From Gemmatimonadales bacterium (GTDB lineage Bacteria > Gemmatimonadota > Gemmatimonadetes > Gemmatimonadales > GWC2-71-9), in the NCBI GenBank assembly GCA_041741375.1, contig JBGSKF010000143.1:18633-82632 (forward strand): 64,000 bases of DNA, in the 5' to 3' direction. The position numbers were made by a program, and so were the translations under genes. Shown piece by piece: positions 1-64,000 of this stretch. Below the pieces are notes generated by a model that was not told the DNA's origin, did not search any database, and saw only the letters and a program-made list of their open reading frames with translations. Positions within the stretch are counted from its first letter, which is position 1. The number at the start of each line of letters is the position of its first letter.

Positions 1-1525
1 GGGCCAGTCGGTCCGCCGCCTCATTCACGGGAAGGCGGGCCCGAAGGTGCTCCTTCTGGGTTGCGATGCCCACCGGGCAGTTGCTGGTGTGACAGGCGCG
101 CATGGCGAGGCATCCGATGGCCTGGATGGCGCTGTTGGAGACGGCCACGGCGTCCGCTCCGAGGGCGAGGGCCTTGGCAAAGTCTTCCGGCACCCGGAGG
201 CCGCCGGTGATGATGAGGGAGACGTCCGATCGCCCGGCCTGGTCGAGGTGGCGGCGGGCCCGGGCCAGGGCGGGAATGGTGGGGACGGAGATGTTGTCGC
301 GGAAGAGCAGCGGTGCCGCGCCGGTGCCTCCGCCGCGCCCATCGAGGATGATGTAGTCCACCCCGACCTCCAGCGCCGCGTCGATGTCCTCCTCGATGTG
401 CTGGGCCGAGAGCTTGTAGCCGATCGGAATGCCTCCGGTGTATTCACGCACTTGATCGGCAAAGGCCCGGATCGGATCGAGGGAGTCCCAGTCGGGAAAC
501 CGGGAGGGAGACACCGCCGGTTCCCCGGCCCGGAGTCCCCGCACCTCGGCGATCTCCCGTGTCACCTTGGGTCCCGGCAGGTGTCCTCCGGTCCCGGTCT
601 TGGCGCCCTGGCCTCCCTTGAAATGAAAGGCCTGCACCCGACGCAGCTTCTCCATCGCAAACCCGAACCGTCCCGAGGCGAGTTCGTAGAAATACCGGGA
701 GCATTCGGCCTGCTCCGCCGGGAGCATTCCCCCCTCGCCGGAACAGATCCCCGTTCCCGCCTGCTCCGCTCCCCGAGCCAGGGCGATCTTCGCCTCGGCG
801 GAGAGGGCCCCGAAGCTCATGTCACTCACCAGGATCGGGAGGGCGAGCCGAAGCGGCTTCGCGGCGCTCGGGCCGATGACGACGTCGGTGCCCACCGGGG
901 CCTCGTCGAGCAGGGGGACCCGGGCCAGTTGGGCCGTGACGAACTGGAGGTCCCTCCACTGCGGAAGCTCGGGGCCCGGCACCCCCATGGCGTCCACCCG
1001 TCCATGGTGCCCGGTGCGGGAGAGACCATGTGAGGCCAGCTCCCGAATCCACCCGGTGTGGGGCTCCTCGGGCGTCCCGTGGGCATCGGCCCAGGATCCC
1101 TGATAGGCCATCCGGTCGAATGGCTGGGGATGTTTCCGCTCCCAGGCTGCGATTTCGTCCTCATCCACCCACACCTGGTCCGCCTCGATCCAGGCCGAGA
1201 ACCGGTGAAGCTGCTCCTCGGGGTTGTAGGCGCTGATGCCGGTACGGAATCGAAAGTCCCACCGATGCACGCCGCAGATCAGGTCTTCCCCCTCCACCGA
1301 TCCGTCGGCCAGGAGGGCGCCGCGATGGAGGCACCGGCCGAAGAGCACGGAAACTTCCTCGGCATCGGGCCAGCGGACGATGACGAGATCCACGTTGGCC
1401 ACAAGGGCGTGGGTCGGGGTGACCGGGGGAAGTTCCGACCAGGTGGCGATGGGAACCTTGCGCATCACACTCTCCGGCGAGGGGATGGGAAATTCGGGGC
1501 CGGTACGGGTGTCCGGCTGCAACAT
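1..1525 (-). CDS. Rieske [2Fe-2S] domain fused to glutamate-synthase-like FMN oxidoreductase (GltB domain-2 family); C-terminus lies beyond the left window edge
   Basis: Not in the ORF track because there is no stop inside the window. Own translation of the minus frame from ATG at 1525 gives MLQPDTRTGPEF... It contains the Rieske motif CLHRG...CGVHRWDF, then ...GVDYIILDGRGGGTGAAPLLF..., typical of the GltS FMN domain family. Confidence 0.8.
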   Translation of the reverse strand, partial: MLQPDTRTGPEFPIPSPESVMRKVPIATWSELPPVTPTHALVANVDLVIVRWPDAEEVSVLFGRCLHRGALLADGSVEGEDLICGVHRWDFRFRTGISAYNPEEQLHRFSAWIEADQVWVDEDEIAAWERKHPQPFDRMAYQGSWADAHGTPEEPHTGWIRELASHGLSRTGHHGRVDAMGVPGPELPQWRDLQFVTAQLARVPLLDEAPVGTDVVIGPSAAKPLRLALPILVSDMSFGALSAEAKIALARGAEQAGTGICSGEGGMLPAEQAECSRYFYELASGRFGFAMEKLRRVQAFHFKGGQGAKTGTGGHLPGPKVTREIAEVRGLRAGEPAVSPSRFPDWDSLDPIRAFADQVREYTGGIPIGYKLSAQHIEEDIDAALEVGVDYIILDGRGGGTGAAPLLFRDNISVPTIPALARARRHLDQAGRSDVSLIITGGLRVPEDFAKALALGADAVAVSNSAIQAIGCLAMRACHTSNCPVGIATQKEHLRARLPVNEAADRLA

Positions 1526-1594
1526 AAACTCCCCCGCACGCCACGCTGGAGCGTGGCGATCCCAGGGGGTGTCCATCCCAGGGGGTGTCGATCC

Positions 1595-2095
1595 CTACGT
1601 GATCAGTGTCATCAGGGCACGAAGAACCATCCATGCCAGAACGACCGATGCGGCGGTCACGAGTGTCAGGCCCAGTGCCACGACCGCCATCCATCGTGCG
1701 CTGGCTGCCCCGGCGCCTCGGGGGTCGCGACAGTATGCCTCCAGCAACACCATGTTCCGCTGGTTGGCGCGAAACACCACATCATGAATGTCCCCGACCA
1801 CCGGAATGGTTCCCACCACCGCATCGCGGCCCAGGTTCCAGAGCATCCGGGCCAGGATGGCGGGAGGTGCGCCCCGGTGGCCGGCCTCCGCCAGGATCAG
1901 CGATCCGACCACGAGACCGATCACGTCGCCCAGACCGGGAATCACCCCGATCACGGGATCGATCCCGATCCGAATCCCGGTGCCGGGGATGCGTACCGCC
2001 GAGTCCATCCACCACGCCAGGCGTCGGAGGGAGCGGATCCGGGCATCCACCGACGAATCCGAAGGCGGAGGTGCGGGCGACCCGGAGAGGCTCAT
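1595..2095 (-). CDS. DUF4112 family membrane protein
   Basis: C-terminal 166 aa of ORF 1595..2527. Internal ATG at 2095 (MSLSGSPAPP...). Sequence VRIPGTGIRIGIDPVIGVIPGLGDV...GTIPVVGDIHDVVFRANQRN matches the DUF4112 pattern. ATGA overlap with the upstream gene. Confidence 0.6.
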   Translation of the reverse strand: MSLSGSPAPPPSDSSVDARIRSLRRLAWWMDSAVRIPGTGIRIGIDPVIGVIPGLGDVIGLVVGSLILAEAGHRGAPPAILARMLWNLGRDAVVGTIPVVGDIHDVVFRANQRNMVLLEAYCRDPRGAGAASARWMAVVALGLTLVTAASVVLAWMVLRALMTLIT

Positions 2096-3009
2096 CCTCG
2101 ATCCTCGGCGCGCTTCCGGTGATAGCGTGCGAGCCCTGCCCAGCTCGCCCTGACGCCATCGGGGTGCACCGGAAGCGGCATTCCCGGCGGAAGGTGTGCC
2201 CCGTATTCGCGGAGGAAATCCTCCGCGAAGGCGGTGGCCATCGCCCGCTCGTCCTGGCCAGTTCCGCATTCCTTCGCCACTCGAGCACTCCACCGCCGGA
2301 GACGAGTGTCGTGGTCGTTGAGATGGCGGGTGACATCGCGATAGGGACCGAAGTGAGCGAGGAAGAGGTGCGTGGGATGCCAGCGACGAATCGCCGCGGT
2401 GCTGGTGAGCATGGCCTCGACGTCGATGTCCGGCGGCGGGGTCACGGGGATCACCATGGTCGTGCGGGGGAACCGCTCTCCCGTGGCATCGCCCACGAAG
2501 ACGGTCCCCGTCGTGTCGTCCAGCCACGCCATGTGATGAACGGCGTGCCCCGGGGTGGCGAGCGAGCGGAAACGGCGCCCGCCGAGGTCAAACTCCTCAC
2601 CCCCGTCGAGGGGGACGAGGTTCCGCTCCGGCACCGGGTGGATGGCGCCCCAGAGAGAATCCATCTGGTCCCCATAGAGGCGGGTGGCGCTGGCCAGGAG
2701 CCGGGACGGGTCGAGGAGATGGCGGGCGCCCGCCCGGTGCACATGAATCCGGACCCGCGGGTTCCGCTCGGCCAATATCCCCGCGGCGCCGGCGTGATCG
2801 AGGTGGATGTGGGTCAGGAGGATCGCGGAAACGTCCTTCAGGGAGGCGCCGAGGTCCGCAAGCCCCTGTTCGAGGGCCGGGAGGGTGCTGGACGGGCCGG
2901 GATCGACCAGGATCGGGCCCTCCGCACCGTTGAGGACTCCGGTGGCGATGTACTCCGCCTGACCCTGAAAGTGGAGGTCGACCAGGTGAACGGCGGAATG
3001 AGGGGACAT
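2092..3009 (-). CDS. MBL-fold metallo-hydrolase
   Basis: ORF 2092..3198 trimmed to ATG 3009 (MSPHSAVHLVDLHF...). Contains the HxHxDH motif LLTHIHLDHAG and later conserved His residues. Confidence 0.8.
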   Translation of the reverse strand: MSPHSAVHLVDLHFQGQAEYIATGVLNGAEGPILVDPGPSSTLPALEQGLADLGASLKDVSAILLTHIHLDHAGAAGILAERNPRVRIHVHRAGARHLLDPSRLLASATRLYGDQMDSLWGAIHPVPERNLVPLDGGEEFDLGGRRFRSLATPGHAVHHMAWLDDTTGTVFVGDATGERFPRTTMVIPVTPPPDIDVEAMLTSTAAIRRWHPTHLFLAHFGPYRDVTRHLNDHDTRLRRWSARVAKECGTGQDERAMATAFAEDFLREYGAHLPPGMPLPVHPDGVRASWAGLARYHRKRAEDRG

Positions 3010-3101
3010 CGGGCTCCGGGTGTCGGAGTGAAGGGTTCCGGGGTGGGGAAGTATAGATTGTCTGGCAACGAAGGATGGTGCCGACGCACCAGGGAGACAG
3101 C

Positions 3102-3776
3102 ATGAGACGTTCATGGATCGGATGCGCACTGATGATCGGCGCCATTGTGGTGCCGGGCAGGTCGGACCTCGTGGCTCAGGATGGGGCCTCGAAACCAATG
3201 GTCATGTGGACTCCGCTGTCGGCCGTGGGGGTCCTTCGCGCCTCGGCGCAGGTGGACTCGGTCTTCATCGATCGGGTGGTACGGGAGGCGACCGTGGAGG
3301 GCGGGGATTGGGTCTCCTATCTTGCCGTCCGGCTCGGGGTCGACACCCTGCCCGAACCGAATGGAATCCGGGTCGCGGTCGACAGCGCCCGGATCTTCGT
3401 GGATGGGCGGCTCATGGATCTCCCCGCCGAAACCCGCGCGCTCTTCGGCCCCCTCTCGATGATGCTCGACTCCACGACCGCCCTCCGAGCCGAAATCGTC
3501 CTCGGGAACAGCGGCCCCGGCCTGGTGCGTTTCATCCTTCGCCGCATGCTGGTGAACGGATTCCCCATTCCGGAGTCGTTGCTCGGCCCCTTCCTGGCCC
3601 GGGTGGGGAAGCAATATCCCGTGCTCACACCCACGGGCAGGGAACTCCGGGTGCAGATCCCCGAGGACGGCGCGGTGCTTCTGCGGCCGGCCGGAGTGAT
3701 TCTGCAGCGCGAACTGGCCGAGGCCGCACTCTCCACCGACAGCACGACCCGCGCATCGGCGACCCGGCCGCGCTGA
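3102..3776 (+). CDS. hypothetical secreted protein
   Basis: ORF 3075..3776. ATG 3102 is preceded by gggaga. N-terminus [19 protein letters not shown] looks like a signal peptide. No recognisable domain. Confidence 0.4.
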
Positions 3777-3805
3777 ACCTCCGCCGGATGGAAGCGGGCA
3801 TGGAG

Positions 3806-3841
3806 GGTTTTGGGTGTTGGTGCTGGGTATTGGGTGTTGGG
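3806..3841. repeat. GGGT(G/A)TT-type heptad tandem array
   Basis: gggttttgggtgttggtgctgggtattgggtgttggg. Reverse complement of the CCCAAYA array at 23342. Confidence 0.8.
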
Positions 3842-3904
3842 CCTCTCCTCCCCCCCGGGGGATCTGAGGAGATTGCCGAGGAACTGGAGGCCCCGCGGTG
3901 GCGT

Positions 3905-4441
3905 ATGCGGAGCATGCCTGACCACGGAGCCCCTGTGCTGTGCCGCTTCCATGCCACCATGACCGTGCCCCGCCCCCGGGATCAGGTCTTCGCCTTCTTT
4001 GCCAGCGCCGACAATCTCGAGCGGATCACGCCACCCGAGCTACGATTTCAGATCCTGACACCCGGACCCATCGTCATTGCGGAGGGGAGCCTGATCGACT
4101 ACCGGCTGCGCTTGCACGGGGTTCCCCTGCGTTGGCGCACGCGCATTGCGCGCTGGGATCCGCCGCGCGAGTTCGTGGACGAGCAGCTGCGCGGACCCTA
4201 TGCGGTGTGGCACCACGCGCATCGGTTCCGGGCCCTCACCGACGGCGGAACTGGAGTGGAGGACGAGGTGCTCTACCGTCTCCCTTTCGGTGTGCTCGGT
4301 CGCCTCGTCACCCCCCTGGTGCGGAGGCAGGTGGAACAGATCTTTGCATACCGGCAGGCGCGGATTCGGGACCTGCTCACCCGGGAGTTGTCACTGCCGG
4401 AGCTCGTGCATTGCCCGGGGCCGGTTGGTGATGATGCCTGA
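3905..4441 (+). CDS. SRPBCC (cyclase/dehydrase-like) family protein
   Basis: C-terminal part of ORF 3113..4441 from ATG 3905. Contains ...[21 protein letters not shown]...[13 protein letters not shown]... Confidence 0.7.
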
Positions 4442-5143
4442 TACCCCCCGGCGCCAGAGCTGGAGGGCGCGACCCGGGTCGTCCACGGTCCAGACATGGA
4501 GGGGAGCGTCGTTGCTCCGTGCCAGGGCCACGGCCCGGGTCGTGGGGATCTCGAGGCCGTGCCACTGATCGGGTACCGCGAAACAGGCCACAGGGGGCAG
4601 GGAGACGGGGAGGCGGGTCCGGGCCCGGAGTGTGAGCCGGGCGATGTCCCGCCGGGAGGCCCCGACCGCGATCGGCCCTCCGCGGAACACGCCGAGGGCC
4701 CGGTGCTCGAAGGCGGCGACCACCACTCGCTTCGCGGCTCCGAGTCGCGTGACCACTTCGACCACCGCCGACTGCGCCGCTTCGGCCTTGATCTCGATCA
4801 GCAGCGGGAGGTCCCGTACTCCGTCCAGCACCTCCGCGAGGGAGGGCACCCGGACCTGCCGGGCGGCCCAGGTTGCATCGGAGTGGCGGGCTCCGGCGTT
4901 GGCCCGCTGGATCTCGGCCCAGGTGAGCGCGGCGACCGATCCGGTCCTGTCGGTGGTCCGGTCGAGAGTGGGATCGTGAATGACGACAGGGATCCGGTCG
5001 CGGGAGAGGTGGACATCCAACTCCAGGGCGTCGGCTCCATCCTCGAGGGCACACTGGAACGCGTCCAGTGTGTTCTCGGGTGCGCGATCAGAGGCACCCC
5101 GGTGGGCGATGACGAGCTGGACCTTCGGGTCGGTGAGCAGCAT
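4391..5143 (-). CDS. glycerophosphodiester phosphodiesterase family protein
   Basis: ORF 4391..5143. N-terminal [14 protein letters not shown] and [17 protein letters not shown] are GDPD hallmarks. Confidence 0.8.
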
Positions 5144-5252
5144 CAGGGGCGCATCGAATGACCATCGGGTGGAAGTGACGACGACCGCAAGCTACCTTCC
5201 TGACCGATCCTCCGACAGCCGTCACCCCCTCCAGACCTGGAGCCCACCCGCG

Positions 5253-6926
5253 ATGCCCTCCCCCTCCTCCCCCTCGTCCGACCCATTCTCCCTCAACCGG
5301 CGCAGCTTCCTCAAGTCGGGTGTCGCCGCCGGGGCCCTCACCGCGTCAGGAGCGACACTCGGCGCGGCGTGCGCTCCCGCCGCCCCGCCCGTGGATCCGT
5401 CCCGGGCGGCGCCCCCCGCCTTTGCCCTCGACGAGATCACGGTCGATGAACTGCAACGCCGGATGGCGTCGGGGGCGCTCACGGCGGTCTCCATCACGGA
5501 GCAGTACCTGGGCCGGATCGCCGCGGTCAACCGAGAGGGACCGAACCTCCGCGCGGTGCTGGAAACCAATCCCGATGCCCTCGCGGAGGCGGCGCGGCTC
5601 GACCAGGAAAGGAAGGATGGCCAGGTCCGGGGGCCGCTGCACGGGATCCCGATCCTGATCAAGGGGAACATCGCCACCGCGGACCGGATGACCACCACCG
5701 CGGGATCGCTCGCGCTCGAAGGAGTGATCGCCCCCGCCGATGCCTTCCTCGTGTCCCGGCTGCGCGAAGCGGGCGCCATCCTGCTCGGCAAGTCCAACCT
5801 CAGCGAATGGGCCAACTTCCGGTCCACCCGAAGCAGCAGCGGTTGGAGCGGGATCGGGGGACAATGCCGCAACCCCTACGCGCTCGATCGAAACACGTCG
5901 GGATCGAGCTCCGGTTCCGGCGCGGCGGCGGCAGCCAACCTCGCCGCGATCACGATAGGCACCGAGACCGACGGATCGATCACCTCGCCCTCGGGGGTCT
6001 GCGGCGTGGTCGGAATCAAGCCCACCCTCGGGCTCGTGAGCCGAACCGGCATCATCCCCATCGCCCACAGCCAGGATACCGCCGGCCCCCTGGCGCGCAC
6101 CGTTCGGGACGCCGCCATCCTCCTGGGGGCCATGGTGGGAACCGATCCGGCGGATGCGATCACCGAGGCGGCGGCGAGCCGGGGAGTGACCGACTACACC
6201 CAGTTTCTGGACCCGACCGGGCTTCGGGGCGCCCGGATCGGCGTGGTCCGGAAGGAGTACTCCGGGTTTCACCCCCGGGCCGATCTGGTTTTCGAGAGCG
6301 CCCTGGAGGCCCTGAAGGCCGGCGGGGTGGAACTGGTCGACCCGGCCGACATTCCCACCGCCGGCCAGTTCGATGAAGCGGAATACGAAGTGCTCCTCTA
6401 CGAGTTCAAGGCCGATCTCGAGGCGTATTTCGCCTCGCTCGGTTCCTCCACCTCACTGCGGACGATGGCTGATCTCGTCGCCTTCAACGAGGCCAACGCC
6501 GAGCGGTCGATGCCCTGGTTTGGACAGGAGATCATCATCGCCGCGGCCGCCAAGGGGCCCCTCACCGATCCCGCCTATCGGACGGCGCTCGCGAACTCCA
6601 AGCGGCTCGCCGGGCGCGAAGGAATCGATGCGGTGATGGATCGCCACCGGCTCGACGCCCTCGTGGCGCCCACCAACGCTCCCGCCTGGCCGATCGATTT
6701 GATCAATGGAGATCACTACCTGGGCGGAAGCTCGTCTCCCGCGGCCGTGGCGGGATACCCCAACATCACGGTGCCCGCCGGCGCGGTGTTCGGCTTGCCT
6801 GTCGGCATCAGCTTCTTCGGCCGGGCTTTCAGCGAAGGGGTGTTGCTTCGGCTGGCCCACGCCTTCGAGCAGGCCACCACCCGGCGGCGGCAGCCGACCT
6901 TTCTGAGGACGGTGGATCTGGGGTAG
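5253..6926 (+). CDS. amidase (amidase-signature family) with Tat signal
   Basis: ORF 4980..6926 trimmed to ATG 5253. Twin-arginine signal NRRSFLKSGVAAGAL, plus the amidase signature region GSSSGSGAAAAANL...GTETDGSI. Confidence 0.85.
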   Translation: MPSPSSPSSDPFSLNRRSFLKSGVAAGALTASGATLGAACAPAAPPVDPSRAAPPAFALDEITVDELQRRMASGALTAVSITEQYLGRIAAVNREGPNLRAVLETNPDALAEAARLDQERKDGQVRGPLHGIPILIKGNIATADRMTTTAGSLALEGVIAPADAFLVSRLREAGAILLGKSNLSEWANFRSTRSSSGWSGIGGQCRNPYALDRNTSGSSSGSGAAAAANLAAITIGTETDGSITSPSGVCGVVGIKPTLGLVSRTGIIPIAHSQDTAGPLARTVRDAAILLGAMVGTDPADAITEAAASRGVTDYTQFLDPTGLRGARIGVVRKEYSGFHPRADLVFESALEALKAGGVELVDPADIPTAGQFDEAEYEVLLYEFKADLEAYFASLGSSTSLRTMADLVAFNEANAERSMPWFGQEIIIAAAAKGPLTDPAYRTALANSKRLAGREGIDAVMDRHRLDALVAPTNAPAWPIDLINGDHYLGGSSSPAAVAGYPNITVPAGAVFGLPVGISFFGRAFSEGVLLRLAHAFEQATTRRRQPTFLRTVDLG

Positions 6927-6982
6927 GGAGTAGGGAATAGGGAATTATAGGGAATAGGGAATAGGGAGTAGGGAGTAGGGAT
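6924..6982. repeat. TAGGGA(A/G) heptad tandem array (about 8 units)
   Basis: tagggagtagggaatagggaattatagggaatagggaatagggagtagggagtagggat. The first triplet is the amidase TAG stop. Confidence 0.9.
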
Positions 6983-7057
6983 CTTGGGGCTCTCACAGAT
7001 CCCACTCCCTTCAAACGTCACAGTGGATCTCCAGGCCGCGAACGAACTCTCCCTTCC

Positions 7058-7975
7058 TCACGGTCCTGGTGGAAGCTGCCAGATCTCAACCAGATTGAGC
7101 ACGACGTAAGGGACCATCACCCGGCGCCGCCGGGTGTCGATGCCGATGTCCGCCGGCCGTCCGGGGAGTCGGGCGAGGACGCGGGCCGAGTCGGTGGTGA
7201 CGAGTTGCAGGGTGGAATCGACCTGGCTGGAGACGATCAGTTTCCCGTCCACGATCTCGACACCGTCCCGCCGACCTCCCGGGCTCGGTCCCACCACGGT
7301 CAGATCCCCGGTGTCGGCCCTCCACGCCAGAACGCTGTCCCCGCTCCAGGGGACCAGGATGAACCGGCTGGCGGCCGAGTCCCAGGTGATCCCGTTGGGA
7401 GAGGAGAGACCGGGGCCGCCGACGGCGATCTCCGCCACTCCTCCGTTGATCCGATAGACTCGGGACTCGCCGGTGTCGGTCACGTGGAGGGCTCCATCCG
7501 CGCCGATCGTGATGTCGTTCGGGAATCCCGGCGACAATGCCACGAGGGAGACCGAGGCCAGGTGGGCGCCGCTGCGCCGGTCGAAGCCGTGGACCGCCTC
7601 GAGATCAACGGCCCAGAGGGTGTCGCCCGAGAGGACCATGCCCCGCGGCGAATGCATCGGGGCCGACGCCGTTCCCGTGGCGAACCGGAGCGATTCCACC
7701 ACTCCCTCCCCGCTGACCCGGCTGATGAACCCGTTCCCGTCCCGTTCGCCGGCATCGCCGTTGAAGTTGGAGACGAAGAACACGTCCTGGTCCGGATCGT
7801 AGCGGACCGCCTCCGGGCCCGAGAATCCCTCTACCACAGCGACACGAGCACCCTCATCGAGCGGGCCCCACTCGGAGGCTACCTCGGCGGGAGCGGGGTC
7901 AGGAGTCTGGCAGCCGGCCAGGGCCAAGAGGAGGAAAACCGGCAGGGGCCGGGCACGGCGGAGTGGAGCTCTCAC
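7058..7975 (-). CDS. SMP-30/gluconolactonase/NHL-like beta-propeller lipoprotein
   Basis: C-terminal 305 aa of ORF 7058..8857. GTG at 7975 gives VRAPLRRARPLPVFLLLALAGC (lipobox). Repeated propeller-like strands follow. The upstream part of the ORF is antisense to the M42 peptidase. Confidence 0.6.
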   Translation of the reverse strand: MRAPLRRARPLPVFLLLALAGCQTPDPAPAEVASEWGPLDEGARVAVVEGFSGPEAVRYDPDQDVFFVSNFNGDAGERDGNGFISRVSGEGVVESLRFATGTASAPMHSPRGMVLSGDTLWAVDLEAVHGFDRRSGAHLASVSLVALSPGFPNDITIGADGALHVTDTGESRVYRINGGVAEIAVGGPGLSSPNGITWDSAASRFILVPWSGDSVLAWRADTGDLTVVGPSPGGRRDGVEIVDGKLIVSSQVDSTLQLVTTDSARVLARLPGRPADIGIDTRRRRVMVPYVVLNLVEIWQLPPGP

Positions 7976-8131
7976 GGAACGCCTCCATCGGTCAGGAACA
8001 TGGGGGAATGACACAAGGTGGCACCGGAACGACCCGAGGGGAAGGGGACCCCGGCGGGTGGCCCTCTCGATTGCCCCCGAGCTGGTGTCCCGCCTACCTT
8101 GGGGCTCCATCATACCAGCGGAGATCGTCCC

Positions 8132-9202
8132 ATGGAACCTCGTGCCCTGGCCTTTCTGAACTCCCTCCTGGATGCTCCGGGCCCCTCGGGGTTCGAGACG
8201 CTCCCGGCCAGGGTCTGGCGCACCGAGGCCGCCACCATCGCCGACACTGTCCGCGCCGATGTCAGCGGAAACTCCCACGCCACCCTCGGCGATCCCGACG
8301 CCCGGCCCCAGATCATGTTCGCGGGGCACATCGACGAAATCGGTCTCATGGTGGTGCACGTCGATGACGATGGGTTTCTGATGTTCGATCCGATCGGCGG
8401 GTGGGACCACCAGGTGTTCGTGGGGCAGCGGGTGACCCTCCTCGGCCGGGACGGCATGGTGGATGGGGTGATCGGCAAGAAGGCGATCCATCAGATCGAG
8501 CCGCCCGACCGGGAAAAAGTGTCCAAACCCGCCGACCTGTGGATCGACATCGGATCCACCTCGAAGCAGGAGACGCTGAGCCGGATCCGGATCGGCGATC
8601 CGGGAGTGCTGGCCGGGGGGGCGATGGCCTTTCCCAATGGACGGATCGTGAGCCGCTGCCTCGACAACCGGATCGGGGCCTTCGTGGTGCTCGAGGCGCT
8701 GCGATTGCTCTCCCACGACCGGCCCGCCGCCACCGTCACCGCCGTCGCCACCTCGCAGGAGGAGATCAGCTACACGGGAGGGGGGGCGCGCACCTCCGCC
8801 TCGGGCCTCCTCCCCACGGTGGCACTCGTCGTGGATGTGACCCACGCCTCGGATCACCCCGGCGCACCCAAGAAACGGCAGGGACCGGTCACCCTCGGCG
8901 GAGGACCGGTGCTGTCACGCGGAGCAGCCGTGAACGGGCCGGTGTTCGATCTGCTGGTGGACACGGCGGAGGCGGAAGGAATCCCCTACGCCCTCCAGGC
9001 GGCGCCCCGGATCACCGGCACCGACGCCGATGCCATCTTCACCGCCGCGGCCGGCGTCCCCACCGGACTCGTCTCCGTCCCCAACCGGTACATGCACAGC
9101 CCGAACGAGATGGTGGCGTTGGAAGATCTGGTGCTCACTGCCCGGCTGCTCGCCGCCTTCGCCCGGCGGGTCACCCCCGCCCACGACTTCATCCCGCGGT
9201 GA
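8132..9202 (+). CDS. M42 family metallopeptidase (glutamyl aminopeptidase / FrvX-like)
   Basis: ORF 8018..9202 from ATG 8132. Contains MFAGHIDEIGLMV, DNRIGAFVVLEAL and VATSQEEI. Confidence 0.85.
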   Translation: MEPRALAFLNSLLDAPGPSGFETLPARVWRTEAATIADTVRADVSGNSHATLGDPDARPQIMFAGHIDEIGLMVVHVDDDGFLMFDPIGGWDHQVFVGQRVTLLGRDGMVDGVIGKKAIHQIEPPDREKVSKPADLWIDIGSTSKQETLSRIRIGDPGVLAGGAMAFPNGRIVSRCLDNRIGAFVVLEALRLLSHDRPAATVTAVATSQEEISYTGGGARTSASGLLPTVALVVDVTHASDHPGAPKKRQGPVTLGGGPVLSRGAAVNGPVFDLLVDTAEAEGIPYALQAAPRITGTDADAIFTAAAGVPTGLVSVPNRYMHSPNEMVALEDLVLTARLLAAFARRVTPAHDFIPR

Positions 9203-9237
9203 ACAATCTTCTTGTCCCAATGGGACCGCCACGGCCC

Positions 9238-9316
9238 GTCATTCCCGCGAACGCGGGAATCCATTTTCCTCCTCAATCCCGCGTGTACATGGATCCCCGC
9301 TTCCGCGGGGATGACG
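9238..9316. repeat. REP/MITE-like palindromic element
   Basis: gtcattcccgcgaacgcgggaatcc ... ggatccccgcttccgcggggatgac. Two internal hairpins and inverted termini. A half copy lies at 13952. Confidence 0.7.
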
Positions 9317-9335
9317 ATTGATCCGCGATTTCCTT

Positions 9336-9406
9336 TCATTGATCATTGATCATTGATCGTTGGTCATTGATCATTGATCATTGGTCATTGATCATTGATC
9401 ATTGAT
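9336..9406. repeat. TCATTGA heptad tandem array (about 10 units)
   Basis: tcattgatcattgatcattgatcgttggtcattgatcattgatcattggtcattgatcattgatcattga. Overlaps the last codons and stop of the HEAT gene. Confidence 0.9.
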
Positions 9407-10885
9407 TCTTGCGATCGCCTCCTCCGCCGCACGCGCCACCACCTCATCCGAGTCCTTCTCCAGGGCACGGAGCGCGGGGACCGCGGCGGGCCCTGCCAGG
9501 GCGAGGGCACCCACCGCGCCGAGCCGCTCACTGCGCGGACGACTCCGGAAGCGCTTCGCCTCCGGCTGAGCCGCCCGCAGAATCGCCTGGATCGTGTCCG
9601 GAGTTCCGATCCGCCCCAGAGTCCGGAGCATCTCGCGCCGGACGTCGGAGTGGGTCTCCCGTTCCAGCAGCGCCGCCAGCACCATCCCGATGGAACGCCC
9701 GCGTCGCCGGCCATCGAGGTGCATCAAGGCCTCGAGGCGCACCGGGGCCGCGGGGTCCCGGAGCATCTGGCGGATCGGTTCCATTGCCTGGGAGGTGCCA
9801 AGTTTGGCCAGGGCTCCCGCCACCGAGCGACGCACCCTCTCATCCTCGTGATGAATCCTCCTGGCCAGTTCAGGGATCGCCTCCACCAGGTCCATGTCGC
9901 CGCAGAGATCCGCCGCGTTCCGCACCACGTACCACACCGGGTGGCTCAGGTAATCGATGATGATCCCCGCGTTTTCTTTCATCTGCGTCAGGGCTGTGTA
10001 ATATCCCCGCCGTTCCGCCATGCCATCCGCCGTCGCCAGCATCTCCATGAGCACCTCGGCGGAGCGGCCCCCGACGTGACGAAGCAAGGTGGTCGCTTCC
10101 CGCCGGCGGGTCCCGGTCCCCGTGGCTCGCGCCAGACGGTTCAGTGCCTCACCCCCGATCAGACGCTGGAGCTCGATCCGGCAGGTGCGCTGGAACTCCT
10201 GGGTCGCGGCCGACACCAGAAGTTCCTCGATGGCCACTCCCACTGTGAGAAGGTCATCCCACTGCTCGGTGTCCCGGGCCATCGTGCCCCTCTCGACCAG
10301 ATGGGCGAGTTCCTCCCGGGCCGGGGAGGTATCCACATCCACCGGGGCGGATGCCCCTTGGACCAGGTCGAAATCCCGGATCAGGTCGGCTGTGGTCTCC
10401 TCCCCATGCGAAACGACACCACTCGCCGGCGCCGGGGAACTCTCCAACGTGATGGGATCCTCCGCGGCCAGGTTGTGGATGACCAGATCGGTCCCGCTTT
10501 CACGCAGCGTCACCTGGGTCCTGACGGCATCCCCGAGAGAACCGGCGAACGAGGCGAACGAGGCGTACGTACCTCCCGGTGCCGCCAGAGCGCGTGCCAC
10601 TGCCAGGACAGGTCCCTCGCCACAATTCCGGGGGAATTCCACGACCCCGACATGGTGGATCAGCAATGTATCGCTGAGAAGGGTCGCGCCCGGGGCCTCG
10701 GGGTGGATCGCATGCCCATTCACCCAGAGGGTCCGGACCTCCGCCGCCATCGAGAGCCCCGTTTCGGCGATGCCTTGCAGAACGCGGTCGGTCACGGCCC
10801 GGACGGTTCGATCCTTACCCGGAATGTGGCCGAGAACGTGCACCAGAAGGGCGAAATCCGTTGTCAAGATGTGCGGCGTCATCAT
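9392..10885 (-). CDS. HEAT-repeat domain protein
   Basis: ORF 9392..10903 (TTG); first ATG at 10885. The C-terminal half shows HEAT-like repeats: VRRSVAGALAKLG, VRLEALMHL, VRREMLRTLGRIG, VVARAAEEAI. Confidence 0.65.
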   Translation of the reverse strand: MMTPHILTTDFALLVHVLGHIPGKDRTVRAVTDRVLQGIAETGLSMAAEVRTLWVNGHAIHPEAPGATLLSDTLLIHHVGVVEFPRNCGEGPVLAVARALAAPGGTYASFASFAGSLGDAVRTQVTLRESGTDLVIHNLAAEDPITLESSPAPASGVVSHGEETTADLIRDFDLVQGASAPVDVDTSPAREELAHLVERGTMARDTEQWDDLLTVGVAIEELLVSAATQEFQRTCRIELQRLIGGEALNRLARATGTGTRRREATTLLRHVGGRSAEVLMEMLATADGMAERRGYYTALTQMKENAGIIIDYLSHPVWYVVRNAADLCGDMDLVEAIPELARRIHHEDERVRRSVAGALAKLGTSQAMEPIRQMLRDPAAPVRLEALMHLDGRRRGRSIGMVLAALLERETHSDVRREMLRTLGRIGTPDTIQAILRAAQPEAKRFRSRPRSERLGAVGALALAGPAAVPALRALEKDSDEVVARAAEEAIARINDQ

Positions 10886-10906
10886 GTGACGTGACCAGAG
10901 CAAGGA

Positions 10907-11713
10907 TCATGCACGCTCAGTCGCCAATCGGTGAGCGAGTCGGTCACGTCTCCATTCCCACTCTCCAAGCTCAAGTTTCGCAACGATATCCAACAGCGGA
11001 TGCCGAGGAACACCGGGCGTGGCGGAGCGGGACAGCAATCGGGAAACCGGGAGGTCATGGACAATCTTTCCGCCCTCGAGAACCACACCCCGGTCCAGAG
11101 TTTCCGCTGCGAATACCGGATCATGTGTCACCGCGAAGACACTTCCCCCGCCGTGGAGATGCTCCCGAAGGAGACGATGGACCAGCTCGCGACTCCTCAG
11201 GTCCAGCCCCGCGGTCGGTTCATCCAGGATGAGGAGACTCGGCTCCGTCACCAATATTGTCGCCATGGCCACCAGGCGGCGGTGCGGAGCCGGAAGATCC
11301 CAGGGATTTTCCAACCGGGCGCCCGGAAGACCCACCCTCTCCAGCACCTCCGCCGTCCTCCTCCTCGTCTCTTCCCGGCCTACCCCCATCTGTTCGAGCC
11401 CGAAGGTCACCTCCGCCTCCACCGTTCGGGCAAAGAGTTGGGCCTCCGGGTGCTGGAAGAGGTAGCCCGCCCGACCGGCAAGATCCTCCGGGTGACGCCC
11501 CCCGGTGCCGGTCCCCAGCGTGGTGACGGTCCCCGAGGTGGGATGCAGGAGTGCCATGGCGAGGCGGGTCAGGGTGGTCTTGCCCGCGCCGTTGGAGCCG
11601 AAGAGGCCCACGGCTTCGCCGGCTCCCACCTGGAAGGAGACGGCGTCCAGCACCGGCGGGCCATTGCGGTAATGGAAGGAGACATCAGAGAAATCGAGAT
11701 GGGGTGTCGTCAT
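10907..11713 (-). CDS. ECF/ABC transporter ATP-binding protein (canonical Walker A, degenerate signature)
   Basis: C-terminal 268 aa of ORF 10907..12466 from ATG 11713. Walker A GSNGAGKTT, Walker B LLILDEPTAGLD, H-loop AVTHD. LPAPH replaces LSGGQ. Confidence 0.85.
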   Translation of the reverse strand: MTTPHLDFSDVSFHYRNGPPVLDAVSFQVGAGEAVGLFGSNGAGKTTLTRLAMALLHPTSGTVTTLGTGTGGRHPEDLAGRAGYLFQHPEAQLFARTVEAEVTFGLEQMGVGREETRRRTAEVLERVGLPGARLENPWDLPAPHRRLVAMATILVTEPSLLILDEPTAGLDLRSRELVHRLLREHLHGGGSVFAVTHDPVFAAETLDRGVVLEGGKIVHDLPVSRLLSRSATPGVPRHPLLDIVAKLELGEWEWRRDRLAHRLATERA

Positions 11714-12552
11714 CTCCGCCACCGTTCCAGAAACTCCTCCGTGAAGACGGGAAGGGGATTCCTGGTCCGGGGAGATTCGGGGATGAGCCGCCGAATCGAC
11801 TCCGCCAGCAGAGCCACACTGGTGTTTCCCGCCTCGCTTCCCCGGCAAGCCGTGGTGCGCAGCACCTCCCCGGGCCGTCCGTCGGCGGCGACCCGGCCAC
11901 CGGAGAGGAACACGAGGCGGTGTGCCACCGGAGCCAGGAGATCGGCATCCTCGCTCGCCACCACAACGGCGGCACCACGCCGCGCCTCCTCCCGGAGGAG
12001 GGCGGTCAACTGGTTGCGTCCCGCATCGTCGAGCGCCAGGGCCGGTTCGTCGAGGAGCCAGAGATCGGGATTTGTGGCCGCGAGTGCCGCCAGCAGGACG
12101 CGTCTCGTTTCCCCCCCCGACAGTGTCCCCGGGTGGCGGTCCCGGAGATGATCCACCGCGAGCCGGGTGAGGGAGCGATCCACCGTTGCCGTGATCCGGG
12201 AACGGGGCCAGCCGAGCGTGGCGGGGGTGAAGGCCACCTCCTCCCAGACGGTGTTGGCGACGCCGGAAAGCTGGAGCGTGGGGGACGGGAGCAACTGGGC
12301 CACACGGCCGGCCAGCGCGGCAGGCGCCGACGGGTCGGAGCCGAGGGTCCGGATCCGGCCCGACACGATCCCGCCCAGGTGTCGCGGCGCCGCCCCCGAC
12401 GCGAGGGCGAGAAGGGTGCTTGCCCCCGCCCCGGCCGGCCCGAAGAGCCAGGAAATCTCCCCGCATTCGAGGTCGAGCGTGAGGCCGCGGATCGCGGGGT
12501 CGGGAGTCTCCGGATAGCGGTAGGTAACCTCTTCGAAGCGCACGCCTCTCAT
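11710..12552 (-). CDS. ECF/ABC transporter ATP-binding protein (degenerate Walker A, intact signature)
   Basis: C-terminal 280 aa of ORF 11710..12888 from ATG 12552. GPAGAGAST (no Lys), LSGGETRR, LWLLDEPALALD. ATGA overlap with the next gene. Confidence 0.8.
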   Translation of the reverse strand: MRGVRFEEVTYRYPETPDPAIRGLTLDLECGEISWLFGPAGAGASTLLALASGAAPRHLGGIVSGRIRTLGSDPSAPAALAGRVAQLLPSPTLQLSGVANTVWEEVAFTPATLGWPRSRITATVDRSLTRLAVDHLRDRHPGTLSGGETRRVLLAALAATNPDLWLLDEPALALDDAGRNQLTALLREEARRGAAVVVASEDADLLAPVAHRLVFLSGGRVAADGRPGEVLRTTACRGSEAGNTSVALLAESIRRLIPESPRTRNPLPVFTEEFLERWRR

Positions 12553-13298
12553 CGGAAGATCCGGTACAGGATGGCGGCGATGACGGCCAGTGCGATTCCC
12601 CAGCGGAGCAGGTGATCCAGGAGTGTGACCGCGGGCGGTGCCAGGGGAGTCCGCGGCCGGCGGGAGGGGAGCCCCCGCGTCTCCAGTCCCAACGCCCTTT
12701 CGTCCACCTCGATCAAGGCGCCGAGCAGGAGGGGGACGAGAAGAGGCCGAAGGGCGCGGATCCGGCGCACGGGGGATCCGGTGAGCCGGAGCCCCCGGGC
12801 CCGCTGGGCCGCCAGGATGGCCCGGGTACGGTCCTGAAAGCGATGGATGGTGTGGAGGGTGGCGATGGCGAGCCAGGTTCCGGTCCACGCCACCCGCCCT
12901 CCCCGGGCGGCCACAGCGTCAAGAAGGCGTGAGGTGTCAAGGGTACGGTACCAGGTGAGGGTCACCAAAATGATGACGCCCAGCCGGCTCCCCTGCGTCA
13001 GGGAGAGGTACAGGCCGTCCCGGGCCAGGGTGCGACCCCCGAACATCACCGGGTTGGACCCCGGATCCGCCAGCACGGCGTGGATCAACACCAGAAAGAA
13101 CCAGAGTGGCGCCACCAGCAGGAACCCATGCCACAGCGTGTCCCGCACTCGGCTGGCCAGAACCACGAGTGCCACCACAAGGAAATGGAGGAGCGGCCCC
13201 TCCCAGGGGGGAAGTGCCAGCGAGAGGATCGCGGTGCCGGTGGCGAGCACGGCGCTGGTGAAGGGATGCACGCGTGTGGGTGACGGTCCCCCGGTCAT
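12549..13298 (-). CDS. energy-coupling factor transporter transmembrane (EcfT/CbiQ-like) protein
   Basis: C-terminal 249 aa of ORF 12549..13949 from ATG 13298. Multi-pass membrane protein with ...AAQRARGL... and the coupling-helix region ALIEVDERALGLETRG. Confidence 0.75.
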   Translation of the reverse strand: MTGGPSPTRVHPFTSAVLATGTAILSLALPPWEGPLLHFLVVALVVLASRVRDTLWHGFLLVAPLWFFLVLIHAVLADPGSNPVMFGGRTLARDGLYLSLTQGSRLGVIILVTLTWYRTLDTSRLLDAVAARGGRVAWTGTWLAIATLHTIHRFQDRTRAILAAQRARGLRLTGSPVRRIRALRPLLVPLLLGALIEVDERALGLETRGLPSRRPRTPLAPPAVTLLDHLLRWGIALAVIAAILYRIFR

Positions 13299-13876
13299 GA
13301 CAGCGGTTCCGATCCGATGGCCCGGGCCGCGAGGGGGAAACGGGCCCGCATCCGGCGCGGGAGCGACACGAGCAGGAAGCCGACCAGCGCGAACGACGCC
13401 GCCTTGTCCGCCAGGTCGGTGGCGAGACTCGCCGCCAGCACCGCCCGGTCGAGCGGCACCCCCATGCCGTTGAGAAGGGAGACGAGGGCCGTGACCCCCG
13501 TCGCGGTGACCCCCCGGAAGAGCAGGTAGGAGATGACCGCCGACACCGCTCCCGCCACCGTGCCGGTGAGCAGACCCCAGCCCACTGCGGGGAGCACCCC
13601 ACGGAATCCCGCCCGGCGCGCCGCGAGCCAGGTGGCCACCGCGATGATCACCTGGATCGGGGCAAAGGCGAGCCACTGGTACCCCGACAAGAGCCCCGAG
13701 AGGAGCTGGCTCAGGAGCCCGGCGGCGATCCCCGCGCCGAGTCCCCCCAGGGCGGTGGCGAGCATCGTCCCGACCGTGTCGAGATAGACCGGGAGCCCGA
13801 TTTCGGCCACCAGCCGCCCGATCACCAGGTTGATCGCCACCGCGGCGGGCACCAGCGCCAGGGTCCGGGGGCTCAT
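13295..13876 (-). CDS. ECF transporter S-component-like membrane protein (substrate unknown)
   Basis: C-terminal 193 aa of ORF 13295..14431 from ATG 13876. Highly hydrophobic. First gene of a four-gene unit linked by overlaps. Confidence 0.55.
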   Translation of the reverse strand: MSPRTLALVPAAVAINLVIGRLVAEIGLPVYLDTVGTMLATALGGLGAGIAAGLLSQLLSGLLSGYQWLAFAPIQVIIAVATWLAARRAGFRGVLPAVGWGLLTGTVAGAVSAVISYLLFRGVTATGVTALVSLLNGMGVPLDRAVLAASLATDLADKAASFALVGFLLVSLPRRMRARFPLAARAIGSEPLS

Positions 13877-13951
13877 CGGCGATGACGGGGGAGCGGTTTC
13901 GGTGTATGATCCATGGGCAGTAGTTGGGTATCGGTGAATGCAATGACAACC

Positions 13952-13976
13952 GTCATTCCCGCGCAAGCGGGAATCC
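13952..13976. repeat. half copy of the REP-like hairpin
   Basis: gtcattcccgcgcaagcgggaatcc, near-identical to the 9238 element arm. Confidence 0.6.
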
Positions 13977-13996
13977 AGTTCTCCAATCAGGTGTGC

Positions 13997-15271
13997 ATGA
14001 TGAAGATCCAGTCTCGCCTCGTTCTGGCCGGCATGGCGTTGGTCCTTGCCGCCGTCCCCGTTCAACCAATCCTCCACGCCCAGGCCACCGCCGTCACGGC
14101 CGACGTCGCCTACCTGGCGGCGGACCGCCTCGAAGGCCGCCGCATCGGATCTCCCGGGGCCGACAGCGCCGCCGAGTACATTGCCCGGCGGTTCGCGGCG
14201 CTCGGGCTCACGGCGCCCGAGGGCGGCTGGTTCCAGACCTTCACCGTGTCGCCTTCCGCGCCCGCGGCTCACGGAACTCCGTTCGGCGGTGTGCAGGGCC
14301 GGAACGTGATCGGCATTCTCCCCGGAAGCAACCCGGCGCTCCGTGACGAGTATGTGATCATCGGCGCGCATTACGATCACCTGGGGCTCGGGGGACCGGG
14401 GAGTCTCGATCCCGAGTCGCACGCCATTCACAACGGCGCCGACGACAACGCGTCCGGCACCGCGGCCCTCTTCGAGATCGCCCGGCGGCTCCGGGAGTAT
14501 CCTCCCGCCCGCTCCGTCCTCTTTCTCGCCTTCAGCGGCGAGGAACTCGGTCTCCTTGGCTCGGCGGAGTACGTCAAGGCGCCGGTGGTGCCGATCGCAC
14601 AGTCGGTGGCGATGATCAACCTCGACATGGTGGGCCGCTTGCGAAACGACCGGCTCATCGTGTACGGGGTGGAGACGGCGCGGGAGTTACGGCCTCTGCT
14701 CGATTCGCTCAACGTCCAAGCCGGGTTTGACATGCATGCGCAGGGAGACGGGTACGGCCCCTCCGATCACTCCTCGTTCTACGCCGCGCGGATGCCGGTG
14801 CTCCATCTCTTCACGGACCTGCACGAGGACTATCACCGCCCGAGCGACGACGCCGAGCGGATCGATGCGGAGGGGATCGTGCGGGTGGCGGCGTTCGCGG
14901 GCCAGATCGCCACGGCGGTGGGGAACCGTCCCCAGCGGTTGGCGGTGGTGGATCTCCCGAGGCCCGCGCCGCCGGTGGGATCGGAGAGTGCCACCGGCGG
15001 GTACGGGGCCTATCTGGGGAGCATCCCCGACATGACCGACAGTCCCGGGGGCGTGCGGTTGTCGGGTGTGCGGAGCGGGAGTCCGGCGGACCAGGCGGGG
15101 CTCGTGCAGGGGGATATCCTCATCCGGATAGGGGAGCACGACGTAGCCGACCTCATGGCGATGACCACGGCGCTCCGGGCCCATCGCCCGGGCGACACGG
15201 TGGAGGTGGTCTATCTCCGGAACGGTGAGCGTCACTCGGCGCGGGTCACCTTTGGCAAGAGAGAGGGCTGA
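13997..15271 (+). CDS. M28 family peptidase with C-terminal PDZ domain
   Basis: ORF 13913..15271 from ATG 13997. Signal peptide MMKIQSRLVLAGMALVLAAVP. Contains GAHYDHLG, NGADDNASG, FSGEELGLLGS and the PDZ-like GSPADQAGLVQGDILIRIG. Confidence 0.85.
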   Translation: MMKIQSRLVLAGMALVLAAVPVQPILHAQATAVTADVAYLAADRLEGRRIGSPGADSAAEYIARRFAALGLTAPEGGWFQTFTVSPSAPAAHGTPFGGVQGRNVIGILPGSNPALRDEYVIIGAHYDHLGLGGPGSLDPESHAIHNGADDNASGTAALFEIARRLREYPPARSVLFLAFSGEELGLLGSAEYVKAPVVPIAQSVAMINLDMVGRLRNDRLIVYGVETARELRPLLDSLNVQAGFDMHAQGDGYGPSDHSSFYAARMPVLHLFTDLHEDYHRPSDDAERIDAEGIVRVAAFAGQIATAVGNRPQRLAVVDLPRPAPPVGSESATGGYGAYLGSIPDMTDSPGGVRLSGVRSGSPADQAGLVQGDILIRIGEHDVADLMAMTTALRAHRPGDTVEVVYLRNGERHSARVTFGKREG

Positions 15272-15273
15272 CC

Positions 15274-15729
15274 GTGGCGGTGCTCGAGGGAGAACGGATA
15301 GTGGCGGCGCTGCGCGGGGCGTTCATGCACGAGGCCACGCGGGAGGAGCTGCTGCAGCTTGCCGCAGACCGGATTCGCGAGGCGGGCCCGCCGTATACTT
15401 CTGTCTATCTGTACATGCTCCACGGCGACACCCTGGTGCTGGAGGCGTACGCGGGTCGGGAGACGGACCATGTGCGGATCCCGGTCGGGACGGGGGTCTG
15501 CGGCACGGCGGTGGCGACCGGGGAGGACCAGAACGTGGGAGACGTGCAGGCGGTGGGGAACTACCTCGCGTGCAATCTCGACACCCGGTCGGAACTCGTG
15601 GTGCTGATCCGGCGGGGGGCGTTGATCCTGGGTCAGATCGACATCGACAGCGACGTGGCGGGGACGTTTGCGGAGGAGGAGGTGGCGGCGGTGCGGACGG
15701 TGGCGGACGGGCTGGCGATCCTGCTGTAG
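15274..15729 (+). CDS. GAF domain protein
   Basis: ORF 15274..15729 (GTG start 2 nt after the upstream stop). Contains ...IPVGTGVCGTAVATGEDQNVGDV...YLACNLDTRSELVVLI..., a free-methionine-sulfoxide-reductase-like GAF. Confidence 0.75.
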   Translation: MAVLEGERIVAALRGAFMHEATREELLQLAADRIREAGPPYTSVYLYMLHGDTLVLEAYAGRETDHVRIPVGTGVCGTAVATGEDQNVGDVQAVGNYLACNLDTRSELVVLIRRGALILGQIDIDSDVAGTFAEEEVAAVRTVADGLAILL

Positions 15730-15740
15730 GCGGTCTGTAG

Positions 15741-15805
15741 GGGCGCGGCGTGCCGCGCCCGGAATCGGGGTGTAGGGAATGGTACGGGCCGTTCGTGAAC
15801 GGCCC
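15741..15805 (+). terminator. two GC-rich hairpins downstream of the GAF gene (REP-like / terminator candidates)
   Basis: gggcgcggcgtgccgcgccc (15741-15760) and gggccgttcgtgaacggccc (15786-15805). No T-tract. Confidence 0.35.
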
Positions 15806-16207
15806 CGAGTCCCGTCGTCCGGGCCTTGATGTTTATGGAACTGCCTCAACGCAGAGGCGCAAGGGCGCAGAAGAGCCTGGTGCCCCCCCTCTCCCCGGAT
15901 GTAACCGCTGAGGGCGCGGAGGACGCAGAGGGTTGAGGGCACCCACGACACGTTCCCAGTCTCGGACGGCGGGCATCGGCAGGATGGGGGCCCATCCACC
16001 CCCCAACAAAAGCAGCCGATCTCAGCGCGCGAAACGTTGAGCGACGGGAATCGTTCGGAGACCCTCCGCGACCTCCGTGCTCTCTGCGGTGCCCTCTTCT
16101 AGGGGTGGAAACTACCGATAACACAGATGACGCAGAGGGATAACGGAGCGGCTCCCGCTTCCCGCTTCACACTTCGAACTTCCGATGGTCGTCTCCGGGA
16201 GGATGGC

Positions 16208-16735
16208 ATGCATAGTCGAGCGTTGATAGCGGCCCTCGGTTTGATGGTAGCTGCAGCTCCATCTGTGTCCGCCCAGGCGGCGCCCTTGGGCCAGTCGATC
16301 CAGGGAAGGACCTTTCAAGAAGTCCACGATCTGGACCGAGCGGTGATCGAATGGTTCACCGGCAATGTGCGAGGCGCCAGGAAGGCCGTTGTCCCTCCTG
16401 ATGTCACGGCGGGGCAGGGAGATGCCTTGCCGTTTGACGATTCCACCAGGGCCATGAAAGCGCGGGCGTCCATTACTCGGAATGGCGGCGTTAAGGCCGC
16501 CGCAGGGGCCGCTAAGGACTGCCTGGGGAGGTCGGAGGATGCGTGCTTCATGGCGGCTGACGTGGTGCTGGTGATGCGTCCGTTCCGTCGGCGAGGAGAG
16601 GGAGGCCGATTCCGCGCAGGATATGTGATTTTTACAAAGTATGGTGACACGATCCATCTCACGACGTGGTATGTTGGCTTTGAGGTGTCGGCGGAAGGGA
16701 TCACCGTGACCGATGTCATCGCGGCTATGAGTTGA
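16208..16735 (+). CDS. hypothetical secreted protein
   Basis: ORF 16127..16735 from ATG 16208. Signal peptide MHSRALIAALGLMVAAAPSVSAQA. Lies in an AT-richer region. Confidence 0.45.
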   Translation: MHSRALIAALGLMVAAAPSVSAQAAPLGQSIQGRTFQEVHDLDRAVIEWFTGNVRGARKAVVPPDVTAGQGDALPFDDSTRAMKARASITRNGGVKAAAGAAKDCLGRSEDACFMAADVVLVMRPFRRRGEGGRFRAGYVIFTKYGDTIHLTTWYVGFEVSAEGITVTDVIAAMS

Positions 16736-17028
16736 AGCGAGTTTTGGTCTCGGATCGGGGAGGTGTAGCCGGGCACCTCGTATGGTGCTGCGGGAAGCAC
16801 CGAAAGGGGTGTTGCGGCCTGGAGAATCGTTTGTTGGGGTTTGTGACCGTGAGCCCGGAGGCGTGGCGAGGAGCACAAGTCGGATTCGCAAGGCGCTTGG
16901 CGCCCGATTTTCTGGGGGATGCCTGTAACCCCTGACAGGGGAATGGCGGTAGGAAGTGGCACAACGCCCGCCCCCCACCCATCGCGTCGATTACGACAGG
17001 GGGAGGCACAGGCTTGTGAACTCGAGAC

Positions 17029-17057
17029 TTGCCGCCTCGATGCTGGTCTCGTAGGAT
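17029..17057 (+). promoter_or_regulatory. sigma70-like promoter, copy A (TTGCCG-17 nt-TAGGAT)
   Basis: ttgccg 17029-17034, 17-nt spacer, taggat 17052-17057. The same arrangement is conserved at 19058. Confidence 0.45.
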
Positions 17058-17094
17058 CAGGGGGTCTGTGAAACCCCCGTCATTGAGGTCGATA

Positions 17095-17517
17095 ATGCGC
17101 ATCTTGGCCATTCCCGTCACCCTCTTTCTCTCCCTCGCCGCCTCCGGCCCTCTCACGGCCCAGGCCGACCATGTGGGCCACGGCTTCGGTGAGGTCCTCC
17201 GCATCAAGGCCATGGTGCAACAGGATTCCCTCTACCGAAATGCCCCCCGGGACACCACTCTCCTTCTTCTGATCGAACGGGACGACACCGGGCGGATGCG
17301 CGTGGTCGGCACCGACGACCCTGATATTCCCGATGATGGTCATTTCCGCAATGTCAGCTGCGGGAGAGTGTGCGAGGGCTTCATCAAGCTGGCGAAAGTT
17401 GTGGGTACCGATATCCTTGGGGGTATCGCTGGCTTCTTCGGGAGTGGCGGCTCACTGGTGGGAACCCTTGCTGGGGCAGCGTCAGCCTCGACTGGATTCA
17501 TGCTCGCCGACATGTAA
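17095..17517 (+). CDS. secreted protein, paralog A (conserved N-domain, glycine-zipper-like C-tail)
   Basis: ORF 17029..17517 from ATG 17095. Signal MRILAIPVTLFLSLAASGPLTAQA. The N-domain is shared with 19124. The tail is ILGGIAGFFGSGGSLVGTLAGAASASTGFMLADM. Confidence 0.55.
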   Translation: MRILAIPVTLFLSLAASGPLTAQADHVGHGFGEVLRIKAMVQQDSLYRNAPRDTTLLLLIERDDTGRMRVVGTDDPDIPDDGHFRNVSCGRVCEGFIKLAKVVGTDILGGIAGFFGSGGSLVGTLAGAASASTGFMLADM

Positions 17518-17931
17518 TCGGTGGTTGGCTGGCGCCAGGCCATAGGCCAATATCGTGAGGACGCCGTCTGCACAAAAAGGCGCGCGTCTTCACGTTATTG
17601 CCTTTCAGGTGACGTCGGCATGTCTTCCGATGGCATCGCCGGCGTGAAAGAGCTCTCAACATCCCTGCCTAGGTCGGACCAGGCTCTGGAATTGCGCGTC
17701 TTGTTATGGCATGATTGAAACACGTTCCGCCCCCTGGCTTCGAAAGGTCGAGGGGAGGGACAGGTGGCACACGATGGCTCGGGGCCCGGACCTTGGACCG
17801 GAGACCGGGCGGGGAAAACGGGCCAGTCCTCCTCCGCAGGGTTGCCTGGAAAGGATCCCCGCGTGTTGGGGAAACGAGATCTCGCATGGGGAGGACTGAG
17901 ACCACGGGACCATGGAAGGGGTCGTCACGAA

Positions 17932-18909
17932 GTGGAAGACGCTGTCGCTCTGAGGAATGAAGGCCACTGTGGCCCTCCGCTCAAGACGGACGGGTCGTGG
18001 ATCGCGTTCACCGAAAGGGACGGGCGCGTCTGGCGGATCTGTGAGGTGTGCGGGAGGTGGACCCCTCTCTCTGATGACCTCACGGTGGAGGGACTGGCGC
18101 AACGGTTTGCTGCGGCGGACGACATCGTGTCGGGCCCGGGGTTCTCGACGGCCGCGACCCCAGGTGGTGGCGTGGTGATCCGGATGGAGGACGCCATGGC
18201 CGACTGGGTAGCGCATCCTCTCGAGAAGGCGGAAGAGCCGATCTGGAATCGCCGGAATGTTGAGCTCGGATGGATCGCGGCCAAGAGTGTGGTGATCGCT
18301 GCGGCCCTGCTCTGGCGGCGTGAACTGTGGGATCCCTTTCCGAATTTCTTGGCCTGGCTGGGTGCTCTTATCCTCATTCTCGGGATCGAGCGGGTCCGCC
18401 TGACCGCCGGGTTGCGGCTTGCCGGGCGGGTTGTACGAGGGAGGCGGGCAATCAAGGATGCGGTCCTTGTCCCCATGCTGGGCCCCTGTGGTCACGAGAT
18501 CACCGTGGGCGTGAGAACGGGGGGACCTGATCCGATCACTCTGAGTGATGCGGAGGCCGAGGAGGCACTCCTCAAGATACTGCGACGCGTGAACCGGCTG
18601 GGCTTGGATCTCGACCTCGGTCAAAAGGAACGCAAGGCGGCACGATCTGCTGTTCGCGCGGCGGGTGGCCCGAGGGGATTCCTCGCCACACTCGTTTCTG
18701 ACGGGGAGCGGCCAGTGCGGCAACTCAGCCGTGTCGAACAATTTGCCCTGGAACTCTCCGTGCGTCACGTTGCCGAGGAGGGCCGGGTCCGTTCCCTGAT
18801 ACGGTTTGTGGCAGGGAAGGGTGGATGGATACCGAAGGGAAACGCCATGGGGGAGATCCAGGGGGAAGCACGGCCCGACCTCGCGGTGCAAGGGGGTCGG
18901 CAGCCCTGA
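17932..18909 (+). CDS. hypothetical membrane protein with CxxC motif
   Basis: ORF 17764..18909. Plausible GTG start at 17932 after ggaagggg. Contains RICEVCGRW plus two hydrophobic helices (IAAKSVVIAAALLW, FLAWLGALILILGI). Confidence 0.35.
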   Translation: MEDAVALRNEGHCGPPLKTDGSWIAFTERDGRVWRICEVCGRWTPLSDDLTVEGLAQRFAAADDIVSGPGFSTAATPGGGVVIRMEDAMADWVAHPLEKAEEPIWNRRNVELGWIAAKSVVIAAALLWRRELWDPFPNFLAWLGALILILGIERVRLTAGLRLAGRVVRGRRAIKDAVLVPMLGPCGHEITVGVRTGGPDPITLSDAEAEEALLKILRRVNRLGLDLDLGQKERKAARSAVRAAGGPRGFLATLVSDGERPVRQLSRVEQFALELSVRHVAEEGRVRSLIRFVAGKGGWIPKGNAMGEIQGEARPDLAVQGGRQP

Positions 18910-19057
18910 GGACCGCCCGGATGAAACGACAGATGACACGGATGACGCGGAGGGCGTTCGACGGATGACCCATCTCCCCCCCATCCCCCCCTCCGTCCAA
19001 GTACTCGTACTCTTACGCGAGTTGCTGCCAAGTTCCACAACCGTTTGTTTCTCGCTC

Positions 19058-19086
19058 TTGCCGCCTCGATGCTGGTCGCGTAGGAT
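19058..19086 (+). promoter_or_regulatory. sigma70-like promoter, copy B (TTGCCG-17 nt-TAGGAT)
   Basis: ttgccg 19058-19063, taggat 19081-19086. Part of the duplicated block. Confidence 0.45.
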
Positions 19087-19123
19087 CAGGGGGCCGGTGA
19101 AACCCCTGTCATCGAGGTCACCC

Positions 19124-19513
19124 ATGCGCGTCATGGCCATGTCCGTCACCCTCCTTCTCTCCCTCGCCGCCTCCGGTACTCTCGCGGCCCAGGCCGACCA
19201 CGTAGGCCACGGCTTCGGCGAGGTCCTCCGTATCAAGGCGATGGTGCAGCAGGACTCCCTCTACCGGGCGGCCCCCCGGGACACCACGCTCCTTCTTCTG
19301 ATCGAGCGGGACGACACCGGGCGGCTGCGCGTGGTCGGCACCGCGGCGGACCGTCCGGCCCTGCGACTCCTGAGCCTCGAACGGGGGAGAGGGGCGCTGA
19401 GCGGGCACTTCCCGCCGGGAAGGGGGGTCCCGGCCCGGGTGTACTACTACGTGGTACAGGGGGTCGCGCGCTCCCCTCGTGCCCTGATTCCCGCCGAGGG
19501 AACAGGTAGCTGA
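19124..19513 (+). CDS. secreted protein, paralog B (same N-domain, unrelated C-tail)
   Basis: ORF 18806..19513 from ATG 19124. Begins MRVMAMSVTLLLSLAASGTLAAQADHVGHGFGEVLRIKAMVQQDSLYR... Confidence 0.45.
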   Translation: MRVMAMSVTLLLSLAASGTLAAQADHVGHGFGEVLRIKAMVQQDSLYRAAPRDTTLLLLIERDDTGRLRVVGTAADRPALRLLSLERGRGALSGHFPPGRGVPARVYYYVVQGVARSPRALIPAEGTGS

Positions 19514-19551
19514 CCCCGTCGGCATCCGGCCTGACGGATCCTTTCCCTCCC

Positions 19552-19590
19552 CGTACCCGTACTCGTACCCGTACTCGTACTCGTACACGA
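19552..19590. repeat. CGTAC(T/C) hexamer tandem array
   Basis: cgtacccgtactcgtacccgtactcgtactcgtacacg. A short related copy lies at 19001-19016. Confidence 0.8.
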
Positions 19591-19694
19591 GCGGTTCCTT
19601 CGAGGCCACTTCTTGACTTGTCCACGACTTCAGGCGTTCGTAAGTGTGACTCCATTCAAGAGAACGGGTCCCGAATCAGCGGAGGGGAGTCGCC

Positions 19695-19979
19695 ATGTCC
19701 ACCAGCACAACGATTCATGCCTTTGTCCTTGCCGTGTCTGGCGGTGGCTTGCTGGCGAGTGCCGTTCTGGACATGCGAGGACGCGATCGAGCCGTGATAC
19801 TGCTCCTGGTTCCCCTCCAGCTTGCCCTGGTCATCCAGTCGGTGGGGGCCCTGTTCCTGTCGGGGCGGAGTGCGATCGCTGCCGTCATTGTCTCCATGGT
19901 GCTGTTGATTCCTGCCGCTGTCCATAGCATGCGGTTGATTCGGCAATACAGAGCCAAGTCGGCTGTTGGTTCTCGATGA
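19695..19979 (+). CDS. small three-helix membrane protein
   Basis: ORF 19695..19979. Three hydrophobic segments. 4-nt overlap with the next ORF. Confidence 0.4.
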   Translation: MSTSTTIHAFVLAVSGGGLLASAVLDMRGRDRAVILLLVPLQLALVIQSVGALFLSGRSAIAAVIVSMVLLIPAAVHSMRLIRQYRAKSAVGSR

Positions 19980-20535
19980 CTCGCTTCGGCCCGCCGTTAC
20001 TCGCCTTGTTCGTCGCTTCTGCCCTTGTCCACACCACCCGGCCCGCTGGCCTGACGGCGCAAACAGGCCCGGCACGGCCATCGGTCTGGCTTCAGGGCGG
20101 GGTCGCTCCACGATCGGACGCGATGGTTTCCGCCGGGCTGGAGGTTCGGGGAGGCTGGGGCCATCGGGTGACGCCGGTCCTCGCGGTGGTCGGTGTCTGG
20201 CGCGCCTCCGGATGTGACCAGGTGGTCGGCGTCCCGTGCGACGACAGCGGATGGGCGCCGAGCATCGGTGCCCTGATCTCCGTGACCCCGCCGGCAGGGT
20301 CGGCGCGGCGTACGTTGCCCCCCGGGTGGGGGCCATCTTCTACGACGGCTTCGAACGCGGGGTCTGGAACCCGAGTCTCGGGCTCGGCGTGGCGTGGGCC
20401 GGGCAGGGGGCGGTCGGTTTCATGGGCGAAGTGCGGTACAATGCGGTCACCGATTCCCGCTCGAGAAACCGCCCGAACCGTCCCGACACGGGGGACTTCG
20501 TGACGTTCCTTGTTGGACTCACCCTACGGATGTGA
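19976..20535 (+). pseudogene. small outer-membrane beta-barrel-like protein, frameshifted
   Basis: Signal peptide MTRFGPPLLALFVASALVHT is in frame 19976. The beta-barrel-like C-terminus (...GLGVAWAGQGAVGFMGEVRYNAV...FVTFLVGLTLRM) is in frame 20236. The frames switch near 20285. Confidence 0.4.
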
Positions 20536-20536
20536 C

Positions 20537-20923
20537 ATGAGCGCAAAGGGATTGAAGGTTTTTCTGCTGTCGCTTGCGAGCCTGGGGTGCGGTTTGGTCG
20601 ACTCGGACACCGACATCTTCGTGATCCGGGTCGACAGCGTCTCGGTTCCTGCCGCCATCGCACCGGCCGACACCATCACCGTTCGCTTTTTCGGGTCCAT
20701 CGGGCCCAACGGATGCTATTCCCTCGTCGGCGTCCCCACCACGCGCACCCCAGCCTTGTTGGAGGTCCGATTCAATGGCAAGAGGGTGGACGCACTCTGT
20801 ATCCAGACGCCCATCTTCCTCGATCACACGCAGCGATTGGTGCCGCCGTTTGTGGATCCGTTCACCATCCGGGTCCTGCAACCCGATGGAGCGGCACTCG
20901 AACACATCGTGCGGGTTGAATAA
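20537..20923 (+). CDS. hypothetical lipoprotein
   Basis: ORF 20510..20923 from ATG 20537. Lipobox in MSAKGLKVFLLSLASLGC. Confidence 0.5.
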   Translation: MSAKGLKVFLLSLASLGCGLVDSDTDIFVIRVDSVSVPAAIAPADTITVRFFGSIGPNGCYSLVGVPTTRTPALLEVRFNGKRVDALCIQTPIFLDHTQRLVPPFVDPFTIRVLQPDGAALEHIVRVE

Positions 20924-20941
20924 GGCCAGCGGGAGGATCGA

Positions 20942-21211
20942 GTGCGTCTGTCGCGGCGGGAACGACGCCTCCTGGTGCGGCTGGTCCGTGCGGGAGGGAG
21001 GAGCCATCCCATCCCGAACTGGGAACCCGGGGAGAGATCCACAGGAGCGCGCCTCTGCGACATGGGTCTCCTGGTTCCCGATGGCGACCAGAAGTTCTTC
21101 GTCGATGTGAATGCCTTTCATCGTGCGCGCCGGGTGTGGCGGCTCCGGGCGGCGGCCGTCTGGATCCTCGTCGCGCTTGTGTTGGGCGTGGTGGGAAGGA
21201 TGATACTGTGA
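20942..21211 (+). CDS. small hypothetical protein with C-terminal TM helix
   Basis: ORF 20942..21211 (GTG). C-terminal AAAVWILVALVLGVVG. Confidence 0.3.
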   Translation: MRLSRRERRLLVRLVRAGGRSHPIPNWEPGERSTGARLCDMGLLVPDGDQKFFVDVNAFHRARRVWRLRAAAVWILVALVLGVVGRMIL

Positions 21212-21240
21212 TCCGCATGCAGAGGCGGAAAACCTCGGGA

Positions 21241-21615
21241 CTAGGCAGTCGGTGGAAAGGGACCGATGGTGTCCTGGCGGCTTTCGGCAAGCTGTACCAA
21301 CGGCTCACCGGCCTCGAGCAGGGTGAGTGCGTCTTTGAATGTCAGCGTGAGGAAACGGCGGAGTGCGATGTTGGAGGTGTTTCCACATGTCACCCAGACG
21401 ATCTGGGGTGGCGCTCCATGTCGCTGGACCAGTTCACAGAAGTCGGCATCCTTCGAGAGGATGATGGCACCGGCTGCTCGTGCCTCGCGGAAGATCTCAG
21501 CGTCCGGGGCGTCGCGAAGACCAAGGGAGCGGACCGCAATGGCCTCGATGCCATACTCCGATTCAAGCCAGGCGCACAGGCCGGGAGGAAGTTGTGCGTC
21601 GAGCCAGACCTTCAC
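21241..21615 (-). CDS. DUF5615 (PIN-like) toxin-type protein
   Basis: ORF 21241..21615. MKVWLDAQLPPGL...ILSKDADF pattern. 4-nt overlap with the upstream DUF433 gene. Confidence 0.75.
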   Translation of the reverse strand: MKVWLDAQLPPGLCAWLESEYGIEAIAVRSLGLRDAPDAEIFREARAAGAIILSKDADFCELVQRHGAPPQIVWVTCGNTSNIALRRFLTLTFKDALTLLEAGEPLVQLAESRQDTIGPFPPTA

Positions 21616-21836
21616 GCGGCCACGATGGGGTGATCCAACTGGCGGCTTGCAAACCGCAAGCTGGCATCGATGTCCTCGGCCACGAGGTCAGGATAATCAG
21701 CGAGGATCTGCTCGCGGGAGACCCCGGCCGCCAGCAAGTCAAGTACATCGGTGACCCGAATCCGCATCCCCCGGATGCAGGGACGGCCACCGCACTGGCC
21801 AGGATCGACGGTGATCCGATCCGCAAGCTGGGTCAT
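21612..21836 (-). CDS. DUF433 antitoxin-type protein
   Basis: ORF 21612..21896 from ATG 21836. ITVDPGQCGGRPCIRGMRIRV is the DUF433 hallmark. Confidence 0.8.
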   Translation of the reverse strand: MTQLADRITVDPGQCGGRPCIRGMRIRVTDVLDLLAAGVSREQILADYPDLVAEDIDASLRFASRQLDHPIVAA

Positions 21837-22058
21837 GGGTTCCTCCGGAGGTAATTTCCATTGGGAAAGATATCCTCGTCCCGACCAGCCCCTCAAGGGA
21901 GGACCCGGATGCTCTCGACAGCAAGGAGGAACTCGTGGTCACCTTCAACAGGGCGGTGTCGCAGCAACGGGCATCACACCTCGGACGACGGGAAGTACTC
22001 CTCCATGGTTCTCAGATCCCCTCGCGGGGCTCGGGGCAGGCTCCTCACTGCGTTCGGA

Positions 22059-23294
22059 ATGGCTTCCCTCTCACAGCCCCTCTCCCTCTCCCTCTCCCTC
22101 TCCCTCTCTCTCCTCCTCGGCTGCAGCGCACCGGAGGTCGATCCGCCGTCGGTGAGCACCGCCGACTCCGCGGGCGTCACCCTCGTCCACGTCCATCGGC
22201 TCGATGACCTCGACCTCCCGGTCTGGAAATCCGAGGTCGTCTTCTCCACCGGCTCTTCCGACTCGCTACTCTTCAACCGATTCGGTGTCGCCCTCTTCCT
22301 CCCCGACGGCTCCCTCCTCGTGGGGTCCGGCGTCGATCTCTTCCAACTCGACGCAAACGGTGCGTTGCGGCGCCGGATCGGACGCGCGGGAGATGGCCCC
22401 GGGGAGTTCCGCGGAATTGGACGCCTCCTGGTCACCGAGGACTCCCTGATCGCCGTGAGCGAAGCCTGGTTCGGGTCCGGGCGCATGACCGTGCTGCGGC
22501 CCGACGGGTCGGTGGCACAATACATCGCCCGGTTAGGCGGCGCGGTCTCCACCACCGAACGGGAGCCGATTGCGATCCTGGGCCGCGGAGTGATTCTGTC
22601 GACGTTCGGGCAATTCATGCCCAACCGGGGGGAACTGCCCGGCGTCCCCTCGGGCGAGCTGGAGCGGGATCCGATGCCTCTCTTCATCCACGACTCCACC
22701 GGCACGATCCGCGACACCCTCGGCTCCTGGCTCGGTCTGGAACGGGCCCGCCTGCTCCGGGACGGCCACACGGTCCGGATCACGGTACCCTTTGCCCGGA
22801 GCGTGGTCCACGACGGCCGAGGCGGGGTGGCGGTCATCGGGCCCACCGACTCGCTCGATCTGTCGGTGTATGACGGGGGGCGTCTGGCCCTGCGGATCAC
22901 CGGAACGGCACCCCATCGTCCCGTCACTCCGAAGCACCTCGAAGGGTGGCGGGCCGTGATGCAGACCTGGAATGGGAGTGATGGCCAGACCTTCCTCGAC
23001 CTGATGAAGAACGCTCCCCGGGTTCCCGAGCTCCCCGCAGTGGGTGCCGTGGTGGTGGACGACCAGCGGAATCTCTGGGTCGGCGGGTATGCTTCGGTGG
23101 GGGACACGGTGCGCACCTGGACCGTCTTTTCGCGGGAGGGCGTGCCGCTCGCACGGATCGACCTGCCGGCCGTGACCGATCCGGTGTTCCACGGGCCCCA
23201 TGAGCTGCTCGATGTCCAGGGGGATCGACTCGCGGTGCTCCGACCGGGTGAGGACGGGGAAGCAATCATCAAAGTCTGGCAGCTGCGGCGGTGA
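22059..23294 (+). CDS. six-bladed beta-propeller family lipoprotein
   Basis: ORF 21861..23294 from ATG 22059. Signal MASLSQPLSLSLSLSLSLLLGC. Contains the GDGPGEFRGIGRL motif and repeated blades. Confidence 0.65.
   Translation: MASLSQPLSLSLSLSLSLLLGCSAPEVDPPSVSTADSAGVTLVHVHRLDDLDLPVWKSEVVFSTGSSDSLLFNRFGVALFLPDGSLLVGSGVDLFQLDANGALRRRIGRAGDGPGEFRGIGRLLVTEDSLIAVSEAWFGSGRMTVLRPDGSVAQYIARLGGAVSTTEREPIAILGRGVILSTFGQFMPNRGELPGVPSGELERDPMPLFIHDSTGTIRDTLGSWLGLERARLLRDGHTVRITVPFARSVVHDGRGGVAVIGPTDSLDLSVYDGGRLALRITGTAPHRPVTPKHLEGWRAVMQTWNGSDGQTFLDLMKNAPRVPELPAVGAVVVDDQRNLWVGGYASVGDTVRTWTVFSREGVPLARIDLPAVTDPVFHGPHELLDVQGDRLAVLRPGEDGEAIIKVWQLRR
22079..22116. repeat. CTCTCC hexamer array inside a signal-peptide coding region
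   Basis: ctctccctctccctctccctctccctctctctcctcct, encoding (SL)n. Confidence 0.85.
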
Positions 23295-23298
23295 ACCG

Positions 23299-24531
23299 AT
23301 GACCAACTTGAAGGGCTCCCAAATGGGGAGTGGAGGCTGGGCCCAATACCCAATACCCAACACCCAGTACCCAATACGCAGTACCCGGTGGACGGGGTTG
23401 GGGGTGGTGCTCCTGGCCTTGGCTGCATGTACGGAACAGAAGGCTCCGCCGCCAGCCCTCTCGTCCGCCGATCTCGCGGAATGCTTTGCGGACGGGACCG
23501 AGGATCCCTGGCGCCCCGGCGCTGATGTGGAGTTGACCGGTACTCCCGCCGAATGGGCCCCGTTGTCTGCCGGAGGTCTGGTGGCCTTTGGAGAGGGGAT
23601 CATCGCCTACGACAGACACGCCGGCTCCGTGCATCTGATCCGGTCCCTCACCGAGCCCGCGGACTCTTTCGGGAGACTGGGGCAGGGGCCCGGCGAGTTT
23701 GCGTCGCCCGGAAACCGCGTCCTTTCGACCCCCGGGGTCGAGTGGATCGACCTGTTTCAGGACACCCTTGCCGTGCTCGATGGACGCGAGGTCCAGCTCT
23801 TCCGGACCGATGGCACCTTCCTCTCCCGGCTTCGAAGTTTCGACGACGCTGCAGGGCACATGCAGGTGTCGCGGAGGGTGCGCCGGGTACCCGGAGGGGT
23901 GGTGCTCGATCTCGAGCCCTGGGAGGGGAGGCGCGGTCCCGGGGGAGAGGTGCCACCGCGGCAATTCGATCTCTGGGCAATCCGGAACGACGCCGAGCGG
24001 CTCTGGTCCCTGTCACTCCCCGCCTTGCCGGTGTCACGCGACGGAGGAACCTATCACGGAGTCAACGAGGCGGATCCGCTGTGGGACCTCTCCGGACCCT
24101 GCTTCATCGTGAGCGACGGAGCGACGCCCCGCCTCTTCGTCGGGAGGATCGACCGGCGGGGTGTGGATACCATCCAGATCGAACTCCCGCCTGTCAGAAC
24201 CTCTCTCCCGCGGGACGATGAGAGTCGGGAAATGCTGCAACAACTCGGTGTGCGCGCAAGCACCCTTCCAGCACCGTCCGCTCGACGGAGGGTTCTGGAC
24301 ATGGTCATCGACCCCGCCGGCTGGGCGTGGATCCTCCCGGTTCAGGAGCGGTTGCCCGATGGGAGAGTGACCGTGGGCCGGATGGCGTTAAGAAGCGGGC
24401 ACACTCTGACCGACACGGTGCCGGTGTTTCCGAAGACATTCGGCGCTCCGGGGGTCCTCTGGGGATGGGCCGCGCCCGATTCGCTCGGCGATCAGCGTCT
24501 CGTCAGGGTGTCTCTTCGCCCGGCCAGGTAG
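23299..24531 (+). CDS. six-bladed beta-propeller family lipoprotein (paralog)
   Basis: ORF 23200..24531 from ATG 23299. Lipobox in ...GLGVVLLALAAC. Contains the GQGPGEFASPGN motif. Confidence 0.6.
   Translation: MTNLKGSQMGSGGWAQYPIPNTQYPIRSTRWTGLGVVLLALAACTEQKAPPPALSSADLAECFADGTEDPWRPGADVELTGTPAEWAPLSAGGLVAFGEGIIAYDRHAGSVHLIRSLTEPADSFGRLGQGPGEFASPGNRVLSTPGVEWIDLFQDTLAVLDGREVQLFRTDGTFLSRLRSFDDAAGHMQVSRRVRRVPGGVVLDLEPWEGRRGPGGEVPPRQFDLWAIRNDAERLWSLSLPALPVSRDGGTYHGVNEADPLWDLSGPCFIVSDGATPRLFVGRIDRRGVDTIQIELPPVRTSLPRDDESREMLQQLGVRASTLPAPSARRRVLDMVIDPAGWAWILPVQERLPDGRVTVGRMALRSGHTLTDTVPVFPKTFGAPGVLWGWAAPDSLGDQRLVRVSLRPAR
23342..23386. repeat. CCCAA(T/C)A heptad array within the N-terminal coding region
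   Basis: cccaatacccaatacccaacacccagtacccaatacgcagtaccc. Confidence 0.8.
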
Positions 24532-24585
24532 GCAGGATCACCGCATTCGTGGTGCGGCCCGGGCGAACTCATGAACAAGGAATCA

Positions 24586-24678
24586 ACCACAGAGACACAG
24601 AGAACACAGAGGTGCGTCAGGCAAGCCAGAACCCTTCGCCTGAGCCAACGCTCTCTGTGCCCTCTGTGTCTCCGTGGT
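24586..24678. repeat. MITE-like hairpin element, copy 1
   Basis: Arms accacagagacacagag and ctctgtgtctccgtggt (one mismatch) about 60 nt apart. Copy 2 lies near 25603-25690. This is the source of the HRDTENTE-type spurious ORFs. Confidence 0.6.
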
Positions 24679-24750
24679 GAACCCACTTACGGCGAGGGGT
24701 GTGGGGCTTCGTGCCTTCGTGGCTTCGTGTGAAGGATGTTGCCCCTACAC

Positions 24751-24840
24751 GCTGGGCGAATGTGATTCGCCCCTACCGCCCCTGGGCGAATGTGATTCGC
24801 CCCTACCGCCCCTGGGCGAATGTGATTCGCCCCTACACCG
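24751..24840. repeat. 30-bp tandem repeat x3, each with the hairpin gggcgaatgtgattcgccc
   Basis: Three contiguous units (g/c)ctgggcgaatgtgattcgcccctac(c/a)(g/c)c(c/g). The last unit contains the VapC stop codon. Confidence 0.9.
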
Positions 24841-25246
24841 GCATGATCACGGGTATCCGCTGCCGGCGGTTCCGGCGATAAATGGCGAAGTCTCGATCGA
24901 GGGTGACGACCACGCTGTCCCCGTCGAGTTCACTCATCCGGACCAGGCAGGCATCGGCGAGTGACATCGGCACCGAGGCGTACCGCGCCATCAGGGCGCG
25001 CAGGGCGGGAATCTCCGCGGACATCGAGAACACAGGCTCGATCACCCGGTGCTCGAGCAGGGCGAGCACGGCGTCCTGTCCACCCGGGAAGCGCCGCAGG
25101 AGAAAGCAGGTTTCCGACAGGACGGCCTCGCAGGTGCCGAGCGGCGGTTCGATGGTGTCGAACACCTCGCGCGCCCAGCGGTGATGCCGGTCGCGACGGT
25201 TCAGCAGCGCGACCAGAGGACCGGTGTCGACCAGGACATGGCTCAC
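24833..25246 (-). CDS. vapC: PIN-domain toxin (VapC-like), copy 1
   Basis: ORF 24833..25246. MSHVLVDTGPLVALL... with acidic residues in a PIN arrangement. 4-nt overlap with the antitoxin. Confidence 0.85.
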   Translation of the reverse strand: MSHVLVDTGPLVALLNRRDRHHRWAREVFDTIEPPLGTCEAVLSETCFLLRRFPGGQDAVLALLEHRVIEPVFSMSAEIPALRALMARYASVPMSLADACLVRMSELDGDSVVVTLDRDFAIYRRNRRQRIPVIMPV

Positions 25247-25482
25247 GTACCGTAGCCGGACAAGTGCCTGGGGTTGGTGGAGAGATCCTGGGGTCCCTCG
25301 ATGGTCTCGGCGACCTCATCCGTGATGGAGGTCACCGATCGGGCGGGGCAAGCAGTGAAGGCCACCAGAGCCTCGCGTACCAGGCTGGAGCGGCTGGTGT
25401 TCCTCTGCTGCGCCAGGTCGGTCAGCAGCTCGTCGAGCCCGGGAGGGAGCTTGAAGGAGACGGTGCGCATCGGTTTCGGCAT
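25243..25482 (-). CDS. ribbon-helix-helix (CopG-like) antitoxin, copy 1
   Basis: ORF 25243..25608 from ATG 25482. MPKPMRTVSFKLPPGLDELLTDLAQQRNTSRSSLVREAL. Confidence 0.8.
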   Translation of the reverse strand: MPKPMRTVSFKLPPGLDELLTDLAQQRNTSRSSLVREALVAFTACPARSVTSITDEVAETIEGPQDLSTNPRHLSGYGT

Positions 25483-25513
25483 GGTATTACCTTTCGTACA
25501 TAATCGTAATACC
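25483..25513 (-). promoter_or_regulatory. inverted repeat abutting the antitoxin start (candidate operator), copy 1
   Basis: ggtattac (25483-25490) and gtaatacc (25506-25513) with a 15-nt spacer. The arms are conserved in copy 2. Confidence 0.45.
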
Positions 25514-25759
25514 ACCAAGTGGACAGTCAAGACTCCTTCCCCACGTCTGTACCATCCTGCCCTCTGTACCTCTGCGGCGAACCCCCTCATGATGGACGAA
25601 TCAACCACAGAGACACAGAGAACACAGAGGGTACGTCAGGCAGGCCAGAGCCATCGCCTGCGCCAGTGCTCTCTGTGTCTCCGTGGTGGACCCACTTACG
25701 GCGAGGGGTGTGGGGCTTCGTGCCTTCGTGGCTTCGTGTGAAGGATGTTGCCCCTACAC

Positions 25760-25819
25760 GCTGGGCGAATGTGATTCGCCCCTACCGCCCCTGGGCGAAT
25801 GTGATTCGCCCCTACACCG
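25760..25819. repeat. 30-bp tandem repeat x2 (same unit as 24751)
   Basis: Two units. The last overlaps the VapC copy 2 stop. Confidence 0.9.
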
Positions 25820-26225
25820 GCATGATCACGGGTATCCGCTGCCGGCGGTTCCGGCGATAAATGGCGAAGTCCCGATCGAGGGTGACGACCACGCTGTCCC
25901 CCTCGAGTTCGCTCATCCGGACCAGGCAGGCATCGGCGAGCGACATCGGCACCGAGGCGTACCTCGCCATCAGGGTGCGCAGTTCGGGAATCTCGGCGGA
26001 CATCGAGAACGCCGGCTCGATCACCCGGTGCTCGAGCAGGGCGAGCACGGCATCCTGTCCGCCCGGGAACCGGCGGAGGAGGAAGCAGGCTTCCGACAGG
26101 ACGGCCTCGCAGGTGCCGAGCGGCGGTTCGATGGTGTCGAACACCTCGCGCGCCCACCGGTGATGCCGGTCCCGACGATTCAGCAGGGCGACCAGCGGAC
26201 CGGTGTCGACGAGGACATGGGTCAC
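25812..26225 (-). CDS. vapC: PIN-domain toxin (VapC-like), copy 2
   Basis: ORF 25812..26225. Differs from copy 1 at 6 of 137 residues. Confidence 0.85.
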   Translation of the reverse strand: MTHVLVDTGPLVALLNRRDRHHRWAREVFDTIEPPLGTCEAVLSEACFLLRRFPGGQDAVLALLEHRVIEPAFSMSAEIPELRTLMARYASVPMSLADACLVRMSELEGDSVVVTLDRDFAIYRRNRRQRIPVIMPV

Positions 26226-26461
26226 CTGCCGTAGCCGGACAGGTGCCTGGGGTGGATGGAGAGATCCGGGGGTCCCTCGATGGTCCCGGCGACCTGATCC
26301 GTGATGGAGGTTACCGATCGCGTGGGACGTGCGGTGAAGGCCACCAGAGCCTCGCGCACCAGACTGGAGCGGCTGGTGTTCCTCTGCTGCGCCAGTTCTG
26401 TCAGCAGCTCGTCGAGCCCGGGAGGGAGCTTGAAGGAGACGGTGCGCATTGGTTTCGGCAT
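26222..26461 (-). CDS. ribbon-helix-helix antitoxin, copy 2
   Basis: ORF 26222..26539 from ATG 26461. Differs from copy 1 at 9 of 79 residues. Confidence 0.8.
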   Translation of the reverse strand: MPKPMRTVSFKLPPGLDELLTELAQQRNTSRSSLVREALVAFTARPTRSVTSITDQVAGTIEGPPDLSIHPRHLSGYGR

Positions 26462-26492
26462 GGTATTACCTCTTGTACAAGAACGTAATACC
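26462..26492 (-). promoter_or_regulatory. inverted repeat abutting the antitoxin start (candidate operator), copy 2
   Basis: ggtattac (26462-26469) and gtaatacc (26485-26492). The spacer contains the palindrome cttgtacaag. Confidence 0.45.
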
Positions 26493-26559
26493 AACAAGCG
26501 GGCGGTCAACCCTTTCCCCCTGCCCCGACCCTCCCACACCTCGGGCGAATGTAATTCAC

Positions 26560-26625
26560 CCCTACACCCTACACACTACACCCCATTCCCTATTCCCTAC
26601 TCCCGACTCCCTACTTTCGCCCCTA
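26560..26625. repeat. CCCTAC-type degenerate heptad array
   Basis: cccctacaccctacacactacaccccattccctattccctactcccgactccctactttcgcccctac. The last unit gives the hydrolase TAG stop on the minus strand. Confidence 0.8.
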
Positions 26626-27579
26626 CGGGGTGTCGGCGCGCCGGAGAAAATCCCGGACCAAGCCGTAGATCGCCTCGGGGTTGTCATTCTCTGTTGCATG
26701 CCCCGCGCCGGGGATCACCGCGAACTGGGCGCCCGGCACGAGCCGGGAGAACTCCTCCGTCGCGGCCGGGGTCGCCTCGTCGAATTCGCCGGTGACGAAC
26801 AGGGCCGGCACCCGGATGCTTCGGAGCCAGTCGGTCCCATCGAAGGTTTTGAGCGTACCGGTCGAGGTGAACTCGCTCGGGCCCCACATGTAGTTGTAGA
26901 CAAAGCTCCCGCTCCGCTGACGGGCGCTGTCGGCGTCGGCGGCGAATCGCGGCGGCGTCCGGCGCAGGAACTGCGCGTAGTAGGCCTCCATCGCCGCCTG
27001 ATACTCCGGGTGGTCGGTGGTGCCCGCCGCCTCGTGCTCGGCGATGTGCCGTTGCATCGAGTCCGGGAGAAACCGGATCAGCGAGTCGGCGTCATGCTCC
27101 CAGCGGGCCGTGGTGACCAGCGGACTGGAGAAGGTGACGCTGCGGACTCCGGTGGGATTGGTGCCCATGTAGGCCTGGAGCAGCATGGCGCCCCAGGAAC
27201 GGCCGTAGAGGTGAACCTCCGTGAGGCCCAGGGAGTCCCGCAGGGCCTGCAGCTCCTGCACGTAGCGATCCACGGTGTAGAGGGTGGTGTCGGTGGGGTG
27301 ATCCGACTTGCCCGATCCCAGCTGGTCGTACCGGATCACCGGTCGGTCGTCGCCCAGGATGGCCCAGCCCTTGAGGCCGAAACTGGAACTGCCCGGGCCG
27401 CCATGGATCACGACGAGCGGGGTGCCGGGACCGTTCCCCATCCGGGCCCAGTAGATCCGGCCGCCGGGTACGGTGATGAATCCCTCGTCCGCGGGAGGGA
27501 GGGGGGGGACCGGAGGCGCCGCCGTGCACGAGAGCAGAACGGCGGCAAGGGAGAGGGGGAGCATTGGGCTCGATCGCAC
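26623..27579 (-). CDS. proline-iminopeptidase-family alpha/beta hydrolase, lipoprotein
   Basis: ORF 26623..27579. MRSSPMLPLSLAAVLLSC, HGGPGSSS, nucleophile elbow GRSWG, C-terminal GAGH. Confidence 0.8.
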   Translation of the reverse strand: MRSSPMLPLSLAAVLLSCTAAPPVPPLPPADEGFITVPGGRIYWARMGNGPGTPLVVIHGGPGSSSFGLKGWAILGDDRPVIRYDQLGSGKSDHPTDTTLYTVDRYVQELQALRDSLGLTEVHLYGRSWGAMLLQAYMGTNPTGVRSVTFSSPLVTTARWEHDADSLIRFLPDSMQRHIAEHEAAGTTDHPEYQAAMEAYYAQFLRRTPPRFAADADSARQRSGSFVYNYMWGPSEFTSTGTLKTFDGTDWLRSIRVPALFVTGEFDEATPAATEEFSRLVPGAQFAVIPGAGHATENDNPEAIYGLVRDFLRRADTP

Positions 27580-28007
27580 GGCAGGTCCTGGGAAACGGTG
27601 GGAGAGGGGGAGGTGGACGAGAGATCATATCGTGGGAACTCAACGGAGGGAAGTGAAGAACCCGGTTGCCGACCCTGGCTATGAGTCATCCCGAGCCGGC
27701 GGCGAGGGATTCGTGAACGTCGTTAGGGTGCTTCCCGTCATCCGGACCGTGAAGAGCGTTGCGGCAGGAGGGCCGAAGCACGGGGTCGAACAACTCACTG
27801 AATACACGGAGACGGTACCGGAGGGAAGGGGTGTGGGGTGCCGAGCCGAGCCTTCAAACCGGGAGAAACTGAAGGCTCACGCGAAGCCGCGAAGGGCACG
27901 AAGGAAAGGCGGAGTGGGCACCCGGCCGTGTGACCGGCCGCAGGGCCAAACCCGGGGCGAGAGCCCCGGGGAAAAGACTATCTCATGCCGGGATTGGCGT
28001 CACTTCG

Positions 28008-28706
28008 CTATCTTCGCCCAGCCCCCAGCCCCCAGCCCCCAGCCCCCAGCCCCCGCCGGACGGCCGCCTCCAATGGCCACTCCCACCCCGGCCGTTGGTT
28101 GTAGTCACGGAGCGATACTCCAAGTCCGCGAACCAGGTCGCGGAGGTGGGTGGCGGCGGTTAACGCTTCCTCGGCAAGAGCGTCGACGGTGGGACGGCAC
28201 CGTGGCAGGGTGGCCACCCGGTAAAGGCGGACCAGATCGCTGACCCGGCGGTGGAGCACCTTGGGCACGATCCGCTGGAGGTTGCGGAGGCTGAGACCCT
28301 CCGGAATCGGATGGGGTGAGGTGGTGACAGCCTCGCAGACGATGTCCTCCAGGATCGGGTTTCCAAGACGGGCGGCGAGCCATGCCCCCATTCGCTCTGG
28401 CGACAAGCGAGGCCGTGCGTTGACGGCGGCCACGATCTCAGCCGGGGAGATGGAGGTCCCGGTAGGAACCAGTGCCAGCTGTCGCTCGCGGAAGTCGAGT
28501 GGAGGGGAAAGAGGTTCAGGCCCATTTGCCGGGATGGCGGAAACGACAGGGACCATGAGAGGGAGGCTGGCGATTCCGTCGTGCAGGTAGGTCGTTGCAA
28601 TGCTGGAAGAGGGTGAGAGGATCCCGATCGTGCCGAGTGGATGATCGGCGACCGGCGCACCGACAGCAATGGTGTCGTAGGGTGGTGGCACATGATACGG
28701 TCTCAT
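28008..28706 (-). CDS. hypothetical protein (C-terminus encoded by the repeat array)
   Basis: ORF 28008..28706. No recognised domain. Ends ...RRGLGAGGWGLGAGRR inside the CCCCAGC array. Confidence 0.3.
   Translation of the reverse strand: MRPYHVPPPYDTIAVGAPVADHPLGTIGILSPSSSIATTYLHDGIASLPLMVPVVSAIPANGPEPLSPPLDFRERQLALVPTGTSISPAEIVAAVNARPRLSPERMGAWLAARLGNPILEDIVCEAVTTSPHPIPEGLSLRNLQRIVPKVLHRRVSDLVRLYRVATLPRCRPTVDALAEEALTAATHLRDLVRGLGVSLRDYNQRPGWEWPLEAAVRRGLGAGGWGLGAGRR
28017..28055. repeat. CCCCAGC heptad tandem array
   Basis: cccagcccccagcccccagcccccagcccccagccccc. Confidence 0.85.
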
Positions 28707-29272
28707 CTTGGCATCCCTCCGCGCTTAACCAGTTAAACATCACCATCCTCCAGCCCCAATCTATGCCCTTCTGCAAAGATACTCACAAGAGCGTAGTCCG
28801 CAAGACGGCTCCGTGCCCTTGGGCTGCAGTGTTCTGGAAGTCAGCTTACTGCGATTGTCGGGAGGTCACGTTACAGACGGAGAAGTGTGCCCCTGAAAGC
28901 GTTGCCGTCGGCAAAGCATGACGACAACGACCGGGCAAATCGTTGTCGAAGAACCCGACCAGGGGTCATTCCGGGGGCGTTCCTGGAATCTCCAGGCGGA
29001 GGACCAGTATCCGCTCCTCGAGTGGAACCTTCGCCGAGAAGCGGTATGCATCGTCGTTGACCCGGATGTCGAGAGGGAGGCCAACCGGAACGGAACAGAG
29101 ATGGAAGCGGCCCTCCGCACCGACTGTGATCTCGGCAGTCCGCATGCTCGATTTCACTCCCACCCCTTCGCCGACGACGAAGGCGCTGGCCTGGTTCCAG
29201 GAGATTGTCATGGAGAGGGGTGTCGAGTCCCCCGGGTTGATCACCTGGCCCAGGATTCCGCCCACCCTTTCA

Positions 29273-30748
29273 TCACGGGCAATGCGGGCTCCGCACTGTT
29301 CCCGTGAGCCATGTCGTGGAGGAGGGTGTTGCCAGATCGAGGCGGGCTGTCCCGCCCGGTTGCACGGACACCTCGTGACGGGAAGGAATCCCGAACACCT
29401 GCAGGCGAGGATGCGACACACGGACACGCATCTGCCCGCTCGTGGCGATGCTCAGGGAAAACCCCCCGTTCGCGTCTGTGACGACCCCGTTGGCGCCCCC
29501 TTCCAGGGCCACCTCGACTCCACTGAGGCCGGTACCGGCGACGGAATCGTGAATGACCCCGGCAATCGTGCCGCTACTCACCAACGCAGGGCGCCGTCTC
29601 CCCTGAGCATTCACCAGCTCCGCACTTCCGGTCTGTTCAACCACTCCTTGCTGTAGAAAACGTCTTTGGAGATCAGGAGACACTCTGTCCAGGTCGACGT
29701 CCCCGAACCGCGTGACCCAGCGACGCCCCGATCCGGACATTCTCCTGACGTTGTCGCTCGGCGTTGGCCCCACCATCACCACCACCCTGGGAATCCGGAT
29801 CATCCAGTCGTTCACGATCCAGCCAAGGCCCTCGACCCTCTGAAAGCGCACAAAGCCGTCGGCGTGGAGACCATCCCAGGGTGGTGGCACGTTGACAAAC
29901 TTGAACTCCACTTCCTGGAGAAGATTCTCGACGGCGTCCAGCCAGAGAGTCCCCGTGATGTCAGGGACGGTGCGCCCAGGGGTGGGCATGAACTGCAACC
30001 CGACACGATGGATCCCACCGGTCCGGTCCTCGGTCAGCGCAAAGCAGTGAGTCTCGAGAAAGCCATCGTGGAGAAGGATTCTCGCGTCGGGTGCATAGAA
30101 CATGCGACTGTCCCCCTCCTCCCGGGAGAACCCCTCGCTCATCAGGGTGTCGACGGGAAGGGTATGGAAGGGAGCTCCCGTGCCTCGTCGCACATACGAG
30201 GTGTCCTCCCGCACCAGGCGGCCCCCGGCGTCCCGTTCCCGCTCGTACCCGGTCACCTGCAGAACCGGGCGGAACTGTTGTCGCGTCAGAACCGCGGACG
30301 TGAGGGCCTTCCGTGCCTCCTCCCAGACGGCACTGATGTCCCGGCGGGCCACTCCTCCGGTCGTGCACTTCGATTCCGCCTGGACGGTCACCTCGGGGAG
30401 CGTGAATCGAGTCATCGGCAGGGTGAGGCGGAGAGTCACGGTGCGGCCCGCGAAGAGTTCCACCGGGTCGGAGGTGCGCCCGACGAAGCCGATGCGGTCC
30501 CCGCGGACCAGGTATCGGCCCGGTTGCGGGGCGGAAAGCGTGACCTGACCGACCTGGTCGGTCAGTCCCTGGGCGACCCTGACCCCTGACACCAGGAGCA
30601 GGGAGACCAGGCTGCTGGCGGCCGGGTTGCCCGATCCCTCTTCGACCACGATGACGCGGATGGTCTGGGCCGTCACGGGGCTCAGTTCCAGTGTCAATGC
30701 AAAGAGCCCGACAAGTGCCGTGCGATATCTCCAGGTCTTCAGCATCAT
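29273..30748 (-). CDS. CarboxypepD_reg-like multi-domain secreted protein (probably continues to 28966 after a frameshift)
   Basis: ORF 29273..30841 from ATG 30748. Signal MMLKTWRYRTALVGLFALTLELSPVTAQ. Contains IRVIVVEEGSGNPAASSLVSL and GVIHDSVAGTGLSGVEVAL...TDANGGFSL. Confidence 0.6.
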   Translation of the reverse strand: MMLKTWRYRTALVGLFALTLELSPVTAQTIRVIVVEEGSGNPAASSLVSLLLVSGVRVAQGLTDQVGQVTLSAPQPGRYLVRGDRIGFVGRTSDPVELFAGRTVTLRLTLPMTRFTLPEVTVQAESKCTTGGVARRDISAVWEEARKALTSAVLTRQQFRPVLQVTGYERERDAGGRLVREDTSYVRRGTGAPFHTLPVDTLMSEGFSREEGDSRMFYAPDARILLHDGFLETHCFALTEDRTGGIHRVGLQFMPTPGRTVPDITGTLWLDAVENLLQEVEFKFVNVPPPWDGLHADGFVRFQRVEGLGWIVNDWMIRIPRVVVMVGPTPSDNVRRMSGSGRRWVTRFGDVDLDRVSPDLQRRFLQQGVVEQTGSAELVNAQGRRRPALVSSGTIAGVIHDSVAGTGLSGVEVALEGGANGVVTDANGGFSLSIATSGQMRVRVSHPRLQVFGIPSRHEVSVQPGGTARLDLATPSSTTWLTGTVRSPHCP

Positions 30749-31461
30749 GGTCACCCAGGCGGAACAGTGACCCCACCCGCACCGATCCAAGCGGGTGGAA
30801 CGCTCGTGGGCACTGCGGAAAGGCGCCACGAGGATGTCCATCTGATATCAGATACCATAATAGAGAGATTGTGGGAGTCGCGCCAGCACGAATCTGCGCC
30901 AGAAGCGCAGCCCTGGCTCAGCCCACCCCTGACCATCCCCCAGCTCGATGTGGGGGTAAAGCTGACGGGATTCGGTGGGAAGTGGCGTCGAATCGGCCGC
31001 TGGGTGAACCCGACAGCCCGGCGGTCCGCCGCGTACCTCGGTGTGTCCGTGATTCTCAGGCAGCGACACTCTCCTGGCGCGGATCCGTGCTGGCGGCACT
31101 TGGCTGGAAGCGTTAGCGTGATGGGCGGGCATAGCGAACGGACGGCGGAACTCAGTCGAGCACCTCGATAGGGATGGAACTGGACTCGGCGTCTGCTGCT
31201 TGCGAGAGAGAAGGATGTCAGCCCATCTCAGGGAGCAGCGCCGTTCTTGGCGCGAATCCGTGCTGGCGGCACTCAACCTGAAGCGTTAGCGTATTAGCCG
31301 TCGCCAAGCAGGGGAATCGCACCCTGGGGTCCGGCCTTGTGAGGTGGAGGGTTATCGTGACTCATATGGACAGCGCTGCACGAATTGCAACCAGCCAACG
31401 CCCACGGTTTTCTCAGGGCTGGCACGGGGTCAAGAGAGGTCCCTTGGCGCGTAGTCGTGTA

Positions 31462-31914
31462 TTGGATCATCGAACGTGGCCGTGGGTCCGACTGTTGCTG
31501 GTGATTGGCTCCACAATGGTCGGGTGCTCGTCGAACGACATCGAACGGTTGCCACTGTCGGACGGTGCGCGGTTGAGTGACCTTACTTCGGGCGACAACG
31601 TGGCGATCCTCGTAATCGACCCGGCTGAGTGTGGCTCCTGCTCTCCAATTGTAACAACATGGATCCAACGGCACAGAGTGGATCCAGCGCAGGTGAAGTT
31701 GGTGTTGAGTCGGGCTCCCACGAGTCGAGAGCGCATCGATCTGAAACTGCAGCACATATCGGAAGACGGGGTGTTGAAGGATGGACTCGCTCGTCGGCTG
31801 ATCCTTGGATCAGGTGGGAGACGGCATCGCCCGGTGGCCATTGTCATGGAGAATGGCACCGCGGTGACCAGGTCGGACTTGGCCAGTGCACCTTGGGAAT
31901 CTGGAGGGCAATGA
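31462..31914 (+). CDS. thioredoxin-fold-like lipoprotein with CxxC
   Basis: ORF 31339..31914. TTG at 31462 gives (M)DHRTWPWVRLLLVIGSTMVGC (lipobox). AILVIDPAECGSCSP resembles a redoxin active site. Confidence 0.4.
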   Translation: MDHRTWPWVRLLLVIGSTMVGCSSNDIERLPLSDGARLSDLTSGDNVAILVIDPAECGSCSPIVTTWIQRHRVDPAQVKLVLSRAPTSRERIDLKLQHISEDGVLKDGLARRLILGSGGRRHRPVAIVMENGTAVTRSDLASAPWESGGQ

Positions 31915-31984
31915 CCGCGATTCGTTAGGTGCCAGCAGGTTGTGTGCCACGGCGGCATGCAAGAACCCTAGCAAGGAGAGCAGG

Positions 31985-32174
31985 ATGCGTCGTATCGTGC
32001 TGTTGACGGGTCTTTTTGGCCATCGGGTTCCTTGGAACCCTGTCCACCCGCACCTCGGCGGCCAGCGGAGGGCAGTACTGGGCTGATCTCTTCGGTTTCC
32101 CTGACTGCGTCTACAGTTGCGGGAACAATTCGGGGCACGACAAGTGCACGTGCTCCGAACCTCTCAACCCGTGA
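31985..32174 (+). CDS. small secreted four-cysteine peptide, readable only across a 1-nt shift in a T5 run
   Basis: aaggagag Shine-Dalgarno 5 nt before ATG 31985 (MRRIVLLTGL...). Dropping one T of 32013-32017 joins it to ...LAIGFLGTLSTRTSAASGGQYWADLFGFPDCVYSCGNNSGHDKCTCSEPLNP, stop at 32172-32174. Confidence 0.35.
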
Positions 32175-32210
32175 CGGTGAGTGCGGGTTGAGGAGTCGAC
32201 CCGCTGGAGT

Positions 32211-32248
32211 GCTTGTCCGGGGGCTGTGCGCATAACCCCCGGACAAGC
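32211..32248 (+). terminator. 13-bp perfect stem hairpin downstream of the small peptide ORF
   Basis: gcttgtccggggg (32211-32223), 12-nt loop, cccccggacaagc (32236-32248). No T-tract. Confidence 0.45.
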
Positions 32249-32367
32249 ATCGTCGTTGGAGAGAGGTTCGGCGGCGAGGTCGCGCCCGGGGGTCGTGTAG
32301 AAGTCCCCAGTGAACATGTAGAAGTTAGTCATCACCCGCCATCCCATGGAGTGACAATTACCTACCT

Positions 32368-33485
32368 ATGAAACAACCACATATCCTTCTGCTCGTCCTG
32401 GCCCTCGTGTCGACTTCTTGTATCGCCCCCTCAGGGTCGGACTCCAACTCCGGATCCGAAGAAGGTGCACCCGCACTCTCTCTCGTTGACTCCACCATTC
32501 TGCTCCTTCCAGACTCGGTACCCTGGGCAGGTTCGTCCATGTGGCGCGGGATGGAAGGAGACGGACCTACCTGAGTGATGTGGCATCGGGCAGGGTGATC
32601 CGGTTCAGCCGCAATGGCAATCTGGAGGCCATCTGGGGAAGGCGAGGATCTGGCCCAGGGGAATACAGGAGCATAGGGATGGTACACCCCCTCCCTGGCG
32701 ATACCCTTGCCGCCGTTTTCGATGAGGCATCCGCTCGTATTGACGTGCTTAGTCTCGATGATGGGGCGCTCCGGCGGACTCTGAGCGTGCCATTCCGAAG
32801 CACAGGAAAACAATGGACTTGGAAGGGAGATCGTGCTGTCTTCAGTCTTCCAGGCAGTCCATCGCTGATCGGAGTGTGGCATGCCGGACAGGACTCAACG
32901 GAGGTGTTGGGGATGGTACCGCCGGAGGTCATGGCGGGCTTGCCAACCTACATGCAGTACGGGCACTTGGAGCTGATCCCGTGGAGCGACGGGTTCCTTG
33001 CCCAGGTGCCCACCATGCCGGGTCTTCACCAGCTCGATGCCGCTGGCCTTGTCGTGGGTCATGTGCCTCTCCCGGCCGTGAAAAGGCGCGGACAGCCAAC
33101 GGACCTCCTGTTGCGCCATCAGGAAAAGGAATCCGCGGGACAACCGTTTGCGTACATCGGATCTGCAGCTGCCACCCTGGGCCATCTTTCCAGCGGAGAG
33201 GTGGCCGTAGTCCAGGTGGATATTGATGTAGAGAACGGCCCGCAGCGACAGGAGTTCACGAACCTGCGCTATTACGTCTCTATCGTCTCGGCCGACCTGC
33301 AACGAACATGTGCCGATGCCCTCGTCCCCTTCACCAGTGACTCTCCATTCCCAATCCCCCACCTGACTGGGGATACCTTGGTTGCTTTGGCTAGGGTAGT
33401 AAGCCCGAACGACAGCGTGCATACCATCGTGTACCGGTACGCGATCAGCTCCAACGGGTGCCGGTGGATGCCGAATCAAAGGTAG
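32368..33485 (+). pseudogene. six-bladed beta-propeller family lipoprotein, frameshifted after the signal peptide
   Basis: Lipoprotein signal MKQPHILLLVLALVSTSC is in ORF 32368..32574. The propeller body (GSGPGEYRSIG...) is in ORF 32541..33485. The frames differ by one nt. Confidence 0.55.
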
Positions 33486-34102
33486 GTCTGGACGGGGACC
33501 CTCCTCAGCGAACTGTTCCCGCCTCCGTCGTGGCGAAGGTGTGATGATGGATGCATGGCGCCATCCTCCCGGTCCAAGGACTCACCACCATCAGCGCCCA
33601 AGGAAGATGCGTCTTGAGTGTACACCGGAGCGTCACTCCGGCGAAGGCCACGTAGCGCAAAGTGCGGTGATGCCGGAAGTGCTGTGCGCTGCGCCCGCAG
33701 ATGCCACTACGCTCGGTCGCCATCCGAATTGCTAGCGGGTGGCGGCCGGGTCGCGTACGAGGCGGATGACCTCCAGGCTCACTCGACCCAGAAGTACGCG
33801 TGCCTTTGGAACCGTGTTGTTGTGATCGCACTCCAGGTATGGCTGGATTGGGAATGGCAATCGACGGGAGGGCTGGGACGCGGAAAGGTGGATGCCACAA
33901 GGAACTGCTGGGCGTCGGTGTACTCCTCTCCGGAGAGCTGGACGCCGCTCATGCGTCGTGGATTGCCAAGGTCTCGTTAGGTCTTGTAGGGGCGGCGACG
34001 GTTCCGTAAGAAACGTTGTATCTTGCCCGGCGGGCAGTGCAATGCGGTCGGCTGTGGGCTGTGTGGCTACCGGACGAGCGCGATGTTCCAAGGAGAGACG
34101 AC

Positions 34103-34940
34103 ATGGGTTGGAAGCGGCACGGTCTTATTGGCCCGATGAACGGCTCTCGATGGGGGGCGGGGACGAGCCTGATGGCGCTGGTTCTGGGCGTCCCTCCGCT
34201 CCATGCCCAGGGAGGTCTGAGAGGCAAGGTGGTTGACTCCGAAGGCGTGCGCCTCCCGGGAGTGGAAGTGGTGCTGCCGGAGGTGGGGCGTCAGGCGATG
34301 ACCGACAGTTCGGGCCTGAACCGCGTCATGGATATTCGAAAAGGCCGGTTCGAGGTCCTGTTCCGGCGGGTGGGGTACCAGCCCCTCCGGTTGCTGGTGA
34401 GTTTCACCGGGGGTTCAGGCGATGCCGTAGTGAATGTCGAGATGTCGCCGGAGGCCGTGGTGTTGCCGGAGGTGGAGACCAAGGCCCGGGGGCCGGAGGA
34501 GGTGCCCGTGAAGCTTCGGGAATGGGCCCGGCGCCGGCAGTTCAACGTGGGCGGGAAGTTCTGGGACGATTCGCTGTTGCGAACCCAGGAGTACAGACAG
34601 CTCCCGGAAGTGCTCCATGCCGTTCCCGGTGTCAGGATCATCCGGGCGATGGGTGGCCGGTATCTGGCCATCGGGGGGGGGGCGGGGAGCGAACGGCGTG
34701 CGAGGGGGTATGGATCCGAGGATTCCACCCGCGTGCTACGTCGAAGTATATCTCGATGGGGCGCGGCTCTCGTCGGCAGGAGTTCCCGTTAATCTCGACA
34801 ATATCCCGGTCCAGCAGATCGCCGCCATGGAGTTGTATCGCTCTGCCTCCGAGATGCCCGTCGAATTCAACTCCCCGGGAGCATCCTGTGGCGTCCTTGC
34901 CATCTGGACCCGGGTGGAAAGTGAGAAGGATGAAGGTTGA
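34103..34940 (+). pseudogene. CarboxypepD_reg plus plug-like secreted protein, interrupted at a G10 tract
   Basis: aaggagag before ATG 34103. N-part is in ORF 34016..34792 (GLRGKVVDSEGVRLPGVEVVL). C-part is in ORF 34617..34940 (CYVEVYLDGARL...CGVLAIWTR). The switch is at the G10 run 34673-34682. Confidence 0.6.
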
Positions 34941-35034
34941 AGGGAGAGGGGGGATCGGGCCCTCGCGATGAGGGGATTGTGGCTATCGCCTTACCGTCCA
35001 CCGCCCATAGCCAAATCGCCGGTAACGGTGGTCC

Positions 35035-35135
35035 CCCCACTCCCCACTCCCTATAGCTCCCTATCGCATATTCCCTACCGCCTACTCCCTACCGCCTACT
35101 CCCTACCGCCTACTCCCTACCGCCTACCCCTACCC
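35035..35135. repeat. CCCTAC-type array including CTACTCCCTACCGC x4
   Basis: ...ttccctaccgcctactccctaccgcctactccctaccgcctactccctaccgcctacccctacccctca. Abuts the ADOP stop codon. Confidence 0.85.
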
Positions 35136-35136
35136 C

Positions 35137-37584
35137 TCACCCGCCCCGCATCACCATCGCCGGATCCACCCGCGCAGCACGCAGCGCCGGAAGCCAGCAC
35201 GCCACGAGCCCCACCGTCACCATTACCAGTGCTACGAGGATCAGTGTCACCGGATCGTGCGGGGCCACGCCGAACAGGAGACCGCGGATGATGCGGGTCG
35301 CGAACAGCGCCCCGGCGATCCCCAGCACCAGGCCGATGCCGAGCAGTGTGCCACCCTCGCGGATCACCATTCCCTGCACCCGGCTCTGGTCGGCGCCCAG
35401 GCTCATCCGGATCCCGATCTCCAGGGTCCGGGCGCTCACCGAGAATGCCAGCACCCCGGCGATGCCGACGGCGGCGATGAGCACCGCCAGGAGTCCGAAG
35501 GCGCCGATGAGGGCGGCGTTCAGGCGGCGGGGCGCCACGCTCTGGCCCTTGATCTCCGACAGGGTCAGCACGTTCTCGATCGGATCCCGGGGGGCGATGT
35601 TCCGCACCAGCCGGGTCGCAGCCGCTCCCAGAGCGGACGCATCCTGCTCGGAGCGGATCACCAGGCCGCCGGCGAACACCACCTCCTGGGCAAAGGGCTG
35701 GAACAGAACGGGGCGTGGCTCGACATCGAGTCCTCCGTCCCGCGTGTCGCCCACCACGCCAACCACCGTGCGCCAGTCGCCCGTCACCGGAATGAATCGC
35801 AGCACGTCCCCGGTCCACGCCACCCGCTGACCGATCGGGTCCCGGTCCCCGAAGAGCCGTTTGCTCAGCGTCTCGTTGAGGATCACCACCAGGGCGCTCC
35901 CCTCGATGTCGGTGGAGGTGAACTCCCGTCCCCGCAGCACCGGGATCCCGGCCGCCCGGAAATACTCGGGACTCGCCGTGCGATACTCGGCGCGCGGGAT
36001 CGCCTCGCCGACGGCCAGGGCCCGCCCTTCCGCCTTCAACTCGAGTTGGAAGTCCGAGGAGCGGAGGGGGATCACCGAACCGACTCCCACGTCGCGCACC
36101 CCGGGGATCGCGGCGATCTCGTACTTCATCCGGTCGTAGAGCGCCCTGGTGGCGTCGTTGTCTCCATCTCCGCCGCTGACCGGCACTTCCATCGTGAGGA
36201 CCTCGCTCTCGCCCCCGGTGAGACCGGTGTCCACCTCCGAGAGTCGGAGCATGGTGCGGGTCAGGAGGCCCGCTCCGGTCAGGAGGATCACGGAGACGGC
36301 GACCTGAGCCACGACAAGCGCGCGTTGGAGCCGTTGGCGGCGCAGGGTGCCGCTGGCGCGCGCCACGCCCTGGGCCATCCAGGTGCCGAGGGTTCCCTCC
36401 CGGGCGAGCCGCGGCGCGAAGGAGAGGAGGAGGGCCACGGCCACGGTCAGCACCAGGGTGAAGCCCAGGACCATGGCGTCGAGCCGGATTTCCCCGGCCC
36501 GGGGAGAAACCCGTTCCGCGAAGGCGATGAGGAGCTGCAACCCGCCCGCGGCCAGTACGAGACCCAGGACGGCGCCACCCAGGGCCAGCACCAGGTTCTC
36601 CACCAGAAGCAGGCGGCGGAGGCGGCCGGCCCCGGCCCCCAGCGCGGCCCGGATCACCAGTTCATGCTCGCGTCGCACCCCGCGCATCAGGGTCAGGTTG
36701 GCGACGTTGGCGGCGGAAATGATCATCACGAAGGCCGCGGCGCCCATCAGGAGCCAGAGGGTCAGGCGCGCGCGCTCGCCGAGCACCTCGTGGAAGGGAG
36801 TGAGGGTGACGCGGTATCCGGACGCGGCATCGTAGGCGTCGGGGTGATCGGCCTGGACCCGGGCGCGGATCGTCTCCACCTCGCTGCGGGCCTGGGGCAG
36901 CGTGGCGCCGGGAGCCAGGCGGGCGATCATCTCCGTCATCCGGTGGGTTCGGCCCGTCACCATCATGGCGCTGGTGTGGTGCTCGCTGATCACCATGTTC
37001 ATCAGCGCATCCATCCGGTTCGGGAAGGTGGGGGCAGGCTCCACCACGCCAACCACCGTCACCGCTCGTCCGTCCACCAGGATCGTCTGTCCGACGATCC
37101 CACTGTCCCCCTGGAACCGCTTCAACCAGTACTCGTGGGTCAGGACCATCACGGGAGGCACGGCGGTGCCGTCGTCTCCGTCGGTCAGCAGCCGGCCCAG
37201 GGCCGGAGCGAGGCCCATGACCTGGAAATAGTTTCCGGTGACGAGCCCGACGGTCATCCGGACCGCGTCGTTGTCCCCCTGGAGGGTGTAGGTCATGGGG
37301 GAGTACTCGGCGATCCCCCCAAGGGTACTGGCGCCTTCCCGGAAGTCGTCGATTTCGGGCACGGAGAAGAGCACGTTCTCTCCGCCCGGGCCTTCGACCG
37401 ACTGGCGGAGGTAGACCAGCCGGTCGCCGTCGCGATGGGGAAGGGGACGGAGGAGCACGCCGCGCACCACGCTGAAGATGGCGGTGTTGGCGCCGATGCC
37501 GAGCCCGAGCGTCAGGACCACGGTGAGGGTGAAGCCGTGGGCCTTGGCGAGGGAGCGCAGGGAGAAGCGGAGATCAGCGAGCAT
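35137..37584 (-). CDS. ADOP-family duplicated MacB/FtsX-like ABC permease
   Basis: ORF 35137..37584 (815 aa). MLADLRFSLRSLAKAHGFTLTVVLTLGLGIGANTAIFSVV..., two FtsX modules. Confidence 0.9.
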   Translation of the reverse strand: MLADLRFSLRSLAKAHGFTLTVVLTLGLGIGANTAIFSVVRGVLLRPLPHRDGDRLVYLRQSVEGPGGENVLFSVPEIDDFREGASTLGGIAEYSPMTYTLQGDNDAVRMTVGLVTGNYFQVMGLAPALGRLLTDGDDGTAVPPVMVLTHEYWLKRFQGDSGIVGQTILVDGRAVTVVGVVEPAPTFPNRMDALMNMVISEHHTSAMMVTGRTHRMTEMIARLAPGATLPQARSEVETIRARVQADHPDAYDAASGYRVTLTPFHEVLGERARLTLWLLMGAAAFVMIISAANVANLTLMRGVRREHELVIRAALGAGAGRLRRLLLVENLVLALGGAVLGLVLAAGGLQLLIAFAERVSPRAGEIRLDAMVLGFTLVLTVAVALLLSFAPRLAREGTLGTWMAQGVARASGTLRRQRLQRALVVAQVAVSVILLTGAGLLTRTMLRLSEVDTGLTGGESEVLTMEVPVSGGDGDNDATRALYDRMKYEIAAIPGVRDVGVGSVIPLRSSDFQLELKAEGRALAVGEAIPRAEYRTASPEYFRAAGIPVLRGREFTSTDIEGSALVVILNETLSKRLFGDRDPIGQRVAWTGDVLRFIPVTGDWRTVVGVVGDTRDGGLDVEPRPVLFQPFAQEVVFAGGLVIRSEQDASALGAAATRLVRNIAPRDPIENVLTLSEIKGQSVAPRRLNAALIGAFGLLAVLIAAVGIAGVLAFSVSARTLEIGIRMSLGADQSRVQGMVIREGGTLLGIGLVLGIAGALFATRIIRGLLFGVAPHDPVTLILVALVMVTVGLVACWLPALRAARVDPAMVMRGG

Positions 37585-37932
37585 CCGATACTCCTTTCAG
37601 TGGTCGGGGATGGGGTCAGGTCCTCAGCGAAACTAATTACCCGAAATGGGTTTCGGGCTTTTAAGTCGAGGCCCGGCCGCGGAGCGGCCGAAGAGCATGG
37701 CCCACGGCTTTAGCCGTGGGAGCAGGAGGCATCGACACTTTCCCGCGCCCCGTTGGGGCGCAAGACAACGGGGCGCGAATGGGACACACCCTGCGCCCGT
37801 TCGCCGACGCTCTCCCTGGCCAAGGTCATGCACACCTCAAGGGTGGCTCGTCGTGGTCGGTCGACGATGAGCTGCGAGGCCCACGTGGACTGACTTGCGC
37901 CCCTACGGGGCGCCACGCTCCTTTCCTGTCCG

Positions 37933-38190
37933 TCAGCCTTTGCCCCACCTCGCCACCAGCCCCTGCAACGTCGCCGAGGCCGTGCTCTCGTCATGGGGCA
38001 CCAGGAGGTACGTCCACGGCTTCTCAGCATATTCCGCCGCAAACACGCTCGCATGCCCACACCACTCCACCGCCGCTTGGGCCTTGGCCTGGACCTCGGG
38101 ATCCTCCATCTCATTGGCCGCCTTCACCTCGACCAGGAGTCCTCGTTCCCCCGCTTCCATCGCGAAGTTGGGTTCGTATTGACACTCCAT
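37933..38190 (-). pseudogene. remnant of a type III res gene (C-terminal about 80 codons only)
   Basis: ORF 37933..38190 (...LLVEVKAANEMEDPEVQAKAQAAVEWCGHASVFAAEYAEKPWTYLLVPHDESTASATLQGLVARWGKG) parallels the C-terminus of the intact res at 40212. Confidence 0.75.
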
Positions 38191-38385
38191 GCCGCCAGCG
38201 TGCTACTTGGCCGTTCGTGCAGCCTCAGCGAACACTCCTGATCGGCTGGGATCATGAAGACTGTACACCGCTCGGGAGCGGTGGCGCCTGAGGCCGTGCT
38301 TGAAGATGTGCTCTCGAACCCAGGCCCGCGGTGAAAGCTCAGGACGCCGTTGAGCCTTGCTGAAGTGTAACCCGTCGGAGACCGG

Positions 38386-39129
38386 CTATGGGCGAGGCCA
38401 GCCATCCGGATCGTGGGGGTCGAATGGACGTTTCATCGCCACAAGATACGGGTGGTCCTTGGCCCAAAATGATGCTTCGACCATGCGAGCCACAGGGAGG
38501 ATGAGGACGCTTTCAGCCCCTGCCTCCAGCAGGCATCCGGCCGAGCTGAGTGCCGTGGCTCCCGTCACCCACGTATCTTCGATCAAGACGATGCGCTTTC
38601 CGGTAGTCTTCTCCGACGCCCGGAATGCGGAGGGCTTGTACTCCTTGCGCCCGAGGGTTTCCGTCCTCTTGAACCTCACTGCCTCCACGAGCGCGTCCGC
38701 GAGCGGTCTGACGCGTGCCAGCGCCAACCGGAGTGGCTGGTGTTCGAAATCGACGCCGCGCTTTGAAGGAACTACAGTGATGAAGGACGGATCGCCACCC
38801 AGGGCGCTACGAATCTTCCCCTGGTGTGTCATCGTGTATTCGTATACGAGCGATGCGATGAGAGCGCCGTGCTCCTTCTGAAGCGTCTTGTAGGTTTGGA
38901 GTCTGGTGTACCAGGGACTCGGGTTGATGGCGGCGGTAATCGGCACGACACACTTCTGGAAAACCTCCGGAACCCCCGCCTTCCGGAAGAGCATGTGACA
39001 CGCGTGGCACATCTCGTACTCGTTCACCGGCCCGAGGCAGCAGCGGCAGACAGAGCCGGAGTTATCGAGTTTCGGAACGCTGCCGAGGATGCCGGCTGCT
39101 TGCGCCAGAATTTCTCGGGTTGTCGGCAT
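38386..39129 (-). CDS. ComF-type phosphoribosyltransferase with N-terminal zinc ribbon (ShosT-like)
   Basis: ORF 38386..39129. CRCC...CHAC zinc ribbon. PRTase motif IVLIEDTWVTGATAL. Confidence 0.75.
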   Translation of the reverse strand: MPTTREILAQAAGILGSVPKLDNSGSVCRCCLGPVNEYEMCHACHMLFRKAGVPEVFQKCVVPITAAINPSPWYTRLQTYKTLQKEHGALIASLVYEYTMTHQGKIRSALGGDPSFITVVPSKRGVDFEHQPLRLALARVRPLADALVEAVRFKRTETLGRKEYKPSAFRASEKTTGKRIVLIEDTWVTGATALSSAGCLLEAGAESVLILPVARMVEASFWAKDHPYLVAMKRPFDPHDPDGWPRP

Positions 39130-39135
39130 CCGGAA

Positions 39136-40071
39136 TCAAACGCCGACGGTGATCGGTCCCCGTAGTGCCACATCAAGGCGTTCAATCACATCGGCTGCCG
39201 ATGTGATCTCAACAGCCCTGGTTCCGAACGCCCCCTCGGTCACGTACTTCCTGGCCCACTCCCGAGTCCTCACCAGCTCGGAATGCAGGAACACGGTACG
39301 GCCATGCTGCAGCGCAACACGGGCTTGAATTCGTGCCCCGGATGTGTCTGAGGCCTCAACGACGATGGTCGCGAGTGACAGTCCGGACATCACGACGTTC
39401 CGCATCGGAAACGTCCACTTGGTCGGAGGTTGGTCCGGTGTGAACTGCGATATCAGCGTGCCTCCGGAAGCGAGGATCTCCTCCGCGAGGGTTGCATTCT
39501 CCGCAGGGTAGAGGCGTTTGAGCCCGCTGCCGAGCACCGCACAGGTTACTCCTCCAGCCTGCAGGGTGGCACGGTGAGCTGCCGTGTCTATCCCAACAGC
39601 CAGGCCGGAGAGGATGACAAAGCCATCACTGACGAGTTGTGAAGTGATCTCCGCCGCGATTCCCAGTGCCTTCGGTCCTGCGGCACGCGCCCCGACGATG
39701 GACACAGACCGTGTTCCCAAGGCAGCAGGCAACACGCCCCGGATGAAGAGGAGCGGTGGGCGGTTGAAGACGTCGTGAAGTGGCTCGGGGTATCCACTAT
39801 CCAGCACCGTCACCGGTTCCAGTCCCTGCGCACGCCAGACGGCGAGATCCTCTCTGGCCCGTTGCAGGTCCTCCGCTGTCACGGCGCCTATGAACTGATG
39901 TACTGGCTTTGGCCAGGCAAATAACCGATCCTCCTCGGCAAGTTCGACCAGACGCAACGCCGAACCAGTATGGCCGATCAGTGCCCCGAGGTGCTCCTGG
40001 GGAACAACCCGTGCACGCTGGAGCGCCAAGGTGGCCGCAGTCTCGTCAAGTGGGAAGTCGGCCGCTACCAT
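39136..40071 (-). CDS. DprA/Smf (SLOG) family protein (ShosA-like)
   Basis: ORF 39136..40230 from ATG 40071 (ggagga Shine-Dalgarno). SIVGARAAG...SGLAVGIDTAAHRATLQAGGVTCAVLGSGLKRLYPAEN. Confidence 0.8.
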   Translation of the reverse strand: MVAADFPLDETAATLALQRARVVPQEHLGALIGHTGSALRLVELAEEDRLFAWPKPVHQFIGAVTAEDLQRAREDLAVWRAQGLEPVTVLDSGYPEPLHDVFNRPPLLFIRGVLPAALGTRSVSIVGARAAGPKALGIAAEITSQLVSDGFVILSGLAVGIDTAAHRATLQAGGVTCAVLGSGLKRLYPAENATLAEEILASGGTLISQFTPDQPPTKWTFPMRNVVMSGLSLATIVVEASDTSGARIQARVALQHGRTVFLHSELVRTREWARKYVTEGAFGTRAVEITSAADVIERLDVALRGPITVGV

Positions 40072-40211
40072 CGTTCCTCCGTGCTGGCGACTCGGGTGGC
40101 CCTGTCCATGGGGTATGAAGCAATGCACCCGAATATATACCGAAATAGCCGCTTCCGAAAGCTCCACCCTTCTGCCCCAACCCGAAACATACGAGGACTC
40201 CTTGGCCCCAT

Positions 40212-42896
40212 CTACTCCCCTCTCCCCCACTTCGCCACCAGCCCCTGCAACGTCGCCGAGGCCGTGATCTCGTCATGGGGCACCAGGAGGTAGGTCCACG
40301 GCTTCTCGCCATATCCCGCCGCAAACACGCTCGCATGCCCGCACCACTCCACCGCCGCCCGGGCCTTGGCCTGGACCTCGGGATCCTCCATCTCATTCGC
40401 CGCCTTCACCTCGATCAGCAGCTTCCGGTCGGTGGTTTCCGCAACGAAATCCGGTTCGTAGGACTGGGACTGGCCGTGGCCCCAGAAGATCCGCGGCGGC
40501 GGCCCGGCGAGCCGAGCCCACTTCACCACCTCCGGCGCGTCATCGAGCAGAACCGCCATCCGCCGCTCGGCGTCCGAATCGAACCGGGCCTCCCTGTAGA
40601 TGGACTTCCGGAAGTGCCCGAACCGCATCCCCCGGATCCGGCTCGGCGCCTGCACCGCAAACCGGACATCGCGCACCTTCTCCGCCTGGTCCGCCGTGCT
40701 CGCCTGGGGGGGAAGCTGCTCGAATCCCTTGCTGATCCGCGCCTCGTAGCCCACCGCATCCTCCCAGGCATGTTCCGCGAGCTGCGCATGCACCAGCTCC
40801 CCAATCTGGCGCTCGTAGAACTGGAGCACGTTCTTCACCGCGTCATCGTCCGGCAGGTAGCTCCGGAGCCGCGCCACCACCTGCCCCGCCAGCTTGTACA
40901 GCAGCTCGGAGTGGCTGTCATACGACACGTCGGGCCGGCCCACCAATGACCGCACCACGAAGTTCTCCAACCGCGGCTCATCCATCCGCGACGTGACACC
41001 CGAGAGCGTTTCCCGTGTGCTTTCGGAGAGGTGCTGAATCAGAATGTCGTTGTCCACCGGCTGGAAGTTGATCTTCGAGACGTCGAGCTCGAAGTCGCGG
41101 AATCCCGTTCGTACCTCCCCCTTCGGCACCACGAGGATCCGCGGGATGTCGATGTTGATCAGGCTGTAGATTTCCACCGCTTTCGACACCGGCGCGTCGA
41201 GATCCTCGGTGGAGCGGAGCGGGAGTTCCGCCTGAATTCCGGCGAGATGTTCCCGAACAGCCTGGACCAGACGGCTTCGCGGTTCATCATCGAGGAGGGA
41301 GCGGGTGGAGGGATAGTGCGCAAAGGCTGGGTGGTGAATCACCTCCAACGTGGCCCGTGCCACCTGGATGTCCTCCTCCGAGGTGAACACCGGCGGGGGA
41401 GCCTCCGGTGCGCCGTCGGTCACGGGGGGAGGGAGGAACATTGCCTGCGCGGGAGACGGCACCACCACCGCCACCCGGCCCACGGGGAGCGATTCCTCGT
41501 TCCCGATGTATACCGGCACATACCGGATCGCCGAGTCGGAACGGTTGGCCTCGTCGATGATCTCCTGGAACCGGTCGTGCGCCACGATGGTGAGCCGGTC
41601 CACCGCCGAGACACCGGTGCGCCGGCCGTAGGGGAGCCGGAGTCCCCGTCCGATGGACTGCTCCACCAGAGTGCGGCTTGTGGCGGTGCGGAGCGGCACG
41701 ATGGTGTAGAGGTTGGTGACGTCCCATCCCTCCTTCAGCATGTTCACGTGAATCACGATCTCGGTCGGTTCGGCGGGGTCCTCCACCTTGAGGAGCCGCT
41801 CGACGTTCTCCTCCCTCTCGTCCCCGCGGAGCGTCGAGTGCACCGTAATGACCTTGGCCGCATACTGGCCGCCGAAGAACGCCTCTCCCTTGATCCGCGC
41901 CTCGAGTTCCGCGGCGTGGGTCGTGTCCTTTGCCACCACGAGCATGAACGGCTTGACCTGCGGCTTCCCCTCCCGGATGGCGTAGGTCTGCAGCTCGGCC
42001 TTCACCGCCTCATGGATCCGGACCCCGTCCTCCAGCTTGAGCAGTTCCAGTTGCTCCTCGGTATACACCCCGGCGTCGAAGTTCTCCCGGGTGGCCACGG
42101 CAGGCTCCTTCACGAAGCCGTCGCGGAGAGCGTGGGTCAAGGGGTAGGAATAGATCACGTTCTTGAACGGCACCGGGGGCCGGGCGCCCCGTTCGATCTG
42201 CGGCGTGGCGGTGACCTCGAGCCCCAGGACCGGCTTGAGCTCATTGATGGCGTTCATTCCGGCGGCGGCGCGGTAGCGGTGGGACTCATCCATGAGCAGC
42301 ACGAGATCGGGGAGCTTGGAGAGGTACTCGAAGTAGCTCTCCCCGATGTACTCGTTGAGTCGCTTGACCCGGGGGGCGCTCCCACCCCGTACCTCGGTGT
42401 TGATCTTGGAGATGTTGAAGAGGTTGATGTTCACATCCCCCTCGCCGAAGAGATCGCCGCGCAGCGCCCGGCCGCTCTCCCAGTTGTCCCCGGTGATGAG
42501 TTCCGGCGGGTGGGTGGCGAACTCGGCGAGCCCCTGGAACACGTATTTCGGGGTGTTCGGGGTGAAGTCCGCGATCAGCTTGTTGTAGATGGTGAGGTTG
42601 GGGGCCAGCACGAAGAAGTGCCGGATCCCCTTGACCCGCCGGAGCCAGGCGATGAAGGCGCCCATGAGCCGAGTCTTGCCGACCCCGGTGGCGAGGGCGA
42701 AGCAGAGGGAGGGGAAGTCGCGTTCGAAGTCCTGCACCGAGGGGTACGCGGCGCTGACCCGTTCCAAGGCCGCGGCGACGTCCTGGTTCTTGGTGAGGGG
42801 GATCAGTTCGGTCGCGGCGGCGAGGATCTCCAGCGCCTCCCGCTGGGGCGCGCGGAGCGAGAGCCGTCCGGCCACTGCCGCGACTTCCCGGCTCAT
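40212..42896 (-). CDS. res: type III restriction enzyme Res subunit (DEAD/DEAH helicase-nuclease)
   Basis: ORF 40212..42896. Motif I ATGVGKT, motif II LLMDESHRY, helicase C region. 4-nt overlap with mod. Confidence 0.85.
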   Translation of the reverse strand: MSREVAAVAGRLSLRAPQREALEILAAATELIPLTKNQDVAAALERVSAAYPSVQDFERDFPSLCFALATGVGKTRLMGAFIAWLRRVKGIRHFFVLAPNLTIYNKLIADFTPNTPKYVFQGLAEFATHPPELITGDNWESGRALRGDLFGEGDVNINLFNISKINTEVRGGSAPRVKRLNEYIGESYFEYLSKLPDLVLLMDESHRYRAAAGMNAINELKPVLGLEVTATPQIERGARPPVPFKNVIYSYPLTHALRDGFVKEPAVATRENFDAGVYTEEQLELLKLEDGVRIHEAVKAELQTYAIREGKPQVKPFMLVVAKDTTHAAELEARIKGEAFFGGQYAAKVITVHSTLRGDEREENVERLLKVEDPAEPTEIVIHVNMLKEGWDVTNLYTIVPLRTATSRTLVEQSIGRGLRLPYGRRTGVSAVDRLTIVAHDRFQEIIDEANRSDSAIRYVPVYIGNEESLPVGRVAVVVPSPAQAMFLPPPVTDGAPEAPPPVFTSEEDIQVARATLEVIHHPAFAHYPSTRSLLDDEPRSRLVQAVREHLAGIQAELPLRSTEDLDAPVSKAVEIYSLINIDIPRILVVPKGEVRTGFRDFELDVSKINFQPVDNDILIQHLSESTRETLSGVTSRMDEPRLENFVVRSLVGRPDVSYDSHSELLYKLAGQVVARLRSYLPDDDAVKNVLQFYERQIGELVHAQLAEHAWEDAVGYEARISKGFEQLPPQASTADQAEKVRDVRFAVQAPSRIRGMRFGHFRKSIYREARFDSDAERRMAVLLDDAPEVVKWARLAGPPPRIFWGHGQSQSYEPDFVAETTDRKLLIEVKAANEMEDPEVQAKARAAVEWCGHASVFAAGYGEKPWTYLLVPHDEITASATLQGLVAKWGRGE

Positions 42897-44515
42897 GTTT
42901 CGTTCTCCGCGAAGATCTCCGCCTGGTCCGGAACGACCCGCGGGGCATCGGGGAGGTCCCGGATCTCCAGGGAGTAGTCATCCCGGCCCCACTCGCACTT
43001 GGAGAGCACCGCCTGGGGAATCTTCTTGAGGGTCAGGTTGGGCCATTGGCTCGCCTTCCCCTTGAACGCGCCGCAGCAGACCAGCAGCGACCGCTCGGGC
43101 CCCACCTCCTCGCTCAACTGGTCGAGTTGCGCCTTGGTGAGGGTCTGGGTGGTGACGTAGAGGAAGTCCCGTTCGGTGGACTGCCCCTGCTGCCACCACC
43201 GCTCCTCGCTCGGCGCGTAGCGGAACCCTTCCAGCTTGGCCACCGCCTCTGCAAGCATCGCGGCGTTGTATTCCTTCGACACCACCCAGTTGCCCCAGCG
43301 GTCCTGTTCCATGAGGGAGGGGGCGAGCCGGTAGTAGCGGAACCCACCGCCGCCCTTCCACTTCACCGCCTCGGTAATTCCGCCCGGATCCTCGCCGTCG
43401 ATCACCTTGCGGAGGCGGGGGATGATGTGGGTGTGACAGTGTTCTCCGAGCTCGATCATGATCCAGCGGCGTCCCATCTTGTGGGCCACGGCGCCGGTGG
43501 TGCCGGAACCGGCGAAGGAGTCGAGGACGAGGTCGCCACGATTCGATGCGATCTGAAGTATTCGGGAAATGAGCCTCTCTGGCTTGGGGGTAAGAAACGC
43601 CTCCTCTTTGCCAAACAGCTCGTGGATCTCCTTCCGGGCTTCGTCCGTATGCCCGACCTCCTCATGTGGCCACCATGTCCACGGCACCATTCCTTCGACT
43701 TCGTCGAGAAAGCGGATCACATTGGGCTGGCTGTTATTGTCCTTGCCAAAGTAGATACGACCCGTGGCGAGTAGTTTCTGGTACTCAGTCTCGACCATTG
43801 ACCAACATCGACCCTCCGGCGGCAGATGCTCTTTCCCGCCGGGTGCTGTGATTACATACATCTGATTCGGTCGATACCCCTGTGCTGTCATCGGGGTCGG
43901 CCGCCAGCGCCCACGAATGTTGCCATCGGGATTCTTGTATACCCTCGCCTGTGCCTCGGTTATCGGAACTCGATTCCTTGTCGCCTTAAACCTGCTGGTG
44001 TCCCTGGCGTACACCAAGACATAGTCGTGCGCGTCCCCGATTGCTTCTCGGTTTTCGCGCGAATAGCGCTTTTGCCAAATGATGTTGGCGATGAACTGGC
44101 TTCGTCCGAAGATCTCATCACACAACACCTTCAGGTAGTGCGCCTCGTTGTCGTCGATGGTGATCCAGAGGGAACCGTCCTCGGAGAGGAGGTTCCGGAT
44201 GATCTCCAGCCGGTCCCGCATCAGGGAGAGCCAGAGGGAGTGTTCCAGGCCGTCGTCGTAGTGGGTGAAGGCGCTGCCGGTATTGTAGGGCGGGTCGATG
44301 AAGACGCACTTCACCTTGCCGGTGAATTCCTGTTCCAGGGCCTTGAGGGCCAGGAGATTGTCGCCGAAGATGAGGCGGTTGTCGAAGAGGTCGTGGTCGG
44401 TGACCCGGTGGGGGGCGTGATGGGACTTGGCCGGGTCCTCGATGAGGATCCGGGGTTCGAGGCGGGGGCGCTGGCCCTTGCCGACCCAGGTGAGTTCAAG
44501 GCGGGTGCGAGCCAT
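42893..44515 (-). CDS. mod: type III DNA methyltransferase Mod subunit (beta-class N6A/N4C)
   Basis: ORF 42893..44515. Catalytic VFIDPPYNTG precedes the AdoMet motif VLDSFAGSGTTG. Confidence 0.9.
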   Translation of the reverse strand: MARTRLELTWVGKGQRPRLEPRILIEDPAKSHHAPHRVTDHDLFDNRLIFGDNLLALKALEQEFTGKVKCVFIDPPYNTGSAFTHYDDGLEHSLWLSLMRDRLEIIRNLLSEDGSLWITIDDNEAHYLKVLCDEIFGRSQFIANIIWQKRYSRENREAIGDAHDYVLVYARDTSRFKATRNRVPITEAQARVYKNPDGNIRGRWRPTPMTAQGYRPNQMYVITAPGGKEHLPPEGRCWSMVETEYQKLLATGRIYFGKDNNSQPNVIRFLDEVEGMVPWTWWPHEEVGHTDEARKEIHELFGKEEAFLTPKPERLISRILQIASNRGDLVLDSFAGSGTTGAVAHKMGRRWIMIELGEHCHTHIIPRLRKVIDGEDPGGITEAVKWKGGGGFRYYRLAPSLMEQDRWGNWVVSKEYNAAMLAEAVAKLEGFRYAPSEERWWQQGQSTERDFLYVTTQTLTKAQLDQLSEEVGPERSLLVCCGAFKGKASQWPNLTLKKIPQAVLSKCEWGRDDYSLEIRDLPDAPRVVPDQAEIFAENET

Positions 44516-44551
44516 ATTGGCGTTCCTTATGTGACCCGTGGGTGAGGCCCG

Positions 44552-45058
44552 TCAGGACGTCGCCAAGTCGCCTGGGGGTTCCAGAGGAAGGGACCCCTGC
44601 TCGACGATCGGTTTGCGGATTGGTATCCCCACCAGCCTTCCCATCTGGAGCAGCTTGGTGTCATAGGTGAGAAACTCGTCAACATCCAACTCCAGAGCCG
44701 AAGCAAGGTGAATGGCGTCGGGTGGCCTCAGGTTTTGTCCATTCGTCAGTGCCTGACGAATGAGACCCCGGGCCTCACGAGCCAGGGAGGGATGCAGCTC
44801 AATCATCTTCACCGGTGATCCCGGTACCCATAGCGCATCAATACTCTGTTCGACTTCCGGGCTCAGTGTGCGACTGTCCTTCTCTTCCTTGGCGAAAGCC
44901 ACTTCTGTCATGGAGAGAACGGAGGTGGCAATCCGGCGCTTCCCGGCGTGGGCCTGCTCAAGCAGTTCCCGCAAGTCGGCGGTGCGGTCGCGGGCCCCCT
45001 CGATATAGGAGAGGAAGAGACAGGCATCCCAATATGAGGCCGGGACATCACCAGGCAT
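44552..45058 (-). CDS. PIN-domain protein
   Basis: ORF 44552..45058. WDACLFLSYIEG...SVLSMTEV...PDAIHLASAL...FLTYD. 11-nt overlap with the upstream gene. Confidence 0.75.
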   Translation of the reverse strand: MPGDVPASYWDACLFLSYIEGARDRTADLRELLEQAHAGKRRIATSVLSMTEVAFAKEEKDSRTLSPEVEQSIDALWVPGSPVKMIELHPSLAREARGLIRQALTNGQNLRPPDAIHLASALELDVDEFLTYDTKLLQMGRLVGIPIRKPIVEQGSLPLEPPGDLATS

Positions 45059-45830
45059 CGCGCACCAGCCTTATCGCCTCCTCTGCGGAAATCGTATTCG
45101 CGGCCGGAGCGATACCCATTGCCCGTCGCCAGCCTTCACGCTCCCCGTCCGCAACGAGCGACACCCTGGTCACGTTCCGGACCGCAAGCGGTCGTCCCGT
45201 TTCAGGATCGCGACTCACCAGGCCGACCACTTCGGCACGATGACCCCAGATATCCCGCATCGTCTCCTCGTACCCCGGACGGAGGTAGCACGATACCGCC
45301 TTGTCGTGCAGTTCATCGAACAGGGTGAAACGAAGCCCTCCACGATGGCTCAGCGTCTCAACCCGGCCGGTAACAGTACCAATCGCTGGCTGCAGTGCGA
45401 CGGTCGGAACAGCAGGCGATTCCCTGACGAGTTGCAGGTGACCCCTCGGCCGAACAATCACCTCGCGGTACTCCGTCTCAAACCGAATGGAAGGAACCGT
45501 ACCACTCTGGATCAGGCGCAGAAAGGTCTTGGATGCGCTTCGGACCCGCGGCGTGAGTTGCTCCACAGTATCATTTCGGATCGCCTCCCCCGTGGATTCG
45601 TAGGCTCGCACGACCTGATCCACTTGGCTCGCGGGCCCGATGCCACGAATCGTTGCCACCGCACTGCTCGTGTACAGGCTGTCCACGACCCACTGGACGC
45701 TGCTCAGGGGGTGTTCTCCCCCTACCTCGGTGGCAAGCGCAGCAACGAGCGATTCAAGCCCTGCCATGGCGTCGGAGAACGCCTTCAGGGAGACCTGACC
45801 GTCGACGGCCAGCGTGAGGGTGTCCGCCAT
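45048..45830 (-). CDS. unknown protein coupled to PIN (antitoxin-like C-tail)
   Basis: ORF 45048..45992. ATG 45830 is preceded by aggaaggg; alternative starts reach 45992. No recognised domain. The C-terminus ISAEEAIRLVRDAW resembles VapB-type tails. Confidence 0.5.
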   Translation of the reverse strand: MADTLTLAVDGQVSLKAFSDAMAGLESLVAALATEVGGEHPLSSVQWVVDSLYTSSAVATIRGIGPASQVDQVVRAYESTGEAIRNDTVEQLTPRVRSASKTFLRLIQSGTVPSIRFETEYREVIVRPRGHLQLVRESPAVPTVALQPAIGTVTGRVETLSHRGGLRFTLFDELHDKAVSCYLRPGYEETMRDIWGHRAEVVGLVSRDPETGRPLAVRNVTRVSLVADGEREGWRRAMGIAPAANTISAEEAIRLVRDAW

Positions 45831-46282
45831 GTATGCCCTTCCTGCCGGGAACCGTGGGATTGAGCCAAGCCGCCGAGAAATGGGGTGCCGATGGCGGATG
45901 GCGCCGCTGATCAAAATATACAGCGTTTCGGCGAGATCATGCTCTTCCTGGGGCATGCTCAGCGAACTTCGAGCAGCGTCGTAAACGGCCACCGCGCTGG
46001 TCGTTGGCGGCCCAAGTGCGTTCGAGGCGCTGTCCGGCCATCAGGGAATGATTACCTCGGGGTGTGACAATGGGAACCGTGGTTCGGCCGCCGGCTCCTC
46101 ATTCGTTGCTCCCCTTCCTCCACGGATTTCTTGTTTCCCCGGTCTCCCTCGTGCTCTTTCTGGGCGTTATCGGCATTGAGAGTCCGGCCTTCAGCGTTCA
46201 GGACGGTTTCTCCTCCAGGCTGTAATGGTCAAGTCCCAGTCTGACGGTCGGCCGCCCTTCCTGGCAAACGTGGGTAGGCTGG

Positions 46283-46917
46283 CTAGTCAAAGCAATCCGA
46301 GAGCCACCGGCTGTCGATGCGGATGAACGAGTTCACCGCGCTCGCCAGCTGCGCTCCCGGACCGGCGGAAACCGCGTAGACGCGCTTGCCGTGACGCCGT
46401 ACCGCCTCGACCGCTGGTGTGAAATCGCCGTCCGCTGAGAGTAGGTAGGCCGAATCGAATTGATCTCGTTCGGCCATGACGACCATGTCGACGGCCAACA
46501 TCACGTCGACAGCCTTCTCTACGAAGACGATCGGATTGGCATTGTGAGACGCGAGTCTCAGACAGCGCGCGATAAACTACAGGGTCGAGTCGCACCGGAA
46601 GCGTGCTCAGCAGTTGACGAAGCTCTTTCGCAACCGGTTGGGTGCGTGCCTGGATTCCAGTCGGCCGAAATGAATCGAGACCCTCGCATCTGAGGCCTTC
46701 AAAGCATCTACGAACCTCCGTTGCTTTGCGTACAGGTCAGGGTTTCCTTGCTGCTTTACCTCCCGATGTAGTAGCGAATCCCGGACAAGCTCCTTGGTCC
46801 GAGCAGCTTTGCGGCAAGTTTCGTGTAGCTCAACTGGAACAGATCGCTGAGGCCGATGTCCTTCAGCGAGTGGTACCAATTGTTGCCGTCGATGAAGAGG
46901 ACCGCGCGACCCGGCAT
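46283..46917 (-). pseudogene. NYN/LabA-like domain gene with at least three frameshifts
   Basis: Own translation gives four segments in different frames. (1) MPGRAVLFIDGNNWYHSLKDIGLSDLFQLSYTKLAAKLLG...YYIGR, ending in a stop. (2) VKQQGNPDLYAKQRRFVDALKASDARVSIHFGRLE. (3) AKELRQLLSTLPVRLDP. (4) NPIVFVEKAVDVMLAVDMV...SADGDFTPAVEAVRRHGKRVY. Confidence 0.7.
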
Positions 46918-47371
46918 GCAGGAGAGTCCTGGGGAAGAAGAACCCCGGCGTGTGGCCTTGCGACCAGACCCCGGGGGGATAAAGCCGATCTCCCGTGAGA
47001 GACCGTAGTTGAAAGATCGGCCAGCGGCTGCAAACTGTCAAGTTGCAGCACCAGCCAACCGTCAAGTGTTGCTTGACAGTTGCGTCCCGGCCGAGCTCAC
47101 CATTCTCATAAATGCTTTGTGCATAAACACTTACATTTCCGATTCTTCGGGTTTCGCGTGGGCCCCGGGGCTCTTGCCCTGGGCTCGGCGGGCGGGGGGC
47201 CGTTCACAAGGCCGGGTGCTCCTCGCTGCTCCCGGTGGTGTGACTCACCTCACTCGGCCGAGCAAGGGGCGTCAGCCAGTGCCGTGGGGCGGTTCTCGGA
47301 TGCCCAGAATCCCGTCATGCCGTGAACGAGCGTGTTCCGGGACCCGGTTCCGCCCTCATCGCCACCGGTTG

Positions 47372-47584
47372 TCAGTCCCAGTCGATACCATCGATGATGC
47401 CGGAAAAGTCGGCTCGTTGCCTCACGATGCCGATGAATTTGTGCGTTGGCTGGAACTCGGGTTCTTCATGCCAGTCGAATTCACGTTTTCGTCCGTCGAT
47501 CACCGGTGGCGCGGAGGACGCCCGACGGGGTGAGTCGACCGAAAGCGTGACGGTTCCGGGTACGTGGCTCTCGGTGTCGTTCAT
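47372..47584 (-). CDS. small hypothetical protein (second gene of a coupled pair)
   Basis: ORF 47372..47584. ATGA overlap with the upstream ORF. No recognised domain. Confidence 0.4.
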   Translation of the reverse strand: MNDTESHVPGTVTLSVDSPRRASSAPPVIDGRKREFDWHEEPEFQPTHKFIGIVRQRADFSGIIDGIDWD

Positions 47585-47931
47585 AACTGTGAAGTATCGG
47601 GTTCCGGGGGTGTTCGCGCAACCCAGTCGCCAAGCGCCCCGACCCGGCGAAGGGCGGCAAGCACCTCGGGAGGAAGTTCGTCACCCAGTGCATAAGATCC
47701 ATGGCTGCTCTCATGGCCGTACAGACCGGCGAGGTTCAACGTTCCATCGCGCCCCACCGCGATGGCGAGGACACGTCGGGGACCGAAATCCCACTCGAAA
47801 CGGAACTCGCCGTCCTGGTCGATCGCCACATAGGGCCGGGCAACGCATGCAGGGAGGGAACGCACGAAGCGCCACGCGCATGGCATGGTGCCGGGACCAA
47901 CCAAGGGCGTATCGTTGGGCGGCGCGGTCAT
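47581..47931 (-). CDS. hypothetical protein (first gene of a coupled pair)
   Basis: ORF 47581..48120. ATG candidates at 47931, 48045 and 48120. Core sequence YVAIDQDGEFRFEWDFGPRRVLAIAVGRDGTLNLAGLYG. Confidence 0.4.
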   Translation of the reverse strand: MTAPPNDTPLVGPGTMPCAWRFVRSLPACVARPYVAIDQDGEFRFEWDFGPRRVLAIAVGRDGTLNLAGLYGHESSHGSYALGDELPPEVLAALRRVGALGDWVARTPPEPDTSQL

Positions 47932-48254
47932 TCCCCGTACTCGTGACTGGAGGGATGCCTTCAAGGTAACGGGAACGACCGAGTCGAGCAAGCGGGAAAT
48001 GAGAACATAAACTGTTTTGTTGCAAGACGTTACGATGGTTGGCATCGGATCCGCTCCTGTCGAGCCACGAGAATGGCGCCTCAGTTGTGACGTGATCCCT
48101 AAAGTGTGGTTGCGTAGCACGAATCATGCTGTGAAGGATAGGAGATAGCACTTTCAGGGGACATTGCGCACATTTTCGGCACAAAAAGCACATTGCGGTT
48201 GCTATATTGTTCTCCAGGTGCTGGATGTCACTCTCCCGAAGCCCAGGAAGAACG

Positions 48255-49610
48255 ATGCTCCTCTCCTTTCGCTTCAAGAACTTCCGCTCGTTCAGGGACG
48301 AACAGGAATTCTCGATGGTGGCGAGCAACCTGAAGGGCCCCACCGAGCCACTCATCGAGACCGGCCGGAAAGACCTGAAGGTTCTTCCCGTGGCGGCGGT
48401 CTATGGGGCGAACGCCTCCGGGAAAACGAATTTCCTCAATGCGCTCGATTTCATGGCCTGGGCCGTCCGCGAATCCTTTCGTTCCTGGACGCCGGGCGGA
48501 GGAATTCCTGTTGAGCAGTTCAAGCTCGATACCGAGGGTGGCGTGCAGGCGATGCGTTTCGAGGTTGACCTGCTCCTCGACGCGGTTCGCTTCCAGTACG
48601 GCTTCCGCCTCGACCCCTCGCGCATTCTCGAAGAGTGGCTTTATGCGTTTCCGGAAGGGCGGCGTCAGCTCTGGTTCAGCCGTGAGCACGGTGACAGGAC
48701 CGAGCAGTTCAAGTTCGGGAAGAACCTGACCGGTCCGAACCAGTCGGTTCGTGAGGTGACGCGAGAGAACAGCCTCTTCCTCTCTGCAGCGGCGCAGAAC
48801 AACCATGGACGGGTTTTTCCAGTTTACCATTGGTTCGCGCATTACCTGGATGTCATCTGCGGCAGCCGGGCTGACTTGCTTCGTGATTCGACCAGGTGCT
48901 CCCTGGGCTCAGGATCACGCCAGCCGCTGATGGAGTTTCTGGCGGCTGCGGACCCAGGAATCACTAACGTCGAGTTCGAGGACGAGCCGGCAGGTATCCA
49001 GCGTTTGTTCAGATTCCCTGCCACCATTCACGAGGCATCTCGCCCGCACCATCTGCGGGCGGTAATCAACTCTGCCCCATCTCCGGGGGAGGTATCACCG
49101 AAGGGCTCCGGACTCCGCCCGGGCAGGACCACCCTTCCCGGGGTTCCGAGAATCACCTTTTCGCACTCCACAGGAGTGGGTGGGGCGGAGGTCAAGTTCG
49201 GGATCGAGGAGGAGTCTGAGGGAACCCGCGCCATCCTGGCCCTCGCGGTTCCGATCGTCCTCTGTCTGGAGCGAGGTAGTGTTCTCCTGGTTGACGAGCT
49301 GGAGGCGAGTCTCCACCCCTTGCTCGCCCGGGAGGTGATCCGGCTCTTCAGCCGGCGGGAGTCGAACCCGCGAGGGGCGCAGCTCATCTTCAACACACAC
49401 GATACGAATCTGCTCGATCCCGACCTCCTGCGGCGCGATCAGATCTGGTTCTGTGAGAAGGATCGTGAGGGAGCATCCAGGCTCTATCCACTCTCGGACT
49501 TTCGGCCGAGAAGAATGGAAAACGTGGAGCGTGGCTACCTGCAGGGCCGTTACGGGGCCATCCCGTTTCTCGGAGACCTGATTCCCTCGCTGGGTGAAAG
49601 CAGCGAATGA
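48255..49610 (+). CDS. AAA_21/ABC-type ATPase (AbiLi-like)
   Basis: ORF 48207..49610 from ATG 48255. MLLSFRFKNFRSFRDEQEF, Walker A GANASGKTN, Walker B LLVDELEASLHP, FNTHD. Confidence 0.85.
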   Translation: MLLSFRFKNFRSFRDEQEFSMVASNLKGPTEPLIETGRKDLKVLPVAAVYGANASGKTNFLNALDFMAWAVRESFRSWTPGGGIPVEQFKLDTEGGVQAMRFEVDLLLDAVRFQYGFRLDPSRILEEWLYAFPEGRRQLWFSREHGDRTEQFKFGKNLTGPNQSVREVTRENSLFLSAAAQNNHGRVFPVYHWFAHYLDVICGSRADLLRDSTRCSLGSGSRQPLMEFLAAADPGITNVEFEDEPAGIQRLFRFPATIHEASRPHHLRAVINSAPSPGEVSPKGSGLRPGRTTLPGVPRITFSHSTGVGGAEVKFGIEEESEGTRAILALAVPIVLCLERGSVLLVDELEASLHPLLAREVIRLFSRRESNPRGAQLIFNTHDTNLLDPDLLRRDQIWFCEKDREGASRLYPLSDFRPRRMENVERGYLQGRYGAIPFLGDLIPSLGESSE

Positions 49611-50254
49611 GTCGTGGCCGAGGGCGGGGAGGAAGCAGGGAGAACCTCCGGAGGAAGCCACCCACTCGTGACCCCCGCCCTCGCATTCTGGTGCTGTGCG
49701 AGGGCGCGAAGTGCGAGCCTGGCTACCTGAGGGCGTTCTGCCGACATTTCCGAGCTACGTCGGTCGTTCTTGACAAGGCGGCCGGTCTTGATCCCAAGGC
49801 ATTGGTGGAGGTCGCGCGTACTCGCCTTCGGGAATCCCGGCGCGAGGCGAAGCAATATCGGGACAAGAACCTGGAGTTTGACCAGGTATGGTGCGTTGTG
49901 GATGTCGACGATCACCGCCGATTGCAGGAAGCTCGGATCATGGCGCGGGACAATGGCATCGAGCTCGTGATCTCGAACCCCTGCTTCGAGTTGTGGCTGA
50001 TCCTGCATTTTCGAGATCAGACAGCGTACATCGACCGGTTTCAACTCAAATCGGCGTGCCGGAACCTGTCGGAGAGCGACCGCGCTGGATATCCACCGTT
50101 TGCGATCTGCGTTTCTCACTACGACACGGCGGTTGGCCGGGCCCGGCAACTTGACGACCGCAACGACAGGGATGGCGAGCCGGGCAGGAACCCCTCGACG
50201 AGCGTGTACCGCCTGACTGAACGGATTCTGGAGATCGTGAACCTTTCGACCTAG
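49607..50254 (+). CDS. RloB-like protein (AbiLii-like)
   Basis: ORF 49607..50254. ILVLCEGAKCEPGYL... and VWCVVDVDDH are typical of the RloB family. 4-nt overlap with the ATPase. Confidence 0.8.
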   Translation: MSRGRGRGGSRENLRRKPPTRDPRPRILVLCEGAKCEPGYLRAFCRHFRATSVVLDKAAGLDPKALVEVARTRLRESRREAKQYRDKNLEFDQVWCVVDVDDHRRLQEARIMARDNGIELVISNPCFELWLILHFRDQTAYIDRFQLKSACRNLSESDRAGYPPFAICVSHYDTAVGRARQLDDRNDRDGEPGRNPSTSVYRLTERILEIVNLST

Positions 50255-50591
50255 CAGGCTCACCGGCAGAGCGTAACGGAGACATCCGGTGCTTCGACGC
50301 TTGCTGCACCCCGGTGGGCGGTCCCTGGCGGGACGACCGTGGGGCCTCGCGGTTCCAGGGTAGCGCCTCCGGCGCAACCCTGGGCTCAAAGAACGATGCC
50401 CCGTTGGGGCATGGGGACGGATTTCGGCGTATTTCGGACACCGAGTTCGGTTTTGGTCATATAGCGCTCAAAGACGCAATGGCCTGACTGATGGTTCGAT
50501 TGTTGCGATTGTTGCGATTATGCCGTATCTTGTGTCTGCGGACGTAGCGGACAACGAAAGTCTCATTATTGACCTTGGGAGGAACCCCAAC

Positions 50592-51050
50592 ATGCTTCCC
50601 GCCACTCATCGCCCGAACGACCCTGCGGTCCCCAGTACCGAGGATGCGCACCTGGCCGAACAGGGCAGCCGATTGCTCGCTGCCTGCATCGGGCGGGGGC
50701 CCACGGCCAGACTGCGGGTCATTGACGGGGAAAAGGACATCACCGTGCCCGTCGCGGCACTCCATCTCCTGGTGGACATCCTCGCGCAGATGGCCCGGGG
50801 CAACGCGGTGACCGTCGTCCCGATCAACGCCGAACTGACCACCCAGCAGGCGGCCGATTTCCTCAACGTCTCCCGTCCCTTTCTCATCGGCTTGCTGGAA
50901 CAGGGAAAGGTGCCGTACCGGAAGGTGGGCACCCACCGGCGGGTGCGGTTCGATGACTTGGTCAAGTACCGCGAGGTGAGCTTGGCGGATCAGAAGGCGG
51001 CGGCTGATGAGCTGACCAGACAGGCACAGGAACTGGGGCTGGGATACTGA
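50592..51050 (+). CDS. excisionase/MerR-type HTH antitoxin
   Basis: ORF 50520..51050 from ATG 50592. LTTQQAADFLNVSRPFLIGLLEQGKVPYRKVGTHRRV. Confidence 0.7.
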   Translation: MLPATHRPNDPAVPSTEDAHLAEQGSRLLAACIGRGPTARLRVIDGEKDITVPVAALHLLVDILAQMARGNAVTVVPINAELTTQQAADFLNVSRPFLIGLLEQGKVPYRKVGTHRRVRFDDLVKYREVSLADQKAAADELTRQAQELGLGY

Positions 51051-51053
51051 CGG

Positions 51054-51623
51054 GTGGCCAGTTTCGTCGCGGTGTTCGACGCTTGCGTTCTCTACCCGGC
51101 TGCGGTCCGCGACCTGCTCGTCCGGTTGGGCAAGTCCGGGCTCTTCCGGGCTCGATGGTCCGACCTGATTCACGAGGAATGGGTCGGGTCTCTCCTCGAA
51201 CAGCGACCGGATCTCAACCACAATCAGCTTCAGCGCACCGTGGCACTTATGAACAGGGCAATCCCGGATGCCACGGTGACGGGCCACGAGGGTCTCATTG
51301 AAGGGCTGCATCTGCCGGATCCGAAGGACCGGCACGTCCTTGCAGCTGCGATCAGATGCCAGGCGGGTGTGATCGTTACCTACAACCTCAGAGATTTTCC
51401 ATCCGACGTGCTCGACCTCTACGGGCTCGAGACCCAGCACCCCGACGAGTTCGTCACCCATCTGTTCGATCTCGACCCGGCACGGGTCTGTGCGACTGTC
51501 CGGGATCAGCGGGCCGCGCTTCGATCACCACCGGTGTCCTTGCCAGAGCTGCTGGACACCTTCCGGCACGCAGGCCTCGCGACCTCCGTGTCGGCGCTGG
51601 AGTACATGTCGGAGCTGCTCTGA
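51054..51623 (+). CDS. PIN-domain toxin with C-terminal extension
   Basis: ORF 51054..51623 (GTG). VFDACVLYPA...DPKDRHVLAAAI...IVTYNLRDF. Confidence 0.75.
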   Translation: MASFVAVFDACVLYPAAVRDLLVRLGKSGLFRARWSDLIHEEWVGSLLEQRPDLNHNQLQRTVALMNRAIPDATVTGHEGLIEGLHLPDPKDRHVLAAAIRCQAGVIVTYNLRDFPSDVLDLYGLETQHPDEFVTHLFDLDPARVCATVRDQRAALRSPPVSLPELLDTFRHAGLATSVSALEYMSELL

Positions 51624-51627
51624 GCCC

Positions 51628-54516
51628 TTATGCGAGTACCCACCGGATCGTGAACAGCGTCCGCCGGGCGGTACTCTGCTCCAGCTTCCCCTCGATCCCC
51701 TCGATCAGGGCGTCCCGCCGAGCATCGATCGCGTCCTGAGCCTCGAAGAGAGTGCGTCGCTTCTGGTTCCGCTGGGTCTCCAGCGTCTTGATCCGCTTCT
51801 GGCCCTCCAGCTTTTCCTCCAGCGTCTGCATCAGCGCCGCCGCCCGCCGTGCCTCGCGGATCTCCCGGTCCATTTCCTTGATATCCCGTTCCAACCCCAC
51901 CTTCAAGTCGTCCGCCCAGCCGTCCAGCTTGGTCGCCTCGGCCTCGAAAAACCGGGCATTCCGTTCCGAGATGGTCCGCCGGATCTCCCCCTCCTGCTGC
52001 CCCCCGATCGCCGCCAGCGATGCCGGCACGTTCTCGGGATCGGCCGAGCCGGTGACCATGCCAGGAAGCGACAGAAGCCGCGAAACGATGTCGGGGTCGA
52101 GTGCCTCCCCGGTGTCGGTCTGTGCCGCCAGCAGGATGTGGTCTTCCCCCTGATCGAGCGTCTCGATGCTCAGCAGCGTCGCTGTCAACCAGCCGGATGT
52201 CCCGACCAGCGGCTCCAGAACGGAGATCCTCCCCTCATGGTCACTATACCGGAACTCGACCGTCGCAGGCCGGAGTGTGCGTGCGCCCGCGCGCTCCAGC
52301 AGCCACTGCGCCAGGGGGTGGCTCAAGCGGTACAGGTGCGCGTCGCCGGTCCGGCGGGGGAGTTCGTACCGCCCCAGGGGGACCTCGGTGTCCAGGACCC
52401 CGTCCGGCAGGCGGTGCAGGTCGAAACTCGCGTCGTCCAGAAAGTCTGCGTCCGCGCCGAGCTCGTGGCGGGTCAGTTCGATGAGCAGGCGTTCGTACCG
52501 GTTGAGTGAGGCCCTGGCGTCACTGTCGCGGGTCCGGAGTTTTTCGCGGACCTCGTCGTCGAAGTTCTCCAGGAGCTGTTGCCGGGTCCGTGCCATCGAT
52601 TCGCTGATTTCCAGGCTCAATTCCAGCTGCAGCTCATCGAAGGCCTGTTGAATTTCCTCGGGATGCCGGCAGGTCTGGTAGATGGCCGCGATCCGCTTCT
52701 CGAAATCAACTCCCGATTCCAGGGCGCCCAGGATGTCATCGCTGGCCCCGAAGACTCCCTCGAACAGCCGGAACTTCCGGGACAGCAGCTCATACACCCG
52801 TTGATCCGCTGCGTTCTTGCGGTTGATGAAGTTGACCACCACCACGTCGTGCCGCTGGCCGTACCGGTGGCACCGCCCGATCCGTTGTTCGATGCGTTGC
52901 GGGTTCCAGGGGAGGTCGTAGTTCACCACCAGGGAACAGAACTGCAGGTTGATCCCCTCGGCGCCGGCCTCGGTGGCGATCATGATCCGGCCCTGTTCGC
53001 GGAAATAGTCGACCAGCGCCGAGCGCATGTCCGCGGTGCGGGAGCCGGTGACGTGCTCGGTATCGCGATGCCGCTCGATCCACTCGGCGTAGATCGCCCG
53101 GGAGCGCTCGTCGGTGTTGGAGCCGTTGAACAGGACGATCCCCTCGCAAAAGGGGCTGTCCATGAGCAGGCGGAGGAGGTAGCTCTGGGTCCGGCGGCTC
53201 TCCGTGAAGATGATCGCCTTCTCGGCGCCGCCCAGCTCGGCGGTCCGGCGGAAGGCGACCTCCAACGCCCTGATCAGAGCCTTTCCCTTGGCATTGTGCT
53301 CGACGGAGGTTGCCAGCGCTATGAACGTATCGAGGTCCGCCATCTCGTGAACGATGCTCTCGCGGTCCTCGGCGGAAAGATCGTCGCCCGGAGGATCCTC
53401 CGGCCATTCCTCGGCCGTTTCGTCCAGCGCTTCGTAGTCGTGGTCCAGCTCCTCATCCAGTCGCTCCGACGGTTCCTCCTGTTGGAGTCGGCGGTGCAGG
53501 CGCTCCCGCATCGTCGTCAGGGCGCCCGCAATGGCGAAAGTCGATGACGCGAGAAGTTTCCGCAGCACCAGCGTGATGAGGGACCGCTGGCCGGCGGGGA
53601 GGGCCTGCAGGTTGGGGCGCTGCAGATACTCCGACACGAGGTGGTAGAGCCGGTCCTCGCCCTCTTCGGGGGTGAATTCTTCCACGAGAGGGAGCCGCCG
53701 GGTGTACGGGATGTAGGCGGTCACCTGGCGGCGCAGGGTTCGATGGCAGAGGGGACGGAGGCGGGCCCGCAGCTGGTCGAAGGCGCCGGGATGGTCCAGC
53801 GAGGAGAATTGGTCGCGGAAGCTCCGAATATCCCCGAAGAGATGATCATCGATGACGCTGACGAGCCCATACAGTTCCATCAGCGAGTTCTGAAGGGGCG
53901 TGGCGGTCAGCAGGAGCTTGTGACGTCCGGCCAGGGCCTGCTTCAGGGTATTCGCGATGACGTTCGCCGGTTTGTATACGTTGCGGAGGCGGTGGGCCTC
54001 GTCAATCACGACCAGATCCCAGGGCACGGAGCGGACGTCGTCCGCCTTGCTGCGGGCAAACTGGTAGGAACAGATGACGATGTCGGGCGCTTCGAACGGT
54101 CGGACCTCTCCCTGCCTGACAGAGGCGTTGTAGGACCTCGATTCCAGGATGCGGCAGGGAAGGAAGAACTTTTCGGTGAGTTCCTGCAGCCACTGCTTGC
54201 GGAGATTGGCCGGGGTGATCACCAGGATCCTCCGCTTCCGTTCCGCCCACCGTTGGGCCATCACCAGGCCCGCTTCGATGGTCTTTCCCAACCCCACCTC
54301 ATCGGCCAGGAGGGCTCCCTGGGCCAGGGGCGACGCGAAGGCAAAGAGGGCCGCATCCACCTGGTGCGGGTTCAGATCCACCTGCGCACTGGCCACGGCA
54401 CCGGCCAGGCGCTCGGGACTGTCCGGCGGGAACCGGCGGGTGAGCTGGTGGGCAATGAACATCGCGTGATAGTCCGTCAGCATCGTCACACCACCTCCGT
54501 TTCCAGTCATGGTCAT
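51628..54516 (-). CDS. SNF2-family helicase with long C-terminal domain and coiled coil
   Basis: ORF 51628..54516. LADEVGLGKT, VVIDEAHRLRN, LLLTATPLQN, helicase C QRIGRCHRYGQ. About 340 aa of C-terminal extension ends in a coiled coil. Confidence 0.9.
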   Translation of the reverse strand: MTMTGNGGGVTMLTDYHAMFIAHQLTRRFPPDSPERLAGAVASAQVDLNPHQVDAALFAFASPLAQGALLADEVGLGKTIEAGLVMAQRWAERKRRILVITPANLRKQWLQELTEKFFLPCRILESRSYNASVRQGEVRPFEAPDIVICSYQFARSKADDVRSVPWDLVVIDEAHRLRNVYKPANVIANTLKQALAGRHKLLLTATPLQNSLMELYGLVSVIDDHLFGDIRSFRDQFSSLDHPGAFDQLRARLRPLCHRTLRRQVTAYIPYTRRLPLVEEFTPEEGEDRLYHLVSEYLQRPNLQALPAGQRSLITLVLRKLLASSTFAIAGALTTMRERLHRRLQQEEPSERLDEELDHDYEALDETAEEWPEDPPGDDLSAEDRESIVHEMADLDTFIALATSVEHNAKGKALIRALEVAFRRTAELGGAEKAIIFTESRRTQSYLLRLLMDSPFCEGIVLFNGSNTDERSRAIYAEWIERHRDTEHVTGSRTADMRSALVDYFREQGRIMIATEAGAEGINLQFCSLVVNYDLPWNPQRIEQRIGRCHRYGQRHDVVVVNFINRKNAADQRVYELLSRKFRLFEGVFGASDDILGALESGVDFEKRIAAIYQTCRHPEEIQQAFDELQLELSLEISESMARTRQQLLENFDDEVREKLRTRDSDARASLNRYERLLIELTRHELGADADFLDDASFDLHRLPDGVLDTEVPLGRYELPRRTGDAHLYRLSHPLAQWLLERAGARTLRPATVEFRYSDHEGRISVLEPLVGTSGWLTATLLSIETLDQGEDHILLAAQTDTGEALDPDIVSRLLSLPGMVTGSADPENVPASLAAIGGQQEGEIRRTISERNARFFEAEATKLDGWADDLKVGLERDIKEMDREIREARRAAALMQTLEEKLEGQKRIKTLETQRNQKRRTLFEAQDAIDARRDALIEGIEGKLEQSTARRTLFTIRWVLA

Positions 54517-55679
54517 GATGGTGCGCCAGGGTTCGTCACCCGCCGCACCGGCACCTGCTGCCTGAGCACATCCGCGCCGGCAGCATAGCCACGCTCTGAT
54601 CGGCTGGCGAGGCCCATCGCGACCAGCGTCTCCAGATCCCGCTGCAAAGTCTTCCCCGACAGCGTTGCGTAGTCCCGGGCAATCGCCGGTGTCAGTTCCA
54701 TGACCTCCCTCACCGTGAGTACCCGGTCCCTCGGCAGCGCCAGCGCCAGCCGTCGTTGCCGCACGAAGGCCGACTTTTTGGTGTACTGCTTCTCCGCGAA
54801 CTGGTCGTAGATCAACTTGATCCAGGTGATGTCGAACTGGTTGGCTTGAATGGTCTGGAGAGTGCGCAGGAGCCCGTCACGAAACCCCTGGACCGCGTAG
54901 TCGATGAACGCGCTGAGATCCCGGCGGTCATGGGCCAGTTGGATCTGGCGGTAGTACTCCGTCCGCGTCTCGTTGTAGTGATTGGAGAGGATGTGCGAGG
55001 CGATGTCGGGGTTCCCCGCCCGCAGCAGGAGGTAGAACTCGACCAGGCGGCCAGTGCGTCCGTTGCCATCGGCGAAGGGGTGGATCCACTCAATGTACAC
55101 ATGGGTCACGATGGCCTGGATCACCGCCTCCGCGAAGGTTTGACCGTCCTCATACCGGAACTGCCGCGGCAGCCAGTCACAGAGCCGGGTCACCAGTTCC
55201 GGCACGTCCTGGTATGCCGGGGTGCGGTAGGGCCCCACCCGCCGGTGATCTTCCCGAAAGCGCCCCGGGATGGCATCGAAGTGCGGGCCCAGCTCCTTGC
55301 CGATCATCTGGTGGAAGCGGCGGAGCAGATCCGCCGAGATGCGTTCGGCGTTCCCCTGGACGGCCACCTCCTGGAGCAGAATGTTGAACGCGTCCAGGAT
55401 GTTCCGCACCTCCTGCTCCTGGTACTGCTTGCTGGGCGGGAGAGACTTTCCCTCGACGACCTGCTCAATCTCCTCCTCGGAGAGGGTGTTGCCCTCGATG
55501 GCGGTCGTGGCTTGAGCCCCCTTGGTCAGGGATACCAGCAGCAGGCGGCGATGGTACTCCGGCAGGAGCGGGGCGTTGGCGATCGCCTGGACGATGGCGT
55601 CGCACTGCCCCAGCTCGTAGTGTGTTTTTGAGCTGAGGTTCCAGTGCCTGTTGAAGTGGAGGTGATCGTATGCACTCAA
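54513..55679 (-). CDS. Fic-domain protein with N-terminal inhibitory motif and C-terminal winged helix
   Basis: ORF 54513..55679 (TTG). Fic motif HPFADGNGRTGRL. (S/T)xxxE(G/N)-type motif TTAIEGN. ATGA overlap with the SNF2 start. Confidence 0.9.
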   Translation of the reverse strand: MSAYDHLHFNRHWNLSSKTHYELGQCDAIVQAIANAPLLPEYHRRLLLVSLTKGAQATTAIEGNTLSEEEIEQVVEGKSLPPSKQYQEQEVRNILDAFNILLQEVAVQGNAERISADLLRRFHQMIGKELGPHFDAIPGRFREDHRRVGPYRTPAYQDVPELVTRLCDWLPRQFRYEDGQTFAEAVIQAIVTHVYIEWIHPFADGNGRTGRLVEFYLLLRAGNPDIASHILSNHYNETRTEYYRQIQLAHDRRDLSAFIDYAVQGFRDGLLRTLQTIQANQFDITWIKLIYDQFAEKQYTKKSAFVRQRRLALALPRDRVLTVREVMELTPAIARDYATLSGKTLQRDLETLVAMGLASRSERGYAAGADVLRQQVPVRRVTNPGAPS

Positions 55680-55703
55680 GACATCACCCCGGACAGTTGA
55701 AGA

Positions 55704-55727
55704 GACAAATAATATAGCCTATTTGTC
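55704..55727 (-). promoter_or_regulatory. perfect 8-bp inverted repeat overlapping a TATATT box upstream of fic
   Basis: gacaaata (55704-55711) and tatttgtc (55720-55727). On the minus strand it reads gacaaataggctatattatttgtc, about 25-50 nt before the TTG start. Confidence 0.4.
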
Positions 55728-55840
55728 CCCTACGCTATAACGCTATGCGTGTCAGCCTGATAGTAAATCGCTTTTATTATGACATTCTGGACAATAAAGT
55801 GGACATTTCCTTGGATAATCCTGCCGGAGACAAGGACGAT

Positions 55841-55891
55841 CTGCGCGAGAATGTCCACCAGGAGATGGAGTGCCGCGACCGGCACGGTGAT
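55841..55891 (-). pseudogene. fragment of an HTH-antitoxin gene, inverted copy of 50739-50789
   Basis: 49 of 51 nt match the reverse complement of 50739-50789. Encodes ITVPVAALHLLVDILAQ, then diverges without an HTH. Confidence 0.6.
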
Positions 55892-56242
55892 GATCAGATC
55901 GTGACTCACAGGCTGGCGGCCTGGCCGCAGAGCGGCCGCTTCACTGTACTGGTTCCCATGGCTGAAGCCGCAGGCCATCTCCTGTGGCCCAACCCCAGAT
56001 CCTGTCCTAATACTAGAGTCATGATTGTGATCTTATTCTGATGTGTTGCTCTATCTGGTTGGATTGCAATGCTTTATGCCATGCAACGATCTTTCTGACC
56101 ACTGTGCACCATGAAATACTTTCACGGTGATAGGCGAGCCCAGTAGCCCGCAGGGCTCCGGTGGCCAGGCGGGTAGGGGAACCAGTCTGGGCAGAATTCA
56201 CTCTGCGTCGTCGGTGTCATCAGTGGTTTCTTCCGGGGGGGG

Positions 56243-56292
56243 TAGGACATAGGACGTAGGACATAGGACGTAGGACATAGGACATGGGACAT
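56243..56292. repeat. TAGGAC(A/G) heptad tandem array
   Basis: taggacataggacgtaggacataggacgtaggacataggacatgggaca. Confidence 0.85.
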
Positions 56293-56304
56293 TGTCCCAA
56301 ACAC

Positions 56305-56363
56305 CCCACTCCCTACTCCCGATTCCCTACTCCCTACTCCCGATTCCCCACTCCCCACTCCCT
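56305..56363. repeat. CCCTACT-type heptad array
   Basis: ccccactccctactcccgattccctactccctactcccgattccccactccccactccc. Confidence 0.85.
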
Positions 56364-56375
56364 TATGTTTGACTC

Positions 56376-57236
56376 GTGCCAAATTCCGTCAGCGACACTC
56401 CTCACGCCCGAACTGCTCACCGGGAGGTACGCGGGGTCTCTCTCTTCGAGCGACGCCTCGGGTCGGGGCCGCCAGTGGTGGTGCTCCACGGGGGGCCCGG
56501 AGCTCATCATGACTACCTCCTCCCCGGTTTCGATACCCTCGCCACCGGTCGGGAGCTGATCTACTACGATCAGCGGGGCGGGGGGCAGTCGGCGGTGGAC
56601 CGGGAGGTTCCGGTCGGGTGGCGGGAACAGGTGGCCGATCTCGATGCGCTTCGCGACCTCTGGGACCTGGAGACGCTCACCCTCACCGGCTACTCCTGGG
56701 GCGGCCTCCTCGCCCTCCTCTACGCGCTGGAGCATCCGGGGCGCGTCGAGCGGCTCGCGCTGGTTTCTCCCGCGCCCTGCTGGCGCGGGGCAAGAGCGGC
56801 CTTCGAGGAACGGTTCGCCGAGCGGAGCAGGGCACCCGCGATTCTGACCGCGCGGCAGGAACTGCGGGAGAGCGGTTTGCAGGCCGAGAACCCCGAGGCG
56901 TACCAGCGTCGTTCCTTCGAATTGACCGTCGCCGGCTACTTCCACGATCCCGCTCGGGCCCGCGACCTGACCCCGTTCCGCGTCACCGGTCGCACTCAGC
57001 AGGAGGTCTGGTCCAGTCTCGGCGACTACGATCTCCGGCCCCGGCTCGCGGAACTCACCATGCCCTCCCTCGTGATTCACGGGGAAGACGACCCCATTCC
57101 GACCAGCGCCGCGGAGACCCTGGCGCGGGGACTCGGAGCCGAGTTCGTTCCCCTCCCGGCGTGCGGCCATGTACCATACGTCGAGTCGCTCGATCTCTTT
57201 CGCGAGGAGCTCCACCGGTTCCTTCCGCATGACTGA
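56376..57236 (+). CDS. alpha/beta hydrolase (proline iminopeptidase-like)
   Basis: ORF 56376..57236 (GTG). VVVLHGGPGAHHDY, nucleophile elbow GYSWGG, C-terminal ACGHVPY. Confidence 0.8.
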   Translation: MPNSVSDTPHARTAHREVRGVSLFERRLGSGPPVVVLHGGPGAHHDYLLPGFDTLATGRELIYYDQRGGGQSAVDREVPVGWREQVADLDALRDLWDLETLTLTGYSWGGLLALLYALEHPGRVERLALVSPAPCWRGARAAFEERFAERSRAPAILTARQELRESGLQAENPEAYQRRSFELTVAGYFHDPARARDLTPFRVTGRTQQEVWSSLGDYDLRPRLAELTMPSLVIHGEDDPIPTSAAETLARGLGAEFVPLPACGHVPYVESLDLFREELHRFLPHD

Positions 57237-57891
57237 GCCCCGTTCCACGCCGTTCCGGCATCTCCTGGCCCCGGTGGCCGAGGAGCGGTTTCCGGCGGTG
57301 AGTGAAACGCTGTGTGAGACGGGTGTCGATGCCCGGGATCGGGATGCCTTTCTCCTGGCCCCACCGGTGGCGGAGATGATTCGCGACCTGCGGCCGGAGG
57401 AAGGTCTGGGGGATGCGATCGACCCCTTCGTGGCGCTGATCCATGCCGCGTATCTTCACTGGGCGACGGGTGCGGTGGAACAGGAGGTGACCGGGCCGCG
57501 GCTCGCCGAGGCGCTTGCGGGGTTGCCGGGGACTCCGATCCCTCTCGACACCGGCACCCCGTACCTGCAACTTCCTCCCAGACGCCTGTGGGGTACCCCG
57601 GTGGAGGGTCAGCCCGCCGAGCCTCTCGATGGATGTTTCGTGACCCGGATGCGCGATCAACTCGCCGTGGTGGCTGCCTTCGGCTTTCATCCGGCGCGGT
57701 TCGGGTTGACGGTGGTGGAGGTGACCGGCGCCGATCCCGGTTCCCTAACGCGGCCCGATGGATCAGCTCTCTTTGCCCCCACCTTGCCGGGAGGTGCCGA
57801 GGCGGGCCTCGCGAGCGTGACCGGAATGGAGGAGCTGCTCTGTCTGGTCTGGCGTCTGGTGGGAGAGGGACTCGAGGGAAGGAGCCGATGA
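57229..57891 (+). CDS. hypothetical protein
   Basis: ORF 57169..57891 from ATG 57229. Overlaps the upstream stop, and has an ATGA overlap with polX. No recognised domain. Confidence 0.5.
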   Translation: MTEPRSTPFRHLLAPVAEERFPAVSETLCETGVDARDRDAFLLAPPVAEMIRDLRPEEGLGDAIDPFVALIHAAYLHWATGAVEQEVTGPRLAEALAGLPGTPIPLDTGTPYLQLPPRRLWGTPVEGQPAEPLDGCFVTRMRDQLAVVAAFGFHPARFGLTVVEVTGADPGSLTRPDGSALFAPTLPGGAEAGLASVTGMEELLCLVWRLVGEGLEGRSR

Positions 57892-59627
57892 TGCACACAG
57901 CCGTGATGGACAAGGCCGCGGTGGCGCAGGTGCTGGAGCAGATCGCGGCGATGATGGAACTGGTGGGCGAGAACCCCTTCCGGGTGAGGGCCTTCCGCAC
58001 GGCGGCCCGGGCGCTGGGGGGGCTGCACGGGGAGATCGCCCCCGCGCTGGCGGACGGAACCGTCGCGTCGATGAGCGGGATCGGCCCCGCGATTCTGCAG
58101 ATCGTGACGGACCTGGTGGGGACCGGGCACTCCCGGGTGCTGGAGGATCTCCGGGAGCGGGTCCCGCCGGGTCTTGTGGAGATGCTGGGCATCCCGGGGC
58201 TCGGCGTGTCCCGGATCCGGCAGATTCACGACCTCCTCGACATCGATTCCCTGCCGGAGCTCGAAACGGCCGCGCGGACCGGCCGACTCGCCGAGGTTCC
58301 CGGATTCGGCCCGAAAACGTGCGAGAACGTCCTCAAGGGAATTGCCTTTCTGCGCCGGGCGAGCGAGTTCCGGTTATTGCATCACGCCCGGGCCGAGATG
58401 GATCGCCTGGTGGGGATGCTGGAGGAGGTGCCGGGGGTGCTGCGGGCGATCCCGGCGGGAGAGGTGCGGCGCTGGAGCGAGGTGGTGCGGGACCTGGTGG
58501 TGGTGCTGGTGACGGATTCCGCTCCCGAGGAGGTGCTCCGCGCTCTCGGCGAGGTGCCGGGGATCAGCGAGTACTCCGAGCACGATGAGCGGGTGGCCAC
58601 GATCCGGGTGGCGGGTGGATCGGTGGCGCGGGTGATCGTGACGCCCCCGGTCAATCTCGGCGCCGTGCTGGTGCAGGCCACGGGGAGCGAGGGACATGTG
58701 GCCGAGCTGGGGGTGGTCGCGGCGGATCGGGGTTCCTCCCTGCGCGGCGGGGCGCTCTGGCAGGGGAGCACCTTCATCCCGACCCCCGATGAAGCCACCC
58801 TGTATCGCCATCTCGGCCTGCCGGAAATCCCGCCCGAGTTGCGGGAAGGCCGGGGGGAGACGCGGCGCTATGCGGGGGGCGTGCCGATGCTGGTGACGGA
58901 GAAGGACATCCTGGGATTGCTGCACTGCCACACCACCTACTCGGACGGCACCACCTCCGCAGAGGAACTGGCGCTCGCGTGCCACGAGGCGGGCTACCAG
59001 TACGTGGGCATCACCGATCACTCCCAGAGTGCCGCCTACGCCGGGGGCATCCGGACCGAGGACCTCCCCGCCCAGTGGACCGAGATCGACGAGGCGAACA
59101 CCCGGTTGGAGGGGATCCGGATCCTCAAGGGGATCGAGGCCGACATCCTGCCGGACGGGGGACTCGACTACGACGACGCGACCCTCGCGGGGTTCGACTT
59201 CGTCATCGCCTCGGTGCACAGCCGCTTCGGGCTCGACGCCGAGGCGATGACCGCGCGGGTGCTCGCGGCGATCGACAATCCGTACGTGGCGATCCTCGGG
59301 CATCCGAGCGGACGCTTGCTCCTGTCCCGCGATCCCTATCCCCTCGACTTTCCCGCGATCTTTGCCCGGGCCGCGGCCCGCGGGGTCGCCATCGAAATCA
59401 ACGCCGATCCCCACCGCCTCGACCTCGACTGGCGCCTCCTGGGCCAGGCCCGCGAGGCGGGGGTGATGATCTCCCTTGGCGCCGACGCCCACAGCCCCGC
59501 CGGCCTGGAACACATGCGCTATGGAGTGGCGATGGCCCGGAAGGGTGGTCTCGGCCCCGGGGACATCCTCAACACCCGGCCGGTCGAGGCGTTTCTCGCC
59601 TTTGCCCGGGCCCGGCGCCCGGAGTGA
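57888..59627 (+). CDS. polX: family X DNA polymerase with C-terminal PHP domain
   Basis: ORF 57588..59627 from ATG 57888 (gggaaggag Shine-Dalgarno). HhH motifs GIGPAI and GFGPKT. PHP domain HCHTTYSDG...ITDHS. Confidence 0.9.
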
Positions 59628-59629
59628 CG

Positions 59630-60304
59630 GTGGCACGCCGGACCGCGGCGGTCCCCTCCCCCCCGTCTCCCGCTCCCGCGCTCCGCACCCGGGCACGTGC
59701 CGTCCTCAGGCACCTGAAGAAGGCCTATCCCGATGCGCACTGCGCTCTGGACCATCGGACCCCGTTCGAACTCCTGGTGGCCACGATTCTCTCGGCCCAA
59801 TGCACCGACGTCCGGGTCAACCTCACGACCCCGGCCCTCTTCTCCCGGTACCCGACCCCGCGGGATCTGGCCGGCGCCGATCCGGGCGAGCTCGAGGCGC
59901 TCATCCGGCCGACCGGGTTCTTCCGGATGAAGGCGAGGAACCTGATCGGGATGGCGACGGCACTGGTGGAGACGCATGGGGGCGAGGTTCCCCGGACCAT
60001 GGAGGCGCTCCGGGACCTTCCCGGCGTGGGCCGGAAGACGGCGAATGTGATCCTCGGCAACGCCTTCGGGATGAACGAGGGGATCACCGTCGACACCCAC
60101 GTCGGACGGATCGCGCGTCTTCTCGAACTGACCCGGGCCACCGACCCGGAGCAGGTGGAACGGGATCTGATGGTCCTCATACCGCGGGGAGAGTGGACTC
60201 TCGTCTCCCATCTTCTCATCAGCCATGGCCGCGCCGTCTGCATCGCGCGCCGCCCCCGGTGTGACGACTGTGTCCTGCGCTCGGTCTGTCCGTCCGCCAC
60301 CTGA
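59630..60304 (+). CDS. nth: endonuclease III
   Basis: C-terminal 224 aa of ORF 58979..60304 from GTG 59630. Hh[17 protein letters not shown] and Fe-S cluster [17 protein letters not shown]. Confidence 0.9.
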
Positions 60305-60398
60305 ACGGCCCGGGCGACGTCCCCCATTACTATTCGGGCAGGTTTCACTCTGCTGGTTCACGGTGCACGGCACACAGACCCAAGGACACGACCGCCTC

Positions 60399-60845
60399 AT
60401 GAGCATTGCCACGATTGTCACTTCGCGCGGGACGATGACCGTTGAACTCTTCGACGACGAGGTCCCCGGGACAGTGGAAAACTTCCGGAAACTCGCCCAG
60501 GACGGGTTCTACGACGGTACCCGGTTCCACCGGGTGATCCCGAATTTCATGATTCAGGGCGGGGATCCTCTGAGCCGGACTCCCGGAGCGCGCGGAGTCG
60601 GGACCGGTGGCCCGGGGTACAAGATCAAGTGTGAAACCGACCGCAATGTGCACACCCATGTGGAGGGGACTCTCTCCATGGCGCATGCGGGACGGAACAC
60701 CGGCGGGAGCCAGTTCTTCATCTGTCACGGGCGGCAGGCCCATCTCGACGGCGTGCACACCGTGTTCGGGCAGGTAACCGAGGGGTTGGACGTGGTGCAC
60801 CAGATCCAGCAGAACGACGAGATCATCACTCTGGCCGTGAGCTGA
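60399..60845 (+). CDS. cyclophilin-type peptidyl-prolyl isomerase
   Basis: ORF 60225..60845 from ATG 60399. [22 protein letters not shown]. Confidence 0.9.
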
Positions 60846-61315
60846 CCCTGCAGATCGACTTCGCGGTCCTCGCCGACTATGCCCTGATCGACCAGCACGG
60901 GAAGCTGTCGGTTCTGGGGATGTTTCAGCACGTCTGGGTGGAGAGTTTCCCCGCAGTGCACGCCCGCACTCACCTGGTGCTCCGGGTCAGCGGGCGACGG
61001 ACCGAGATCGGGCAGCACCGCATCCGGATCCGGTTCCTGGACGACCAGGAGCAGGAGTTGCTGGGTGGTGAGGGCACCGTGCATTTCGGGGAGCCGCGGG
61101 CGGGAGTGACCGAGATCGAGGCGGGTGCGGTGCTGGTGTTCGACGTGCCGCTGCCCCGGGCGGGTCTCTACCATTTCCAGGTTGACCTGGGCCAGGCGAA
61201 GGCGCGGCGCATTCCGCTCTCCGTGTCCCAGGTGCAGCACGAGGGATCCAGCGGAGGAGGAGGCGAAGGGGGAGACGACGAGGAAGGTGATGCCCGTGAG
61301 GAGGGACCGTCATGA
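60842..61315 (+). CDS. hypothetical protein, probably CTG-initiated
   Basis: ORF 60920..61315 starts at MFQHV, but coding-looking sequence [26 protein letters not shown] precedes it in frame with no ATG/GTG/TTG. CTG 60842 overlaps the upstream TGA. Confidence 0.45.
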
Positions 61316-61899
61316 CGGGGGAATGGACCCGGGACCGGGCCCTCGCGCTGATGCACGAGATGACGGAATCAGTGGCGCTACGACGCCACATGTACGGGGT
61401 GGAGATCGCGATGCGCGCCATGGCGTCGCGATACGGGGAGGATCCCGAGGCCTGGGGTGTGGTCGGGCTCCTGCACGATCACGACTACGAGCGGTTTCCC
61501 AACGCGGAGCGGGCCCCCGATCGGGAGCATCCGGCGGAAGGGGTCCGGCGCCTGGCTGAAGCGGGACTTCCCGAGCCGTGGTGCCGGGCGATCCTGGGGC
61601 ATGCGGCGTACACCGGGGTGCCGCGGGAGTCGCTGCTGGCCCGGGCCCTCTTTGCGGTGGATGAGCTCTCGGGGTTTCTGGTGGCCTGCGCCCTGGTCCG
61701 GCCCGACCGGAGCCTGGCGGGGCTCGAGGTCCGGAGCGTGGTGAAGAAACTCAAGGACAAGGGGTTTGCGCGCGGTGTGAGCCGTGAGGATGTGCGGACG
61801 GGGGCGGAGGAACTCGGGATGCCGCTGGAGGAGTTGATCGTCATAGTGCGGGATGCCCTGATCCCTCACGAGGCACTGCTGGGTCTCGGCGTGGTGTGA
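61312..61899 (+). CDS. HD-domain phosphohydrolase
   Basis: ORF 61312..61899. GLLHDHDYERF. ATGA overlap upstream and GTGA overlap downstream. Confidence 0.8.
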   Translation: MTGEWTRDRALALMHEMTESVALRRHMYGVEIAMRAMASRYGEDPEAWGVVGLLHDHDYERFPNAERAPDREHPAEGVRRLAEAGLPEPWCRAILGHAAYTGVPRESLLARALFAVDELSGFLVACALVRPDRSLAGLEVRSVVKKLKDKGFARGVSREDVRTGAEELGMPLEELIVIVRDALIPHEALLGLGVV

Positions 61900-63308
61900 C
61901 TCCGGTGCCCGTGCCCAGGCTTGCGTCCGATGGAGGGGATGCCCTGACGCGGGCGCTGGACCGGGCCGCCGGGTGCCGACCGATTCCCGGCAACGAGGTC
62001 ACCCCCCTGGTGGATGGTCCCGCCATCTTCGAGGCGGGGCTCGCGGCAATCGCGGGGGCCACCCGCTGGATCCATGTCGACAACTACATCTTCCGGGGAG
62101 ACCACACCGGCCGGAGGTTTGCCGAGGCGCTGGCCCGGCGGGCCCGGGACGGGGTGCGGGTCCGGCTTCTGGTCGATTGGCTCGGATCGTTCGGGACGCC
62201 AAACGCGTTCTGGACCCTGCTCCGGGCGGCGGGGATCGAGGTGCGGCACTTCGGTCCCCCGCGGCTCCTCGATCTGGCGCAGAACCTGACACGAAATCAC
62301 CGCAAACTGATCATCGCCGACGGGGTGGTCGCCCTGACGGGCGGCTTCTGCATCGGGGATGAATGGGCCGGGGACCCGCGCACCGGGACGCTGCCGTGGC
62401 GCGAGACCGGCGTGCTGGTACGAGGACCCGCGGCTGCCCAGCTCGACCAGGCCTTTGCCGGCCCCTGGCGCGCGACCGGAGGGAACATCCCGCCTCACGA
62501 AACCCCGGGGGACGTCCCCGCGTCCGGTTCGAGTGTGGTCCGGGTGGTGGCCGGGGAGCCGTGGCGACTCCGGGCCTTCCGCACCCTGGAACTCATGCTG
62601 GCCTTGAGTGCCCGGCGGATCTGGCTCACCGACGCCTATTTCGTGGCGCCGCGCCGGGTGCGTGACGCGCTCCATGCCGCCGCGCGCGAGGGTGTCGATG
62701 TCCGGATTCTGGTTCCGGGAGCGAGTGACCTCCCCGTGGTGCGCAATCTCACCCGCACGGGGTACCGGAGCCTGCTCCGGCACGGGGTCCGGGTGTTCGA
62801 GTGGCAGGGACCGATGCTGCATGCCAAATCGGTGGTGGTGGACGGGCGCTGGGTGCGGATCGGGTCGAGCAACGTGAACGCGTCGAGCTTTCTGGGGAAC
62901 TGGGAAATCGACGTCCTCATCGAGGACGGGCCCCTCGCCGAACAAATGGAACGACAGTTTCGTCGCGACCTTGACCAGAGTGCCGAAGTGGTGCGCCGCC
63001 CGCGCGGTCCGGAAACCCTGGGTCGGCTCCAGCCGGTGACGCTGTCGGTGGATGCCGTCGACCCGGACATCGTCCTCCGCCATCACCCCAGCGGGAGGGA
63101 ACGCCGCCGCCGGGCGCTGCAGACCCTCTGGTCCGTGGCGGCCGGGACCCGGTGGTCGATTCTGGTGCCGGCCAGTGTCACGGCCTTCGGGGTCGGGGCC
63201 CTCTTCTTCTTCCTGCCTCGCACCATGGCGGTGGTGTTCGGGGTGCTCTTTCTCTGGCTCGCTCTGGGGGCCGCTCTCGCCGCGATCCACCGGCCGGACG
63301 TCTCATGA
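61896..63308 (+). CDS. phospholipase D / cardiolipin-synthase-like protein with C-terminal TM helices
   Basis: ORF 61896..63308 (GTG). Two HKD motifs, NHRKLIIADG and LHAKSVVVDG. Confidence 0.85.
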   Translation: MTPVPVPRLASDGGDALTRALDRAAGCRPIPGNEVTPLVDGPAIFEAGLAAIAGATRWIHVDNYIFRGDHTGRRFAEALARRARDGVRVRLLVDWLGSFGTPNAFWTLLRAAGIEVRHFGPPRLLDLAQNLTRNHRKLIIADGVVALTGGFCIGDEWAGDPRTGTLPWRETGVLVRGPAAAQLDQAFAGPWRATGGNIPPHETPGDVPASGSSVVRVVAGEPWRLRAFRTLELMLALSARRIWLTDAYFVAPRRVRDALHAAAREGVDVRILVPGASDLPVVRNLTRTGYRSLLRHGVRVFEWQGPMLHAKSVVVDGRWVRIGSSNVNASSFLGNWEIDVLIEDGPLAEQMERQFRRDLDQSAEVVRRPRGPETLGRLQPVTLSVDAVDPDIVLRHHPSGRERRRRALQTLWSVAAGTRWSILVPASVTAFGVGALFFFLPRTMAVVFGVLFLWLALGAALAAIHRPDVS

Positions 63309-63880
63309 GTCAACATTCACCCCCGACCCCGCGTACTCCGGATGTGGACGAGGCGAGGGACGCGCGAGCAGCCGTGGCCGGGGATGGCGAGGCCTTCGGG
63401 CGGCTGGCGGAGCGGTACGGTCTCGCGGCTCGCCGGGTGGCCATGGCGGTCCTCCGGAACCAGGAGGAGGCGGACGACGCGGTGCAGGATGGCCTCCTGG
63501 CCGCATGGCGGGCGATCGACCGGTTTGATCCCGCCCGTCCCTTCCGGCCCTGGTTGATGCGGATCGTGTCCAACGCCGCCCTGGATGCGGTCCGGCGGAG
63601 GCAGGTGCGGCGCACGGAGGAGATTCCGCACGCCGTGGAGAGCCGGGATGTCCTGCCCGACCGGGCCGCCGATCACTCGCTGATCCGGGAAACCCTGGAT
63701 GCGGCGCTGGCGGAATTGCCGGAACGGCAGCGGATCGCGGTGGTGTTGTTCGATGTCGAGGGATATGGACATGCAGATATTGCGGAGGTACTGCAGGTGC
63801 CGGAAGGGACGGTGCGGTCATATGTGTTTCACGCCCGCCGAGCCCTTCGGAAAACCTTGGCTCCGTTCATGGAGGAATGA
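63305..63880 (+). CDS. ECF-type RNA polymerase sigma factor
   Basis: ORF 63152..63880 from ATG 63305. Region 2 DDAVQDGLLAAWRAIDRFD, region 4 IAEVLQVPEGTVRSYVFHARRAL. Confidence 0.9.
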   Translation: MSQHSPPTPRTPDVDEARDARAAVAGDGEAFGRLAERYGLAARRVAMAVLRNQEEADDAVQDGLLAAWRAIDRFDPARPFRPWLMRIVSNAALDAVRRRQVRRTEEIPHAVESRDVLPDRAADHSLIRETLDAALAELPERQRIAVVLFDVEGYGHADIAEVLQVPEGTVRSYVFHARRALRKTLAPFMEE

Positions 63881-64000
63881 TGAGCGACTCACCCTTTGAC
63901 GTGCGACCGGATGCGGCCCTCGGCGACCTGCTCCGGAAACATTTGACGGGTTCGGACGTCTCCCTGTTCCGGGAGCGGATGCTCCGAGCCCTTGCGGATG
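63877..64000 (+). CDS. probable anti-sigma factor (N-terminal fragment, runs off the right edge)
   Basis: ATGA overlap with the sigma factor stop. MMSDSPFDVRPDAALGDLLRKHL... Assigned by position only. Confidence 0.35.
   Translation, partial: MMSDSPFDVRPDAALGDLLRKHLTGSDVSLFRERMLRALAD

Follow-up and report, generated by a model that had tools for sequence, protein, structure and literature searches.

For the small gene with which this study is concerned, ORF A, a class for comparison is given by the solitary, or orphan, antitoxins of type II toxin-antitoxin systems. The operons to which A can be traced carry a gene for a TIGR04255 protein, a family that is entered in NCBIfam as a 'sporadically distributed' hypothetical protein and for which no mention was found in the literature searched. 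Two defence systems have also to be considered. One of them, PDC-M32, is among 145 untested phage-defence candidates of PADLOC that were derived from guilt-by-embedding (bioRxiv 10.1101/2024.01.29.577857); in the literature searched, it is mentioned a single time, and then as a PADLOC hit only. The other is the abortive-infection system AbiL, whose AAA ATPase/RloB gene pair is the immediate divergent neighbour of A and has an intergenic region in common with it. Our comparisons make it likely that A and the frame overlapping it, ORF B, are a maintained remnant and a piece of unrelated DNA that were joined by rearrangement, and that the two did not evolve together as one operon.

Two overlapping reading frames next to an AbiL pair

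The following features lie in the part of the window (the whole 64-kb stretch of DNA that was analyzed) that is of interest here:

46283..46917, minus strand: NYN-domain pseudogene downstream of ORF B, with Pfam NYN in two separate ORF fragments
47372..47584, minus strand: ORF B, 70 aa
47581..47931, minus strand: ORF A in its conserved form, 116 aa from the conserved ATG, with a family HMM match
47581..48120, minus strand: longest frame of ORF A, 179 aa from a GTG
48045 and 47931, minus strand: in-frame ATG codons of ORF A, giving 154 aa and 116 aa, respectively
47581..47625, minus strand: tail of A, its last 14 codons (WVARTPPEPDTSQL) plus stop, consisting of DNA of the B-side segment
47626..47928, minus strand: conserved core domain of A, made up of a single helix, a beta-meander of five strands and a helix at the C-terminus
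47932..48254, no strand: intergenic region that separates A from the divergent AAA_21 gene, 323 nt, corresponding to the leader of the TIGR04255-A-C operon in the related locus L006
48255-49610, plus strand: AAA_21/AbiLi (Pfam AAA_21, E=4e-41; PADLOC AbiLi, E=3e-104)
49607-50254, plus strand: RloB/AbiLii (Pfam RloB, E=5e-36; PADLOC AbiLii, E=5e-28)

The original prediction described two minus-strand ORFs that overlap in an ATGA at 47581-47584, and the ORF coordinates agree with it: the ATG of ORF B (47584-47582) lies over the TGA of ORF A (47583-47581). Small size, co-direction and start-stop coupling, as expected of a type II toxin-antitoxin module, are all present. Neither ORF behaves like a shadow frame. 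Each scores best of the six frames in codon usage, with 0.06 bits per codon for the A core and 0.13 for B, as compared with 0.11-0.35 for true neighbouring genes and about -0.1 to -0.6 for non-coding controls in every frame. That no motif could be recognised in either ORF holds for Pfam, NCBIfam and PADLOC, none of which has a match for A or B; in these collections and the PDB, the two showed no homology to toxin or antitoxin families already described. Sequence and profile searches of the PDB returned nothing meaningful for A and B, nor for the proteins T and C described below.

The neighbours had correctly been named as an AAA ATPase/RloB pair, as is evident from the Pfam and PADLOC AbiL matches listed above, and the divergent region had correctly been called AT-rich; with a GC content of 0.54 vs 0.65 for the window, it exceeds every other part of the neighbourhood in AT content. 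No consensus sigma-70 promoter was found on either strand of 47932-48254, the single promoter-like match of the scan being located outside this intergenic region, on the plus strand at 47369-47398. A terminator scan of 46900-48400 was negative, and an Rfam search of the region gave no match.

As to the start of A, the ATG at 47931 is conserved in the related loci L001 and L009. The ATG at 48045 is replaced by GAG or AAG in L001, L006 and L009, indels upstream of 47931 disrupt the frame in L001 and L009, and the extension beyond the conserved start has a non-coding-like codon usage (-0.32 bits per codon). Start loss, indels and codon usage together rule out the 154-aa and 179-aa proteins as the conserved form. 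In the window genome, the ATG at 48045 is preceded by a good Shine-Dalgarno sequence (AGGAG-N8), and a window-specific 154-aa product may be made from it. The conserved start has no good Shine-Dalgarno sequence (a GGGGA abuts the ATG, and L001 and L009 lack one altogether), and the expression of A is therefore a prediction.

ORF A and the TIGR04255-A-C operon

ORF A of the window matches the HMM of its family at E=3e-40. A profile search (E<=1e-3) found 1561 clusters in this A family, whose members have a median length of 164 aa and carry the domain C-terminally; neither it nor the C family introduced below has a Pfam or NCBIfam entry. The scanned genomes, MAGs of Methylomirabilis, Binatia, Gemmatimonadota, Acidobacteriota, Phycisphaerae and Enterobacteriaceae, yielded 20 A loci (L015-L034). 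A gene for a TIGR04255 protein, T, is positioned directly upstream of A in 18 of these 20 loci (17 with an ATGA and one with a GTGA overlap), and a further gene, C, begins at the A stop codon in 18/20. We refer to this arrangement as T-A-C, in which T (~247 aa; NCBIfam TIGR04255 at E=2e-36) is followed by A (~165 aa) and C (~130 aa). It is also present, without B, in L006-L008 and is repeated on the viral contig L115 of IMG/VR, where two contigs carry A and one of them the full trio. The flanks are heterogeneous, with 143 Pfam families among 130 flanking proteins. Collectively, T-A-C is an operon that is sporadically distributed across bacterial phyla, and A is its middle gene.

Other searches defined the limits of this distribution. 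No T-A fusion, which would have been a Rosetta-stone link, occurs among the long A-family members; T-A-C was absent from complete E. coli genomes when these were searched by blastn with the L026 operon DNA; and PLSDB plasmids and INPHARED phages gave no tblastn match to L026 A alone. With PHROGs, the T, A and C relatives matched only phrog_5464 (function unknown), in 3/51 cases.

The region that the window copy has in common with full-length relatives is the folded core. Residues 73-173 of full-length L006 A align in tblastn to 47928-47626 of the window at 72% identity, and the AF2 model of a full-length relative (P0003) has a pLDDT above 90 across the core. The AlphaFold models predict five strands with flanking helices and thereby lend support to the beta-rich core that had been proposed for A. 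All invariant and near-invariant residues of the A family are retained in the window protein, the invariant ones in the domain being structural only (G, W, P, L). Foldseek searches of the models against the PDB gave nothing below E=0.4, and a structure search of BFVD returned uncharacterised phage proteins only (E=0.02-0.09).

The nearest relative of the locus, L006, keeps T-A-C divergently beside the same AbiL pair that is found in the window. In contrast, L006 positions 2549-3660 are missing from the window; compared with L006, the window is without T, without C and without the first ~70 codons of A. Neither tblastn nor an HMM search of the full 64 kb detected a T homologue, and no C homologue is present there either. 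There is accordingly neither a TIGR04255 gene upstream of A nor a C gene at its stop codon. Full-length A proteins of ~150-180 aa begin with a disordered N-terminus, which contains a conserved DRxxS motif, followed by helix 1; the 116-aa protein of the window lacks both segments. We rejected the possibility that B derives from C or T by divergence, since the hhalign probability is below 1% (0.6% for B and C, which are unrelated). When the window, L001, L006 and L009 are aligned, conservation extends to window position 47945 and L006 position 2548, the latter being located 49 nt before the T start codon.

Judged from these alignments, ORF A of the window is the surviving core of the T-A-C middle gene. 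The comparison with L006 suggests an ancestor in which a T-A-C operon was placed divergently beside the AbiL pair of the window. One deletion would then have removed T together with the first ~70 codons of A, so that the new ATG came to lie 14 nt past the old operon leader, and a second event would have exchanged C for other DNA.

The truncated gene is nevertheless a genuine and selectively maintained one. Its dN/dS lies at 0.18-0.29 in all pairs, vs 0.27 for AAA_21 and 0.17 for RloB, and Fisher tests give p=1e-4 for window vs L001 and for window vs L009. Gene conversion from full-length copies could be a partial source of this signature. These data bear on the view that A and B are functionless debris, A being a pseudogene fragment that has not yet acquired disabling mutations and B an ORF that arose by chance in GC-rich DNA. 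Next to them, the NYN gene is indeed a frameshifted pseudogene; A has lost both operon partners and ~30% of its length, it has no good ribosome-binding site, and B carries no signature of selection. However, among the three copies that share the truncation (window, L001 and L009), A has a dN/dS of 0.28 at a dS of ~0.32 (p=1e-4); no frameshift or stop is present in any copy compared; and the six-frame codon profile of B is gene-like and unlike that of the flanking non-coding DNA. We regard the debris reading as distinctly improbable.

Might the truncated A have been recruited to the AbiL variant beside it, be it as a third component or as a regulator, for instance via the common intergenic region on which it sits? 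It is found beside the same AAA_21/RloB pair in three downstream contexts (window and L001; L009; L006-L007), purifying selection on it persists after truncation, and its model bears a weak, non-significant likeness to the C-terminal domain with which MotA of phage T4 binds DNA. Set against this are 80 other, metagenomic AbiL loci, with AAA_21 proteins 35-46% identical (69 with RloB, and 53 with at least 800 nt upstream), of which none (0/80) carries A, B, T or C. The 20 genome-scan A loci, for their part, contain no detectable relative of the AAA_21 or RloB of the window. A and B are not components of AbiL, and the idea that they travel with AAA_21/RloB finds no support. Descent from a single ancestor explains the adjacency, and co-option strikes us as improbable.

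The A/B junction and ORF B

The homology of the A core to L006, L008 and L009 stops at 47626-47633, and that of the window to L010, a locus with B and without A, begins at 47622. The breakpoints at 47626 and 47622 are thus placed within the last 14 codons of A, 42-45 nt upstream of its stop. Full-length A relatives terminate 3-4 residues past a GALGD motif; in the window, the A frame runs for 14 codons into foreign DNA and ends at a TGA that by chance overlaps the ATG of B. With the breakpoints inside the tail of A, the ATGA overlap is to be seen as a by-product of the junction. Between the window and L001, there is no sharp switch in identity at the junction (~85-93% in A and 90-95% in B), and the placement of the junction therefore rests on the comparisons with L006, L008, L009 and L010.

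The original prediction took A and B to be a translationally coupled toxin-antitoxin or accessory defence module, and several observations accord with it: the ATGA overlap is real, both ORFs have a coding-like codon usage, the setting is that of a defence island, and A and B are still found together in the islands nearest to this one, L001-L005 and L011-L014. These near-identical islands of one narrow lineage are, however, the only places where the pair occurs. A is found without B in L006-L009 and L015-L034, being followed by unrelated genes in L009 and accompanied by T and C elsewhere, and B is found without A in L010; conservation of the pair across lineages and contexts, as anticipated for a toxin-antitoxin module, is not seen. 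Moreover, homology breaks within the tail of A, purifying selection acts on A and not on B, and neither ORF has a match among known toxins or antitoxins. The coupled two-gene unit does not withstand these findings, and we consider a coupled module very improbable. Of the wider typing as toxin-antitoxin or accessory defence genes, there remain a real A gene in a defence-rich island and the weak proximity of its family to PDC-M32A, but not the coupled pair. Homologues do not conserve A with B, the outcome that had been named in advance as speaking against the module; the shadow-like codon statistics named along with it were not observed.

ORF B is an orphan whose distribution is confined to a narrow lineage; it accompanies the DNA downstream of it, which is found on the NYN side and in L010, and it is not a partner of A. 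Its homologues form only 3 protein clusters among 5.8 billion; it matches no family, no PDB or Rfam entry and no viral sequence, and its RNA fold is unremarkable. The NYN pseudogene of the window, which differs from the open L010 copy by at least 3 frame changes, is located in the same B-side segment common to L010. We rejected the idea that the 3' part of B is invariant because it holds an RNA element (no Rfam match; fold z-score -0.82). A 19-nt inverted repeat (47351-47369 / 47502-47520) is not kept in L001 or L010, as judged by eye from the alignment.

The chances that ORF B encodes a protein are about even. One specific reading sees in it a genuine small protein gene of the NYN-side segment, whose fast-evolving N-terminal 20 residues reflect diversifying selection or an unconstrained disordered tail. 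Its codon usage is the best of the six frames and reaches 0.25 bits per codon in the 3' part; not a single indel occurs in 213 nt over three diverged copies, vs four in the spacer; the 38 nt before the ATG are conserved in L010 despite different upstream genes; and codons 1-21 are 69% identical vs 93% in the adjacent non-coding spacer. On the other hand, there is no purifying selection (dN/dS 0.54-1.4, p=0.26-0.74). Synonymous changes are almost absent (synonymous to non-synonymous codon changes of 1:17, 2:25 and 2:16 across pairs), the B frame having the fewest of all six frames, and the variable sites show no third-position bias (14/16/13 by codon position). B also lacks a Shine-Dalgarno sequence, its homologues are confined to the three clusters mentioned, and a 70-codon ORF is common by chance at 62% GC. 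On balance, we place this reading slightly below an even chance. It is compatible with the remnant explanation for A.

PDC-M32 and a possible role of A

The A and C families have a remote connection to PDC-M32. We scanned 51 T, A and C proteins (20 A and 17 C among them) with the PDC-M32 models and give the matches as pooled tallies in which members are not separated per model: 13/51 match a first PDC-M32A model (best E=1.4e-5), 4/51 a second one, and 7/51 PDC-M32B (best E=1.4e-5). These matches are weak (E 1e-5 to 3e-3), and the 116-aa A of the window has none in PADLOC. Residues 65-120 of a long A protein match positions 267-324 of the 375 in the PDC-M32A profile, and one C protein matches PDC-M32B over nearly its whole length (17-116 of 123). 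PDC-M32 thus combines an A-like domain with a C-like protein in a second architecture; however, the N-terminal 260 positions of PDC-M32A are something else, and T has no match.

The conserved residues of C include an invariant R, K and H, a near-invariant S and further invariant positions. From this pattern, from the purely structural invariants of A and from the A-like/C-like pairing in PDC-M32, we infer tentatively that A is most likely a non-enzymatic protein, similar in role to an antitoxin or adaptor, that acts as binding partner to a C-type effector. The solitary, truncated A might then persist as an orphan subunit with a binding or neutralising role, transcribed from the old operon leader. 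Like orphan antitoxins, A is small and, after the loss of its operon mates, under purifying selection, and it would be non-enzymatic; it differs from them in having no homology to known antitoxins and no identified DNA-binding motif, and the toxicity of C is putative. Should neutralisation depend on the missing N-terminal segments, A could not serve as an orphan antitoxin.

More broadly, T-A-C could be an undescribed, widespread and self-contained conflict module, toxin-antitoxin-like or anti-phage, with A as partner and C as effector at its core, and the A of the window an orphan neutraliser kept by AbiL, which either still protects against C-type effectors or was recruited to control the shared promoter. 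We offer this as a possibility that we think rather unlikely.

In the window, a rearrangement scar had the look of two neatly overlapping genes in a defence island; a start-stop overlap alone is therefore no proof of functional coupling in mosaic islands. As a by-product, the analysis led to the parent operon T-A-C, which is compact, translationally coupled, present in many phyla and only remotely tied to PDC-M32, and two of whose three proteins are outside Pfam and NCBIfam. Should T-A-C turn out to act against phages or as a toxin-antitoxin system, the truncated A copies of this study (window, L001 and L009) would provide a natural case of an orphan subunit that selection has preserved after the loss of its partners.

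Two overlapping reading frames beside an AbiL-type gene pair

Our analysis gives no support to a coupled module of toxin-antitoxin type with a link to AbiL. ORF A, the larger of two overlapping minus-strand reading frames, is a truncated, solitary version of a catalogued but uncharacterised operon type, and the standing of its smaller companion, ORF B, as a gene is doubtful. The positions of both frames and their ATGA overlap, as given in the original prediction, were confirmed in the sequence of the window (65% GC), the ATG of B (47584-47582) lying across the TGA of A (47583-47581).

47581-48120, minus strand: ORF A, up to 179 aa if read from a GTG, 154 aa from the in-frame ATG at 48045 or 116 aa from that at 47931
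47372-47584, minus strand: ORF B, 70 aa
48255-49610, divergent from A: AAA_21 (Pfam E=4e-41; PADLOC AbiLi E=3e-104)
49607-50254, divergent from A: RloB (Pfam E=5e-36; PADLOC AbiLii E=5e-28)

The AbiL-type pair is intact and diverges from A across an intergenic region of 323 nt, whose GC content of 0.54 versus 0.65 for the window overall bears out the AT-rich divergent region noted previously. That neither frame carries a recognisable motif also holds, as A and B are both without a match in Pfam, NCBIfam and PADLOC.

ORF A has homologues in four further protein clusters and is under purifying constraint, with Nei-Gojobori dN/dS values of 0.18-0.29 in all pairs (compare AAA_21, 0.27, and RloB, 0.17) and a significant synonymous excess against the related loci L001 and L009 (p=1e-4 each) and L006 (p=3e-8). 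Its conserved product is the 116-aa form, since ATG 47931 is common to the window, L001 and L009, while in a four-way upstream alignment ATG 48045 is replaced by GAG or AAG in L001, L006 and L009; moreover, the frame upstream of 47931 is broken in L001 and L009 by one- and two-base indels, and the codon usage of the extension is non-coding-like (-0.32 bits per codon). No well-spaced Shine-Dalgarno site precedes ATG 47931. In the window alone, ATG 48045 is preceded by an AGGAG-N8 Shine-Dalgarno site (the two together 48043-48058, minus strand); one public gene call (P0001; NCBI, Logan) starts from this ATG, and a 154-aa form may be made in this genome.

The parental T-A-C operon and the truncation of ORF A

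A profile of four distinct A sequences, searched against 1.84 billion cluster representatives, retrieved 1561 proteins at E<=1e-3, of which 332 reached E<=1e-10. The median length of the family is 164 aa; among the matches listed, 115 of 149 measure 150-180 aa and 14 measure 130 aa or less, and the matched domain sits C-terminally. None of 51 A-family members is assigned to a family in Pfam or NCBIfam. Scanning GTDB species genomes gave 20 A-family loci, from Methylomirabilis, Binatia, Gemmatimonadota, Acidobacteriota, Phycisphaeraceae, 'Deltaproteobacteria' and Enterobacteriaceae MAGs. Directly upstream of A, 18 of these 20 loci carry a protein of ~247 aa (T) related to that of L006, which matches NCBIfam TIGR04255 (E=2e-36); the stop of T and the start of A share bases (...GAATGA) in nearly all T-containing loci. 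A protein of ~130 aa (C) likewise begins within ~10 nt or less of the A stop in 18 of 20. The T-A-C trio, with its overlapping stops and starts, occurs across several phyla (L015-L033), and also in L006-L008 and the IMG/VR contig L115. Its flanks differ between loci (143 Pfam families among 130 flanking proteins), with cobyric-acid synthase and acyl-CoA dehydrogenases represented alongside a few integrases and restriction-modification genes; such unrelated surroundings are typical of a self-contained module that moves horizontally. Sequence searches found no solved relative of T, A or C, and C has no Pfam or NCBIfam family.

L006 shares with the window the AbiL pair (phmmer E=2.5e-200 for AAA_21) and the intergenic leader, after which T-A-C follows. 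Nucleotide homology (blastn) covers the AAA_21 gene and the leader as far as window 47945 / L006 2548, 49 nt before the T start, and picks up again only at window 47820 / L006 3661; in the protein comparison the match restarts at window 47928, residue 73 of L006 A. This gap points to a deletion of ~1 kb common to the window, L001 and L009, by which T and roughly the first 70 A codons were probably lost and which would have left a new ATG 14 nt past the old operon leader. No T or C homologue is present in the whole 64-kb window. An AF2 model of the full-length relative P0003, built on a 17-sequence alignment (mean pLDDT 77.7, >90 over the core), comprises a disordered segment (1-48), helices at 53-74 and 84-96, five strands (105-152) and a helix at 159-168. 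Window A keeps everything from just N-terminal of the second helix, with every family residue that is invariant or nearly so; missing are helix 1 and the disordered segment, in which a DRxxS motif is conserved. These comparisons show that A is the T-A-C middle gene in a truncated, solitary form that selection has maintained.

Searches from either side gave no sign that A and B travel with AAA_21/RloB pairs. None of 80 metagenomic AbiL loci (AAA_21 homologues 35-46% identical; 69 with RloB, 53 with at least 800 nt upstream) carries a homologue of A, T, C or B, and none of the 20 A-family genome loci carries a detectable relative of the window AAA_21 or RloB. The adjacency of A and AbiL is restricted to one narrow clade, and descent from an L006-like ancestor accounts for it.

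The A/B junction, ORF B and the surrounding island

Homology of the A core to L006, L008 and L009 stops at 47626-47633; the L006 and L008 proteins terminate 3-4 residues past a GALGD motif, and that of L009 past GAL. Homology to L010, which has no A, begins at 47622, 38 nt before the B ATG, and spans B, a 455-nt spacer and an NYN gene. The last 14 A codons (WVARTPPEPDTSQL) are therefore read from B-side DNA, and the ATGA overlap exists because the original A stop was lost at the junction. This argument rests on L006, L008, L009 and L010, as identity between the window and L001 shows no sudden step at the junction. In L009, A is followed by SLFN_AlbA_2 and Fic-like genes and B is absent. Upstream of B in L010 (84-775) lie two genes, one for a 141-aa HNH endonuclease whose tail is a glycine zipper and one for a YjzC-like protein of 63 aa. 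With A occurring without B (L009, T-A-C loci), B without A (L010), and the overlap a product of the junction, the proposed coupling is not supported.

The case for B as a coding sequence is divided. In its favour, its codon-usage score is the best of six frames (0.13 bits per codon overall, 0.25 in the 3' 150 nt), with a six-frame profile like that of real neighbours (PIN 0.155, RloB 0.11) and three non-coding controls at about -0.1 to -0.6 in every frame; it contains no indels over three copies, compared with four in the neighbouring spacer. On the other side, homologues form just two further clusters (three in all among 5.8 billion) with no viral match, dN/dS is 1.4, 0.77 and 0.54 (p=0.26-0.74), and synonymous to non-synonymous changes stand at 1:17, 2:25 and 2:16, the fewest synonymous of any frame. 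Variable sites are distributed 14/16/13 over codon positions 1/2/3, and there is no Shine-Dalgarno site. Identity between the window and L010 falls to 69% in codons 1-21 (47522-47584, minus strand), versus 93% for the neighbouring non-coding spacer and 95% for the 3' part of B, a local hypervariability at the 5' end. An RNA element is unlikely (no Rfam match; fold z-score -0.82), and an inverted repeat, read against the alignment, is not kept in L001 or L010. B is unrelated to C and T. We consider a real small protein about as probable as a non-coding stretch; coding or not, B is not the evolutionary partner of A.

The island runs from Fic and the SNF2 helicase through the HTH_17/PIN_3 pair, AbiL, A and B, the NYN pseudogene and the ~260-aa/PIN pair to type III Mod and Res.

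51628-55679, minus strand: helicase of the SNF2 family (962 aa) and a Fic gene that it overlaps, on one side
50520-51623, plus strand: HTH_17 (176 aa) and PIN_3/VapC50-like (189 aa), between RloB and the helicase
46283-46917, minus strand: NYN pseudogene, at least three frame changes versus L010, including a 19-nt deletion near 46762
44552-45992, minus strand: ~260-aa protein without family (longest ORF 314 aa, ATG near 45830) and PIN partner
40212-44515, minus strand: type III restriction-modification Res (894 aa) and Mod (540 aa), on the other side

The helicase/Fic and 260-aa/PIN/Mod sides are ~93% identical to L001, the AbiL body 60-77%. The NYN frame is open for 122 aa in L010, and a 1.25-kb segment of this region (46103-47350) is wholly absent from L001. 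The HTH_17/PIN_3 pair occurs in the window and L011-L013 and is absent from L001 and L002. The ~260-aa gene overlaps its PIN-domain neighbour (44552-45058) by 11 nt; the two, 93% identical in L001 with dN/dS of 0.11-0.20, look like a toxin-antitoxin-like pair with an unclassified partner. AbiL, A/B and the two PIN pairs, bracketed by the type III and SNF2/Fic genes, have the look of cassettes set within a larger conserved island. The island is mosaic, and its embedded cassettes are partly decaying.

A putative role for A and its operon

Invariant residues of the A domain are structural only (G41, W47, G63, G78, plus A, L and P), and those of C (R23, K25, near-invariant S39, F41, W52, R93, H94, K104) rather resemble an active site. 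Fold searches gave no functional lead. When 51 T, A and C proteins were run through PADLOC, 13 matched one PDC-M32A model, four more a second PDC-M32A model and seven PDC-M32B, all remotely (best E=1.4e-5). In another PADLOC scan, A proteins aligned to positions 267-324 of the 375 in PDC-M32A, and one C protein to 17-116 of the 123 in PDC-M32B; a second architecture therefore combines an A-like domain with a C-like protein. The PDC systems, among them PDC-M32, are predicted candidates that 'guilt-by-embedding' picked out within BREX, DISARM and type I restriction-modification systems (bioRxiv 10.1101/2024.01.29.577857).

On the most economical, if weakly supported, reading, A would have no enzymatic activity and would serve a C-type effector as its binding partner. 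The orphan A of the window could then survive as a subunit that binds or neutralises, its expression coming from the old operon leader, although the N-terminal segment it lacks might be the part that matters for this role. The A/B locus itself is of modest importance, and the parent T-A-C operon is the worthwhile target.
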